Assembly (NCBI GenBank): GCA_016928955.1 | Contig: JAFGJV010000005.1 | Coordinates: forward strand, 1 to 44,832 | DNA length: 44,832 nt | From: Spirochaetales bacterium | Lineage (GTDB): Bacteria > Spirochaetota > Spirochaetia > Treponematales > UBA12059 | Direction of reading: 5' to 3' | In this document: in pieces, positions 1 to 44,832 of the stretch | How the letters are laid out: every line of letters begins with the position of its first letter | Numbering within the stretch: position 1 is the stretch's first letter | The notes under the pieces: model-generated | Told to the model about the DNA's origin: nothing | Database searches by the model: none | The model's input: the letters and a program-made list of their open reading frames with translations, nothing else | Translations under genes and position numbers: made by a program

Positions 1-116
1 GGGGGGGTGAGGAGGGCGTATACGCCGCAGTTCGCCCTTGCCTGAGGTCGGACGGAGCCCTAGCTCCCAGAGCGACCAATAAGGTTCACGGCAGTAAGCA
101 GGTCTTGAGAGTCCCC
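1..116 (-). ncRNA. ssrS: Probable 6S RNA, 5' portion (3' end runs off the window)
   Basis: Minus strand reads GGGGACTCTCAAGAC...GTGAACC-(unpaired)-GGGAGC...AGGGC...GCCCT-CCTCACC, the usual 6S layout (TGAACC, bubble, GGGAG paired with CUCACC). It also contains CCGTCCGA...AACTGCG, resembling the E. coli 6S core. G-U pairs in the stems favour the minus strand. Recognised by eye only. Confidence 0.6.
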
Positions 117-192
117 CGCGCGCTCAGGCGGACGAGCGCCGACACACAACGCCGACCGGCCCGAAACGAGCATCCTGGCGGTCAGGTTTTCC

Positions 193-222
193 TTGACAAG
201 TCCGAAAATCGGCCCGTATCAT
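193..222 (+). promoter_or_regulatory. sigma70-type promoter for the EF-G-like gene
   Basis: TTGACA (193-198), 18-nt spacer, TATCAT (217-222); SD AAGGAG at 311-316 before ATG 324. Confidence 0.7.
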
Positions 223-323
223 CTTAGAACTAAACTACGCTACAGCAAGGTCTGTGTCGTAAGGGGCTGGCCCTGCCCGCGCGGCAGCGCGACGGCCTCG
301 AATATCCCGTAAGGAGCACGTTC

Positions 324-2408
324 ATGGCCTACACGACCGAACTCATCAGGAACGTGGCGCTTGCCGGCCACGGCAGTACTGGCAAAACAACTTTGATCGA
401 ACACATCCTGTTCACCGCCGGAGCCATAGGCAAGCCCGAAACCATTGAGTCAGGCAAAACGGCCAGCGACTACTACGAAGAGGAAGTCGAGCGCAAGATA
501 TCCGTTCATACGTCCCTGACCCACGCGCTCTGGGCCGACAAAAAAATCAACCTTTTGGACACCCCCGGTTCGTCCGACTTTGTGGGAGACGTGGTCCTTG
601 CCCTCCGCGCGTGCGAATCCGCGCTGATTCTGGTGGATGCCCGTTCCGGCGTGCAGATAGAAACCATCAAGGTGTGGCGCAACCTGGACAGCAGGCAGAA
701 GCCGCGCATGGTGTTCATCAACCGCATGGACGAGGAGCGGGCCGACTTCAAGAACGCCTTTGCAGACGTCAAGGACAAGTTCAAGTGCAACCTGGTGGCG
801 GTCACCATACCCATGGGCGACGGCGCGTCGTTCAAGGGCGTCATCGACGTGATCAACCAGAAAGCCTATCCCCTGCCGGCCAGCCACGAGCAGAAAGAAA
901 GCGCCGCCCCCGTGCCCGCAGAGTACGCGGACGCCGTCAAGGAGGCCCGCGCCGCGCTGTCTGAGGCCGCCGCCGAGGGCGATGACGACCTGATGGAAAA
1001 ATACCTGTCCGAGGGAGAGCTGTCCCAGGACGAGATCGTGAAGGGCCTGTCTGAGGCCCTGGCCGGCAACCGGATCGTGCCGGTATTCGCCGGCGCCGGA
1101 CTTAAGAACTCGGGGACGGCGGCCGTGCTTGACTTCTTCGCGGCCATGGCTCCCGACCCCCTCACGCTCACACCCGAGCCCGTGCAGGGCGACAAGACCG
1201 TCCGCGTCGACCCATCGTCGCCCCTGGCCGCCCTGGTCATCAAGACGCAGATCGACCAGTTCTCCGGCAAGCTGTCCTACGTCAAGGTCATCGGCGGCAA
1301 GCTCAGCACGGAGTCCGACTTTGCCAACATGACCGACGGCAAGAAGGAACGGCCGGCCAAACTGTACACGGCGCAGGGCAAGAAGCTGGAAGAGGTCAAG
1401 GAACTGTGCGCCGGAGACATAGGCATACTGGCCAAGAGCCCGTCGCTCAAGACCAACGACACCCTCTGCGCCCCCGAGCGCCAGGACGTGTTCGTGCCGC
1501 TCCGACTGCCCCAGCCGGTGCACGCCGTTGCCATAACCGCGGCCTCAAAAAAAGAGGAAGACAAGCTGTCCGAGCTCCTGCACAAGGCCGCCGAGGAAGA
1601 CCTGACCTTCAGCGTGCGGTTCAACTCGGAAACCAAGGAAACCGTGATAGCCGGCATGGGCGAGCTCCACATCAACATGGTGCTGGACAAGATCCGCCAC
1701 GCCGCCAAGATAGCCGTGGAAACCCGTGTTCCCCGCGTCGCCTACCGCGAAACCATCACCAAGAAAGCCGGCGGGGAATACACCCACAAGAAGCAGTCCG
1801 GCGGCCACGGCCAGTACGGACGCGTGGTGCTGGAGGTTGAGCCCCTGGCCCGCGGAGAGAACTACGCCTTTGAGAACAAGGTATTCGGCGGCGCCGTGTC
1901 CAAGGGTTTTGTGCCCGGCATAGAGAAGGGCATCCACCAGGCCATGGAAGCTGGCATCGTGGCCGGGTATCCCATGGTGGACATCAAGTCAAGCCTGATG
2001 GACGGCAAGGAACACCCGGTGGACTCGTCCGAGATGGCCTTCAAGATCGCCGCGCGCGGGGCTTTCCGAGAGTCGTGCAAGAACGCCGGTCCCACCCTGC
2101 TCGAGCCCGTCAACTCGCTGACCGTGTTCGTGGAGGACAAGTACCTAGGCGACGTCATGTCGGACCTGTCCGGACGGCGCGGCCGCATATCGGGCCAGCA
2201 GCCCATAGGCGGCGGCATCGTGGAAATCAAGGCTGAGGTCCCGCACGCCGAGCTCCTCCGCTACTCCATAGACCTGCGCGCCATGACCAGCGGCACGGGC
2301 AGCTTTGAGGTGGAGTTCGACCACTACTCGCCCATATCCGGCAAGATTGCAGACGACGTGGTCAAGGCCGCCGCGGCCTTCCGCACCCAGGAAGAGGAAG
2401 AGGACTGA
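324..2408 (+). CDS. fusA: Elongation factor G-like protein (EF-G II / FusA paralogue)
   Basis: 694 aa with full EF-G architecture: GHGSTGKTT, DTPG, NRMD, GMGELH, KKQSGGHGQY, HPVDSSEMAF, LRAMTSG. G1/G2 deviate from canonical EF-G (RKISV instead of RGITI). Confidence 0.93.
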   Translation: MAYTTELIRNVALAGHGSTGKTTLIEHILFTAGAIGKPETIESGKTASDYYEEEVERKISVHTSLTHALWADKKINLLDTPGSSDFVGDVVLALRACESALILVDARSGVQIETIKVWRNLDSRQKPRMVFINRMDEERADFKNAFADVKDKFKCNLVAVTIPMGDGASFKGVIDVINQKAYPLPASHEQKESAAPVPAEYADAVKEARAALSEAAAEGDDDLMEKYLSEGELSQDEIVKGLSEALAGNRIVPVFAGAGLKNSGTAAVLDFFAAMAPDPLTLTPEPVQGDKTVRVDPSSPLAALVIKTQIDQFSGKLSYVKVIGGKLSTESDFANMTDGKKERPAKLYTAQGKKLEEVKELCAGDIGILAKSPSLKTNDTLCAPERQDVFVPLRLPQPVHAVAITAASKKEEDKLSELLHKAAEEDLTFSVRFNSETKETVIAGMGELHINMVLDKIRHAAKIAVETRVPRVAYRETITKKAGGEYTHKKQSGGHGQYGRVVLEVEPLARGENYAFENKVFGGAVSKGFVPGIEKGIHQAMEAGIVAGYPMVDIKSSLMDGKEHPVDSSEMAFKIAARGAFRESCKNAGPTLLEPVNSLTVFVEDKYLGDVMSDLSGRRGRISGQQPIGGGIVEIKAEVPHAELLRYSIDLRAMTSGTGSFEVEFDHYSPISGKIADDVVKAAAAFRTQEEEED

Positions 2409-2440
2409 GCCAAAGCCTTTCCCAGAAGCGCTGAGTATCG

Positions 2441-2469
2441 ACGGGGAGCCCGACGCGGCTCCCCGTTTT
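2441..2469 (+). terminator. Rho-independent terminator between converging fusA-like and lhr genes
   Basis: ACGGGGAGCC-cgacgc-GGCTCCCCGT followed by TTT. Confidence 0.75.
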
Positions 2470-2483
2470 CATTGCCCGGCGAC

Positions 2484-5400
2484 CTACCACAGCGTCATGG
2501 TTCCCCGGTCGCGCTCAAAGCCGATGCTTGAAAGCGCCCGGGACCACGGTCCGTCAGCCGCAGGCTGGCCGTTGACGCGGGCCACCACGATTTTCCGCTG
2601 GGGATCCACTGCCCGCTCCCTGGCCATGACCAGGAACGACAAAAGGGCTTCCAGGTCGGGATCGTCGGGCCTAAGCGACACGTCCAGTTCCCTGCCGCCT
2701 TGCCGCGACACGCACGCCAGCTCCCCGCCGCGGTAGGCCAGCCAGTTTCCCGCCAGGCGGGCGGGAGGCTTCAGCCCCCGCGCCACCGCTCGCCCGCCCA
2801 GGTCCATGCCAGCAAGGCTCGCCGGATCAGCCGCGCTGACGCTCCATATCCCGGTCTCCTCCGCTCCGTCCTTCCAGAGGGCATAGGCGTCCGTATCCAT
2901 GAACTGGGGGCCTTCCAGTTCCGCAAAAAAGCGCCCGCACACCAGCTCTCCCGCCAGTTCCATGCGCCTGAAGGCCGGGAACAGCCGGCCCCAGCGGAGC
3001 CCGGGAGCATCCCGTTCCAGGACGCCCCTGGCTACCACCCCGTATCTGAGGGCCGCTATCCTGGCACGCCTGGTATCCAAACCAAAGATGTCTGCCGGGT
3101 CAAGATCAAGCTGCTCGAGCTCCAGGGAAAACCAGCGTCCAGGAACGGGCGGCCCCGCCTTCCACCGGTCGCGCAAGGCCAGGGGCACACGCGGGTGCCC
3201 GGGTCGCGCGCCGTGTCGCTCGGGGAACCTGGCCTGTCCCGCGTCCGCCCCGCTGGCGCCTGGCCAGGCCTTCCTCCGCGGCCCGAAACTGTCGGAGCTT
3301 ATGCGGCCGGACCTCAGTTCCCGGCGCATGGCATCCCTGAGCGCTGCCAGGTCCAGGCCCGAGCTGTCCCTGATGGCCCATACGTCCACGGGCGAGTGGC
3401 CGGGGGCTATCAGCGAGCTCCGTGAGCCGTCCCAGAACAACTCCCAATCGTCCGGGGAGCAGAACGCCACGTCGTCGCCCTGGCCGTACCAGAGCACGGA
3501 GCCGGAGGACACAAGGGCGTCTAGGCTGTCGGGCGAATAGGCGCTGACGCGGGACGGAAAGATGGCTGTTTCCCACAGACCGGCCCTGGCCGGGTAACCT
3601 GACAGACGGCGCAGCACCTCGGACAGATCCTCGTTGCGCCTTCCCAGGCCGTGCAGGACGGCAAGGAAAGCGGCCAGGCTGCCTTCCGGCCGGGGTTTGA
3701 CGGCAGGCCGGGCCGCCGAGCGCACCGACCGCAGGAGGCCGTCCAGAATGTCCCTGTCGCATACCGCCGGCTCCGGTGGCCAGCCATCCACGCGGAAAGC
3801 CGACGCGTCCAGCACCACGGCCCCTTCGTCGCTCAAGGCCGCGCACAGTCCGTCCAGAAGCGCGGGTTCTGCCCCCGTCAGGAATCCAAGCCGGGAGAGC
3901 GCCACAATGCCTCCGCCGCGCAGCCACTCGGGCAGCCAGGCGTATGGCCCGGCTTTGAGGAGGCTACGGCGACGCTGGTGGACGACAAGGTCCATGCCGG
4001 CGCCCGGCAAGCGCAGGCGGGCAAGGCGACCAAGCGGCCCCGGCCTGGCCCCACCCTCAAGGGCGGCCACAGCTTCCGCGGCCAGGTCTGCGGGGCAGGC
4101 GGCAAGGAGGCGCTCCCACTCGTCCAGCGGCACGGCGACGCGCTCGTCCACCCAGTCTGCCAGGGCATCCGGGCTGTCAGGAGCCCAGCCGGGATCTTCC
4201 CTGAGAAGCCTGGCCATAAACGCGGCGTACACGGGTCCGGGTATAGCCGGCCTCTGGGCTTCATGGTCCAGGGCCTGGGCAAGGGCCCGGTCAGCGTAGC
4301 TGCCGGCGTCCGCCGCGCCCGAAGGCAGTTCGTCGCCATCATAAAGATAGCGATTGGTGGCCATCCAGCCCGAGCCGCGCGCCAGGGGACTGGGCACTGT
4401 GGACACGAAGGACGACAGCTCTATAGCCCCGGCCGCCAAGTCCGCAAGCACGGCCGCAAGCGCCGGCAGGTCGTAACGTTCGTCCAGGACCAGATGCCAG
4501 CTTTCCTTGATGGCCGGAACGTCCGGAGCCCCGGACAGACGCTCGAACAGGCGCTTTGCCCTGAGGCGGGTAATCCACAGGGGCGTGCGCCTGCCAAAAC
4601 CCGCCTTGGGAAGGAGCAGGGACCTGGCGGCGCATTCCCTGAAAGCCGCGCCGAAGGCCGCGCTGGTGGCCACCCTGGCGCGCAGGCGCCTGGCCAGTTC
4701 CCGGCCGTCTCCCAGGGTCTTGAAAGCGTCTTTGACGGCGCGCGCGGCTGAGGCGGGGTCCGGCAGGGGCACCAGGAGCCATACCGAGTCGTCATTGGCC
4801 AGGACGTCCACGCCCACGCCCAGATTCTCAGCCAGGATGCCGGAAACGGCCAGCCCAAGGGGTTCGTTCACGGCCAGGCCGCGCAGGGTGTGGACGAACA
4901 CGGGCACTGCGTCGCCGGAGCGGGCCGGATCCTTGTACAGTTCCAGCACTACCCGGCCCGCCCCAGGAAGTCCCAAGCCGCCGCCGGCCCGCGCCTGGGC
5001 CGACAGGAAGGCGTCCAGCCGATCCCGCGAGGAAGCGTCCATGTCCAGGCCAGCGAGCTCCCGCCGGAAGGCCTCAGGGTCATCCTGGAACAGAGCGCAC
5101 AGCCTGAGCATGCGGCCGCTCACGCCCGCTCCGCGCGCCGCCGTTTCCGCCTTCCAGAACGGCATGAAATCTGCCGCCCGGTCCAGGGGCTGGACTTCCA
5201 CCGCCTCGTCGCCAATGGCCACGATCTTCCACGCCATGGCTCCGAGCGTGAAGCTGTTGCCAACGCGACGCTCGAACACGAATTCCTCGTCCAGCTCGCC
5301 GATGCGCTCCCCCGAGCCGGCCAGCCGGAGCGAATAGTACCCTCTGTCTGCTATGGCACCGCCAGAGCCGTACAGAAGCATGGCGGCCCCGTCTTTGGCG

Positions 5401-6902
5401 CGCAGGGTACCGCGTTCGTCGTCCAGCCACACGCGCGCGGTAAGGTCCCGGGACCTCGACCCGTTCAGGCGGCCGGCCAGGGTGGCAAGCACGGCGTCGA
5501 AATCCTCCCTGCCCAGGTCGCGGTACGGCGAATAGGCGCGCACCCGGTCAAAGACATCCTGCACAGCCAGCTCGTCCCACAGGACGGCAGACAGAATGAC
5601 CTGGGCCAGAACGTCCAGGGGCTGGGACAGGGGGCGTACAGGATCAAGCTCCCGGTCCCGTACGGCTCCGGCCAGGGCTGCCGCCTGAAGAACATCCGGC
5701 GCGTGGAAGGGATAGAGCAGTCCCCTGCTCTCCGCTCCTACCCGGTGGCCCGACCTGCCTATGCGCTGTATGGCCTGGTCGGCCCTGGACGGGGTCCCCG
5801 CCAGGGCAACCAGGTCGATGGAGCCAACGTCTATGCCCAGTTCTAGGGAGCTGGTGGCCACAACGCAGGGCAGGCGGCCTTCCTTGAGTTTGCGCTCCAC
5901 GGCGCGCCGCACGTCCTTGGACAGGGATCCGTGGTGGGCCCAGGCCGTGCCGTCGCCGGCCTCCTCGTTGAGCATGGCCGCCAGGCGCTCGGCGCGCCGC
6001 CGCGAATCCGCGAACATGATGACTCCGCGCTCGTTCGGAAGCCTTTTGGCCAAATCCCTGACCACGGCGGCATAGCGAGACGCCGGGGCGTCGGTTTCCT
6101 GGGCGTCAGGAGACAGGCCGGGAACCGGCGGCCTAACGGGCGCCTGGGGCCAGAGTACGGACAGGGACAGGCGCCTTTCGTCGTCCCCCTGAACGATATC
6201 CACCGCGCGCTGTTTGTATACCGCGGCACCGTCCGGAGCGCGGCTCAGCTCAGCTCCGCCAACAAAACCGGCCGCCGCCTCTGGGTCGCGGAGGGTCGCC
6301 GACAAGGCCACGCGCTGGTACTCTCCGGCCAGTTCGGCCAGCATGCCCAGTGAGCAGGCCAGAAGGGTGCCGCGCCTGCCGCCCAGCACCGCGTGCAGTT
6401 CGTCCACCACGGCCAGCTTGACCGATGCCAGAAGGCCGCGGCCGCTTTTGGACGCCAGCATGATGGCCAGGCTTTCCGGCGTGGTGCAGAGCACGGATGG
6501 CGGGTGTTTGAGTATGCCACGGCGCTCTGCCGCGGCAGTGTCGCCAGAACGCGTGGCCACCCGTACCTTGGGAAAAGCCTGCCCTCGATCAACAAAAAAG
6601 CGTTCCAGGCCACGGACAGGGTCCAGGAGATTCAGGCGTATGTCCTCGTTCAAAGCTTTAAGCGGCGACACGTACAGCACGGACAGCGCGTTCGCGTCCA
6701 GGTCCCCGGACGCGAACCCGGACAGGGCGTGAAGAAAGGCTGCCAGGGTCTTGCCCGAGCCCGTAGGAGCCAGGGCCAGCACGTGGCGGCCCCCAGCTAT
6801 ACGTTCCCAGGCGCTGGATTGGACGGCGGTCGGCCTTCCTTTGGCCGTACTGAACCAGGCGGCGACCAGGGGGTGGAACGACGATGGGATGCCGGCGCAC
6901 AT
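2484..6902 (-). CDS. lhr: Lhr family ATP-dependent DEAD/H-box helicase, long form
   Basis: APTGSGKT, YVSPLKAL, TTPESL, DELH, SAT, HHGSLS, ATSSLELGIDVG, QRIGRSGH, GELDEEFVFE, and the C-terminal LRYGVV...ELAGE..GRF region. Start set to ATG 6902 because of the adjacent -10 element. Confidence 0.93.
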   Translation of the reverse strand: MCAGIPSSFHPLVAAWFSTAKGRPTAVQSSAWERIAGGRHVLALAPTGSGKTLAAFLHALSGFASGDLDANALSVLYVSPLKALNEDIRLNLLDPVRGLERFFVDRGQAFPKVRVATRSGDTAAAERRGILKHPPSVLCTTPESLAIMLASKSGRGLLASVKLAVVDELHAVLGGRRGTLLACSLGMLAELAGEYQRVALSATLRDPEAAAGFVGGAELSRAPDGAAVYKQRAVDIVQGDDERRLSLSVLWPQAPVRPPVPGLSPDAQETDAPASRYAAVVRDLAKRLPNERGVIMFADSRRRAERLAAMLNEEAGDGTAWAHHGSLSKDVRRAVERKLKEGRLPCVVATSSLELGIDVGSIDLVALAGTPSRADQAIQRIGRSGHRVGAESRGLLYPFHAPDVLQAAALAGAVRDRELDPVRPLSQPLDVLAQVILSAVLWDELAVQDVFDRVRAYSPYRDLGREDFDAVLATLAGRLNGSRSRDLTARVWLDDERGTLRAKDGAAMLLYGSGGAIADRGYYSLRLAGSGERIGELDEEFVFERRVGNSFTLGAMAWKIVAIGDEAVEVQPLDRAADFMPFWKAETAARGAGVSGRMLRLCALFQDDPEAFRRELAGLDMDASSRDRLDAFLSAQARAGGGLGLPGAGRVVLELYKDPARSGDAVPVFVHTLRGLAVNEPLGLAVSGILAENLGVGVDVLANDDSVWLLVPLPDPASAARAVKDAFKTLGDGRELARRLRARVATSAAFGAAFRECAARSLLLPKAGFGRRTPLWITRLRAKRLFERLSGAPDVPAIKESWHLVLDERYDLPALAAVLADLAAGAIELSSFVSTVPSPLARGSGWMATNRYLYDGDELPSGAADAGSYADRALAQALDHEAQRPAIPGPVYAAFMARLLREDPGWAPDSPDALADWVDERVAVPLDEWERLLAACPADLAAEAVAALEGGARPGPLGRLARLRLPGAGMDLVVHQRRRSLLKAGPYAWLPEWLRGGGIVALSRLGFLTGAEPALLDGLCAALSDEGAVVLDASAFRVDGWPPEPAVCDRDILDGLLRSVRSAARPAVKPRPEGSLAAFLAVLHGLGRRNEDLSEVLRRLSGYPARAGLWETAIFPSRVSAYSPDSLDALVSSGSVLWYGQGDDVAFCSPDDWELFWDGSRSSLIAPGHSPVDVWAIRDSSGLDLAALRDAMRRELRSGRISSDSFGPRRKAWPGASGADAGQARFPERHGARPGHPRVPLALRDRWKAGPPVPGRWFSLELEQLDLDPADIFGLDTRRARIAALRYGVVARGVLERDAPGLRWGRLFPAFRRMELAGELVCGRFFAELEGPQFMDTDAYALWKDGAEETGIWSVSAADPASLAGMDLGGRAVARGLKPPARLAGNWLAYRGGELACVSRQGGRELDVSLRPDDPDLEALLSFLVMARERAVDPQRKIVVARVNGQPAADGPWSRALSSIGFERDRGTMTLW

Positions 6903-6908
6903 ACGGTC

Positions 6909-6938
6909 ATGGTAGGGCCGCAAAGCCTGAAAGCGCAA
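6909..6938 (-). promoter_or_regulatory. Putative leaderless promoter of lhr
   Basis: Minus strand: TTGCGC-N18-TACCAT-N6-ATG; no SD. Confidence 0.5.
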
Positions 6939-6961
6939 GCGGCATCAGGTTGCTTTCCGGC

Positions 6962-7675
6962 TCAGACGCCGCGCACCCTGGTTTTGGGAGCCACGCGCCT
7001 GATGATGTCCGCCAGGTCCTTGAGCCGGGCCTCCGTCACAGGCCCAACCCGCTCCGCCCACGCCGGATCCAGTACGCGGGCCGAGCGGTATGCCTGGAGT
7101 ATCACCTGGTCGTCAGGGCGGAAATAGGGGGCAACAGCCTCAGCGTCATCCGGGCCAAAAATGCCTGGGGCGCAGGTTATCCGGAACTCGTAGGGTACGC
7201 CCATGGAGCGGATCACGTCCATGCTCCTGGCCACCCGTTCCGCGGCGTCCGCCGGTGCTCCCGGCCACAGCTCGCCGTAGCGCACCAGGGCCGTCTTCAC
7301 GTCCATGGCCACGTAATCCAGAGACAGTACTTCCAGGCGTTCGGGCTGGGAGCCGTTGGTGTCCAGCTTGACTGCGTAGCCCAGGCGGCGCGCGTCCGCC
7401 ACCAGCTCGGGCAGACAGGAAGTCATGGTGGGCTCGCCCCCGGATATAACCAGGCCCGTAAGGAGGCCCCGCCGTTGTTCCAGATGGGCCCTGAGCTCGG
7501 CCCAGGTCTGGCCCGCCGCGCCGGCTCTGTTGAGCGCCAGGTCGGGATTATGGCAGTACAGACAGCGGAAATTGCAGCCGGCCAGAAAGGCCACCGCCGA
7601 CACCCGGCCGGGATAATCGACGAGGCTCAAAGGCTGTATCCCGACGCGGACCGAGTCCAGGTCGGGCGCTTTCAC
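6962..7675 (-). CDS. nrdG: Anaerobic ribonucleoside-triphosphate reductase activating enzyme (radical SAM)
   Basis: SLVDYPG, GCNFRCLYCHNP (CxxxCxxC), ISGGEPT, KLDTNGS, AMDVK. The GTG start overlaps the upstream TGA (GTGA). Confidence 0.93.
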   Translation of the reverse strand: MKAPDLDSVRVGIQPLSLVDYPGRVSAVAFLAGCNFRCLYCHNPDLALNRAGAAGQTWAELRAHLEQRRGLLTGLVISGGEPTMTSCLPELVADARRLGYAVKLDTNGSQPERLEVLSLDYVAMDVKTALVRYGELWPGAPADAAERVARSMDVIRSMGVPYEFRITCAPGIFGPDDAEAVAPYFRPDDQVILQAYRSARVLDPAWAERVGPVTEARLKDLADIIRRVAPKTRVRGV

Positions 7676-8187
7676 ACCGCGGCGCTTTCCCGGACGGGCG
7701 CAAGGATGGCCTTGAGCTGGCCCGTGGTGTACGCGCGGGCGCATTCCTCCCCGTCGGCGTCCATCAGCACGGCCGTCGGCGTGGCCATGATGTCATAGGC
7801 GCGGGCAAGCTCGATGCCCTCGTCCGCGTCCACGTCCACAACATGGCCTTCAAGGGCCGTGGTCGCCAGATAGTCGCGCACGGGCGGGCAATTGTGGCAG
7901 GAACGGCGGGTAAAGAGCAGCCAGGACTGGGCGGGCTTGCCCGTATCCACCCGCCTGGTTCTCCCGGGTTCGGACGGCGCCGGCGCCTCGAAACCCCTGG
8001 TCTCGGCGCCCGGGAAGGAAAATTCCATTCGCTTGCCGAATTCCTCGCGTTTGCCGGCGTTCCAGTTCCTCACCGAGCGGTAGTAGCCCACAATGCGGGT
8101 ATATACCTCCGTGGGCGTTCCCTCGACCGACAACAGCTGCGTTTTCAGCTCGGCCAAACGAGCTTCTTTTACTTTCCGTGCGTCCAT
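7672..8187 (-). CDS. Stand-alone NrdD glycyl-radical domain fused to a CxxC thioredoxin/glutaredoxin domain
   Basis: N-half EVYTRIVGYYRSVRNWNAGKREEF is the class III RNR glycyl-radical loop. A Pro/Ala-rich linker follows, then LFTRRSCHNCPPV...VDVD...IMATPT (Trx fold, CxxC, cis-Pro motif). Own SD GGGAGGGG. Confidence 0.9.
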   Translation of the reverse strand: MDARKVKEARLAELKTQLLSVEGTPTEVYTRIVGYYRSVRNWNAGKREEFGKRMEFSFPGAETRGFEAPAPSEPGRTRRVDTGKPAQSWLLFTRRSCHNCPPVRDYLATTALEGHVVDVDADEGIELARAYDIMATPTAVLMDADGEECARAYTTGQLKAILAPVRESAAV

Positions 8188-8268
8188 CGTTCCCCTCCCA
8201 GTGCTTGTTCTTCTATCCGTGCTAACGGCGTTCCCGCCGCGGGCAAGCGCGATCGCAGGTTCCCGGCA

Positions 8269-10353
8269 TCAGAAACCGGCTAGCTCACGTTCCAGAATGG
8301 CTATTTCCTCCCGGATCCGAGCTTCCTTCTCCGCCTTGCATTTGGGGCAGGAGAAGTGCTCGCCGGCCACGTATCCGTGTACGGGGCACACGGAGAACGT
8401 GGGCGTGACCGTGTAGTAGGGAATGCGGTAGCGCGACGCCACAGCTCGCACCAGATCCCTCACGGCGCGCCAGTCCTCCACCGCCTCGCCCAGGAACATG
8501 TGGAAGACGGTGCCGCCCGTGTAGCGCTTCTGAAGGGACTCCTGGTGGTCCAGGGCGGCAAAGAGGTCGTCCGTGTGGTCAACGGGAAGCTGGGTAGAGT
8601 TGGTGTAATACGGCTCGTCCCCGCCGGCGCTAATGATTTCCGGATACCGGGACTTGTCGTGCTTGGCCAGGCGGTAGGACGTGCTCTCGGCCGGCGTGGC
8701 CTCCAGGTTGTACAGCTCTCCGGTGTCCTCCTGCAGGTCAGAGAGCCGCTGGCGTAAATGGTCCAGCACTTCCTCCGCAAAGGCCTTGCCTTCGGGCGCC
8801 GCCAGGCCCTTGCTCAGGAAATTGAGACAGCACTCGTTCATGCCCACCAGGCCTATGGTGTTGAAATGGTTGTCGAAATTCTTGAGATAGCGCTTTGTGT
8901 ATGGAAACAGGCCGCCATCGAGCAGCCGGGAGCACACCTTGCGCTTGATGGTCAGGCTCTTGGCCGCCAGGTCGGTCAGCCTGTCCAGGCGCTTATAGAA
9001 TTCCCCCTTGCCCTCGGACAGGTAGCCTATCCTGGGCAGGTTCAGGGTAACCACGCCGATAGAACCGGTCAGCTCGTCAGAGCCAAAAAGTCCGCCGCCG
9101 CGCTTGCGCAGTTCCCGCTTGTCCAGCTGGAGGCGGCAGCACATGGAGCGTACGTCGCCGGGGTCAAGGTCCGAGTTGACGAAATTCTGGAAATACGGCG
9201 TGCCGTACTTGGCCGTCATCTCGAACAGCAACTGGGCGTTGGGACTGTCCCACTCAAAATCCTTGGTAATGTTGTATGTCGGTATGGGATACTGGAAGCC
9301 CCTGCCGTCGGCGTCGCCGCCGAGCATGAGCTGAATGAACACACGGTTGACGGTGTCCATCTCCGCCTGGCAGTCGCCGTAGGTGAAATCCTGCTCCTTG
9401 CCTCCCACCACGGCCGGCCTGTCCCGCAGGTCCGGCGGGCACACCCAGTCCAGCGTGACGTTGGTAAAGGGAGCCTGGCTGCCCCAGCGGCTGGGCGTGT
9501 TCACCCCGAACATGAAGGACTGGATGCACTGCTTGACTTCCTCGTCCGACATGGCGTCGACCCGGACGAAGGGTGCCAGGTAGGTGTCGAAACTGGAAAA
9601 AGCCTGGGCTCCGGCCCACTCGTTCTGGAGTATGCCCAGGAAATTGACCATCTGCTGGACCAAGGTGGACAGATGCTTGGCCGGCGAGCTGGTGATCTTG
9701 TCAGGCACTCCGCCAAGGCCCTCGGCTATCAGCTGGCGGAGCGACCAGCCGGCGCAGTACCCTGAGAACATGGACAGGTCGTGGATGTGAAAGTCCGCGT
9801 TCTTGTGCGCCTCGGCAATTTCCTCGGGATAGATGTTCTTGAGCCAGTAGTTGGCGGTGACGCTGCCGGAATTGTGGAGGATGAGGCCGCCCAGGCTGTA
9901 GTTGACATTGGCGTTTTCCTTGACGCGCCAGTCCACCTGGGCCAGGTAGCCGTCCATGGTGGAGCTGATGTCCAGCATCAGTTTTTGGGCGTCGCGGACG
10001 GCCTGGCGTTTTGCCCGGTAGAGTATGTACGCCCTGGCCACTTCGGCCTCCCGGGCTTCTATCAGGGCCATCTCGACCAGGTCCTGGATCTCTTCTATGG
10101 CTGGTATCGAATTCGGGTGGCGCCCCGACTGGAGAAGCCCAAGGCGGGTTTCCACGTCGGTTACGATGCGCTCCACCTGGTCCCTGTCCGCCACGCCCCG
10201 GACCGCGCGGAAAGCCTTCTCTATGGCGGCCGCTATCCTACCGCGGTCATAGCGCTCCACGGAGCCCGAGCGCTTGGCCACCCATCGGCCGCCGTCGTCC
10301 GAAGCTCCAAGAAAAGACTTCCATTCAGGAAAAACGTCCCCTGGCTCGCCCAT
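8269..10353 (-). CDS. nrdD: Class III ribonucleoside-triphosphate reductase catalytic subunit, lacking the glycyl-radical loop
   Basis: N-terminal ATP cone (VAKRSG...YDRGRIAAAI), HIHDL, GYCAGW, RSMCCRL finger loop, LEATPAES, YTGGT, Zn site CPVH...CPKC. Ends in a helical tail with no RxxGY motif. Confidence 0.95.
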   Translation of the reverse strand: MGEPGDVFPEWKSFLGASDDGGRWVAKRSGSVERYDRGRIAAAIEKAFRAVRGVADRDQVERIVTDVETRLGLLQSGRHPNSIPAIEEIQDLVEMALIEAREAEVARAYILYRAKRQAVRDAQKLMLDISSTMDGYLAQVDWRVKENANVNYSLGGLILHNSGSVTANYWLKNIYPEEIAEAHKNADFHIHDLSMFSGYCAGWSLRQLIAEGLGGVPDKITSSPAKHLSTLVQQMVNFLGILQNEWAGAQAFSSFDTYLAPFVRVDAMSDEEVKQCIQSFMFGVNTPSRWGSQAPFTNVTLDWVCPPDLRDRPAVVGGKEQDFTYGDCQAEMDTVNRVFIQLMLGGDADGRGFQYPIPTYNITKDFEWDSPNAQLLFEMTAKYGTPYFQNFVNSDLDPGDVRSMCCRLQLDKRELRKRGGGLFGSDELTGSIGVVTLNLPRIGYLSEGKGEFYKRLDRLTDLAAKSLTIKRKVCSRLLDGGLFPYTKRYLKNFDNHFNTIGLVGMNECCLNFLSKGLAAPEGKAFAEEVLDHLRQRLSDLQEDTGELYNLEATPAESTSYRLAKHDKSRYPEIISAGGDEPYYTNSTQLPVDHTDDLFAALDHQESLQKRYTGGTVFHMFLGEAVEDWRAVRDLVRAVASRYRIPYYTVTPTFSVCPVHGYVAGEHFSCPKCKAEKEARIREEIAILERELAGF

Positions 10354-10355
10354 GC

Positions 10356-10826
10356 CTAATCCCCCCCGCGAGCGCTCTCCAAGCGCTCGATTTCTTTTAC
10401 GAATTCGTCCATCGACTCGAATTTGCGGTACACGCTGGCAAAGCGTATGTAAGCCACCTTGTCCAGTTCGTAGAGTTTGTGCAGGGTCATGCGGCCCAGT
10501 TCTGCGGAAGGCACCTCGTTAGTGCCCTTGCCCACCATGGCGGCCTCGTCCTCTATCTCGTTGAGGATATTTTCTATGGTAAGCTGGGAAACAGGCCGCT
10601 TCTCAAGGGCCCGCGACAAGCCACGCTCAAGTTTGGCGCGGTCAAAGGGCTCACGCCGCCCGTCGCGCTTGACGACCATCAGCGGCTTTTCCTCGATGCG
10701 CTCGTAACTGGTGAAGCGGAAACCGCACGCCAGGCACTCCCGCCTGCGGCGTATGCTCTCGCCATTGGCGAGCGTGCGTGAATCTATAACCCTGTCGTCC
10801 ATGGACAGGCAGTGGGGGCATCTCAC
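10356..10826 (-). CDS. nrdR: Transcriptional repressor NrdR
   Basis: MRCPHC...VIDSR...IRRRRECLACGFRFTSYE Zn ribbon, ATP cone, VAYIRFASVY. Confidence 0.97.
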   Translation of the reverse strand: MRCPHCLSMDDRVIDSRTLANGESIRRRRECLACGFRFTSYERIEEKPLMVVKRDGRREPFDRAKLERGLSRALEKRPVSQLTIENILNEIEDEAAMVGKGTNEVPSAELGRMTLHKLYELDKVAYIRFASVYRKFESMDEFVKEIERLESARGGD

Positions 10827-10906
10827 GGCGCGGGAACCTCCGAAACGTGCTCAGCGGAAAACAGACGGGCGTTGCCTAACTTGGTATGGTTCTTGCATTG
10901 CCACGC

Positions 10907-10922
10907 ATACTACAAATGGTGG
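10907..10922. promoter_or_regulatory. NrdR box 2
   Basis: Minus strand CCACCATTTGTAGTAT, similar to the acaCwAtATaTwGtg consensus; 32 bp from the other box. Confidence 0.75.
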
Positions 10923-10938
10923 ATACATAGCACCTACC

Positions 10939-10954
10939 CCACATGATATAGTGG
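10939..10954. promoter_or_regulatory. NrdR box 1
   Basis: Minus strand CCACTATATCATGTGG, near consensus; overlaps the -10 region of the operon promoter. Confidence 0.85.
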
Positions 10955-10973
10955 GTCAGCTAGGTCCTGTCAA
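10943..10973 (-). promoter_or_regulatory. sigma70-type promoter of the nrdR-nrdD operon
   Basis: TTGACA (10973-10968) followed by TATATC (17-nt spacer) or TATCAT (19-nt spacer). Confidence 0.65.
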
Positions 10974-11204
10974 TACTGAAAGAGGACGTAAACCGATTAA
11001 CGAATGTAAATTTTCTATAGCCCATCCTGGGCCCAAGCCCGCGCCCTGGCCAAAACACGTCAAAGCTTCGTACCACCGAACAGGAATGTGCGAAGAACGC
11101 TTGCCTTTTTGTCTCCACGGGGCGAATGTAATGGAGACACAGGCATCCGTGCCTGGCCGGTATCACATTACCCATACGGCTCGTCCGTTCAAGGAGGACA
11201 ATCC

Positions 11205-11555
11205 ATGGCTTTTTCCGACAAGATCAAAACCATCGTCGAGCAAAGTTTGGCCGCGTCCAAGGAAATTCTGTCCAAGGTGGGCGACAAGGCCCAGCAGTGG
11301 GGCGAGCTGGGCGTGCTGAAGATGGAAATTGTCCAGCTCCGGTCCCAAGCACAGAAGCTGACCGCAAAGCTCGGGGCCATAGTCTACGAAACCCTGGTCG
11401 AGAAGGGCCAGCAGTCGGTCACCAAGGATTCCCCGGCCGTGAGGGAAACCCTGGCCCAGCTGTCCGCCTTGGAAACCCAGATTGACGACAAGGAAGCACT
11501 CTTTGCCACCAAGGGCGGCAAGGAAGACGACCTTAAGGACGACGATATCAGGTGA
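11205..11555 (+). CDS. Hypothetical coiled-coil protein (116 aa)
   Basis: Strong SD AAGGAGG at 11191-11197, host-like codon usage, helical Lys/Glu-rich sequence. Confidence 0.8.
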   Translation: MAFSDKIKTIVEQSLAASKEILSKVGDKAQQWGELGVLKMEIVQLRSQAQKLTAKLGAIVYETLVEKGQQSVTKDSPAVRETLAQLSALETQIDDKEALFATKGGKEDDLKDDDIR

Positions 11556-11565
11556 GTCCCCGCGG

Positions 11566-11595
11566 GGGCCGCCGGCATCCCAAGGCCGGCGGCCC
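11566..11595. terminator. GC hairpin between converging genes (possible bidirectional terminator)
   Basis: GGGCCGCCGGC-N8-GCCGGCGGCCC; no strong U tract. Confidence 0.5.
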
Positions 11596-12375
11596 TTACG
11601 CCGTTTCCTTCTTGCCTATCCTGCACACGTACATGGGCCCGGAGCCACCTGCCTTGTCGGGCAGGAACAGAAGTCCATAGTCCGTGCGCTCGGCGCCCTC
11701 AACATCTTCAGGCGCGTCCAAGAACACATCCTGCCCATATTTTTTCACGAGCCTGGACACGGGGCCGTCGTTTTCCTCGGGGGACAGGGCGCAGGTAGAA
11801 TACACCAGCGACCCACCGGGGGCCAGCATGAGGAAAGCGCTGGACAAAAGAGCCCACTGTCTCTGGGCCAGGAAACGCACCCTGGCCGGCGTCCACGCGT
11901 CCAGGGCACTCTGGCTTGCGAGCACATGGCGCTCGCTTGAGCAGGGAGCGTCGAGCAGTATGGCCCTGAAGCGGCCGCGCTCGCTGGGCCTCCCCCCGGC
12001 CGCCGCCGCGTCAAATCCGGATACCCTGACCCGCGGCCTGAGCTCGGGGGGCAGGTGGGCGTCCAGCACGTCGGACAGGCGGCGCCGGCGGTCGCTGGAC
12101 AGCTCGTTGGCGAGTATGGTGGCCCCCGGCGGCAGGCGGCTGGCCATCACTAGGGTCTTGCCCCCGGGCGCGGCGCAGGCATCCAGGATTTCCCCGTGTT
12201 CGGGAAGGCGCAGTACCTTGGCGGCGGTCACAGACGCCGAGTCCATACGGTACGGCGCCGCAAGTCCAGCCGCGTAGTCCACGGCGTCCGTGGGCCCCAT
12301 GAGGGCATCCCTCAGGTCGGTCCAGCGGTGGCCGTACAGGGCGGAAAAGTTGGCGTCGAATTCGCGCTCTCCCAT
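11596..12375 (-). CDS. RsmB/RsmF/NOP2-family RNA m5C methyltransferase (compact catalytic-domain form)
   Basis: DACAAPGGKT, LDAPCS, YSTC..EEN motifs; SD AAGGAGG before ATG 12375. Confidence 0.88.
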   Translation of the reverse strand: MGEREFDANFSALYGHRWTDLRDALMGPTDAVDYAAGLAAPYRMDSASVTAAKVLRLPEHGEILDACAAPGGKTLVMASRLPPGATILANELSSDRRRRLSDVLDAHLPPELRPRVRVSGFDAAAAGGRPSERGRFRAILLDAPCSSERHVLASQSALDAWTPARVRFLAQRQWALLSSAFLMLAPGGSLVYSTCALSPEENDGPVSRLVKKYGQDVFLDAPEDVEGAERTDYGLLFLPDKAGGSGPMYVCRIGKKETA

Positions 12376-12529
12376 GTCCGTCCTCCTTCGAGCCGCGGGG
12401 CGTCTTCCGAACGACACCCGATCGTCCTTTGCCGTGGTAAGCCCGCGGATGGCGCTGGGCACACTGTGCAGAATGTTGGAAAGCGCCTATCTTTTCAAGC
12501 GCTCGTCGGCACGGTAGCCGCCACCACGA

Positions 12530-12559
12530 TTGACAACATCTTCCGCCGGATGGGAGAAT
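12530..12559 (+). promoter_or_regulatory. Putative promoter directly before the polyprenyl synthase start
   Basis: TTGACA-N18-GAGAAT with TGn extension, 5 nt before ATG 12565. The GGAG here could alternatively be an SD. Confidence 0.45.
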
Positions 12560-12564
12560 CCAGC

Positions 12565-13680
12565 ATGCGCGATTATTTCGACCAGGCCAGGGAAGGCGTT
12601 CGTCAGAGGATACGGGAAGCCCTTGAGGCCAGTTCCCTGCGCTGGGACAGGGCCGCGCCCGGCATGGGACAAGACGCCGCTCGGAGGCTGATGGATTTCG
12701 CGGTCCGCGGCAAGATGATACGCGGCGTCCTGGTCAAGCTGGGCTATGAACTGGCCGCCGGAAGGACAGCTTCCGGCACGGACCTTGAGGCCCTTGAAAA
12801 AGCCGGGGCGGCCATGGAGCTGTTCCAGTCCGGGCTCCTGGTACATGACGACATCATGGACCGCGACACCACGCGGCGGGGCTTCCCGACCATGCATGTA
12901 GGCTACGAGCGGACGCTGTCCGACGCCGGTTACGCGGAACCCGCGCATTACGGCGTGGCCTTGGGCATCTGCTCGGGCGACCTGGCGTATTTTGCCGGCT
13001 TTGGCATACTCACAGCCCTGACGCTTGCCGGCGACGCGGCGCGCGAAGCAGCCCGGATAGCGTCTGACGAGTTGTGCCTGGTAGGAGCCGCCCAAATGAC
13101 GGACGTGGCCAACGGCGCGGCAAACTCGGGCACGCGCAACGCCTTTGGCGATGGCCCTTTGGAGCCTACGGAAGCCGACATCATTCGCCTGTATCGCTAT
13201 AAGACCGGGCGCTACACCTTCAGCCTACCCCTGGCCATGGGAGCCGCGCTTTCAGGAGCCGGCGCTAACGCGCGCCATGCCCTGGAAGCGGCCGGCGAGG
13301 AACTGGGCATACTCTTCCAGATCAAGGACGACGAGCTGGGCCTCTTTGCCAACGAGGCGGAGCTCGGAAAACCCTTGGGTTCGGACCTGCGTGAGGACAA
13401 GAAAACCCTCCTCCGCCATCTCCTCTTCAAGTCGGCCGCCCCGGACGACCAGACGCGCCTGGCAGCCATATTCGGCAAGCATGAGCTTGACCCCGAGAGT
13501 CTGGAATTTGTGCGCGCCGCCGTGGTCAGCTCGGGAGTGCAGGCCGAACTCGCGCATCGCATGCAAGCCTGCGCCAACGCAGCCCGGTCTGCCCTGGGCG
13601 ACCTTTTGGACAGGGCCCCCGAGCCTGCCGCCCGCGCCTTCAGGGAACTGGTGGCCTACAGCCTGGAGCGCTCATCGTGA
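12565..13680 (+). CDS. Polyprenyl (geranylgeranyl) diphosphate synthase
   Basis: GKMIR, ELFQ..LVHDDIMDRD..RRG (FARM), YKTGRYT, FQIKDDELG (SARM), GSDLREDKKT. Confidence 0.9.
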   Translation: MRDYFDQAREGVRQRIREALEASSLRWDRAAPGMGQDAARRLMDFAVRGKMIRGVLVKLGYELAAGRTASGTDLEALEKAGAAMELFQSGLLVHDDIMDRDTTRRGFPTMHVGYERTLSDAGYAEPAHYGVALGICSGDLAYFAGFGILTALTLAGDAAREAARIASDELCLVGAAQMTDVANGAANSGTRNAFGDGPLEPTEADIIRLYRYKTGRYTFSLPLAMGAALSGAGANARHALEAAGEELGILFQIKDDELGLFANEAELGKPLGSDLREDKKTLLRHLLFKSAAPDDQTRLAAIFGKHELDPESLEFVRAAVVSSGVQAELAHRMQACANAARSALGDLLDRAPEPAARAFRELVAYSLERSS

Positions 13681-14270
13681 ACCGTGGATTGCCCGAGGGC
13701 GTTCGGCAAATTCTGTATGCCGTCCTTGCGATGGCCGCACTACCGGCTGGCGCCCAAACCCAGGATCCCTACGCCGGCCTGTCCGACAGCCAGCTGGACG
13801 GCATACGATCGGCCTTCTACCAGGCCGCCGATTCCATGGAAGCCACCATGGGCGCCATCCGCTCGATGGAAGCAGAGCTGGGCGGTCCCGCCGGTTCCTG
13901 GCCGCTGGTGGCCCGGGCATACAGGGCTTCCCTGGAAGGCCTCATCGGCAAGCACCATCCCAGCCTGATGGAAAAATTCCGCAGGGTCAACGCGTCCCTG
14001 GACGCCTGGCGGGGCCTGGTCGAGGCGGCTCCGCTTTCGCTCGAACTGCGCTTTCTCCGCTATTCGTACTTTCTCCAGCTGCCTGGCATCTTCGGTGTGG
14101 GCTCGTACCTGGAACCCGACCGGAAAGCCCTGCTCGAGCTTCTGGAAGCCAAGGCCGACGCGCGCGTGCCGCCTGGCCAGCGCCGCGACATGATCGAGTG
14201 GCTTCTCAAGGAAGGCAAGCTGCCGGCCAGGGACCGACAAAGACTCGAGCGCGTGCTAGCCGACAGCTGA
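13677..14270 (+). CDS. Hypothetical exported alpha-helical (TPR-like) protein
   Basis: GTGA overlap with the upstream gene, signal-peptide-like N-terminus (..ALPAGA|Q), ELRFLR..LP..F motif. Confidence 0.7.
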   Translation: MNRGLPEGVRQILYAVLAMAALPAGAQTQDPYAGLSDSQLDGIRSAFYQAADSMEATMGAIRSMEAELGGPAGSWPLVARAYRASLEGLIGKHHPSLMEKFRRVNASLDAWRGLVEAAPLSLELRFLRYSYFLQLPGIFGVGSYLEPDRKALLELLEAKADARVPPGQRRDMIEWLLKEGKLPARDRQRLERVLADS

Positions 14271-14305
14271 GTACGCGCTCGCCCCGAGGGTAGCGCCAGG
14301 TCTTC

Positions 14306-16444
14306 TCACTTGTACACGTCGCCCAAAGCGGCGCGTAGCATGCTTTCTATGTCTTTGTGGCCTAGCCGAACGGCCATGGCCAGGGCGTCGTCCTCTACCC
14401 AGTCGGTCAGGCGCAGGTCTGCCCCGGCGGCCATGAGCTGTTTCACCGCGGACGTATTGCCCGCCTGAACCGCCTGCATGAGGGCCGTTTCTCGCTTTCG
14501 CTCAATCACGCCGCTGGCCTTGCCCTTAAGGAGGTCCATGCGCGCGTTTGTATCAAGCTTGAGGCCAAGTACATAGTCGATCATGGCCTTGTTGCCAGAA
14601 CGCACGGCGTAGCCCAGGGCTGTGTAGCCCTCAAAAGAGACGCGGTGGACGTCGGCCCCTTTCTCGACCAGATACTTGGCGATGGTTACGTTGCCCGACT
14701 CGCAGGCGGCCAAGAACGGCGTGCGGTAGGGGTACAGCTCAAGCCCCACACTGGCGAGCTTTGGCTCCAACTCAGCACCTGAATCAAGAAGAAGTTTCAC
14801 CATGTCGAGCGACCCGCTTATGGCCGCGTCGCCCAGCATGGAATCACGGTGGGTTGGCCACATTGCGTTGAGCGCGTAGCCTTCAGCCAAGAGGAAGCGA
14901 ACTATGTCCAGTCGGCTGGCCATGATGGCGTCTTCCAGTATCTGCTTTTTTTCAAACATGCCAAGCTTGGCCGACGGCGACGTGTATACCGTCTTGAAGC
15001 CGCCTGTGTCGTTGGCAGCAACCCGCTCGAGCAAGAGTTCGTAGGTGCTTGGCGCGTAGTCGGGATACTCTTCCTTGAGGCCTCCCTTGTCCAAAAGATA
15101 GCGGTACAGTTCGGGGTTTTCTTTCTTGGCCGCGCGGAGGGCAGTCTCCATGTCTTCCTTGGGCAGATCCTGGCGCCGCTCAAGCAGAAGGTCAACGATC
15201 TCATAGGACTTGGTTATGGCATGCCAGCGCACGGCCATGGTCAAGGGATAGATAGCTAGCTTTTGGGCCGCAAGAAATGCTGTGAGATTGGGTAGTTCCT
15301 TGCGAAGGGCTGCCGCGCTTCCTGCATAGATGGCGCCCATGAGCGGATGCTCGGTGGCCCCTGCCTTGAGGAGGGCCGAGGCCAGGTCTGCGCGCAGGTC
15401 GGCACGGGCGGCGAGCATGGCTGTCCAGCCCTCGTCGTTTGGCTGGTTCACGTCCACGCCCGCGTCTATGAGCGCCTTGACCGTTGGGAAACTGCCGCTT
15501 GAGGTGGCAAACAGTATGGGCGAGCGCTGTTTTACGTCGTTCCTGGTGTAGTTTATGGTGCTCGAGCCCATGAAAAAATCGCTGACAAAGGCGGTGGCAG
15601 ACTTGGCGTTTATGTTGGCCCCGGCCTCTATGAGGAGTTTGCACACATCCGCATAACCTCCACGGGCGGCCATCATAAGCGGCGTGTACTTGTACTCCGA
15701 TACGGCCGCGTCCACTTTTGCCCCGGCGGCAAGCAGGAGGCGAACGCAGTCGGCATGCCCCATCGCAGAGGCGGCCCACAGGGGCGTGGCTTTAATGTAG
15801 CCAGACAAGCATGCGCTTGATTCAGTCTTGGCTTGCTGTTGTATTGCCTGTTCCACCAGGTCGGCGTATCCATGGAGTGATGCCTGAACCAAAAATGGAC
15901 CTGGGTCAGCGGTTCCATATCCGTTGCCGAAATTATTAACGTTATACGATGAGTGGGGCGCACGAAAAAAAAGCGACATGACTGCGTGGCTGGGTGTTTG
16001 CAATGCAAGAGCGTACAGCTTGTAGCTTGAGCCTACCGTGCATCCCTTGGCTATCAGGTAGTCCACGGTGGCCGGCTGTTCTAGCTCGGCCGCCCGTATA
16101 AGGGCGCGCTCGCCGCTTTCCTGGTCGAACCATCCGCGATCTACTATGGCCTTGACCACATCCAGCCGCCTGTGGGCAACGGCCAGTTCCAGGGGCGTGG
16201 CGTCCTTGGGGCTGACCACATACTCTCCCTCGCCCACGCCCTGGCTGACCAGGGACAAAGCGCGGCTGTAATCCCTGAGCTTTATGGCCCGCATGAGCGG
16301 GGCCGCGCTGGCTATGGTGCCGCCCTCGCCGTAGGCCTGGTCGCCGCCCATTTCCAGCATTTTTGACACGGTGGCGCACGAGCTTAAGACAAGGGCTGAA
16401 AGCGCCAGGGCGCACACGAGCGAACGAAAAGGTCTGTTCTTCAT
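14306..16444 (-). CDS. Ankyrin-repeat lipoprotein
   Basis: Lipobox LSSC; many ankyrin repeats (TPLWAAS..GH, TPLMMAARGG, TPFLAACESGN, TALMQAVQAGN); SD AAGGAG. Confidence 0.88.
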   Translation of the reverse strand: MKNRPFRSLVCALALSALVLSSCATVSKMLEMGGDQAYGEGGTIASAAPLMRAIKLRDYSRALSLVSQGVGEGEYVVSPKDATPLELAVAHRRLDVVKAIVDRGWFDQESGERALIRAAELEQPATVDYLIAKGCTVGSSYKLYALALQTPSHAVMSLFFRAPHSSYNVNNFGNGYGTADPGPFLVQASLHGYADLVEQAIQQQAKTESSACLSGYIKATPLWAASAMGHADCVRLLLAAGAKVDAAVSEYKYTPLMMAARGGYADVCKLLIEAGANINAKSATAFVSDFFMGSSTINYTRNDVKQRSPILFATSSGSFPTVKALIDAGVDVNQPNDEGWTAMLAARADLRADLASALLKAGATEHPLMGAIYAGSAAALRKELPNLTAFLAAQKLAIYPLTMAVRWHAITKSYEIVDLLLERRQDLPKEDMETALRAAKKENPELYRYLLDKGGLKEEYPDYAPSTYELLLERVAANDTGGFKTVYTSPSAKLGMFEKKQILEDAIMASRLDIVRFLLAEGYALNAMWPTHRDSMLGDAAISGSLDMVKLLLDSGAELEPKLASVGLELYPYRTPFLAACESGNVTIAKYLVEKGADVHRVSFEGYTALGYAVRSGNKAMIDYVLGLKLDTNARMDLLKGKASGVIERKRETALMQAVQAGNTSAVKQLMAAGADLRLTDWVEDDALAMAVRLGHKDIESMLRAALGDVYK

Positions 16445-16516
16445 ACAAGCTCCTTCAACAAGCTCTGGATTCGTTTGGCTGGGATTATTTTCTTAGTCCC
16501 CGAAACCAATTCAATT

Positions 16517-17806
16517 CTAATTGGCTACAATATCGTCCTTAAAAGTTTTCCAGACATCCGCCGCTTGATAATCAGACAACACGGCAAACGGTACATAGTA
16601 GGTACGGTCGGGCATCAAAGACGGATCCCCGTAGAACGTGTATGTATCAATCGTGGGTGGAACCATAGGATACAGGCGAACTGATGTTAGCGCGTGGCAC
16701 CAGCCAAACACGCCGTAGGGCATAGTGGTGATCCCATACCCTAGCACAACGGAGTTCAGTGAATCGCAGCCTTGAAAAACGCTATAGCCCAGCTCGTTGA
16801 TGCTACCTAGGTCGACGGTCTCAAGGGCATCGCAGTTCTCGAAGGCGGAATCAAGCATTTTCGTTACGTTCGGTGCATCGGGTAGCGAGCTAAGCCTCAA
16901 GCAGCCTTCGAACGCATGAGGTGAGAACTCCGTCAAAGAGCTGCCAAGGCTGGCGCGCTCAAGGGCTTCACAATGGGCAAAAGCAAGCTCGCCAATAGTC
17001 TGGAGAGAGTCGGGAGCATCTATCTCCTTCAGCGCGTCGCACATAAAAAAGGCTTGAACCCCTATGGACTGGAGCTTGCTTCCAAAGCTGACGGTCTCCA
17101 AGGCATCACAACGGTAAAAAGCCTGGTTGCCTATGCTCAAAAGCCCGTCGGGTAGCTCTATGGCCGTCAGTGATGTACACCTGAGAAAAGCTCCATTGCC
17201 TAAGGAGGTGACCTTTGATCCAATATCAACCGAGAGTAAGGCGGAGCAACCTGAAAAAACAGAATCGCCTATTGTTGTAACCGACTCGGGCACGGTAACC
17301 CGTTTGATAACCGTGTTGCCGTCCACTTTGAAAAAGGTCTGGTTCAGCGCCGTTACAGGCATGCCGCTATCCGCCGTCGGAGGTATGGCCACGTATTCGT
17401 CGCTTCCAATGTATATCCCAAGGGTAACCTGACCCCCCGCGGAGGTTCTGCCAAAATCGGTGTAGGGCGTGTAGGTCAGCTCATACAGAGCTTCCGCACA
17501 GGAGGATGTATCCCAGCCATCCTTACAGGCTATGGCCTTCATGGTTTCCGCTATGGGGATAGGTCCTGAATAAACTGGGCTTGTCGAGTCCGGCTCGGAA
17601 CCGTCTACCGTGTAGCGAATCAAAGCCCCGTCGGTGGAACAGGTAATTTCCACGAGCCGGGCCCTGTTCTGCGGCCCCGGTTCCAGTGAAAAGCCGGGAA
17701 TCGCCACAACGGGCACTTCGTCCACACCAAGGGCGCACGAGGCAAAACCCAGTGTAACGGTAAAGAGCGTAAGCGTAATGGCCCAAGACGCGTTCTTTCT
17801 GTTCAT
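16517..17806 (-). CDS. BspA-type leucine-rich repeat (LRR_5) lipoprotein with an N-terminal Fn3-associated/chitobiase-like domain
   Basis: Lipobox FASC; IRYTVDGSEPDSTSPVYSGPI; about 23-aa repeats of the type IG..AF..C.SL..V.LP.SL. Confidence 0.88.
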   Translation of the reverse strand: MNRKNASWAITLTLFTVTLGFASCALGVDEVPVVAIPGFSLEPGPQNRARLVEITCSTDGALIRYTVDGSEPDSTSPVYSGPIPIAETMKAIACKDGWDTSSCAEALYELTYTPYTDFGRTSAGGQVTLGIYIGSDEYVAIPPTADSGMPVTALNQTFFKVDGNTVIKRVTVPESVTTIGDSVFSGCSALLSVDIGSKVTSLGNGAFLRCTSLTAIELPDGLLSIGNQAFYRCDALETVSFGSKLQSIGVQAFFMCDALKEIDAPDSLQTIGELAFAHCEALERASLGSSLTEFSPHAFEGCLRLSSLPDAPNVTKMLDSAFENCDALETVDLGSINELGYSVFQGCDSLNSVVLGYGITTMPYGVFGWCHALTSVRLYPMVPPTIDTYTFYGDPSLMPDRTYYVPFAVLSDYQAADVWKTFKDDIVAN

Positions 17807-17869
17807 AGTCTCCCCTTCAATCATGTACTTGCCTTTTGGTTCTCTATAGGCACGAAAACATTTCTGCCC

Positions 17870-19153
17870 TCATTTCCGGAAATCAAAAACGGCTCCGGCG
17901 GTTTCTGCCAGGGTAGCGCTCCGCTCTTCTCCCACCAGAATGCCTGTTGGGTGGACGGCCACCGCCGAACCGAACCAATTGGATTCGTCCGGATTCGGAG
18001 AGGACAAAACGGACACCATGCGCCACAGGCCGTCTGGACAGAGCCTATATACCCATGCGATACCCGCATTGCTTGCGAATCTGTTGTCGTAGGGATCCGA
18101 CACAGCCATTCTTCCGGCCGCTATGCTCACGTGCCGGTACTGGTGCGTATTACTGCCCGTAGACGGAGGGACAAATTGGGCTTCCCGGGCCCAAGAGCCC
18201 GTTCCCGAATCCCGCTTAAAGATGCACACAGGGGCATCTATACCGCTGGACGGATTACCCAAAGCGGCTACGACGGCTCGATCGCCGTCAAAGGCAAGAG
18301 ATGAGCCAAAGCCAAGGCCGGCTATGCCTTCATTGGGCACCAGCTCGCGCGTATGGCTCCAACTTGTGCCGTCGTACTCGTATACATACACAAGCCCGCA
18401 GGCAACATTGTCCACTGCTTCCGGATCAAAGGCGTATTCCGCGCCCGTAGCCCCGGCCAGTATGATGCCGTCTCCCATGGCCAAGGAAGTCCCAAGGCGA
18501 TAGTCTGTCCAGCTGTTGTCGTCCAGCGTTGCTTCAAGCGACCACGCTGTTCCGGAGCGCTTGAACACATATACGATTCCCGCGGATTCTATTGCTCCTG
18601 CCTTTTTATCCGGCGCTCCTATAACCGCCCGATCTCCATACAGGGCAAGGGAAGCGCCGAAGTAGTCACCGGCAAGCGGACTGGGCGCTGCTAGTTCCGC
18701 CTCCTGGGTCCAGGAACCGTCGGCCCCCCTAGCAAACACAAACACGGCGCCTCGGAGGCTTGATCTCCGGGGCGCGCCCACGAGTGCCAGGTCTCCGTGT
18801 ATGGCCCCCGTAGTACCGGCTTCATCCCGCGGATCAAGATCCGATGGCTTGAGCGTGGCTACATGCTTCCATATACCGCTTGCGTCCAGCTCGTACACAA
18901 ACGCGCCGACGTCGGCTCCAATGGTAGGGCAGCCTACCAGAGCCCTGTTCTGATGTACTGATATGGAACGGCCCATGTGGCTGTTAGGGTATTCGGATGG
19001 ATGGTCCAGGCGCTCCAGGGAGCGGGCGACATACTGTTCTGAATAGTCCGTATACGAATTCACATCCGAGCAGGAGGCCAGCAAAGACGGCCCCAGTACC
19101 ATACATACACAAACCATGCAGGCCAGGGAAGCCCGCGCTCCTCTACATTTCAT
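17870..19153 (-). CDS. FG-GAP repeat (integrin-alpha-like beta-propeller) lipoprotein
   Basis: Lipobox LASC; repeats such as DYFGASLALYGDRAVIGAP...AGIVYVFKRSGTAW. Confidence 0.85.
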   Translation of the reverse strand: MKCRGARASLACMVCVCMVLGPSLLASCSDVNSYTDYSEQYVARSLERLDHPSEYPNSHMGRSISVHQNRALVGCPTIGADVGAFVYELDASGIWKHVATLKPSDLDPRDEAGTTGAIHGDLALVGAPRRSSLRGAVFVFARGADGSWTQEAELAAPSPLAGDYFGASLALYGDRAVIGAPDKKAGAIESAGIVYVFKRSGTAWSLEATLDDNSWTDYRLGTSLAMGDGIILAGATGAEYAFDPEAVDNVACGLVYVYEYDGTSWSHTRELVPNEGIAGLGFGSSLAFDGDRAVVAALGNPSSGIDAPVCIFKRDSGTGSWAREAQFVPPSTGSNTHQYRHVSIAAGRMAVSDPYDNRFASNAGIAWVYRLCPDGLWRMVSVLSSPNPDESNWFGSAVAVHPTGILVGEERSATLAETAGAVFDFRK

Positions 19154-19219
19154 GCTGCACCTCTTTGTGCGGCAGTCTAGCGCAGAAGCTTGCATCTGAG
19201 TAAAAGGGCCGGGGCTGAT

Positions 19220-19254
19220 TTTTGTATGAGACCGTACTCATACAAAAGTATGAG
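19220..19254. promoter_or_regulatory. Overlapping inverted repeats, candidate LuxR/NarL-type operator
   Basis: CTCATAC-AAAA-GTATGAG (19237-19254) plus TTTTGTATGAG-N6-CTCATACAAAA (19220-19247), in the divergent intergenic region. Confidence 0.65.
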
Positions 19255-19299
19255 GCACCTTGTTCCAGTGGTATCTTTGAGCGTATACTGCGGACAATT

Positions 19300-20253
19300 A
19301 TGGAAATCATTGTGCTTCGCCGCATATCAGTCTTCAGCGCCATCGCGTTAGGCCTGGCGCTTGGGGCGGCGATACCCTTTGTCAGGAAAAAGCGGGGCGA
19401 CAAGGGATTCAACGCTTTCTACTACACGCTGGTGCCCGGCATAGTGTCGGCGATCCTTGAGCTCGTATTGTCGAATTGCAGCGAAAGCTCAGCCTACCGC
19501 CCGCTCTTGGTGGACCTGGCTCGCGCGGCTCGCATACTCATGGGGCCCGCATGGCTGAGCTTCTGCCATGTTCACTATACGTTGATCCTCCGCGGCAGAG
19601 GCTTGCCCCTCTATCGGTGGTGGCTCGCCCTGAACGCTGTAGGCGTGCTTCTGCTTGCCGGATCCATCGCATGGCCGGAATTCGAGGCTGTCCAGAAACG
19701 CGCGTCATCCCTGATCCTGAGCTCAACGCTTTTTTACGCGGGCAGTATGGCCTTTGCCGTGCTCAGGCACACCAAGAAACTTTCCCTTTCCTCCTGGGCG
19801 GGAATCGTTTGCGCCGGCATCAGCATGGTGTACTATCCGTTCATAGCGCTGTCTGAGGCCTTCGGGCTCCAGTTCAGCAATTTTTCCACGGACTACCCCC
19901 TGTCTTTCCAGGTATTTCCGTTCTACTTCAGCGTCATCTGCCTGATAGTGGCCTTCTTCCTCTGGCTGTCCCACAAAGGTTGCACCAAAGGACAGCTGGT
20001 TACATCCGCCGAGGGCCCGTCCGCCGCGTACACGCCCCCACCGGGCCTGCTGTCGCCCAGGGAAAAAGACGTATACGCCCTGTTGGTCCAGGGATGCTCG
20101 GCCTCAGACATAGCCGACAGGCTGTGCGTGTCTCTGTCGACGATAAAAACCCATACCCGGTCCATATACACCAAACTGGACCTGAGCGGCAGGCACGAGG
20201 CTATGGCCCTCCATAGAGGGACCAAGCCTGGCGAGCCTGGGACGCGGGACTAG
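19300..20253 (+). CDS. Membrane-anchored LuxR-family transcriptional regulator
   Basis: About 7 hydrophobic segments, then a C-terminal LuxR HTH (LSPREKDVYALLVQG...IADRLCVSLSTIKTHTRSIYTKL). Start uncertain (19222-19300). Confidence 0.85.
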   Translation: MEIIVLRRISVFSAIALGLALGAAIPFVRKKRGDKGFNAFYYTLVPGIVSAILELVLSNCSESSAYRPLLVDLARAARILMGPAWLSFCHVHYTLILRGRGLPLYRWWLALNAVGVLLLAGSIAWPEFEAVQKRASSLILSSTLFYAGSMAFAVLRHTKKLSLSSWAGIVCAGISMVYYPFIALSEAFGLQFSNFSTDYPLSFQVFPFYFSVICLIVAFFLWLSHKGCTKGQLVTSAEGPSAAYTPPPGLLSPREKDVYALLVQGCSASDIADRLCVSLSTIKTHTRSIYTKLDLSGRHEAMALHRGTKPGEPGTRD

Positions 20254-20255
20254 CC

Positions 20256-21176
20256 ATGGAGACAGCAGTCTACCTGGCGTCACTCGCGGCAGTCCTGTGG
20301 ACAGCCTCGTCTGTGTCCAGGATCGCAAGCTCGAACGTCAACAAAACGGACAATCATTCTGCGGACCGGGGTCTGCCTTTCATGCTCGTTCCTCTCGGGC
20401 TCGTAGGCCTGGTCATACTGCTTGAGCACGCGCGCCTATACGGTCCCTCTATGGACACCCTCGGCATGCGTCTGGCCGTAGGCTTCACGCGGCGCTGCAT
20501 GGGCGGAGCCTGGCTTTTTTTCTGCACGGCGCATTACCGGCTGTATTCGCTTGTCGAGCCCAGGCACCGACTTACGCCCTGGTTGCTGTGGCTGAGCCTG
20601 GCAGCCAACCTTGCGTACGTTGCGCTGAACCTTGTCATGGGACCAGGCGCCTGGGATACGGCCAGCATGGGGCTCATGATGGCCGTAGCCTTCTATGCGG
20701 GCGCGGACGCCATCTTCCTGGCAATCAGGCACGACGCCTTCCTGGCGTCCTCAAAGGCAGGCATCCGCATAGCCATGATGACCATGGTCGTCTACCCGGT
20801 GGTGGTGATCAGCGATCTGGCGGGCGTGCGTTTCCCGGGCCTGAGCCACGGCCGGCCCATGTGGAGCCAGACAAATCCGCTCTACCTGCTGGTTCTGCTT
20901 GCGATGCTCGAGCCGGCACTGCCAAAGACCAGCCGGACTGATATCCAGGCCAGTGACAACGCTCCTACGGAGAGCGCCAATGGCCAGCCAAAGCTTTCCC
21001 TTTCCCAGAGGGAACACCAAGTTCTGCGCTTGATAGTAGAAGGCAAGAGATACAAAGAAATAGCCGCCGCGCTTGACATCAGCATGCCCACGGTAAAAAG
21101 CCACGTAAGCTCCGCGTACCGCAAACTCGGCGTCAAGGGACGGGCTGACCTCTACCGCCGTTCTTTGCTACAATAG
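20256..21176 (+). CDS. Membrane-anchored LuxR-family transcriptional regulator (second paralogue)
   Basis: Multi-TM N-terminus; HTH LSQREHQVLRLIVEG..YKEIA..LDISMPTVKSHVSSAYRKLGV. Confidence 0.87.
   Translation: METAVYLASLAAVLWTASSVSRIASSNVNKTDNHSADRGLPFMLVPLGLVGLVILLEHARLYGPSMDTLGMRLAVGFTRRCMGGAWLFFCTAHYRLYSLVEPRHRLTPWLLWLSLAANLAYVALNLVMGPGAWDTASMGLMMAVAFYAGADAIFLAIRHDAFLASSKAGIRIAMMTMVVYPVVVISDLAGVRFPGLSHGRPMWSQTNPLYLLVLLAMLEPALPKTSRTDIQASDNAPTESANGQPKLSLSQREHQVLRLIVEGKRYKEIAAALDISMPTVKSHVSSAYRKLGVKGRADLYRRSLLQ
21145..21174 (+). promoter_or_regulatory. Putative leaderless promoter of the HAD gene
   Basis: CTGACC-N18-TACAAT with TGn extension, 7 nt before ATG 21182; no SD. Confidence 0.55.
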
Positions 21177-21181
21177 CGCCC

Positions 21182-21838
21182 ATGATCAAAGCCATCATTT
21201 TTGACCTGGACGGCACCCTGGTGGATACGCTTGCGGACATAGCCGGCATGATGAACATGCTCCTGTCCGAGCGCGGCCTGCCCACGCACAGCCTGGAAGA
21301 CTACCGGTACATGGTGGGCAGAGGCTTCGCAAGCCTTCTGCGCTCCGCCTTGCCTCCGGATTCGAGCGTGGATCTTGACCGCTTCGAGATGGACGCCTTT
21401 GCCCGCTACAAGGCCATGGGCTCAGGGTCTTCCCGGCCCTATCCCGGGGTGGTGGATGCCCTGGCGACGCTCGCTTCCGGCGGCATCAAGCTGGGTGTCC
21501 TGTCCAACAAACCCGATCCCATGACCGCGGACATGATAGCCACCCTGTTTCCCGGCACCCGCTTCGGTTTTGTGCGGGGCGGGTTGCCCGGCGTGCCGCT
21601 GAAGCCTGACCCAACCACGGCACTGGAGGCGGCCACAGCCCTGGGCGCGGCTCCCTCCGAGTGCGCCTTTGTGGGCGACTCCGACGTGGACATGCGCACG
21701 GCCGTCAACGCCGGCATGCTGGCCGTGGGCGCCGCCTGGGGCTTCCGCACGGAGGACGAACTCAAGGCGGCCGGGGCGGCCGTAATCGCTCAGTCCATGG
21801 CCGACGTAACGGCCCTGGCTTCGGATTCATCCCGATAG
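21182..21838 (+). CDS. HAD-family hydrolase (phosphoglycolate phosphatase-like)
   Basis: FDLDGTLVDT, SNK, KPDP, VGDSDVD, WGF motifs. Confidence 0.9.
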   Translation: MIKAIIFDLDGTLVDTLADIAGMMNMLLSERGLPTHSLEDYRYMVGRGFASLLRSALPPDSSVDLDRFEMDAFARYKAMGSGSSRPYPGVVDALATLASGGIKLGVLSNKPDPMTADMIATLFPGTRFGFVRGGLPGVPLKPDPTTALEAATALGAAPSECAFVGDSDVDMRTAVNAGMLAVGAAWGFRTEDELKAAGAAVIAQSMADVTALASDSSR

Positions 21839-21982
21839 AGGGCCGCGGCGCGCGGGGCCAGCCCTGAAATGGGGCCGGCGGGCATTCCCCCGGCCCTGGA
21901 TTACCAGTATACTGAAGCGGACGGCGGCCGGCACGGCCGCCTCATTCGTCGTCGATTACCATACACGCATGGGGGTTATAGC

Positions 21983-23731
21983 ATGGACACAAACGATATC
22001 CTGGCGCGCGCGCGCGATTACCTTGCCAAAGAGAGCGACCCAGACTTCCGTAAGCAGGTTGAGGACCTGATAGCCGCGAACGATCTCAAGGAACTTGAGG
22101 ATCGCTTCTACCGGGACCTGGAATTCGGCACCGGCGGGCTCAGGGGCGTCATAGGCGGCGGCTACAACCGCATGAACTCGTACGTGGTCAGGCGGGCCAC
22201 GCAGGGCATGTGCGACTATCTCAAGGCAAGCGTCAAGGGCAAGAGCCTGTCGGCCTGCGTGGCCTACGATTCCCGCCGCTACTCAGCCGTGTTCGCCCTG
22301 GACACGGCCCTGATCTTTGCGGCCAACGGCATCACCGCGTACCTGTTCAGCGCGCTCAGGCCCACCCCCGAGCTGTCCTACGCCATACGCCGCCTTGGCG
22401 CGGATACCGGCGTGGTCGTCACGGCCAGCCACAACCCTCCGGCGTATAACGGCTACAAGGCGTACTGGAACGACGGCGCCCAGGTCATAGCCCCTCACGA
22501 CACGGGCATCATAGAGAAGGTGAACGCGGTCAGGGACATCAAGAGCATGCCCAAGGAAGAAGCCCTGGCCAAGGGACTCCTCAAGATCATAGACAAGGAA
22601 ATAGACGAGCCCTACGTGGCCATGGTCAAGTCGACGCTGTTCAGGCCGGAGCTATTCGCTAGGATGGCGGCCGACGTCAAGATCGTGTACACGCCGCTCC
22701 ACGGCACGGGCGCCCTCCACTTTGAGCGCGTCATGGGCGAACTGGGCCTGTCCGTGGCCACGGTGCCCGAACAGCGGGAGCCGGACGGAGAGTTCCCCAC
22801 GGTGTCCTACCCCAACCCCGAGGAGGCCGCGGCCCTCAAAATGGCCCTGGACCTCGGCGCACAGCTCAAGGCCGACGTGGTCATGGCCACGGACCCGGAC
22901 GCTGACCGGCTGGGCATAGCGGTACCGAACGCGGCCGGGGGCTTCAGCCTGATCAGCGGCAACCAGCTTGGCGCCCTGCACCTGGACTACATCCTCCTGT
23001 CTCGCAAGGAACTGGGCAAGATGCCCAAACGCCCGGCGGCCATACGGAGCATCGTGACCACCGGCCTGCAGACCCGCGTAGCCCAGGCGTACGGCGCCGA
23101 AAGCCATGAATGCCTGACAGGCTTCAAGTGGATAGCCGATGTCATGCGACGCTTTGAGGAAACGGGCCTGGACTTTGTGTACGCCACCGAGGAGAGCTAC
23201 GGCTACCTGGTGGAAACCGACGTGCGCGACAAGGACGGCATCAGCGCGGCCGCCATGACCGCCGAAATGACCCTGTACTGGCGGAGCAAGGGCAAGAGCC
23301 TCCTTGAGCGCCTGGACGAGCTGTTCATGGAGCACGGCTACCACGAGGAAAAGGGCATCAACAAGTATTTCGAGGGCGCCGAGGGCATGACCATCATGAA
23401 GGGCATCATGGAACGCTACCGCGCCAAGCAGCCGAGCGCCTTTGGTGGCGTCAAGGTGGCCCGCATCAAGGATATCAAGACAGGCAAGGAATGGCAGGCA
23501 GGCAAACCTGAGTCGGCCAAGGACCTGGATCTGCCGTCCAGCGACGTCATCCAGTGGTATCTTGAGGACGGCACCATGGTAACGGTCCGCCCGTCTGGCA
23601 CCGAGCCCAAGATCAAGTACTATATCCTGGCCCGGACGCCGGTCGAACGCGACGGTCTGGCCGGAGCCAGGGCGGAGAGCGCGCGGAAAATCAGCGCCAT
23701 AGAGGCGGACATCAGGGCCGTGCTGTCGTGA
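21983..23731 (+). CDS. pgm: Phosphoglucomutase/phosphomannomutase
   Basis: LEFGTGGLRG, TASHNP, DPDADR, EESYG, RPSGTEPKIK. Confidence 0.93.
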   Translation: MDTNDILARARDYLAKESDPDFRKQVEDLIAANDLKELEDRFYRDLEFGTGGLRGVIGGGYNRMNSYVVRRATQGMCDYLKASVKGKSLSACVAYDSRRYSAVFALDTALIFAANGITAYLFSALRPTPELSYAIRRLGADTGVVVTASHNPPAYNGYKAYWNDGAQVIAPHDTGIIEKVNAVRDIKSMPKEEALAKGLLKIIDKEIDEPYVAMVKSTLFRPELFARMAADVKIVYTPLHGTGALHFERVMGELGLSVATVPEQREPDGEFPTVSYPNPEEAAALKMALDLGAQLKADVVMATDPDADRLGIAVPNAAGGFSLISGNQLGALHLDYILLSRKELGKMPKRPAAIRSIVTTGLQTRVAQAYGAESHECLTGFKWIADVMRRFEETGLDFVYATEESYGYLVETDVRDKDGISAAAMTAEMTLYWRSKGKSLLERLDELFMEHGYHEEKGINKYFEGAEGMTIMKGIMERYRAKQPSAFGGVKVARIKDIKTGKEWQAGKPESAKDLDLPSSDVIQWYLEDGTMVTVRPSGTEPKIKYYILARTPVERDGLAGARAESARKISAIEADIRAVLS

Positions 23732-24399
23732 GCTATCCCTGGACGCGGGGAGGTCCCGGCACCAACCGGAACTATTCCAGGCGGCCGTCCGGATCCCCCG
23801 GCGGCCGTCCTGCGTCAAGGCGCCTGTCCCAAGACGAGCTGGACACCCTGTACACGGCGCTCGGGAGGGGCCGCTTTGTCGCCCTGGATGTTGAAACCAC
23901 GGGCCTGTCCGCCGCGTCCGAGCGCGTGGTCGAGATATGCGCGCTTCGTTTTTCCCTTCGGCGCCAGGATACTGCCTGGCTCCTTGAACCGGGCGACGAG
24001 TTCGAGCGGCTGGTGAATCCGGGGCGCCCCATGCCGGACGCTGCCCAGGCCATCCATGGCATCAGCGACCTGGACGTATCCGGCGCTCCGGGCTTTTCCG
24101 AGCTGGCGCCGGCCCTGGCCGAATTCCTGGGCGACGACCCCCTGGTTGCCCACAACGCTCCCTTTGACCTGGGTTTTCTTGCGGCCGAGTTCGGCCGCGC
24201 TGGCCTTGCGGTCCCGGCAAATCCGGGGTATGATACCTTGGTGTTGGCGCGGACAGCTGTGCCCCACCTGCCCAGCTACTCGCTGGTTTCCCTGGTTTTC
24301 GCCTTTGGGGTACACAGTGATGGCGCCCACCGGGCTGGATGGGACACCAGGGCATGTATGGAAGTGTTCCACCGCTGCGTTTCCCTACTGTACAAGTAA
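23728..24399 (+). CDS. DEDDh 3'-5' exonuclease (DnaQ/epsilon-like)
   Basis: DVETTG, IHGI, HNAPFD, DTL, HRA..D; GTGA overlap with the pgm stop. Confidence 0.88.
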   Translation: MSYPWTRGGPGTNRNYSRRPSGSPGGRPASRRLSQDELDTLYTALGRGRFVALDVETTGLSAASERVVEICALRFSLRRQDTAWLLEPGDEFERLVNPGRPMPDAAQAIHGISDLDVSGAPGFSELAPALAEFLGDDPLVAHNAPFDLGFLAAEFGRAGLAVPANPGYDTLVLARTAVPHLPSYSLVSLVFAFGVHSDGAHRAGWDTRACMEVFHRCVSLLYK

Positions 24400-24406
24400 A
24401 CCCGGA

Positions 24407-24445
24407 AGCTCGACATAATTGTCGAGCTTCGACATAATTGTCGAA
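24407..24445. repeat. Tandem identical palindromes TCGACA-TAAT-TGTCGA (candidate enhancer/UAS)
   Basis: The 16-mer TCGACATAATTGTCGA occurs at 24410-24425 and 24429-24444. Confidence 0.85.
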
Positions 24446-24567
24446 CATATTTTTCCGTTTTTCTTACCAATCTACTCTTCTTTTTTCCCACCTCTGCCCC
24501 GGTTTAGATAAGTCTTGCCCAGTAAGGAATTACTGGCAACAGAATTCTCGATTGGGATAGCCCTCTT

Positions 24568-24582
24568 TGGCACGGTTCTTGC
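24568..24582 (+). promoter_or_regulatory. sigma54 (-24/-12) promoter
   Basis: TGGCACG-GTTC-TTGC, an exact match to TGGCACG-N4-TTGC, about 200 nt upstream of the giant lipoprotein gene. Confidence 0.85.
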
Positions 24583-24785
24583 CGATACTATTATGGGTAG
24601 GAGCGTCATGTCATGGCCGCGAACACCGAGAGCAGCCGATATGACGCCGTTTCTACCCCCGGGGTTGGCGCTATTGGAGATTTCGTCACGTTACTCGTGC
24701 AAGCGCTACCTGCCCACGTTATAGTCATGAGTGCGGCGGTGCAGTACCCCAGGGGGCGCATCGCTCTGGAATTACGGAGGAAACT

Positions 24786-27700
24786 ATGACCAAGACAGGG
24801 TCGCACAAGAGCGCTTTTTCGTCGGTCGTGACGATCGTCGCGCTGATCCTATCGGCACTGGTGCTTTCAACCTGCAAGGGCCCCTTGTTCGGGCTCGGCG
24901 GTGCCGTCGACCTGGAAGCTCCCCGGTCAATCGAGGTTACCCCCGGTTCCGGCTCGTACCGTTCCGGCGTCATAGCCGTGAGCGGCGTGGCCGAGGACGC
25001 ATACGGCCTGGCTTCAGCCAGCGTGTCCGTCCTGGACAAAGCCACGGGGCAGGTGCTCAGGACCTACCCGGCCACCGTGTCTGGTTCCACCTGGACCACA
25101 GGCGCCGTGGTGGATACCACGCAGTTCCCTGACGGCCAGTACACCGTGGCCGTTACCCTCAAGGACGCGCGCGGCAACTCGTCGGAGGACCGCGTTCTCA
25201 TAGGCTTTGACAACAGCGCGCCCACCGTGCTGGTGGAGGAGCCCCTGGACCTGGACGCAGAGTACAACGGCTACATCACCCTGGCCGGCCAGGCGCACGA
25301 CAGCATGTCGTCCATCGTGAGCGTCACCGTGGGCGTGTACCGCGCCAGCGACTCAAGCATGGTGGACGAGTTCCTGTCCGCCACCGTGCCCAAATGGGCC
25401 GTGCAGTTCAACGCCGCCGATCCCGCGTACTCCCTGACCCTGGCCGATCTCGTGCTGGTGGTCCAGGCCACCGACGAGGGCGGCAATACCAACACCTGGC
25501 AGTACGAGTACAAGCCCCTGGCCACGGCCAACGCCGGCAGCCCCGTGACCGCGTCCCTTGTGAACCAGCTCGAGTCCCAGGCCCAGGATACGGACACGGT
25601 GGACGGCCTGACCTTCAACAAGGCGACGCTCCTGTCCTACCGCTCCTTCCTGGACCCTGCCGTGCCGGCAGACGCGTCCATACTCAAGGTCAATGTAGAC
25701 AGCGACAAGCCCACGTTCACCTTCGTGACGCCCGGAGAGGCTTCCATCAGCGAGGCCACCGCCGAGCGTTACGCCGGTGGCACCAAGGCAAACGGAACCA
25801 TCAGCGACGACGACAACAACGAAACCATGCTTGCGTGGTACCGCTACGTTCCTTCCACCGGCAATATTGAGGACGGAGCCTGGACCCCCGCCACGGTGGA
25901 AGGCTCCGGTTACGACCAGCGCTGGAGCTTCAACCTTCCAGGAACGAACGGTATCTATAAGATCCAGGTTAGGGCCCAGGACAAAATAGTAGCCGGTAGC
26001 CCGACAGCTGACAGCGTGTTCGGGGAGTCCGCCGTTCGCTATGTGATAGTGGACGATGGACGCCCCTTGGTCAGCATAGACACGAACAATCCCGTACCGT
26101 GGAACCTGTATTACGGTAGCGGCCAGTCCATACTGGTCAGCGGCTCGGCGTCGCGCACCGGCGTCGGGAACTCGATCGTGGACGTTGAGATCCAGGTCGG
26201 CTCGAATCCCTGGGCCGACGTTACGGGTCTTTCGGGACTGGGCACGAACACCGTTACCTGGTCCAGCCATTCTTTGTCCCTGGCTGGCTTGCCAGGCGGA
26301 TCCACCCAGGTTCGGGTACGCGCCCAGGATAATCTGGGCGTATGGGGCCAGGCGGAAGTCCTCATTATCATGGACGTTGACGCCCCGGTCATTACCATCA
26401 GCGACCCGGGCGTGGACCTGAACGGTTCCGTTACCTTCCGGGGCATCACCGAGGACGGCGCGGCGGACGCCTTTATCACCGTGCTCGACCGCGTGCAGGC
26501 CAAGCTGGACGCGGCGTTTACCGCAGATCCCGACGACGGCACCGAGATCACCGGCACCTATTCGTGGTCCTGGCTGTACAACACCCAGAGCCTCTCGGAC
26601 GGCGGCCATACCCTGTACATACGCGCCTGGGACACGGCCGGAAACTCGTCCACCACAAGCCGCGCCTTCACCGTGCTCCAGAGCACGGATAAACCCAGCG
26701 TGGCGGTGAACAACCTTGCAGGCGGCGAGGTTATAGGCGGTACCTTCACGGTGTCAGGCACGGCCAGTGACGACGACGGCGTGGCATCCGTTGACGACGG
26801 CATCCAGATTCTGATCGAGCGCGAGGATCCTCCGGCCACCTGGACCGTTTACCAGGCCTGGACGGACATAGCATCCCGCTCAGGCTCGCCGTCAGCGTAC
26901 TCGTGGACCTATGCCCTGCCCTCCCTGCCCTCGGGCAGCTACCGCGTGAGCGTCCGCGCGCGCGACATCAATTCCGTCGTGGGCGACTACGGCTCGGCGG
27001 CCCTGCCCCAGGCCAACTACTGGGCGTCCACCGCGGCCCTGGCCATCAACGTGGACAACGACGTGCCCGTGGTCAACCAGGCTGCCTTCGTCCCAGCCAC
27101 CGGCTCCTACGTCAACGCCGGCTTCACGCTCTCAGGCACCATCACCGAGGACAAGGGCCTGTCTGCGGTCACCGTGTACGTCAACGGCACGGCCCGCGGC
27201 AGCGCCACCGTGACCGGCGCCGCGCCCACGTACTCCTTCGAGTTCGCCGTGGACCAGGCCTGGCTCACCGGCGTCGGCGGCGCCAACGCCATACGCGTGG
27301 ACGCTACCGATACCTCAGACCCGGCCAAAACCGGCTCCGGCCAGATCCAGGTGATCTTTGACGACTCGGAACCTTCGGCGTCCTTCCTGACCCCGGATGA
27401 CGGCTCAACGGTCAACGGCCTCATAGCCGTGAGCGGCACGGCCAGCGACAACAACCAGGTAAGCGCCCTGTACTACGCCGTTGCCACGTCGGCCCCGGCC
27501 TGGCCGGGCGGCTACACCCTGCTTACCGGGCAGAAATACTCCTTCAACTTCACCCTGGACACCACCGCCTATACCGACGACACGGCCTACACCGTGTACG
27601 TTGTGGCCGTTGACGGAGCGGGCAACGATTCGTCGCTGTCTCCCGCGACCCTGGCCATCGATATCGACCAGGACTCGGACCGGCCCATCATCAAGCTGTC

Positions 27701-30700
27701 CAACGTGGATCCCGACGGCCTGCCGTCGCAGACCACGCTCAAGATGTCCAACACCGTGTACGGCAGCGTGTCCGACGACGACGGTACCCTGACCTCGCTG
27801 GAAGTCAGCGAGGACGGCTCGGCCTGGTCGGCGGTCACCCTGTCGGGCGGCACCTTCAGCTACGACTCGTCCGCGGGCGACGGGGTCAAGACCCTGTGGT
27901 TCCGCGTGGTCGACAAGCTCGGCCGCTCCTTTGCCACCAACGCGGCGGCCAGCGCCGACCGCCCGCGCATAGAGAACGGGGCGCCGGGCATGTACATCGA
28001 GTCCACCGTGTCATACAGCGTGGACACCAAATTCCCGGACGTGTTCTCCGTCATATCGACCGACCGCACGGCCGCCTACGACTTTGCGGACGCCGTTGAC
28101 CTGGTCAACAGCATGTCCTTCGGCGGCTCGTCCGGCGTGTTCAAGGTACGCGTCCTGGCCACGGACGAATCCGGCATAGGCTCGGTCAGCGTGGCCGTGC
28201 CAGGCGCCTCCGGCTCGCCCTTCGCGGCCACGGCCAACGGCACCGAGGTCCAGGGCGGCACCACATACACGCGCTACGACACCGGCCTCATAGACGTGAC
28301 CAGCGGCATAACGGACGGCGCCCTGACCGTCACCATAGGCGTCACCGACGCGTCCAACCTGACCAGCACCCTGATACGCACCATCATCATTGACAACACG
28401 GCACCCTCGTACTCGGTGACCACGCCGGCCATGAACGAGGTGGTCAACGGCGACATCACCATCAAGGGAACGGCCCTGGACCAGACGGCCGGCCTTGCCA
28501 GCGTCGAGTACAAACTGGGTTACAACCACGCCGGCGAGGCATGGGCGCCGGTGGACGGCTCCATATACAGCTGGGAGATAGACCTGACCGGCGCCAACAA
28601 GTCGGACCTGTACGCCGGCAAGGCCGTGACCGCGGACTATGCATCCGACTATCTTCTCGCCACGGCACACGGGCTGGCGGACGGCACCATGGTCTTCTTC
28701 AGCGCCGCGACCCTGCCCGGAGGCCTGTCGGCCGCCACCACCTATTACGTTCGCGACTCCAGCGCCAACCAGTTCAAGGTCGCTCTCGCTCCCGCCGACC
28801 CCGCCGTGAACATCACCAGCAATGGTTCCGACGTGTTCGCGAGCGCCGAATCCAAGGATCCCGACAACGACCAGATATGGGATTTCCCCATACTTCTGCG
28901 CGCCACGGACAACGCCGGCAACCAGATCGTCACCACGGTCACGGATTACGTCATCAAGCTGGACCCGGGCGGGGATCGGCCGCGCGTAACCGTCTCCTAT
29001 CCCGACGAGCCGGGCAAGACTTTGGGCGGCACCATACGCGTGTACGGCCTGGCCACGGACGACGACGCGGTGAACTCGGTGTACATGCAGGTTGACGACA
29101 CGGGCGACGGCGTTGCCGACACGGACAGCCTGGGCACCGACTGGTACAACGGAGGGCTCGGGCAACCGGTAACCGGCTCGGCCAACTGGTACCGCATCAT
29201 CAATCAGAGCGGCGAGTTCGACCCGGTATCGGGCACCAACACCATCCACATACGCGCCCGCGGACAGGACATATACGGCACCTACGGCGCGTGGACGGCC
29301 TGGCAGGAAATCATCATAGACAAGAACGTGCCTCAGTTCGGCTCGCAGTCCGACATAGCCCTGGACCCAGACGCCACCCCGGCCAGCGGCAATGAAGACG
29401 TGTACGCCGTGGGCATGTGGGTCAACGGCGCCACCGTGTACCTGCGCGGCTCCATCACCGACGACGGCGGCATCACGGCCATCGAGGTTGACGGGTCGGT
29501 AAGCGGCTCCCTGGCCCTCAATCCCACCTGGTTCACCGCAGGCTATTCCGGCACCGGCTACGACATGGCCATTCCCATCACGCTGGACGCGGGAGCCTCG
29601 GGAGTCAAACAGCTGACCATCACCGCGTACGACAACAGCGCCACCCCGCGGGAGAGCGTCTTCGAGGTTCGCTTCAACTTCGACAACCAGGCTCCCACAG
29701 CCACCCTCAACGCGGCGGCCAGTCCCGCCGCCGTGGCCCAGAGCGATGGCTGGTACAAGGTCAAAGGCACGGCTCTTGACGACGGCTCGGACATAGACCG
29801 GGTTGAGGTGTACTTCGTACGCCGCGGCAACGGCAGCACCACCTTTGACCGCATATACAACCCTGGCCAGACCAACACCTGGGCCCTCCTGTCCAGCGTG
29901 GACTTCACGGACAACTACCCCACCCTCCAGGGCACGGCCAGCCGAGGCACCGAGTTTACCCTGACCCACGCGGCCCTTGCCAACAACAAGCTCATAGCTG
30001 TGGGCCAGAAAATCCTGGTCGGACCCGAGCTGCGCACCATCAGCGACTACGACAGCGCTACCGGCCTCATTACTTGGGCCGACGGCACCGTACTCACGTC
30101 GGAAACCTCGTACACCATCAGGCTCGGCCTCCAGGTCGACCACAAGGACACCATTGAGACGTCTGCGGTGGCCCAAGGCACCGTCGACCGGAGCGCCGGC
30201 CAGGAGAAAACCCTTGTGGACCCCGCCCTGTCGTCCAACACGGACATAAGCGTGGGCGACACGCTGAAAATCAACGGTGAGTACCGCATCATAGACACCT
30301 GGACACCGGGCACGGGCACCATCACCTGGACGGGTTTGGACGTGGCCGTTGGCGCTGGCCAGGCATACGAGGTCTACTCCGTTCTCAACGACGACATAGA
30401 CCACTACGTGGAGTACCTCAAGCAGACCAGCGGCATAGAGTACACCTGGTCGGTGGACATTAAGAGCGACGCCATACCGGACGGCCCCATAGAGATCCAC
30501 TACGTGGCCTTTGATACCGCGGGCAACCGCACCCACTACCAGACCACCGGTTACAAGGTCCAGAACAACGGGCCGCGCGTCGGCGCCATCGTGCTGGGTT
30601 CTGACCTGGACGGCAACGGCAGCGTCGATCCCCTGACCGAGACCGTGCAGTACGAGTATGACAGCGACACCGCTCTTACCGAGACCAAGGCCTTTGCGCT

Positions 30701-33338
30701 TACCGTCAAGGACGGACCCATGTACATAGAGCCCGTGGTCACCAACGGCAACGGGGACCTCCATCTGTGGATGACCGGCGCCCACACCCTGAGCGACTAC
30801 GCCCTGCGCACCGCCGGGACCGTGGATCCCATCGAGGTCATAGACGACGCCGAGCTGGCCGCCATGGGCGACGGCTCGCGTACCTTCACCATGGCCATCT
30901 GGGACGAGACCGAGGAAACCGAGCCGAACGTGGACAGCTTGAGCATCACGCGCGGCGCCACGGTGACCGTGGACTACGTGGACGGCGTGAAGCCCCACGC
31001 CGCCATCCGCCCGTTCTACTGGAACGACGAGGACGACAATTCCCTGTTTGAAAACAGCCGGGACAACGGCCACATAGAAATCACCGGCGTGACGCTGTAC
31101 GGCACAAGCGACCCTGACGTGTCCGGCAAGATCAGCGTGCGCGGCGTGGCCTACGACGACCAGCGCATCACGGCCATATACGCGTACATGGACGGCTATA
31201 CCTTCACTGGAGGCACCACCAAGACGATCGGCGCCTACACCTACACCCTCTTGTCCACCTACTCGGGTGGCTCGTGGACGGACGTGGACCAGTGGGCTAC
31301 CAACGGCTGGAAAGCCACCGTCACGGACGCCGGAATTGGCCAGGACGGCCACCGGATATCCTGGCTGCTGGACATAGACACCGGCAATAGCACGAACTTT
31401 GCGAGCCTTGCGGACACTGACCGCTTCATACGCGTTGTGGTTGAGGACAGGGCGGTAAGCCCCAGCCTTGAGACCGCCACGGCCAGCACGCTCACGGGCA
31501 CGGGAACGCGCCCCGCCATAAACAGCATCGTCGTCACTCCGGATCCGGACATCAAGCCTGGCCAGCTCGTCGTATTGGGTTCCGGCGACCAGGCATACGC
31601 GAGCCGCATCAGCTCCTACGACGCTGGCACCATCGTGTTCGCGTCCGCCGTAGACCAGGCCATAACGGCGTACACCATCTACCTGGACGGCCACCAGAAC
31701 CCCCTGTACCAGGTGGACGTTGTGCCGTACATAACGAGCATAGTCCGCGCGTCCAACAGCACCAGGTCAAGGCTGGGCAAGTATCCGCTGAGGAATTCCG
31801 AGGCCAACGTCATTGTGTCCGGCTTCAATCTCTTCACCTCGGCCACGCAGGACACCGACAACTGGATACGGATATACAGCGCGGCAACGGCCGGCAACTC
31901 AGACGCGGACGCCCTGGTCATAGAGGCCGCTCCCGCTCCGTCTACCAGCTCCTTCGAAATGACCATGAATGCCAACTCCAATTCAGGCTGGTTCCGACTG
32001 TCAGTGAACGGCATAGAGGCCATCAACAACATAGACGACAACGCCAAGGAGTGGAACAAAGAGATCGATGCGAGCAGCGCGGCGTCGACCGCCTCCTGGA
32101 CAAACGACCGCTACCTGATGCTGTTCAGGACGGGAGATTCCTTCAGGGACTCCCTGGACCCGGAATACGTATCGATGTCCTTTGACGCCAACAATAACCG
32201 TCTTGTAGGTGAATGGAGCAACTCGGGTTATTCGGCAACTTATTACGGCACGCCGGTGTCTGACGGTAATACCCGGACGCAGCTTTTCGCAACCTATGAT
32301 CCACCAACTTGGACAGACATATATGTGGAACCCGATGGCACGGTACACAGTGTTATTCTGGAGGATTACAATAATGGCGGTACCACATGGGGATTCCTTG
32401 CGGCTTACAGGAATACCGGCTCCAGGGTTTCAATTGAGGAATTAGGAGACGACAACCCTGACACGCCCCAGTCGGGTGACGGTTATGACGAAAAACTCCA
32501 CCAGTTCAGAAACGCAAGAATAGCCGTGCGGCCAGCGACAAATGACGTGTATGTCAGTTACTATGATTATTTCTCAAAGTGCCTTAAATACGGCCGCATG
32601 CTCAATGGTGCCCAGACCTTCGTTTCCGCGAACGGACACATGACTGATTCGGCCACTGTTGTGGCCGGTGTGGACGATTTCAGTGTAACTACGACTGACC
32701 CGGATGCTGGCTTGTGGTCAGATATACAGATCGACGACATAGGAGGTACGGATACGACATCCTGGCGGCCAGTGATTGTCTTCTATGACAACACAAATGA
32801 AAAGCTCAGGATTGCTCGCGGAAACTCCAATCAGCCTAGCGGAGCGGCCAACTGGACAATCAATGATGTTCCAGGTGGTTCCTATATGGGTTCTGGCTCA
32901 CTGTCCATGAAGATAGACGCGACCGGAGACCTTCATATAGTCACACGCGATGGCTATCAAGGCGGGTTGTATTACTTCCACGCCGATAACATCGATGGTA
33001 CCGGGTCTTATACCTTCGATGCGCCTGTTCTTATAGACGGGCAGACCGCAGACGGATCTTGGGCTGATTTGGCCTTAAACGGCACCTCTCCTATCATTTC
33101 CTACAAGAACGGCACCTCGTACAAGGGCCTCAAATACGCGTATGTGGCGAGCGGTACGGGCCTGTCGAGCTCGGATTGGGAATATATGATAGTCCCGTCT
33201 GCCACCGCCGTGGCAGACCAGCGCACAAACATCGAGTACACGGCCAGCGCCACGGACTTCCCGTATGACGGCAACGTGGCCTTTGGTTACGCGGCGTCCA
33301 ACTTCCAGATCATATACCTCAGGCGGCAGGTGCCATGA
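24786..33338 (+). CDS. Giant Ig-like (Big) repeat surface lipoprotein / adhesin-like protein, 2850 aa
   Basis: SD GGAGG; lipobox LSTC; many ~100-aa repeats of the type D..P.V....P......G.I.V.GTA.D......V...A.D.AGN; Thr/Asp/Gly-rich; distinct C-terminal region. Confidence 0.9.
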   Translation: MTKTGSHKSAFSSVVTIVALILSALVLSTCKGPLFGLGGAVDLEAPRSIEVTPGSGSYRSGVIAVSGVAEDAYGLASASVSVLDKATGQVLRTYPATVSGSTWTTGAVVDTTQFPDGQYTVAVTLKDARGNSSEDRVLIGFDNSAPTVLVEEPLDLDAEYNGYITLAGQAHDSMSSIVSVTVGVYRASDSSMVDEFLSATVPKWAVQFNAADPAYSLTLADLVLVVQATDEGGNTNTWQYEYKPLATANAGSPVTASLVNQLESQAQDTDTVDGLTFNKATLLSYRSFLDPAVPADASILKVNVDSDKPTFTFVTPGEASISEATAERYAGGTKANGTISDDDNNETMLAWYRYVPSTGNIEDGAWTPATVEGSGYDQRWSFNLPGTNGIYKIQVRAQDKIVAGSPTADSVFGESAVRYVIVDDGRPLVSIDTNNPVPWNLYYGSGQSILVSGSASRTGVGNSIVDVEIQVGSNPWADVTGLSGLGTNTVTWSSHSLSLAGLPGGSTQVRVRAQDNLGVWGQAEVLIIMDVDAPVITISDPGVDLNGSVTFRGITEDGAADAFITVLDRVQAKLDAAFTADPDDGTEITGTYSWSWLYNTQSLSDGGHTLYIRAWDTAGNSSTTSRAFTVLQSTDKPSVAVNNLAGGEVIGGTFTVSGTASDDDGVASVDDGIQILIEREDPPATWTVYQAWTDIASRSGSPSAYSWTYALPSLPSGSYRVSVRARDINSVVGDYGSAALPQANYWASTAALAINVDNDVPVVNQAAFVPATGSYVNAGFTLSGTITEDKGLSAVTVYVNGTARGSATVTGAAPTYSFEFAVDQAWLTGVGGANAIRVDATDTSDPAKTGSGQIQVIFDDSEPSASFLTPDDGSTVNGLIAVSGTASDNNQVSALYYAVATSAPAWPGGYTLLTGQKYSFNFTLDTTAYTDDTAYTVYVVAVDGAGNDSSLSPATLAIDIDQDSDRPIIKLSNVDPDGLPSQTTLKMSNTVYGSVSDDDGTLTSLEVSEDGSAWSAVTLSGGTFSYDSSAGDGVKTLWFRVVDKLGRSFATNAAASADRPRIENGAPGMYIESTVSYSVDTKFPDVFSVISTDRTAAYDFADAVDLVNSMSFGGSSGVFKVRVLATDESGIGSVSVAVPGASGSPFAATANGTEVQGGTTYTRYDTGLIDVTSGITDGALTVTIGVTDASNLTSTLIRTIIIDNTAPSYSVTTPAMNEVVNGDITIKGTALDQTAGLASVEYKLGYNHAGEAWAPVDGSIYSWEIDLTGANKSDLYAGKAVTADYASDYLLATAHGLADGTMVFFSAATLPGGLSAATTYYVRDSSANQFKVALAPADPAVNITSNGSDVFASAESKDPDNDQIWDFPILLRATDNAGNQIVTTVTDYVIKLDPGGDRPRVTVSYPDEPGKTLGGTIRVYGLATDDDAVNSVYMQVDDTGDGVADTDSLGTDWYNGGLGQPVTGSANWYRIINQSGEFDPVSGTNTIHIRARGQDIYGTYGAWTAWQEIIIDKNVPQFGSQSDIALDPDATPASGNEDVYAVGMWVNGATVYLRGSITDDGGITAIEVDGSVSGSLALNPTWFTAGYSGTGYDMAIPITLDAGASGVKQLTITAYDNSATPRESVFEVRFNFDNQAPTATLNAAASPAAVAQSDGWYKVKGTALDDGSDIDRVEVYFVRRGNGSTTFDRIYNPGQTNTWALLSSVDFTDNYPTLQGTASRGTEFTLTHAALANNKLIAVGQKILVGPELRTISDYDSATGLITWADGTVLTSETSYTIRLGLQVDHKDTIETSAVAQGTVDRSAGQEKTLVDPALSSNTDISVGDTLKINGEYRIIDTWTPGTGTITWTGLDVAVGAGQAYEVYSVLNDDIDHYVEYLKQTSGIEYTWSVDIKSDAIPDGPIEIHYVAFDTAGNRTHYQTTGYKVQNNGPRVGAIVLGSDLDGNGSVDPLTETVQYEYDSDTALTETKAFALTVKDGPMYIEPVVTNGNGDLHLWMTGAHTLSDYALRTAGTVDPIEVIDDAELAAMGDGSRTFTMAIWDETEETEPNVDSLSITRGATVTVDYVDGVKPHAAIRPFYWNDEDDNSLFENSRDNGHIEITGVTLYGTSDPDVSGKISVRGVAYDDQRITAIYAYMDGYTFTGGTTKTIGAYTYTLLSTYSGGSWTDVDQWATNGWKATVTDAGIGQDGHRISWLLDIDTGNSTNFASLADTDRFIRVVVEDRAVSPSLETATASTLTGTGTRPAINSIVVTPDPDIKPGQLVVLGSGDQAYASRISSYDAGTIVFASAVDQAITAYTIYLDGHQNPLYQVDVVPYITSIVRASNSTRSRLGKYPLRNSEANVIVSGFNLFTSATQDTDNWIRIYSAATAGNSDADALVIEAAPAPSTSSFEMTMNANSNSGWFRLSVNGIEAINNIDDNAKEWNKEIDASSAASTASWTNDRYLMLFRTGDSFRDSLDPEYVSMSFDANNNRLVGEWSNSGYSATYYGTPVSDGNTRTQLFATYDPPTWTDIYVEPDGTVHSVILEDYNNGGTTWGFLAAYRNTGSRVSIEELGDDNPDTPQSGDGYDEKLHQFRNARIAVRPATNDVYVSYYDYFSKCLKYGRMLNGAQTFVSANGHMTDSATVVAGVDDFSVTTTDPDAGLWSDIQIDDIGGTDTTSWRPVIVFYDNTNEKLRIARGNSNQPSGAANWTINDVPGGSYMGSGSLSMKIDATGDLHIVTRDGYQGGLYYFHADNIDGTGSYTFDAPVLIDGQTADGSWADLALNGTSPIISYKNGTSYKGLKYAYVASGTGLSSSDWEYMIVPSATAVADQRTNIEYTASATDFPYDGNVAFGYAASNFQIIYLRRQVP

Positions 33339-33361
33339 CGGCTGTCGCGCAATGACGACAG

Positions 33362-33395
33362 GGCCATCCGGACCGCAGTCCGGGTGGCCTTTTTT
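33362..33395 (+). terminator. Rho-independent terminator
   Basis: GGCCATCCGGAC-cgca-GTCCGGGTGGCC followed by TTTTTT. Confidence 0.85.
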
Positions 33396-34596
33396 ATCCC
33401 CTGAGCCAGTCCCGCAGTTCGCGGGCGGCGGCCTTGGCTGAAGCGGCGTCTGCAAAGGCGTCCCGGTACAGGCCGTTGACCACGTACCGGGACGCGGCCA
33501 CCGCGGCCAGGGCGTCGGCGGCCTGGATATCGGGCGCGGCCGCCGCGGCCAGGGCGCTTGAGCGGCCGGACAGGGCAGCCATTTCCTTGCCCAAGGCCGG
33601 ATCGTACAGGCCGCGCAGGGCATCAAGGGCTGACGCTCTGGATCCTACGATGGACGCCAGGGTCAGCGGGGCCACGATGGCGTCCTTGGGCGCGCCGCTG
33701 GCCGCAGGAAAGCGGGAACTACCGTACTCGTTGATGGCAGCATAGTCCACGCTCCGCCTGAACGACAGGGACTGGATGGCCATGAAAACCGAGCCGCCGT
33801 GTAGCAGAGCGCGCAGGTCTGCCGCTTTCAGGGCGTGCCACTCGGGGTGCACGAGGCCCAGGCGTATCCACGACTTAAGGCGCCCGGCGGCCGCCAGCAA
33901 GGCAACGGAACCCGGGCTTTGGCCGCCCGAGCCGCCCAGGACGTCGGCCATACCCGTGCCGCTGGCAAGAGCCTGCCTGGCGCTTTCGTAGCCCTGGTAT
34001 CCTGTTTCCGCCACCAGCATGACGGACAGCGCCTGGAGAAGGCTTTCGTCGTCGCCGCCGCAGAATACCAGGGGCCAGGCCGAACGTTCACGAGCGTCGC
34101 CAGAGGCATCTTTTAAGGAAGACCAGCGTTCAAGGGCCCGTTCCAGGTCCTCAAGGCTGGTCGGCTGGCTGAGGCCAGCCATGCCCATGCGCTGTTTGCT
34201 CCACGCTAGCTCAACGTGGTCCACGAGCACGGGCAGGGCCCGTTGCGTGCCGTTTACGGCGCCCGCCGCTCGGAGACTCGGGACGGTGAGCATGGCCAGG
34301 TCAAGAGGCAGTTCGGAGAAGGTCCGGTCACGGTACGCGAGAGCCGCTCGGTACACAAGCAGGCCACCAGGTAGCGTATCCCGCTCACTGTCGTCAGCGA
34401 CCAGCGATATCCGCGCCGTATCCGGGAGGCCCAGGCGGACTGCCAGGACTTCCGCGTCGGTCAGGCCAATGAGGGCGACGCGCGGCAACCAGGGCGACCA
34501 AAGCGCAACAACGAGCACGAGCGCGACGGAGGCCGCGACGGCCATCCATAAACGGAACACGCCCCTTGGGGCGCCTGATGCTGGATCGGCTTTCAT
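33394..34596 (-). CDS. Hypothetical membrane-anchored protein, possibly a degenerate extracellular solute-binding protein
   Basis: N-terminal TM; ALPVLVDHVELAW..K and PTSLEDLE resemble the sugar-binding SBP motifs alP......l.YNK and P.TwdEl. Confidence 0.6.
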   Translation of the reverse strand: MKADPASGAPRGVFRLWMAVAASVALVLVVALWSPWLPRVALIGLTDAEVLAVRLGLPDTARISLVADDSERDTLPGGLLVYRAALAYRDRTFSELPLDLAMLTVPSLRAAGAVNGTQRALPVLVDHVELAWSKQRMGMAGLSQPTSLEDLERALERWSSLKDASGDARERSAWPLVFCGGDDESLLQALSVMLVAETGYQGYESARQALASGTGMADVLGGSGGQSPGSVALLAAAGRLKSWIRLGLVHPEWHALKAADLRALLHGGSVFMAIQSLSFRRSVDYAAINEYGSSRFPAASGAPKDAIVAPLTLASIVGSRASALDALRGLYDPALGKEMAALSGRSSALAAAAAPDIQAADALAAVAASRYVVNGLYRDAFADAASAKAAARELRDWLRG

Positions 34597-34602
34597 GGCT
34601 AC

Positions 34603-34632
34603 ACTATACATTCCGCCACCTGGCCTTGCCAA
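34603..34632 (-). promoter_or_regulatory. Putative leaderless promoter
   Basis: TTGGCA-N18-TATAGT-N6-ATG(34596); no SD. Confidence 0.55.
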
Positions 34633-34709
34633 TCGAGCATTGGCCCTTGCCTACCCATGCCGGGATATGTAAAATTCACCCTGAGCGTCGCGAGCGCCGG
34701 AGGTATATC

Positions 34710-35729
34710 ATCAAACAGCGATCGTTCCTGGCCCTGGTCGGTTTCGCGGCCGTGTGGATGGCTGCCTTTGCCGTGGCCGCCGTTGGCATGGGTTCCTCTG
34801 CCCTGTCGCCCGTGGTCGGCGATAACGGCCAGACGCTGTACCGCTCTGGAGCGCCCGAGCTTCGTTCCGGCTCCGGCGCGCCGGACCTGCGCGGCCCGAG
34901 CCTGCTCCTTGCCGCCCTCGAGCCAGAGGCGCTCGCCGGGCTGTCGCGTGTCGCCGCCGCCGAGCGGGCTTCTGCCTGGCTGGCCGCGGCAGATCCGCGC
35001 TCGTCGTCGTCCTTGCGATCCCTGACCCTGGCCATTCTGCCCGAGCAACGCTGGTTCCAGGCCCGCCTGATCATGGAACGCGACGACGAAGGTCTGGAAG
35101 ACGACGCCGTGACCGGAGGGGCTTTTGGCGACGCGTACGCGGCCATCCTGGCCCTGGTGCCGTCGTCCAGGGTGTCCAGGGAAGCCCTGGAAAGCGTCCT
35201 GGACACGCTCTGGGCGGAGCGTGTTGCAGCCGACGATCTGCCGGCGGGACCCGTGCCGCCGCTGGCCCGGGCGGACCGCTGGATGCCCACCAAATCGTCG
35301 CTCGCGGTCAGCCACCGCTTTGCCCTGGACGTGTTCTTTACCCGTCTCAAGCGTTCAGGCGCGGCCGAGATCGGGCCTCCCGTCACTTCCATCAGCTCGG
35401 GCATCGTGGTGGCGGCGGCCGATGACTGGCGCGGCGGCGACAAGCCGGAAACCTACAAGTCCGGCGGCCTGTCGCCGCGGGCGGGCAACGGCGTCATTGT
35501 GTACTCGCCCGCGCACCGGCGCTACTATGTGTATTTCCACCTGCATGATGTGGCCGTGCGCCGCGGGGACGTCATACCCGCCGGTCAGCTCCTTGGGCAT
35601 GGCGGCAACACGGGTACCAACGCGCGCAAAAAGGGACACGGAGAGCATTTGCATATAGAAATCCACGAATCCGGCGGCGTGGTATGGACAGGGTACAAAA
35701 TACGCGATTTTCTGATCGGGCTGAAATAA
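34710..35729 (+). CDS. M23-family metallopeptidase, exported (start codon uncertain)
   Basis: HRFALD, GN.VIV, YFHL..V.V.RGD.I.AGQLLG..GNTG, HLHIE; signal-peptide-like N-terminus right after SD GGAGG. Confidence 0.82.
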   Translation: MKQRSFLALVGFAAVWMAAFAVAAVGMGSSALSPVVGDNGQTLYRSGAPELRSGSGAPDLRGPSLLLAALEPEALAGLSRVAAAERASAWLAAADPRSSSSLRSLTLAILPEQRWFQARLIMERDDEGLEDDAVTGGAFGDAYAAILALVPSSRVSREALESVLDTLWAERVAADDLPAGPVPPLARADRWMPTKSSLAVSHRFALDVFFTRLKRSGAAEIGPPVTSISSGIVVAAADDWRGGDKPETYKSGGLSPRAGNGVIVYSPAHRRYYVYFHLHDVAVRRGDVIPAGQLLGHGGNTGTNARKKGHGEHLHIEIHESGGVVWTGYKIRDFLIGLK

Positions 35730-35866
35730 GGCCCGGCTCCCTGGTCGAGCGGCTTTTTAGTGGTATACTAAAGGGAGCGGTTCGTCATCCGTTCATTCGT
35801 GGCCGGATGTTGCCCGCGGCCCGCGGACGGTGCCAAACCGCCCGCCGGTTCCCTCAAGGAGGTTGC

Positions 35867-36871
35867 ATGAAACGCTTGATAGTAGTTGCCTTGATAGTCC
35901 TGGCCGCCGTCGGCGCCTGGGCCCAGACGGACCTTGCCCAGTTCCAGGCCGGCTTCCAGGCCTTTGCTGAGGACATGGCCAAAACCCTGTCGTACAACGC
36001 CACCGTTGGCAACAACTGGTCGGACGCCTATATAGGGCAGTTCCCGCACTTTGGGGCAGGCGTGGCAGTGGGCGCCACCGGCGTGCCCGTGGACAGCGTG
36101 GAAGGGCTCTTTACGGCCATGGGCATTACCCTGCCGACCGAATTCCAGGAAACTGGGCTTCCCATACCCTCGGCGGCCCTGGCAGCCCGCATAGGCGGCT
36201 TTGTCCTGCCCTTTGACCTTGGCCTCAAGGCCATGATCCTGCCGCCTGAGGCCACAGGCTGGCTGTCCAGCGCTGGCGTCGGCGCAGACTACAAGCTCTT
36301 TGGCGGCAACGTGCGCATAGGCCTCGTCAAGGAAGGCACCCTGTTCCCGGACGTGTCCCTGGGCGCCGGCTACAACCGTCTGACCGGCTCCATGCTCAAG
36401 ACCCTGGATGTTGGTACGGCGACCTTCACCTATGAGGATGAGTCAGCTACGTCTCATACACTCGAGGTTTCAGACCCGGACATGGCTCTGAACTGGACAA
36501 CCGACAGCTTTGACTTTACCCTCCAGGTGTCCAAGAAGATCCTCTTTATCCGGCCCTTCGTCGGCGCCGGCTACTCCATGGGTAAGTCGACCGTGAACGG
36601 TGGTATGATGGCTGAAATGCTCTATGACAGCGCTCCCATTGACGCCGCGACCGCCGAAAGTATCAAAGCGGAACTTGAGGCCGCTGGCTACGACATGTCA
36701 GAATTCACTACCGAAGGCTTTATGTTCGCTGCCGAGCACGCCGACCCCGTGTTCCGCCTGTACGGCGGCCTGTCGCTTGAGCTTCTGTTCCTGGCCCTGG
36801 ACCTGCAGGCCCAGTACGTGCCAGCCACCAAGAGCTTTGGCGCCAACGCCATGCTCCGCTTCCAGCTGTAA
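35867..36871 (+). CDS. Exported, probably outer-membrane protein (Lsa36-like spirochaete family)
   Basis: SD AAGGAGG; signal peptide ..GAWA|Q; amphipathic beta strands; ends LRFQL. Family assignment from recollection only. Confidence 0.7.
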   Translation: MKRLIVVALIVLAAVGAWAQTDLAQFQAGFQAFAEDMAKTLSYNATVGNNWSDAYIGQFPHFGAGVAVGATGVPVDSVEGLFTAMGITLPTEFQETGLPIPSAALAARIGGFVLPFDLGLKAMILPPEATGWLSSAGVGADYKLFGGNVRIGLVKEGTLFPDVSLGAGYNRLTGSMLKTLDVGTATFTYEDESATSHTLEVSDPDMALNWTTDSFDFTLQVSKKILFIRPFVGAGYSMGKSTVNGGMMAEMLYDSAPIDAATAESIKAELEAAGYDMSEFTTEGFMFAAEHADPVFRLYGGLSLELLFLALDLQAQYVPATKSFGANAMLRFQL

Positions 36872-36884
36872 GAAGAACAACAGC

Positions 36885-36920
36885 AAAAAAAGGAGGCCCG
36901 TCCTGGGCCTCCTTTTTTTT
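36885..36920. terminator. Bidirectional Rho-independent terminator
   Basis: A-tract, AGGAGGCCC-gtcct-GGGCCTCCT, T-tract. Confidence 0.9.
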
Positions 36921-37214
36921 AACGCTCACGACGCACAACTTCCAGAATCACGGCCAGACGCTGGATGCCGGCAAAGCAAACTGCGTTATCAGCAGCCTGT
37001 TATGCTTGACAGCCGGCAGAAATGGCCAATGCTTTATTGCGTGCTCGCACCCGTAATGTGCTGCGGCAGATGTATCAGGATGGAGCCTTCTAAAACCTTC
37101 AGCTTTTAGAGGGTTACCTTAAAAAACCTAGCTTTTTTGACATAAAACGCAGGGAAGCCCCAATAACCATGGGTTTGCAGAGGTTCCCGGATGTCGAAAG
37201 GATAAAGCCACCCG

Positions 37215-38383
37215 ATGAAGCTATTTGGTTCAAAGCCCAGACTGCCAGACAGGGAATGTTTTGTCCGTGCGGCACAGTCCAAGCCCTATATCCACCGTCC
37301 CAGCGCGGCCACCATCGAACTCGAAGACAAGGAACCAAGGCAGAATGCCTGGGGCATGCTAGGCACGGGAATTTTCATCCTTGGGTTTTGTGCCGTTGCG
37401 CTGTTCGCCTTTCCAGATCCGGCTGATCACCAGGCGGCCCTAGCTGGCAGCGCAGTTTTCATCCCAATCGGGCTCGGGCTTGCTATTTTCAGCGTGAATT
37501 TACACGTAGCGTTTACACGCGTAGGGATTGCACACGACACGGTATCCTGGCAGCGGCGCAATCTTTTTGGAGTACGCTCGTTCGAGGAGTCGCTGTCTTC
37601 CTACCTGTGCATCACCCCGCTCGCGCTAACCCATAGTAGCGATGGAGAATTAGCAGGAGTGATCCATTATGCTCGACTGATACACTCTGTGGATCCCGCG
37701 CGAGATGTGGTTTTCCCCGTCCGTGCACAGGATGAGATACAGATGATTCTTGACCGCGGTGGAGAGCGCGAAGCGTTTGAGAATTTGGCTCGAAATTTAG
37801 ATTTGCCGCTGGCGACTGTGCGTACTGACGGGAACATATCATTCCGACATCCTGACGCTCTTGACCAGTCGGTGTACATGCAGATATCAGACACGCCGCC
37901 GATACCCGCCGATGGGTCGTTTCCACCAAAAAAATACCATTTGACCGTGTTACCCGACGGTTTTGATGCCGTAAGGACATACCGTCTTTATCTCTTACCC
38001 TTTCTTGGTTTCTCCGGGTCCGCAGCACTGGTGCATCGTTTCAACCATATTATCAACGCCGGGTTCGGGCTGCCCCTTGTGCTGGTCATGTTCTCTCTGT
38101 TCATGCTCGCCTTCTCCCTGACACGTTTCCGCCTGACCCTCCGCAGCGGCATACTCGAACAAACGACATCTATTGCATGGTTCCGCATACATGAAAAGCG
38201 CATGACCCTGTCAGAGATCGAGGAGTTGGGCCGGATAATCGATCCCCTAACGCGCCGCGGCTGCTCCGTATAGCCTCAGATTCAGCCACCATATCCTGGG
38301 CTGAGGGCGATAAGACCGAGGTGCAGGGATGGTTCGAAAACGCCATACTAAGGCAGTTGGCCTCTATAGACAAGCATTCATAG
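37215..38383 (+). pseudogene. Low-GC hypothetical membrane protein with an apparent frameshift near the 3' end
   Basis: ORF 37215-38273 has two TM pairs. A protein-like continuation (LLRIASDSATISWAEG...WFENAILRQL) lies in another frame, ending at TAG 38381-38383. Confidence 0.55.
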
Positions 38384-38425
38384 TCCAAGCCCAGATCCCT
38401 TTTCCAGAAACGCCAGATCTCCCGC

Positions 38426-38454
38426 TTCACTTTTCGGGGCTCCCACGCTAGTAT
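38426..38454 (+). promoter_or_regulatory. Putative leaderless promoter of glk
   Basis: TTCACT-N17-TAGTAT-N6-ATG(38461); no SD. Confidence 0.55.
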
Positions 38455-38460
38455 GGCCCC

Positions 38461-39510
38461 ATGATGGCAGACACGCCCACACCGCTCGTACTTGCCGCCG
38501 ACATAGGCGGCACCAACACCAACCTGGCTGTCATGGACCGGGACCGCATCCTGTTTTCCAGGCGCTACGCAACAGGCGCGGATCCCAGTCCCGAGGCCGC
38601 CCTCCTGCGCTTCCTGTCCGAGGCAGACGCGTCATCCGTACCCCGGCCGTCCCTGTCCTGCGTGTGCGGGGCCGGCCTTGTGCGCGATGGCGTCATCCGT
38701 ATGAGCAACGCTGCATGGATACTGGATCAAGCCGCCATAGCAGCGTCCCTAGGCATGCCGTGTTTCCTCATCAACGATTTCAGCGCCGTGGCCTGGGGCA
38801 TCCTGACCCTACATGCCGGCAACGACGATGAACTAGCCGTCCTCCGCAAGCCCGACGGAAGCTTCGCGCACGCTGACGCCTGGGGACCCATGGTCGCCCT
38901 TGGAGCTGGTACCGGCCTTGGCTGCGCCTGGATAACCCGCGACGGCGGTAGGCCCCGCGTGTACCCTTCGGAAGGCGGGCATGTGAGCATTCCCGTATAC
39001 GACGACCAAAGCGAGCGCCTGGCCTCCTGGCTCAAGGCGCGCTACTCCAGCCCGGCCGGCGTTGAGGCGGCCGTTTCCGGCCAGGGCCTTGCCAACATAT
39101 TTCTCTTCCTGTCTGGCGTGGACGCACATCCCACGCAAGCTTCGCTCGACATACTTTCTCAGCCTGAGTCCAGGCGCCCCGCCCTGATAGCGGCAGCGGC
39201 CGGAAGCGACAGCCTGTGCGCAAGGGCCATGACCATGTTCGTCGAACTGTACGCGCGCACCGCGGCCAACATGGCCCTGGCCTTCATGCCGTCCGGAGGC
39301 ATATACCTGGCCGGCGGGGTGGCCGCCAAGAACCTGGCCTGGTTCACGGACGGAGCCTTGTTCATGAGGAATTTCCTGGACTCGTACCGCGAGCATACCC
39401 GCGCCATCCTGGAAGACACCCCGGTATACGTGGTGAGGAACTACGACATATCGCTGGTCGGAGCCTCGTACGCCGCCCGCGTGCTGTCGGGAGCGGAGGA
39501 CTCTGCATGA
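38461..39510 (+). CDS. glk: Glucokinase
   Basis: ADIGGTN, LINDF, GAGTGLG, SEGGH, E..VSG.GL, GGIYLAGG. Confidence 0.92.
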   Translation: MMADTPTPLVLAADIGGTNTNLAVMDRDRILFSRRYATGADPSPEAALLRFLSEADASSVPRPSLSCVCGAGLVRDGVIRMSNAAWILDQAAIAASLGMPCFLINDFSAVAWGILTLHAGNDDELAVLRKPDGSFAHADAWGPMVALGAGTGLGCAWITRDGGRPRVYPSEGGHVSIPVYDDQSERLASWLKARYSSPAGVEAAVSGQGLANIFLFLSGVDAHPTQASLDILSQPESRRPALIAAAAGSDSLCARAMTMFVELYARTAANMALAFMPSGGIYLAGGVAAKNLAWFTDGALFMRNFLDSYREHTRAILEDTPVYVVRNYDISLVGASYAARVLSGAEDSA

Positions 39511-41045
39511 AGCCGATAACCGGGCATCCGGGCCGCTCGTCGCTGAGTCCCGCCCTCGTCGCGGACATGGAAAACAAAGGCATTGACATAGACCGCAGCC
39601 TGGCCGTGCTTGACCTGATCAATGGCGACCATGGCGACGACAGCGCTTCCCAGCCGTCGTTCCGCATCCCCCAGGTGGACGGGCGGCGCGTGGTTGACGC
39701 CAGGGGCCTTGGCGGCTTCTCGGTCGACCGCGACGCGGCCTTGGCCCGGCTGTCAGAACTCGGCATGCGGGCCCCGCCCGATCTCGAGCGCCGGGGAACG
39801 GACCTTGTATTCACACGGTCCGAGCTCGTGGCCCTGGGAGAGGAGCTTTTGGGCCAGGCCGCCTGGGGCGTGCTCAACGGAGGCTCGGCCACCAGCTACG
39901 CCGATAGGAAGAAAAACCAGGCGCTAGGGCCGCACGTATACGCTGCCATCCAACCGGGCTTTGAGCTCCTGGCTCCGCTGTGCGAGGGAGCGCCCAAAGG
40001 GCTCACGCCGGCGTATATCAACCCGGACGGCACGCCGGGGGAAAGCTTCCTGGTACTCAAGATGAGGGCGGCCTTGCGCCTTGCCGAACGCGCGGCCGGG
40101 AGGCTGGGCGGCCATTGTCGTCGCCCCATACTCCCCTTCTTCCAAATGACCAGCGACGCCACCGACATAGCCCTGCGCATAGCCTACGCCGAGTGGGACC
40201 ATCACCCCTGGCTACCCCCTGTCCGGACGGACGTGTGCGCCGATCCGCGCCATGGCCTGTCTGCCGTCCAGCCCTTGATGTCCGCGTATACCCACAGCGC
40301 CGACGGGCTGCCACGCCGCGTCTTTGACCGCGCCTGGGGCAAGGAGCATAGCGCCCTGGCCCTGCCCGGCGGCCACGGCCAGAGCTTCTGGGTGCTTGCT
40401 GGCGTATACCGCTCGCTCCTGGACCAGGGCTACCGTTACGCATGGATAGGCAACGTGGACAACTCGGGCTACGGCCCCGCCCCCCTGGCCCTTGCCGTGT
40501 TCGCGCTGTCGGGAAGCGAGGCTGCCTACGAGCTGGCGTACCGGACGCCGGTGGACATCAAGGGCGGCATCCTGGTTGAGGACGAGCAAGGAAAACTCAC
40601 CATAGCCGAGCTTGGCCAGGCCATGAGCCTGGACAGGGCGCTTGAACACGAGCGGAACGGGGCCCGCATCCTGTTCAACTGCGCCACCGGACTCTTTGAC
40701 CTGGCAGCCCTTGTTCCAAGGCTCGACGACATAGCTGACGCCCTGCCGCTCCGCGTGTCCGAACAGGATAAGGACTCAGGCAGGTACAGCCAGGCCGAAC
40801 AGAACACCTGGGAATCCATGGCCCTGTTCGATAGCCCTCTGTGCCTGGCGGTGGACAAGGCGGAACGCTTCATGCCGGCCAAGCTCCTGGCCGAGACCAT
40901 CCTGGCCAGCGGCATAGTTCCGGGATCGGCTGTGCCGCCGGACGTGGCTGCAACTGCGCGCGGCCTCTCGGAAGGCATGGCCCATTTCCTGGCCGGACCC
41001 TGCGGCCTTGAGCTGAAAGGCGGCCGCTGGCAGCCGCCCGCATAA
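39507..41045 (+). CDS. UTP--glucose-1-phosphate uridylyltransferase, eukaryote-type UDPGP family
   Basis: LNGGSATSY..K, PKG, FQMTS, PGGHG, GNVDN, KGG, FNC motifs; ATGA overlap with glk; SD GGAGG. Confidence 0.85.
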   Translation: MKPITGHPGRSSLSPALVADMENKGIDIDRSLAVLDLINGDHGDDSASQPSFRIPQVDGRRVVDARGLGGFSVDRDAALARLSELGMRAPPDLERRGTDLVFTRSELVALGEELLGQAAWGVLNGGSATSYADRKKNQALGPHVYAAIQPGFELLAPLCEGAPKGLTPAYINPDGTPGESFLVLKMRAALRLAERAAGRLGGHCRRPILPFFQMTSDATDIALRIAYAEWDHHPWLPPVRTDVCADPRHGLSAVQPLMSAYTHSADGLPRRVFDRAWGKEHSALALPGGHGQSFWVLAGVYRSLLDQGYRYAWIGNVDNSGYGPAPLALAVFALSGSEAAYELAYRTPVDIKGGILVEDEQGKLTIAELGQAMSLDRALEHERNGARILFNCATGLFDLAALVPRLDDIADALPLRVSEQDKDSGRYSQAEQNTWESMALFDSPLCLAVDKAERFMPAKLLAETILASGIVPGSAVPPDVAATARGLSEGMAHFLAGPCGLELKGGRWQPPA

Positions 41046-41063
41046 GCCCCGCCCCACAGGCTG

Positions 41064-43415
41064 CTAAAGGCCCAAGGCCAGGGCCAGAACCTCCTCCATA
41101 CGCTCCACCGGATGGAAGGCAATGCCTTTCTTCACGTGCTCGGGTATGTCCTCCAGGTCCTTCTCGTTGCCCTTGGGTATGATGATATCGCGTATCTTGT
41201 TGCGTTTGGCGGCCACCGTCTTTTCCCGCAAGCCCCCGATGGGTAGAACCTGCCCGGTCAGGGACAGCTCGCCGGTCATGGCCAGCCTGTCCTTGATGCG
41301 CTTGCCCGTGACCAGCGACACCAAGGCCGTGGCCATGGTGATGCCCGCCGACGGCCCGTCCTTGGGCGTGGCTCCCTCGGGTATGTGCAGGTGTATCTGC
41401 CGTTCCTCGAAATACGACGCTTTGATGCCCCGCGCCTCGGCCACGTGATGCCTCACCCAGGTGTAGGCTATGCCGGCCGATTCCTGCATGACAGAGCCCA
41501 TCTGTCCGGTCAGCTTGAAGCCTTCCTTGCCCGGATTGCTGACAGCCTCTATGATGAGCGTCTCGCCTCCCATGCTCGTCCACGCAAGGCCAACGGCCAT
41601 GCCCGGCACCGTGGCGCGCTTGATGTCGTCCGCGTCAAACCGCGCTTTTCCGAGGTATTTTTCCAGGGACGGCTTGTCCACCTCGAAGCGTTTCTTGTCG
41701 CACCCATGTCCGGTAACAACCTGCAGGGCTATCTTCCTGTGTATCCGGTCCAGGTATTTCTCAAAGTTCCTGACGCCGGCCTCGCGGGCATAGCCCTCCG
41801 CAATGGCCGACAAGGCGTCACGCGTGTATTTGATCTGCGTTTTCTTGAGCCCGGTGCGATCCAGGCTTTTGGGTATCAGGTAGGTACGCGCGATTTCCAG
41901 CTTTTCGCTGTCCACATACCCAGGCAGTTGGATGATTTCCATGCGGTCGCGCAGGGGGGCCGGAATGGTGTCCAGGGTGTTGGCCGTCACGATAAAGAAC
42001 ACGTTGGATACGTCGAATGGAAGGTCCAGGTAATGGTCGCGGAACGAGTTGTTCTGTTCCGGATCCAGCACCTCAAGGAGGGCGCTGGACGGGTCGCCCT
42101 GGTAGCTCGAACCCATCTTGTCGATCTCGTCGATCATGAACACCGGGTCCCTTGTCTTGGCGATTTTCAGTCCTTGTATTATCTTGCCCGGCAGGGCCCC
42201 CACGTAGGTACGACGATGTCCCTTGATCTCAGCCTCGTCGCGCATGCCGCCCACGCTGAAGCGGAAGAATTCCTTGCCCAGGGCACGCGCTATGGATTTT
42301 CCGACACTGGTCTTTCCAACGCCGGGGGGGCCCACTAGGCACAGGATCGACCCGCGCGAGTCCTTCTTGAGCTTGCGTACAGCCAGGTATTCCATGATAC
42401 GGTCTTTCACATCCTTGAGGCCGTAATGGTCGGCTTCTAGGATTTCCCTGGCCGACTTCATGTCAAAATCCTTGCTCGGCCCTGCCTTCCATGGCAGGTT
42501 GCACACCAGGTCCAGCCAGTTGCGGGTAACGATGAACTCGCTGGAATTGGGATCCATCAGGTTGAATTTCTCGAGCTCCTGGTCGACCAACTCCTTAACC
42601 TCGCCCTGGAACCCGAAGGAATCCAGCTTTTCCTTGAAGCGCTGGTAGTCGGAGCTCTTGGCGTCCGACGGCATCCCAAGTTCCTGCTTGATGGCCTTGA
42701 GCTCCTCTTTGAGAAAGTACTCGCGCTGGCTTTTTTCTATCTTCTCGTTGATCTCGCTCTGGATTTTCTTCTGGATGCGGAGCAGTTCCTGCTCGCGCTT
42801 TATGAAGATGAGGACGCGCTCCATCCGTTCCTTGACGTCGGTGAGCTCGAGTATCTTCTGCTGCTCGTTTTTGTCTATGTTGAGTATGCTGGCAATAAAG
42901 TCTGCTATCTTGCCCGGATGGTCAATGTTGATCATGTTCAGGCGCATTTCCTCTGAGAACAGCGGATTGTTCTCAGACACCTGTTTCATCTCGGACAGGA
43001 GCGCACGCGTGAGCGCCTTGATCTCGTCCGGCCCCTCGCCCTGGTCCTCCAGGTACTCAACGGCCGCCACGATGGGCTGTTCCTTGGCCAGGGCTTTCTT
43101 GATCTTGAAGCGCTTGAGCGTCGATATGAAGATATTGACCGAACCGTCCGGCAGGTTTATCCGCTTGACGATCTTGGCCACCGTGCCCACCTGGTGCAGA
43201 TCGCTTGCCATGGGCTTCTCGGTTTCCTCCCTGACGAGCACCAGGCCGACGATGCCGTCCGCCTGGATGGCGTCGTCGACCGTTCGTATGTCTTCCTGGC
43301 TTCCAAGCATAATGGGTGTGAAAATACCAGGAAAAATTGGCTTACCGTTCAGCGGGATAATCGGTATCTTGTTCGGCAGAATCATTTCAATGGGTACGAT
43401 CTGGTTGTCTGGCAT
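41064..43415 (-). CDS. lon: ATP-dependent Lon protease
   Basis: Lon N-domain, GPPGVGKT, GHRRTYVGALPG, DEIDK, PKDGPSAG, GGLREK; SD AAGGAGG before ATG 43415. Confidence 0.97.
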   Translation of the reverse strand: MPDNQIVPIEMILPNKIPIIPLNGKPIFPGIFTPIMLGSQEDIRTVDDAIQADGIVGLVLVREETEKPMASDLHQVGTVAKIVKRINLPDGSVNIFISTLKRFKIKKALAKEQPIVAAVEYLEDQGEGPDEIKALTRALLSEMKQVSENNPLFSEEMRLNMINIDHPGKIADFIASILNIDKNEQQKILELTDVKERMERVLIFIKREQELLRIQKKIQSEINEKIEKSQREYFLKEELKAIKQELGMPSDAKSSDYQRFKEKLDSFGFQGEVKELVDQELEKFNLMDPNSSEFIVTRNWLDLVCNLPWKAGPSKDFDMKSAREILEADHYGLKDVKDRIMEYLAVRKLKKDSRGSILCLVGPPGVGKTSVGKSIARALGKEFFRFSVGGMRDEAEIKGHRRTYVGALPGKIIQGLKIAKTRDPVFMIDEIDKMGSSYQGDPSSALLEVLDPEQNNSFRDHYLDLPFDVSNVFFIVTANTLDTIPAPLRDRMEIIQLPGYVDSEKLEIARTYLIPKSLDRTGLKKTQIKYTRDALSAIAEGYAREAGVRNFEKYLDRIHRKIALQVVTGHGCDKKRFEVDKPSLEKYLGKARFDADDIKRATVPGMAVGLAWTSMGGETLIIEAVSNPGKEGFKLTGQMGSVMQESAGIAYTWVRHHVAEARGIKASYFEERQIHLHIPEGATPKDGPSAGITMATALVSLVTGKRIKDRLAMTGELSLTGQVLPIGGLREKTVAAKRNKIRDIIIPKGNEKDLEDIPEHVKKGIAFHPVERMEEVLALALGL

Positions 43416-43494
43416 GTTCCGCCTCCTTTTCGAATCGATTGGCGACAATCATTGTCCTTGTGTACCAAGGATCAACATAAAGAACCAACCATAA

Positions 43495-43531
43495 AATATA
43501 GAGTTTTAACCCGATTTGACAAGTTTTGACC
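43495..43531 (-). promoter_or_regulatory. Putative lon promoter overlapped by three CtsR-like heptad direct repeats
   Basis: Minus strand GGTCAAA-act-TGTCAAA-tcg-GGTTAAA (43531-43505); TTGTCA-N16-TATATT. Confidence 0.6.
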
Positions 43532-43680
43532 GAGGAATATAAAGGTTCAACCCTCTGTTTGACGTTTTTGGCGACTCTCGACTGGTGTGACGAAGCTTTG
43601 ATGTCCTTGGAACTTGATGGCTGGCACCCGCCGCCCATGGTATTGTGCTCGGGACCCTTCCTGCATGGCAGGCGAGCGTA

Positions 43681-44640
43681 TCAGAGAACGGTCGACAACA
43701 TGCGCTTCAGTGCCTGTGCGTCCAGGGCCATACCAGGCACCTGTATAGCACGTTCGGCCGTCCAGTTTCCCAATCTCAAGCAACGCGGTACCGGGCTTCC
43801 AGATAGGGCGGCCATCAGGAACCCTGCCGAAAACGCGTCGCCCGCTCCAGTCTCGTCAAACACGTCTATGGAACGCACGGAGCTTTCAACGATACGGCCA
43901 TCGTGCATGCACACCGAGCCCGAAGCCGCCCTCTTCACAACGACCGTGCCCTTGGCCCCAGACGCGAAAGGCGCAAGAGCCTCGTCGACTCCGGCGCCGG
44001 CAAGAGTGGTGAACTCGTCCTCATTCATGAACACCCAGTCACAGTCTTCTTTGATCATGCGCATAAAGAGGGAACGGTGGGTGCTTGCCAGACGCTTGCT
44101 ACCTATGTCCAGGGCAAAACGGATGCCCCTCTCCCTTGCCCGTTCTGCCAAACGCGACAGGACAGCATCGCCAAGGGCCAAAAACCCGTCGGCGTACACC
44201 AGGTCGCTACCCGCAAAGAAATCGTCAGGGATCGCGGCCGGATCGAGCGTAGGCGCCACTCCGGGCTCCACAACCACCGTCCGGGTCCCGCTTGCCGGTT
44301 GCAGTACACAAAAAATTCCCGTCAGTCCCTCGCGCGCCTGCACGAAAGACCGCACTCCGGCGGACACGAGGTCGTCCGTATAGTGTTTACCAAGGGCGTC
44401 TGAGCCAACCGCACCGGCGTAGGCGGCCGCACCCCCCAGGGCCGCAAAGGCGCGTGCCGTGTTGGCCGCTCCACCCCCTGCCACCATGATCGGGTCTGCC
44501 AGGCGCTCCAGCAACCTGTTGATCTCAGCCCTGCTGGCATGCCGGGTAGTCCCCCTGTGTATGCCCATGAGAGCCCCAAGCTCGTCATTCTCAGTAGCGA
44601 TAACGTCAACAAGCGCATTACCCGCACTGGCAAGCTTCAT
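43681..44640 (-). CDS. PfkB-family carbohydrate/nucleoside (adenosine-like) kinase
   Basis: GNALVD, AGGGAANT, VGSDALG, MNEDE, DETGAGDAFSAGF. Confidence 0.92.
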   Translation of the reverse strand: MKLASAGNALVDVIATENDELGALMGIHRGTTRHASRAEINRLLERLADPIMVAGGGAANTARAFAALGGAAAYAGAVGSDALGKHYTDDLVSAGVRSFVQAREGLTGIFCVLQPASGTRTVVVEPGVAPTLDPAAIPDDFFAGSDLVYADGFLALGDAVLSRLAERARERGIRFALDIGSKRLASTHRSLFMRMIKEDCDWVFMNEDEFTTLAGAGVDEALAPFASGAKGTVVVKRAASGSVCMHDGRIVESSVRSIDVFDETGAGDAFSAGFLMAALSGSPVPRCLRLGNWTAERAIQVPGMALDAQALKRMLSTVL

Positions 44641-44646
44641 ACGGTG

Positions 44647-44675
44647 ATAGTAGCACAACTTCTATCACTTGGCCA
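44647..44675 (-). promoter_or_regulatory. Putative leaderless promoter of the pfkB gene
   Basis: TGGCCA-N17-TACTAT with TGn extension, 6 nt before ATG 44640; no SD. Confidence 0.55.
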
Positions 44676-44747
44676 TAATCGTCAACGCGGCACTCTCCGA
44701 GGGCGACGCTTCAGCACGGCATCCTTGGATCCACTGCCCCCCCCACC

Positions 44748-44832
44748 TCAGCGCGCCCCCTCTGAACTCGGCTTTTTATATTCCGGGAGCAGATACACGA
44801 AGCGGCCCCCCTCGACGAGCCGCGCATACGTA
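44748..44832 (-). CDS. Possible 3' end of a gene entering from beyond the window
   Basis: Minus-strand frame ...TYARLVEGGRFVYLLPEYKKPSSEGAR* looks protein-like; too short to assign. Confidence 0.35.
   Translation of the reverse strand, partial: TYARLVEGGRFVYLLPEYKKPSSEGAR

What the first reader, a model, noticed from the sequence alone, without database searches (positions are those of the whole stretch)
6962..10353. Split class III ribonucleotide reductase: glycyl-radical loop moved to a small subunit fused to a thioredoxin/glutaredoxin domain
Seen: NrdD (8269-10353) has the ATP cone, barrel, finger loop and Zn site, but stops without the essential RxxGY glycyl-radical motif. That motif (YTRIVGYYR; Gly codon 8086-8088) is the N-half of the next gene (7672-8187), whose C-half is a CHNC Trx/Grx fold. 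This gene has its own SD and is translationally coupled to nrdG. Established: canonical NrdD carries the Gly radical in its own C-terminus; O2 cleaves the chain at that Gly; pyruvate formate-lyase uses the stand-alone spare part GrcA/YfiD. Inference: one small protein would deliver both the radical and the reducing equivalents in trans. O2 damage would then destroy only a 19-kDa replaceable part. I do not know of a biochemical description of this fusion, but cannot verify novelty.
Basis: partly seen in the sequence, partly recalled or inferred. Interest (0 to 1): 0.9.

Follow-up and report, generated by a model that had tools for sequence, protein, structure and literature searches.

The report
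Two-chain anaerobic ribonucleotide reductase with redoxin
This bacterium encodes its oxygen-sensitive enzyme for making DNA building blocks as two proteins: a large catalytic body, and a small partner that carries the radical-bearing glycine, a zipper helix that probably clamps it on, and its own thioredoxin-like domain; the layout is common among spirochaetes, and I found no paper that describes it.

Summary
The split is real. NrdD (8269-10353) ends after its Zn site. The next gene (7672-8187) supplies the missing RIVGY loop (Gly34) and a CxxC thioredoxin fold. Contigs of two other studies keep the stop. Of 80 related loci, 71 are split and none is fused, with varied stops and frames. In three complete genomes the halves lie 95-602 kb apart. 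Two natural one-chain relatives join the helices as a hairpin. The enzyme has the thioredoxin-type residues. The redoxin also occurs on one-chain forms and is not obligatory. Five near-complete phage records carry only the small piece, as T4 does for pyruvate formate-lyase. The oxygen spare-part benefit is untested, and one-chain forms recur inside the split clade. Nine literature searches found no description. This scan noted the same system before in at least 8 other genomes.

The parts
10907..10954 (-). Two NrdR-box-like palindromes 32 nt apart (10939-10954, 10907-10922), downstream of a TTGACA at 10968-10973; likely operon control site
   Evidence: Read by eye; consensus recalled; spacing fits 'three helix turns' in PMC9110341 passage. 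One box found at chance level window-wide; single boxes in 17 of 55 relatives' upstream regions, no pair by my strict pattern
10356..10826 (-). nrdR, transcriptional regulator of RNR genes
   Evidence: TIGR00244 190 bits vs cut-off 124.65; an nrdR start motif lies in 57 of 80 related loci
8269..10353 (-). nrdD large subunit, 694 aa: ATP cone, barrel, finger loop, Zn site, C-terminal helix; no glycyl loop
10003..10281 (-). ATP cone (aa 25-117)
   Evidence: PF03477 E 3e-20
9754..9756 (-). Cys200, the beta-A cysteine (aligned to T. maritima Cys125)
   Evidence: alignment; invariant in 66 of 66 (C77 of A1)
9133..9144 (-). MCCR finger-loop motif (Cys405, Cys406)
   Evidence: invariant in 66 of 66
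8701..8703 (-). Glu551, aligned to T. maritima Glu495 (proton donor of the thioredoxin-using type)
   Evidence: residue number from PMC9669993 passage; invariant (E428 of A1)
8338..8388 (-). Zn site C656-x2-H659 ... C669-x2-C672, wholly in the large subunit
8272..8337 (-). C-terminal amphipathic docking helix of the large subunit (aa 673-694; I680, I684, L687, L691)
   Evidence: hydrophobic in 66, 65, 64 of 66 at 680, 684, 687; on the interface
8269..8271 (-). TGA stop that splits the enzyme
   Evidence: unchanged in bridging contigs of runs X2 and X15
8192..8199 (-). Shine-Dalgarno GGGAGGGG of the small gene
7672..8187 (-). small subunit, 171 aa: docking helix, glycyl-radical loop, variable linker, thioredoxin-like domain
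8128..8184 (-). N-terminal amphipathic docking helix of the small subunit (aa 2-20; L11, L14, L18)
   Evidence: helix H2-20 at pLDDT 92; heptad conservation; interface
8086..8088 (-). Gly34 of YTRIVGY, predicted radical site
   Evidence: R31, I32, V33, G34, Y35 invariant in 66 of 66
7681..7926 (-). thioredoxin-like domain (aa 88-169) with C97-H-N-C100 and Pro137
   Evidence: C97, C100, P137 invariant in 66 of 66 (the set was chosen to hold a CxxC); CxxC in 120 of 120 listed homologues, CPNC in 105
6962..7675 (-). nrdG activase (NrdG2 type); likely GTG start overlapping the small gene's stop
   Evidence: TIGR02495 167.9 bits vs cut-off 131.15; start

Best explanation
A working class III ribonucleotide reductase of the double-cysteine, thioredoxin-using type, built from two chains. 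(1, shown) The large chain holds the ATP cone, barrel, catalytic cysteines and the whole Zn site. (2, shown as sequence, inferred as chemistry) The small chain restores the missing C-terminal 30 profile positions, and NrdG puts the radical on its Gly34. (3, modelled and supported by natural hairpin fusions) A new helix at the end of the large chain and one at the start of the small chain zip together antiparallel and replace the lost peptide bond, so the loop can leave the barrel for activation without the subunit being lost. (4, inferred, about 0.65) The CxxC domain on a flexible linker re-reduces the enzyme's cysteines and is itself reduced by thioredoxin reductase or the ferredoxin-linked system of this genome. 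(5, inferred, about 0.4) Oxygen cleavage at Gly34 then costs a 19 kDa part rather than the 78 kDa one.
For: The two genes tile one profile. Split in 17 of 17 other loci that hold both parts and in 71 of 80 loci, 0 fused; stops TAA 34, TGA 27, TAG 10; in frame in 14 of 71; gaps -14 to 284 nt. Halves 602, 527 and 95 kb apart in complete genomes G026, G030, G038, both helices kept. Catalytic residues and glycyl loop invariant in 66 of 66 pairs. Complex model 0.82 against best control 0.00 (mark reached by 116 of 157 solved complexes and 2 of 215 mismatched pairs; runs agree in at least 86% of contacts; partner pLDDT at least 72); interface includes small 4, 7, 8, 10, 11, 14, 15, 17, 18 and large 673-694 in a heptad pattern. 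P0191 and P0192 carry both helices in one chain; 97 of 120 listed one-chain redoxin fusions have a link of 10 aa or less and no helices. Of those 120, 119 have MCCR and 120 the Glu motif; 0 of 9 MGCR-type loci have a redoxin. Own genome: thioredoxin reductase over cut-off, ferredoxin-thioredoxin reductase-like gene beside a glutaredoxin-like gene, no PFL match. A glutaredoxin fused to a class I radical subunit is a proven reductant (PMC6187632, passages).
Against: No activity, radical or binding was measured. The genome also has a class II-type RNR of 1154 aa, and 5 of 5 relatives tested have a class I/II enzyme, so need does not prove function. Halves of a split gene tend to pass the complex test by likeness to solved one-chain NrdDs, and my own alignments were used. 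The redoxin domain and the finger cysteines are not in the confident interface. The redoxin is missing from the small subunits of G026, G030, G038 and from 65 of 70 short homologues. The finger motif keeps its Met, which leaves formate open (PMC9669993, passage); other formate sources were not searched. Helix covariation is mostly one clade switch.
Confidence: 0.77

Rival explanations
1. Two chains work together, but the split is neutral: a gene fission that the helices make tolerable and that flips back and forth, with no repair benefit.
For: One-chain forms are nested several times among split forms; the data reject one clade for the 29 helix-split rows (AU p 0.0047). One branch (99%) holds a full hairpin, shortened hairpins and a helix-free chain beside split relatives. 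No clear excess in the small gene's ribosome-binding site.
Against: Splits at about the same place occur in at least three separate branches in this phylum, including formate-type MGCR enzymes. Near-complete phage records keep only the small piece. This rival does not contest steps 1-4.
Confidence: 0.4
2. The redoxin domain is not the turnover reductant. It keeps cysteines or the Zn site reduced for activation, while formate or a free thioredoxin drives turnover.
For: Domain absent from several small subunits; no confident docking on the barrel; Met kept in the finger motif; an activating role of thioredoxin in E. coli NrdD is cited in PMC4390871 (passage).
Against: CxxC in 120 of 120 listed small homologues and 67 of 69 closed small ORFs; found with double-Cys, Glu enzymes; no PFL match in the genome.
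Confidence: 0.3
3. One chain is made by reading through the in-frame TGA (for example as selenocysteine), so the enzyme is not really split.
For: The TGA is in frame with 27 open codons to the small gene; the genome has a tRNA-SeC.
Against: 57 of 71 split relatives are out of frame and 6 of the 14 in-frame ones have further stops; the nearest relatives L042 and L044 are out of frame; the RNA after the UGA folds no better than shuffles (z 0.40); halves lie on distant loci in three genomes; the small gene has its own Shine-Dalgarno.
Confidence: 0.03
4. Sequencing error or a decaying pseudogene.
For: The genome is an assembly and has a second RNR.
Against: Stop kept in bridging contigs of two other studies; split conserved across families with invariant active-site residues.
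Confidence: 0.01

Closest known systems
One-chain class III RNR of the double-cysteine type (Thermotoga maritima NrdD, 4COI/4U3E; Neisseria bacilliformis NrdD2)
   Same: Barrel, beta-A Cys, xCCR finger motif, Glu, CxxxH/CxxH-type Zn site, glycyl loop, NrdG activase; thioredoxin as reductant for this type (passages in PMC9669993, PMC4493059, PMC9176816).
   Different: There the glycyl loop is the C-terminus of the same chain and the thioredoxin is a free protein. Here the loop is on a second gene, both chains have an added helix that the 4COI alignment lacks, and the redoxin is fused behind the loop.
GrcA/YfiD of E. coli and Y06I of phage T4, spare parts for pyruvate formate-lyase
   Same: A small separate protein carries the radical glycine into another chain's barrel; a phage can carry the small part alone (PMC8683613, passages).
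   Different: YfiD backs up an enzyme that has its own loop; here no other loop exists, so the part is obligatory. No PF01228 match in this genome. The paper says spare parts were shown for PFL only.
Split class II RNR NrdJa/NrdJb of Pseudomonas aeruginosa
   Same: An RNR whose C-terminal part, involved in terminal reduction, is a separate gene (PMC5704485, passages).
   Different: B12 enzyme; the separate part is a cysteine-rich Zn domain, not a glycyl loop or thioredoxin fold.
Glutaredoxin fused to the radical subunit NrdB of Facklamia ignava (class I)
   Same: A redoxin tethered to the radical-supplying subunit; shown to reduce its own RNR (PMC6187632, abstract and passages).
   Different: Class I, N-terminal Grx. 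That paper's RefSeq survey lists one grx::nrdD fusion (Lachnospiraceae TWA4) and no spirochaete (one supplementary file could not be searched).

Membership tests
Class III RNR (NrdD/NrdG) | NRDD barrel family match over the curated cut-off | tested here: met
   PF13597 585.9 bits; TIGR02487 473.7 vs 326.35; NF006126 1075 vs 548
Class III RNR (NrdD/NrdG) | Glycyl-radical loop at the C-terminus of the catalytic chain | tested here: not met
   Absent from the large chain; present on the next gene. The system is complete only as two chains.
Class III RNR (NrdD/NrdG) | Zn site before the glycyl loop | tested here: met
   C656, H659, C669, C672 invariant in 66 of 66
Class III RNR (NrdD/NrdG) | Adjacent radical-SAM activase NrdG | tested here: met
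   TIGR02495 over cut-off
Class III RNR (NrdD/NrdG) | Glycyl radical formation and NTP reduction | not testable with these tools
   needs EPR and dNTP assay
Thioredoxin-using subtype (NrdD2 of Wei et al.) | Third cysteine (xCCR) and active-site Glu | tested here: met
   MCCR 404-407 and E551 align to T. maritima SCCR and E495
Thioredoxin-using subtype (NrdD2 of Wei et al.) | Turnover driven by a thioredoxin rather than formate | not testable with these tools
   indirect only: TrxR present, no PFL match; Met kept
Thioredoxin-fold redoxin | Thioredoxin fold with CxxC before helix 1 and a conserved Pro before strand 3 | tested here: met
   no sequence family reaches its cut-off
Thioredoxin-fold redoxin | Dithiol-disulfide activity and its reductase | not testable with these tools
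   assay needed
GrcA/YfiD autonomous glycyl radical cofactor | PFL-type Gly_radical domain (PF01228) | tested here: not met
   no PF01228 hit in the protein or the genome
GrcA/YfiD autonomous glycyl radical cofactor | Backs up a full-length enzyme that has its own glycyl loop | tested here: not met
   one NrdD and one loop motif in the genome
GrcA/YfiD autonomous glycyl radical cofactor | Restores activity after oxygen cleavage | not testable with these tools
   rescue assay needed

The most novel reading that the evidence does not exclude
The small chain is a renewable radical cartridge for ribonucleotide reductase: obligatory, exchanged after oxygen cleavage, carrying its own reductant, and portable enough that phages encode only this 60-170 aa piece to keep, or take over, the host's anaerobic dNTP supply. 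It would be the first spare-part mechanism for a glycyl radical enzyme other than pyruvate formate-lyase, and the majority form of NrdD in a whole phylum.
Probability: 0.4. Interest if true: 0.85.

Novelty: new variant of a known kind. Interest (0 to 1): 0.7.

Why it matters
Reviews and structure papers that I read in passages describe class III RNR as a one-chain enzyme with the radical loop at its C-terminus. Here the loop is a separate gene in most spirochaete NrdDs sampled (122 of the 150 best-listed matches stop before the loop), and at least one large survey dropped all proteins under 400 aa (PMC9531940), so the small chain was invisible to it. If the pair works, it gives a natural test of an open question stated in PMC8683613 (are there spare parts for glycyl radical enzymes other than PFL?), a small soluble substrate for studying how NrdG reaches the glycine, and a tethered redoxin with which to trap the unknown route of electrons into double-cysteine class III enzymes. 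It also means that 'truncated nrdD' and tiny 'nrdD fragments' in genomes and phages should not be filed as pseudogenes.

Tried and rejected
Sole-RNR argument: failed; the own genome and 5 of 5 relatives tested have a class I/II enzyme too. Read-through or selenocysteine at the TGA: rejected. Excess synthesis of the small chain: ribosome-binding sites about equal (median -10.0 vs -9.6 kcal/mol, 51 loci with all three starts found); no promoter-like site found in 6800-11150. Inter-chain covariation: K145/A44, L691/R4 and E683/R10 rank 1, 3 and 20 of 82,795 pairs and are compensatory swaps at modelled contacts, but the tree shows mainly one clade switch and many other top pairs are not contacts, so I give it little weight. 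Docking of the redoxin and of the finger cysteines: not in the confident interface; this is no evidence either way. Expression: an RNA-library run holds contigs over both genes and the junction, but contigs cannot show transcription and no silent control was laid. Tree: the careful search did not finish, 74 of 111 rows were used and two rows (L025, L053) were mislabelled by my pattern; corrected, which used 67 rows (28 rows dropped, among them all MGCR rows and one long branch; 21 one-chain proteins added). The second clade test did not finish, so I cannot tell re-fusion from repeated fission. Conserved NrdR-box pairs in relatives: not found by my strict pattern. Wei et al. 2014 could not be read. 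Earlier-findings look-ups by sequence and by place found nothing.
Full report
1. Observation. The minus-strand operon reads nrdR (10356-10826), nrdD-large (8269-10353), a 171-aa gene (7672-8187) and nrdG. The large protein matches Pfam NRDD positions 1-532 of 562 and the small one positions 532-562, so together they make one complete profile. The small gene's YTRIVGY is the only such motif in the genome, and there is no second NrdD (genome 99.5% complete). Its C-half folds as a thioredoxin.

2. The stop is real. A contig of run X2 (7751-10900) and one of run X15 (7995-8380), from two studies other than the possible source, cross 8269-8271 without change; the contigs of X3 and X5 end too near the stop to count. 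The TGA is in frame with the small gene and the genome has a tRNA-SeC, so I tested read-through: 57 of 71 split relatives are out of frame, all three stop codons are used, and the RNA behind the UGA is no more stable than shuffles.

3. The split is conserved. Of 41 related genomes 33 match the small protein. Of the 20 loci returned, 18 hold both parts (one is this window) and all 18 are split. Of the 80 best loci among 251 confirmed in the genome collection, 71 are split, none is fused and 9 lack the large gene (6 end within 700 nt upstream; L089, L108 and the named Treponema putidum record L111 have 4 kb upstream without it). That query held the helix, so it favours split forms, and some loci repeat genomes. 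A family search has no such bias: 168 of 301 genomes of the phylum match NRDD; of the 150 best matches listed, 122 stop at profile positions 525-539 and 28 run to 560-562 (counted; 218 further matches were not listed). I cut out 22 of the 122, and in all 22 the large ORF ends without a glycyl loop; in 5 the small piece was not in the 4 kb cut. In complete genomes G026, G030 and G038 the large gene lies 602, 527 and 95 kb from the small gene, which stays beside nrdG. There the two parts can only meet as proteins.

4. How the chains hold together. Both ends of the break carry an added amphipathic helix. In 66 paired sequences, large 680, 684, 687 and small 11, 18 are hydrophobic in 64 to 66 rows. 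The complex model of large 124-694 with the small chain scores 0.82 against a best control of 0.00 (the mark was reached by 116 of 157 solved complexes and 2 of 215 mismatched pairs; runs agree in at least 86% of contacts; partner pLDDT at least 72; counts hold only roughly because my own alignments were used). The interface spans small 4-59: the strand 26-30 and the glycyl loop on the barrel, and the two helices antiparallel. The loop part may pass by likeness to solved one-chain NrdDs; the helix pair has no counterpart in the T. maritima alignment. Nature gives a second line: P0191 and P0192 are single chains with both helices joined as a hairpin, 13 others have a shortened hairpin, and 97 of the 120 listed one-chain proteins have a link of 10 residues or less.

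5. The redoxin. C200, C405/C406 and E551 align with the residues that mark the thioredoxin-using type (passages of PMC9669993 and PMC4493059). CxxC is kept in 120 of 120 listed small homologues and 67 of 69 closed small ORFs, 27 to 194 residues behind the glycine. One-chain NrdD-loop-redoxin proteins occur in spirochaetes and, by source names, in Margulisbacteria, Wallbacteria, Clostridia and an archaeon; 119 of 120 have MCCR, though the query favours that clade. In the rooted quick tree such chains branch outside the helix-split group, which suggests, without a finished test, that the redoxin came before the split. The genome has thioredoxin reductase and a ferredoxin-thioredoxin reductase-like gene next to a glutaredoxin-like gene, and no PFL match. 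Against an obligatory role: redoxin-free small subunits exist, and the model does not dock the domain.

6. Why split? For a spare-part role: among 65 viral loci, my patterns parsed 56; 39 have a small piece with no large gene in the locus. Of 23 records picked for a helix before the loop, 1 holds the large gene, and 0 of the 8 that are at least 90% complete. Five of these 8, searched with families, match only NRDD 531-562 and no NrdG2; neighbours are primase, helicase, terminase, thymidylate synthase and single-strand binding genes. One (L171) has helix, loop and redoxin. This parallels T4 Y06I for PFL (PMC8683613). The phage lead came from an earlier scan note and was tested here. Splits near the same place also occur in two other branches: helix-less MCCR forms and formate-type MGCR forms. 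Against a strong benefit: one-chain forms are nested among split ones, one clade for the helix-split rows is rejected (AU p 0.0047), and the small gene shows no clear translational excess. A tight zipper could also hold the cleaved 1-33 stub in place and hinder exchange (inference). A phage peptide could equally be a decoy. The enzyme is not the cell's only RNR.

7. Known systems and novelty. It works like a T. maritima/N. bacilliformis-type class III RNR, with the logic of GrcA/YfiD, NrdJa/NrdJb and Grx-NrdB, but fails the one-chain feature of NrdD and the defining features of GrcA. Nine full-text searches gave no paper on a split NrdD with a separate glycyl loop. I read passages, not whole texts, of 14 papers and two supplementary files of one. 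PMC3653736 lists split phage nrdD genes, but by introns, inteins or unexplained breaks. The library lacks most subscription papers; Wei et al. 2014 could not be read, and its supplement, RNRdb notes and the unsearched supplementary file of PMC6187632 could bear on novelty. Databases already annotate the small protein loosely as ribonucleoside-triphosphate reductase or hypothetical. This scan noted the system before: 10 findings in at least 8 other genomes; these are unchecked AI notes and not support.

8. Verdict. A real, conserved, probably undescribed two-chain architecture of a known enzyme. Split genuine 0.98; functional two-chain enzyme about 0.9; helix tether about 0.85; redoxin as turnover reductant about 0.65; oxygen repair as the benefit about 0.4. 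New variant of a known kind; interest 0.7.

Noticed in passing
G026, G030, G038 (L022, L023, L035-L040); L111: Large and small genes are unlinked; the redoxin-free small subunit ends in a short tail with a CDC or CNCDC motif, perhaps a remnant or a minimal redox tail.
   Followed up: partly
L034, L138, L139: Formate-type (MGCR) NrdD is also split, with a separate 56-60 aa glycyl peptide and no zipper helix of the kind seen here.
   Followed up: partly
L126, L144, L145, L150-L152, L154, L155, L158, L159; one-chain L127: A second split type in MCCR enzymes: the last Zn ligand region reads CPxxH and the small peptide has no helix or redoxin.
   Followed up: partly
L169:3956-4153, L173:3959-4147, L178:3938-4198, L167:3887-4165, L171:3986-4483: Near-complete phage records with only the helix-plus-glycyl-loop piece; the two short pieces scanned have no PHROG family.
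   Followed up: partly
P0191, P0192, P0198, P0203, P0206, P0219, P0225: One-chain NrdDs with a full, shortened or absent helical hairpin between Zn site and glycyl loop; most lie on one branch beside split relatives.
   Followed up: partly
G333 (L163) C1:35112-37835: A viral record with a split NrdD whose large gene is itself interrupted by about 960 nt at the finger loop in one open frame, as an intein would be.
   Followed up: no
G000:C13:46729-49437 and G000:C8:53873-54461: Class II-type RNR of 1154 aa ending in a CxxC/CxxC tail; a glutaredoxin-like gene beside a ferredoxin-thioredoxin reductase-like gene.
   Followed up: partly
window 10907-10973: Two NrdR-box-like palindromes 32 nt apart behind a perfect TTGACA, upstream of nrdR.
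   Followed up: partly
window 2484-6938: A 1484-aa Lhr-type helicase directly downstream of nrdG on the same strand.
   Followed up: no
window 24786-33338; 14306-19195: A 2850-aa protein with bacterial Ig-like repeats; a run of ankyrin, BspA-type LRR and FG-GAP repeat proteins.
   Followed up: no
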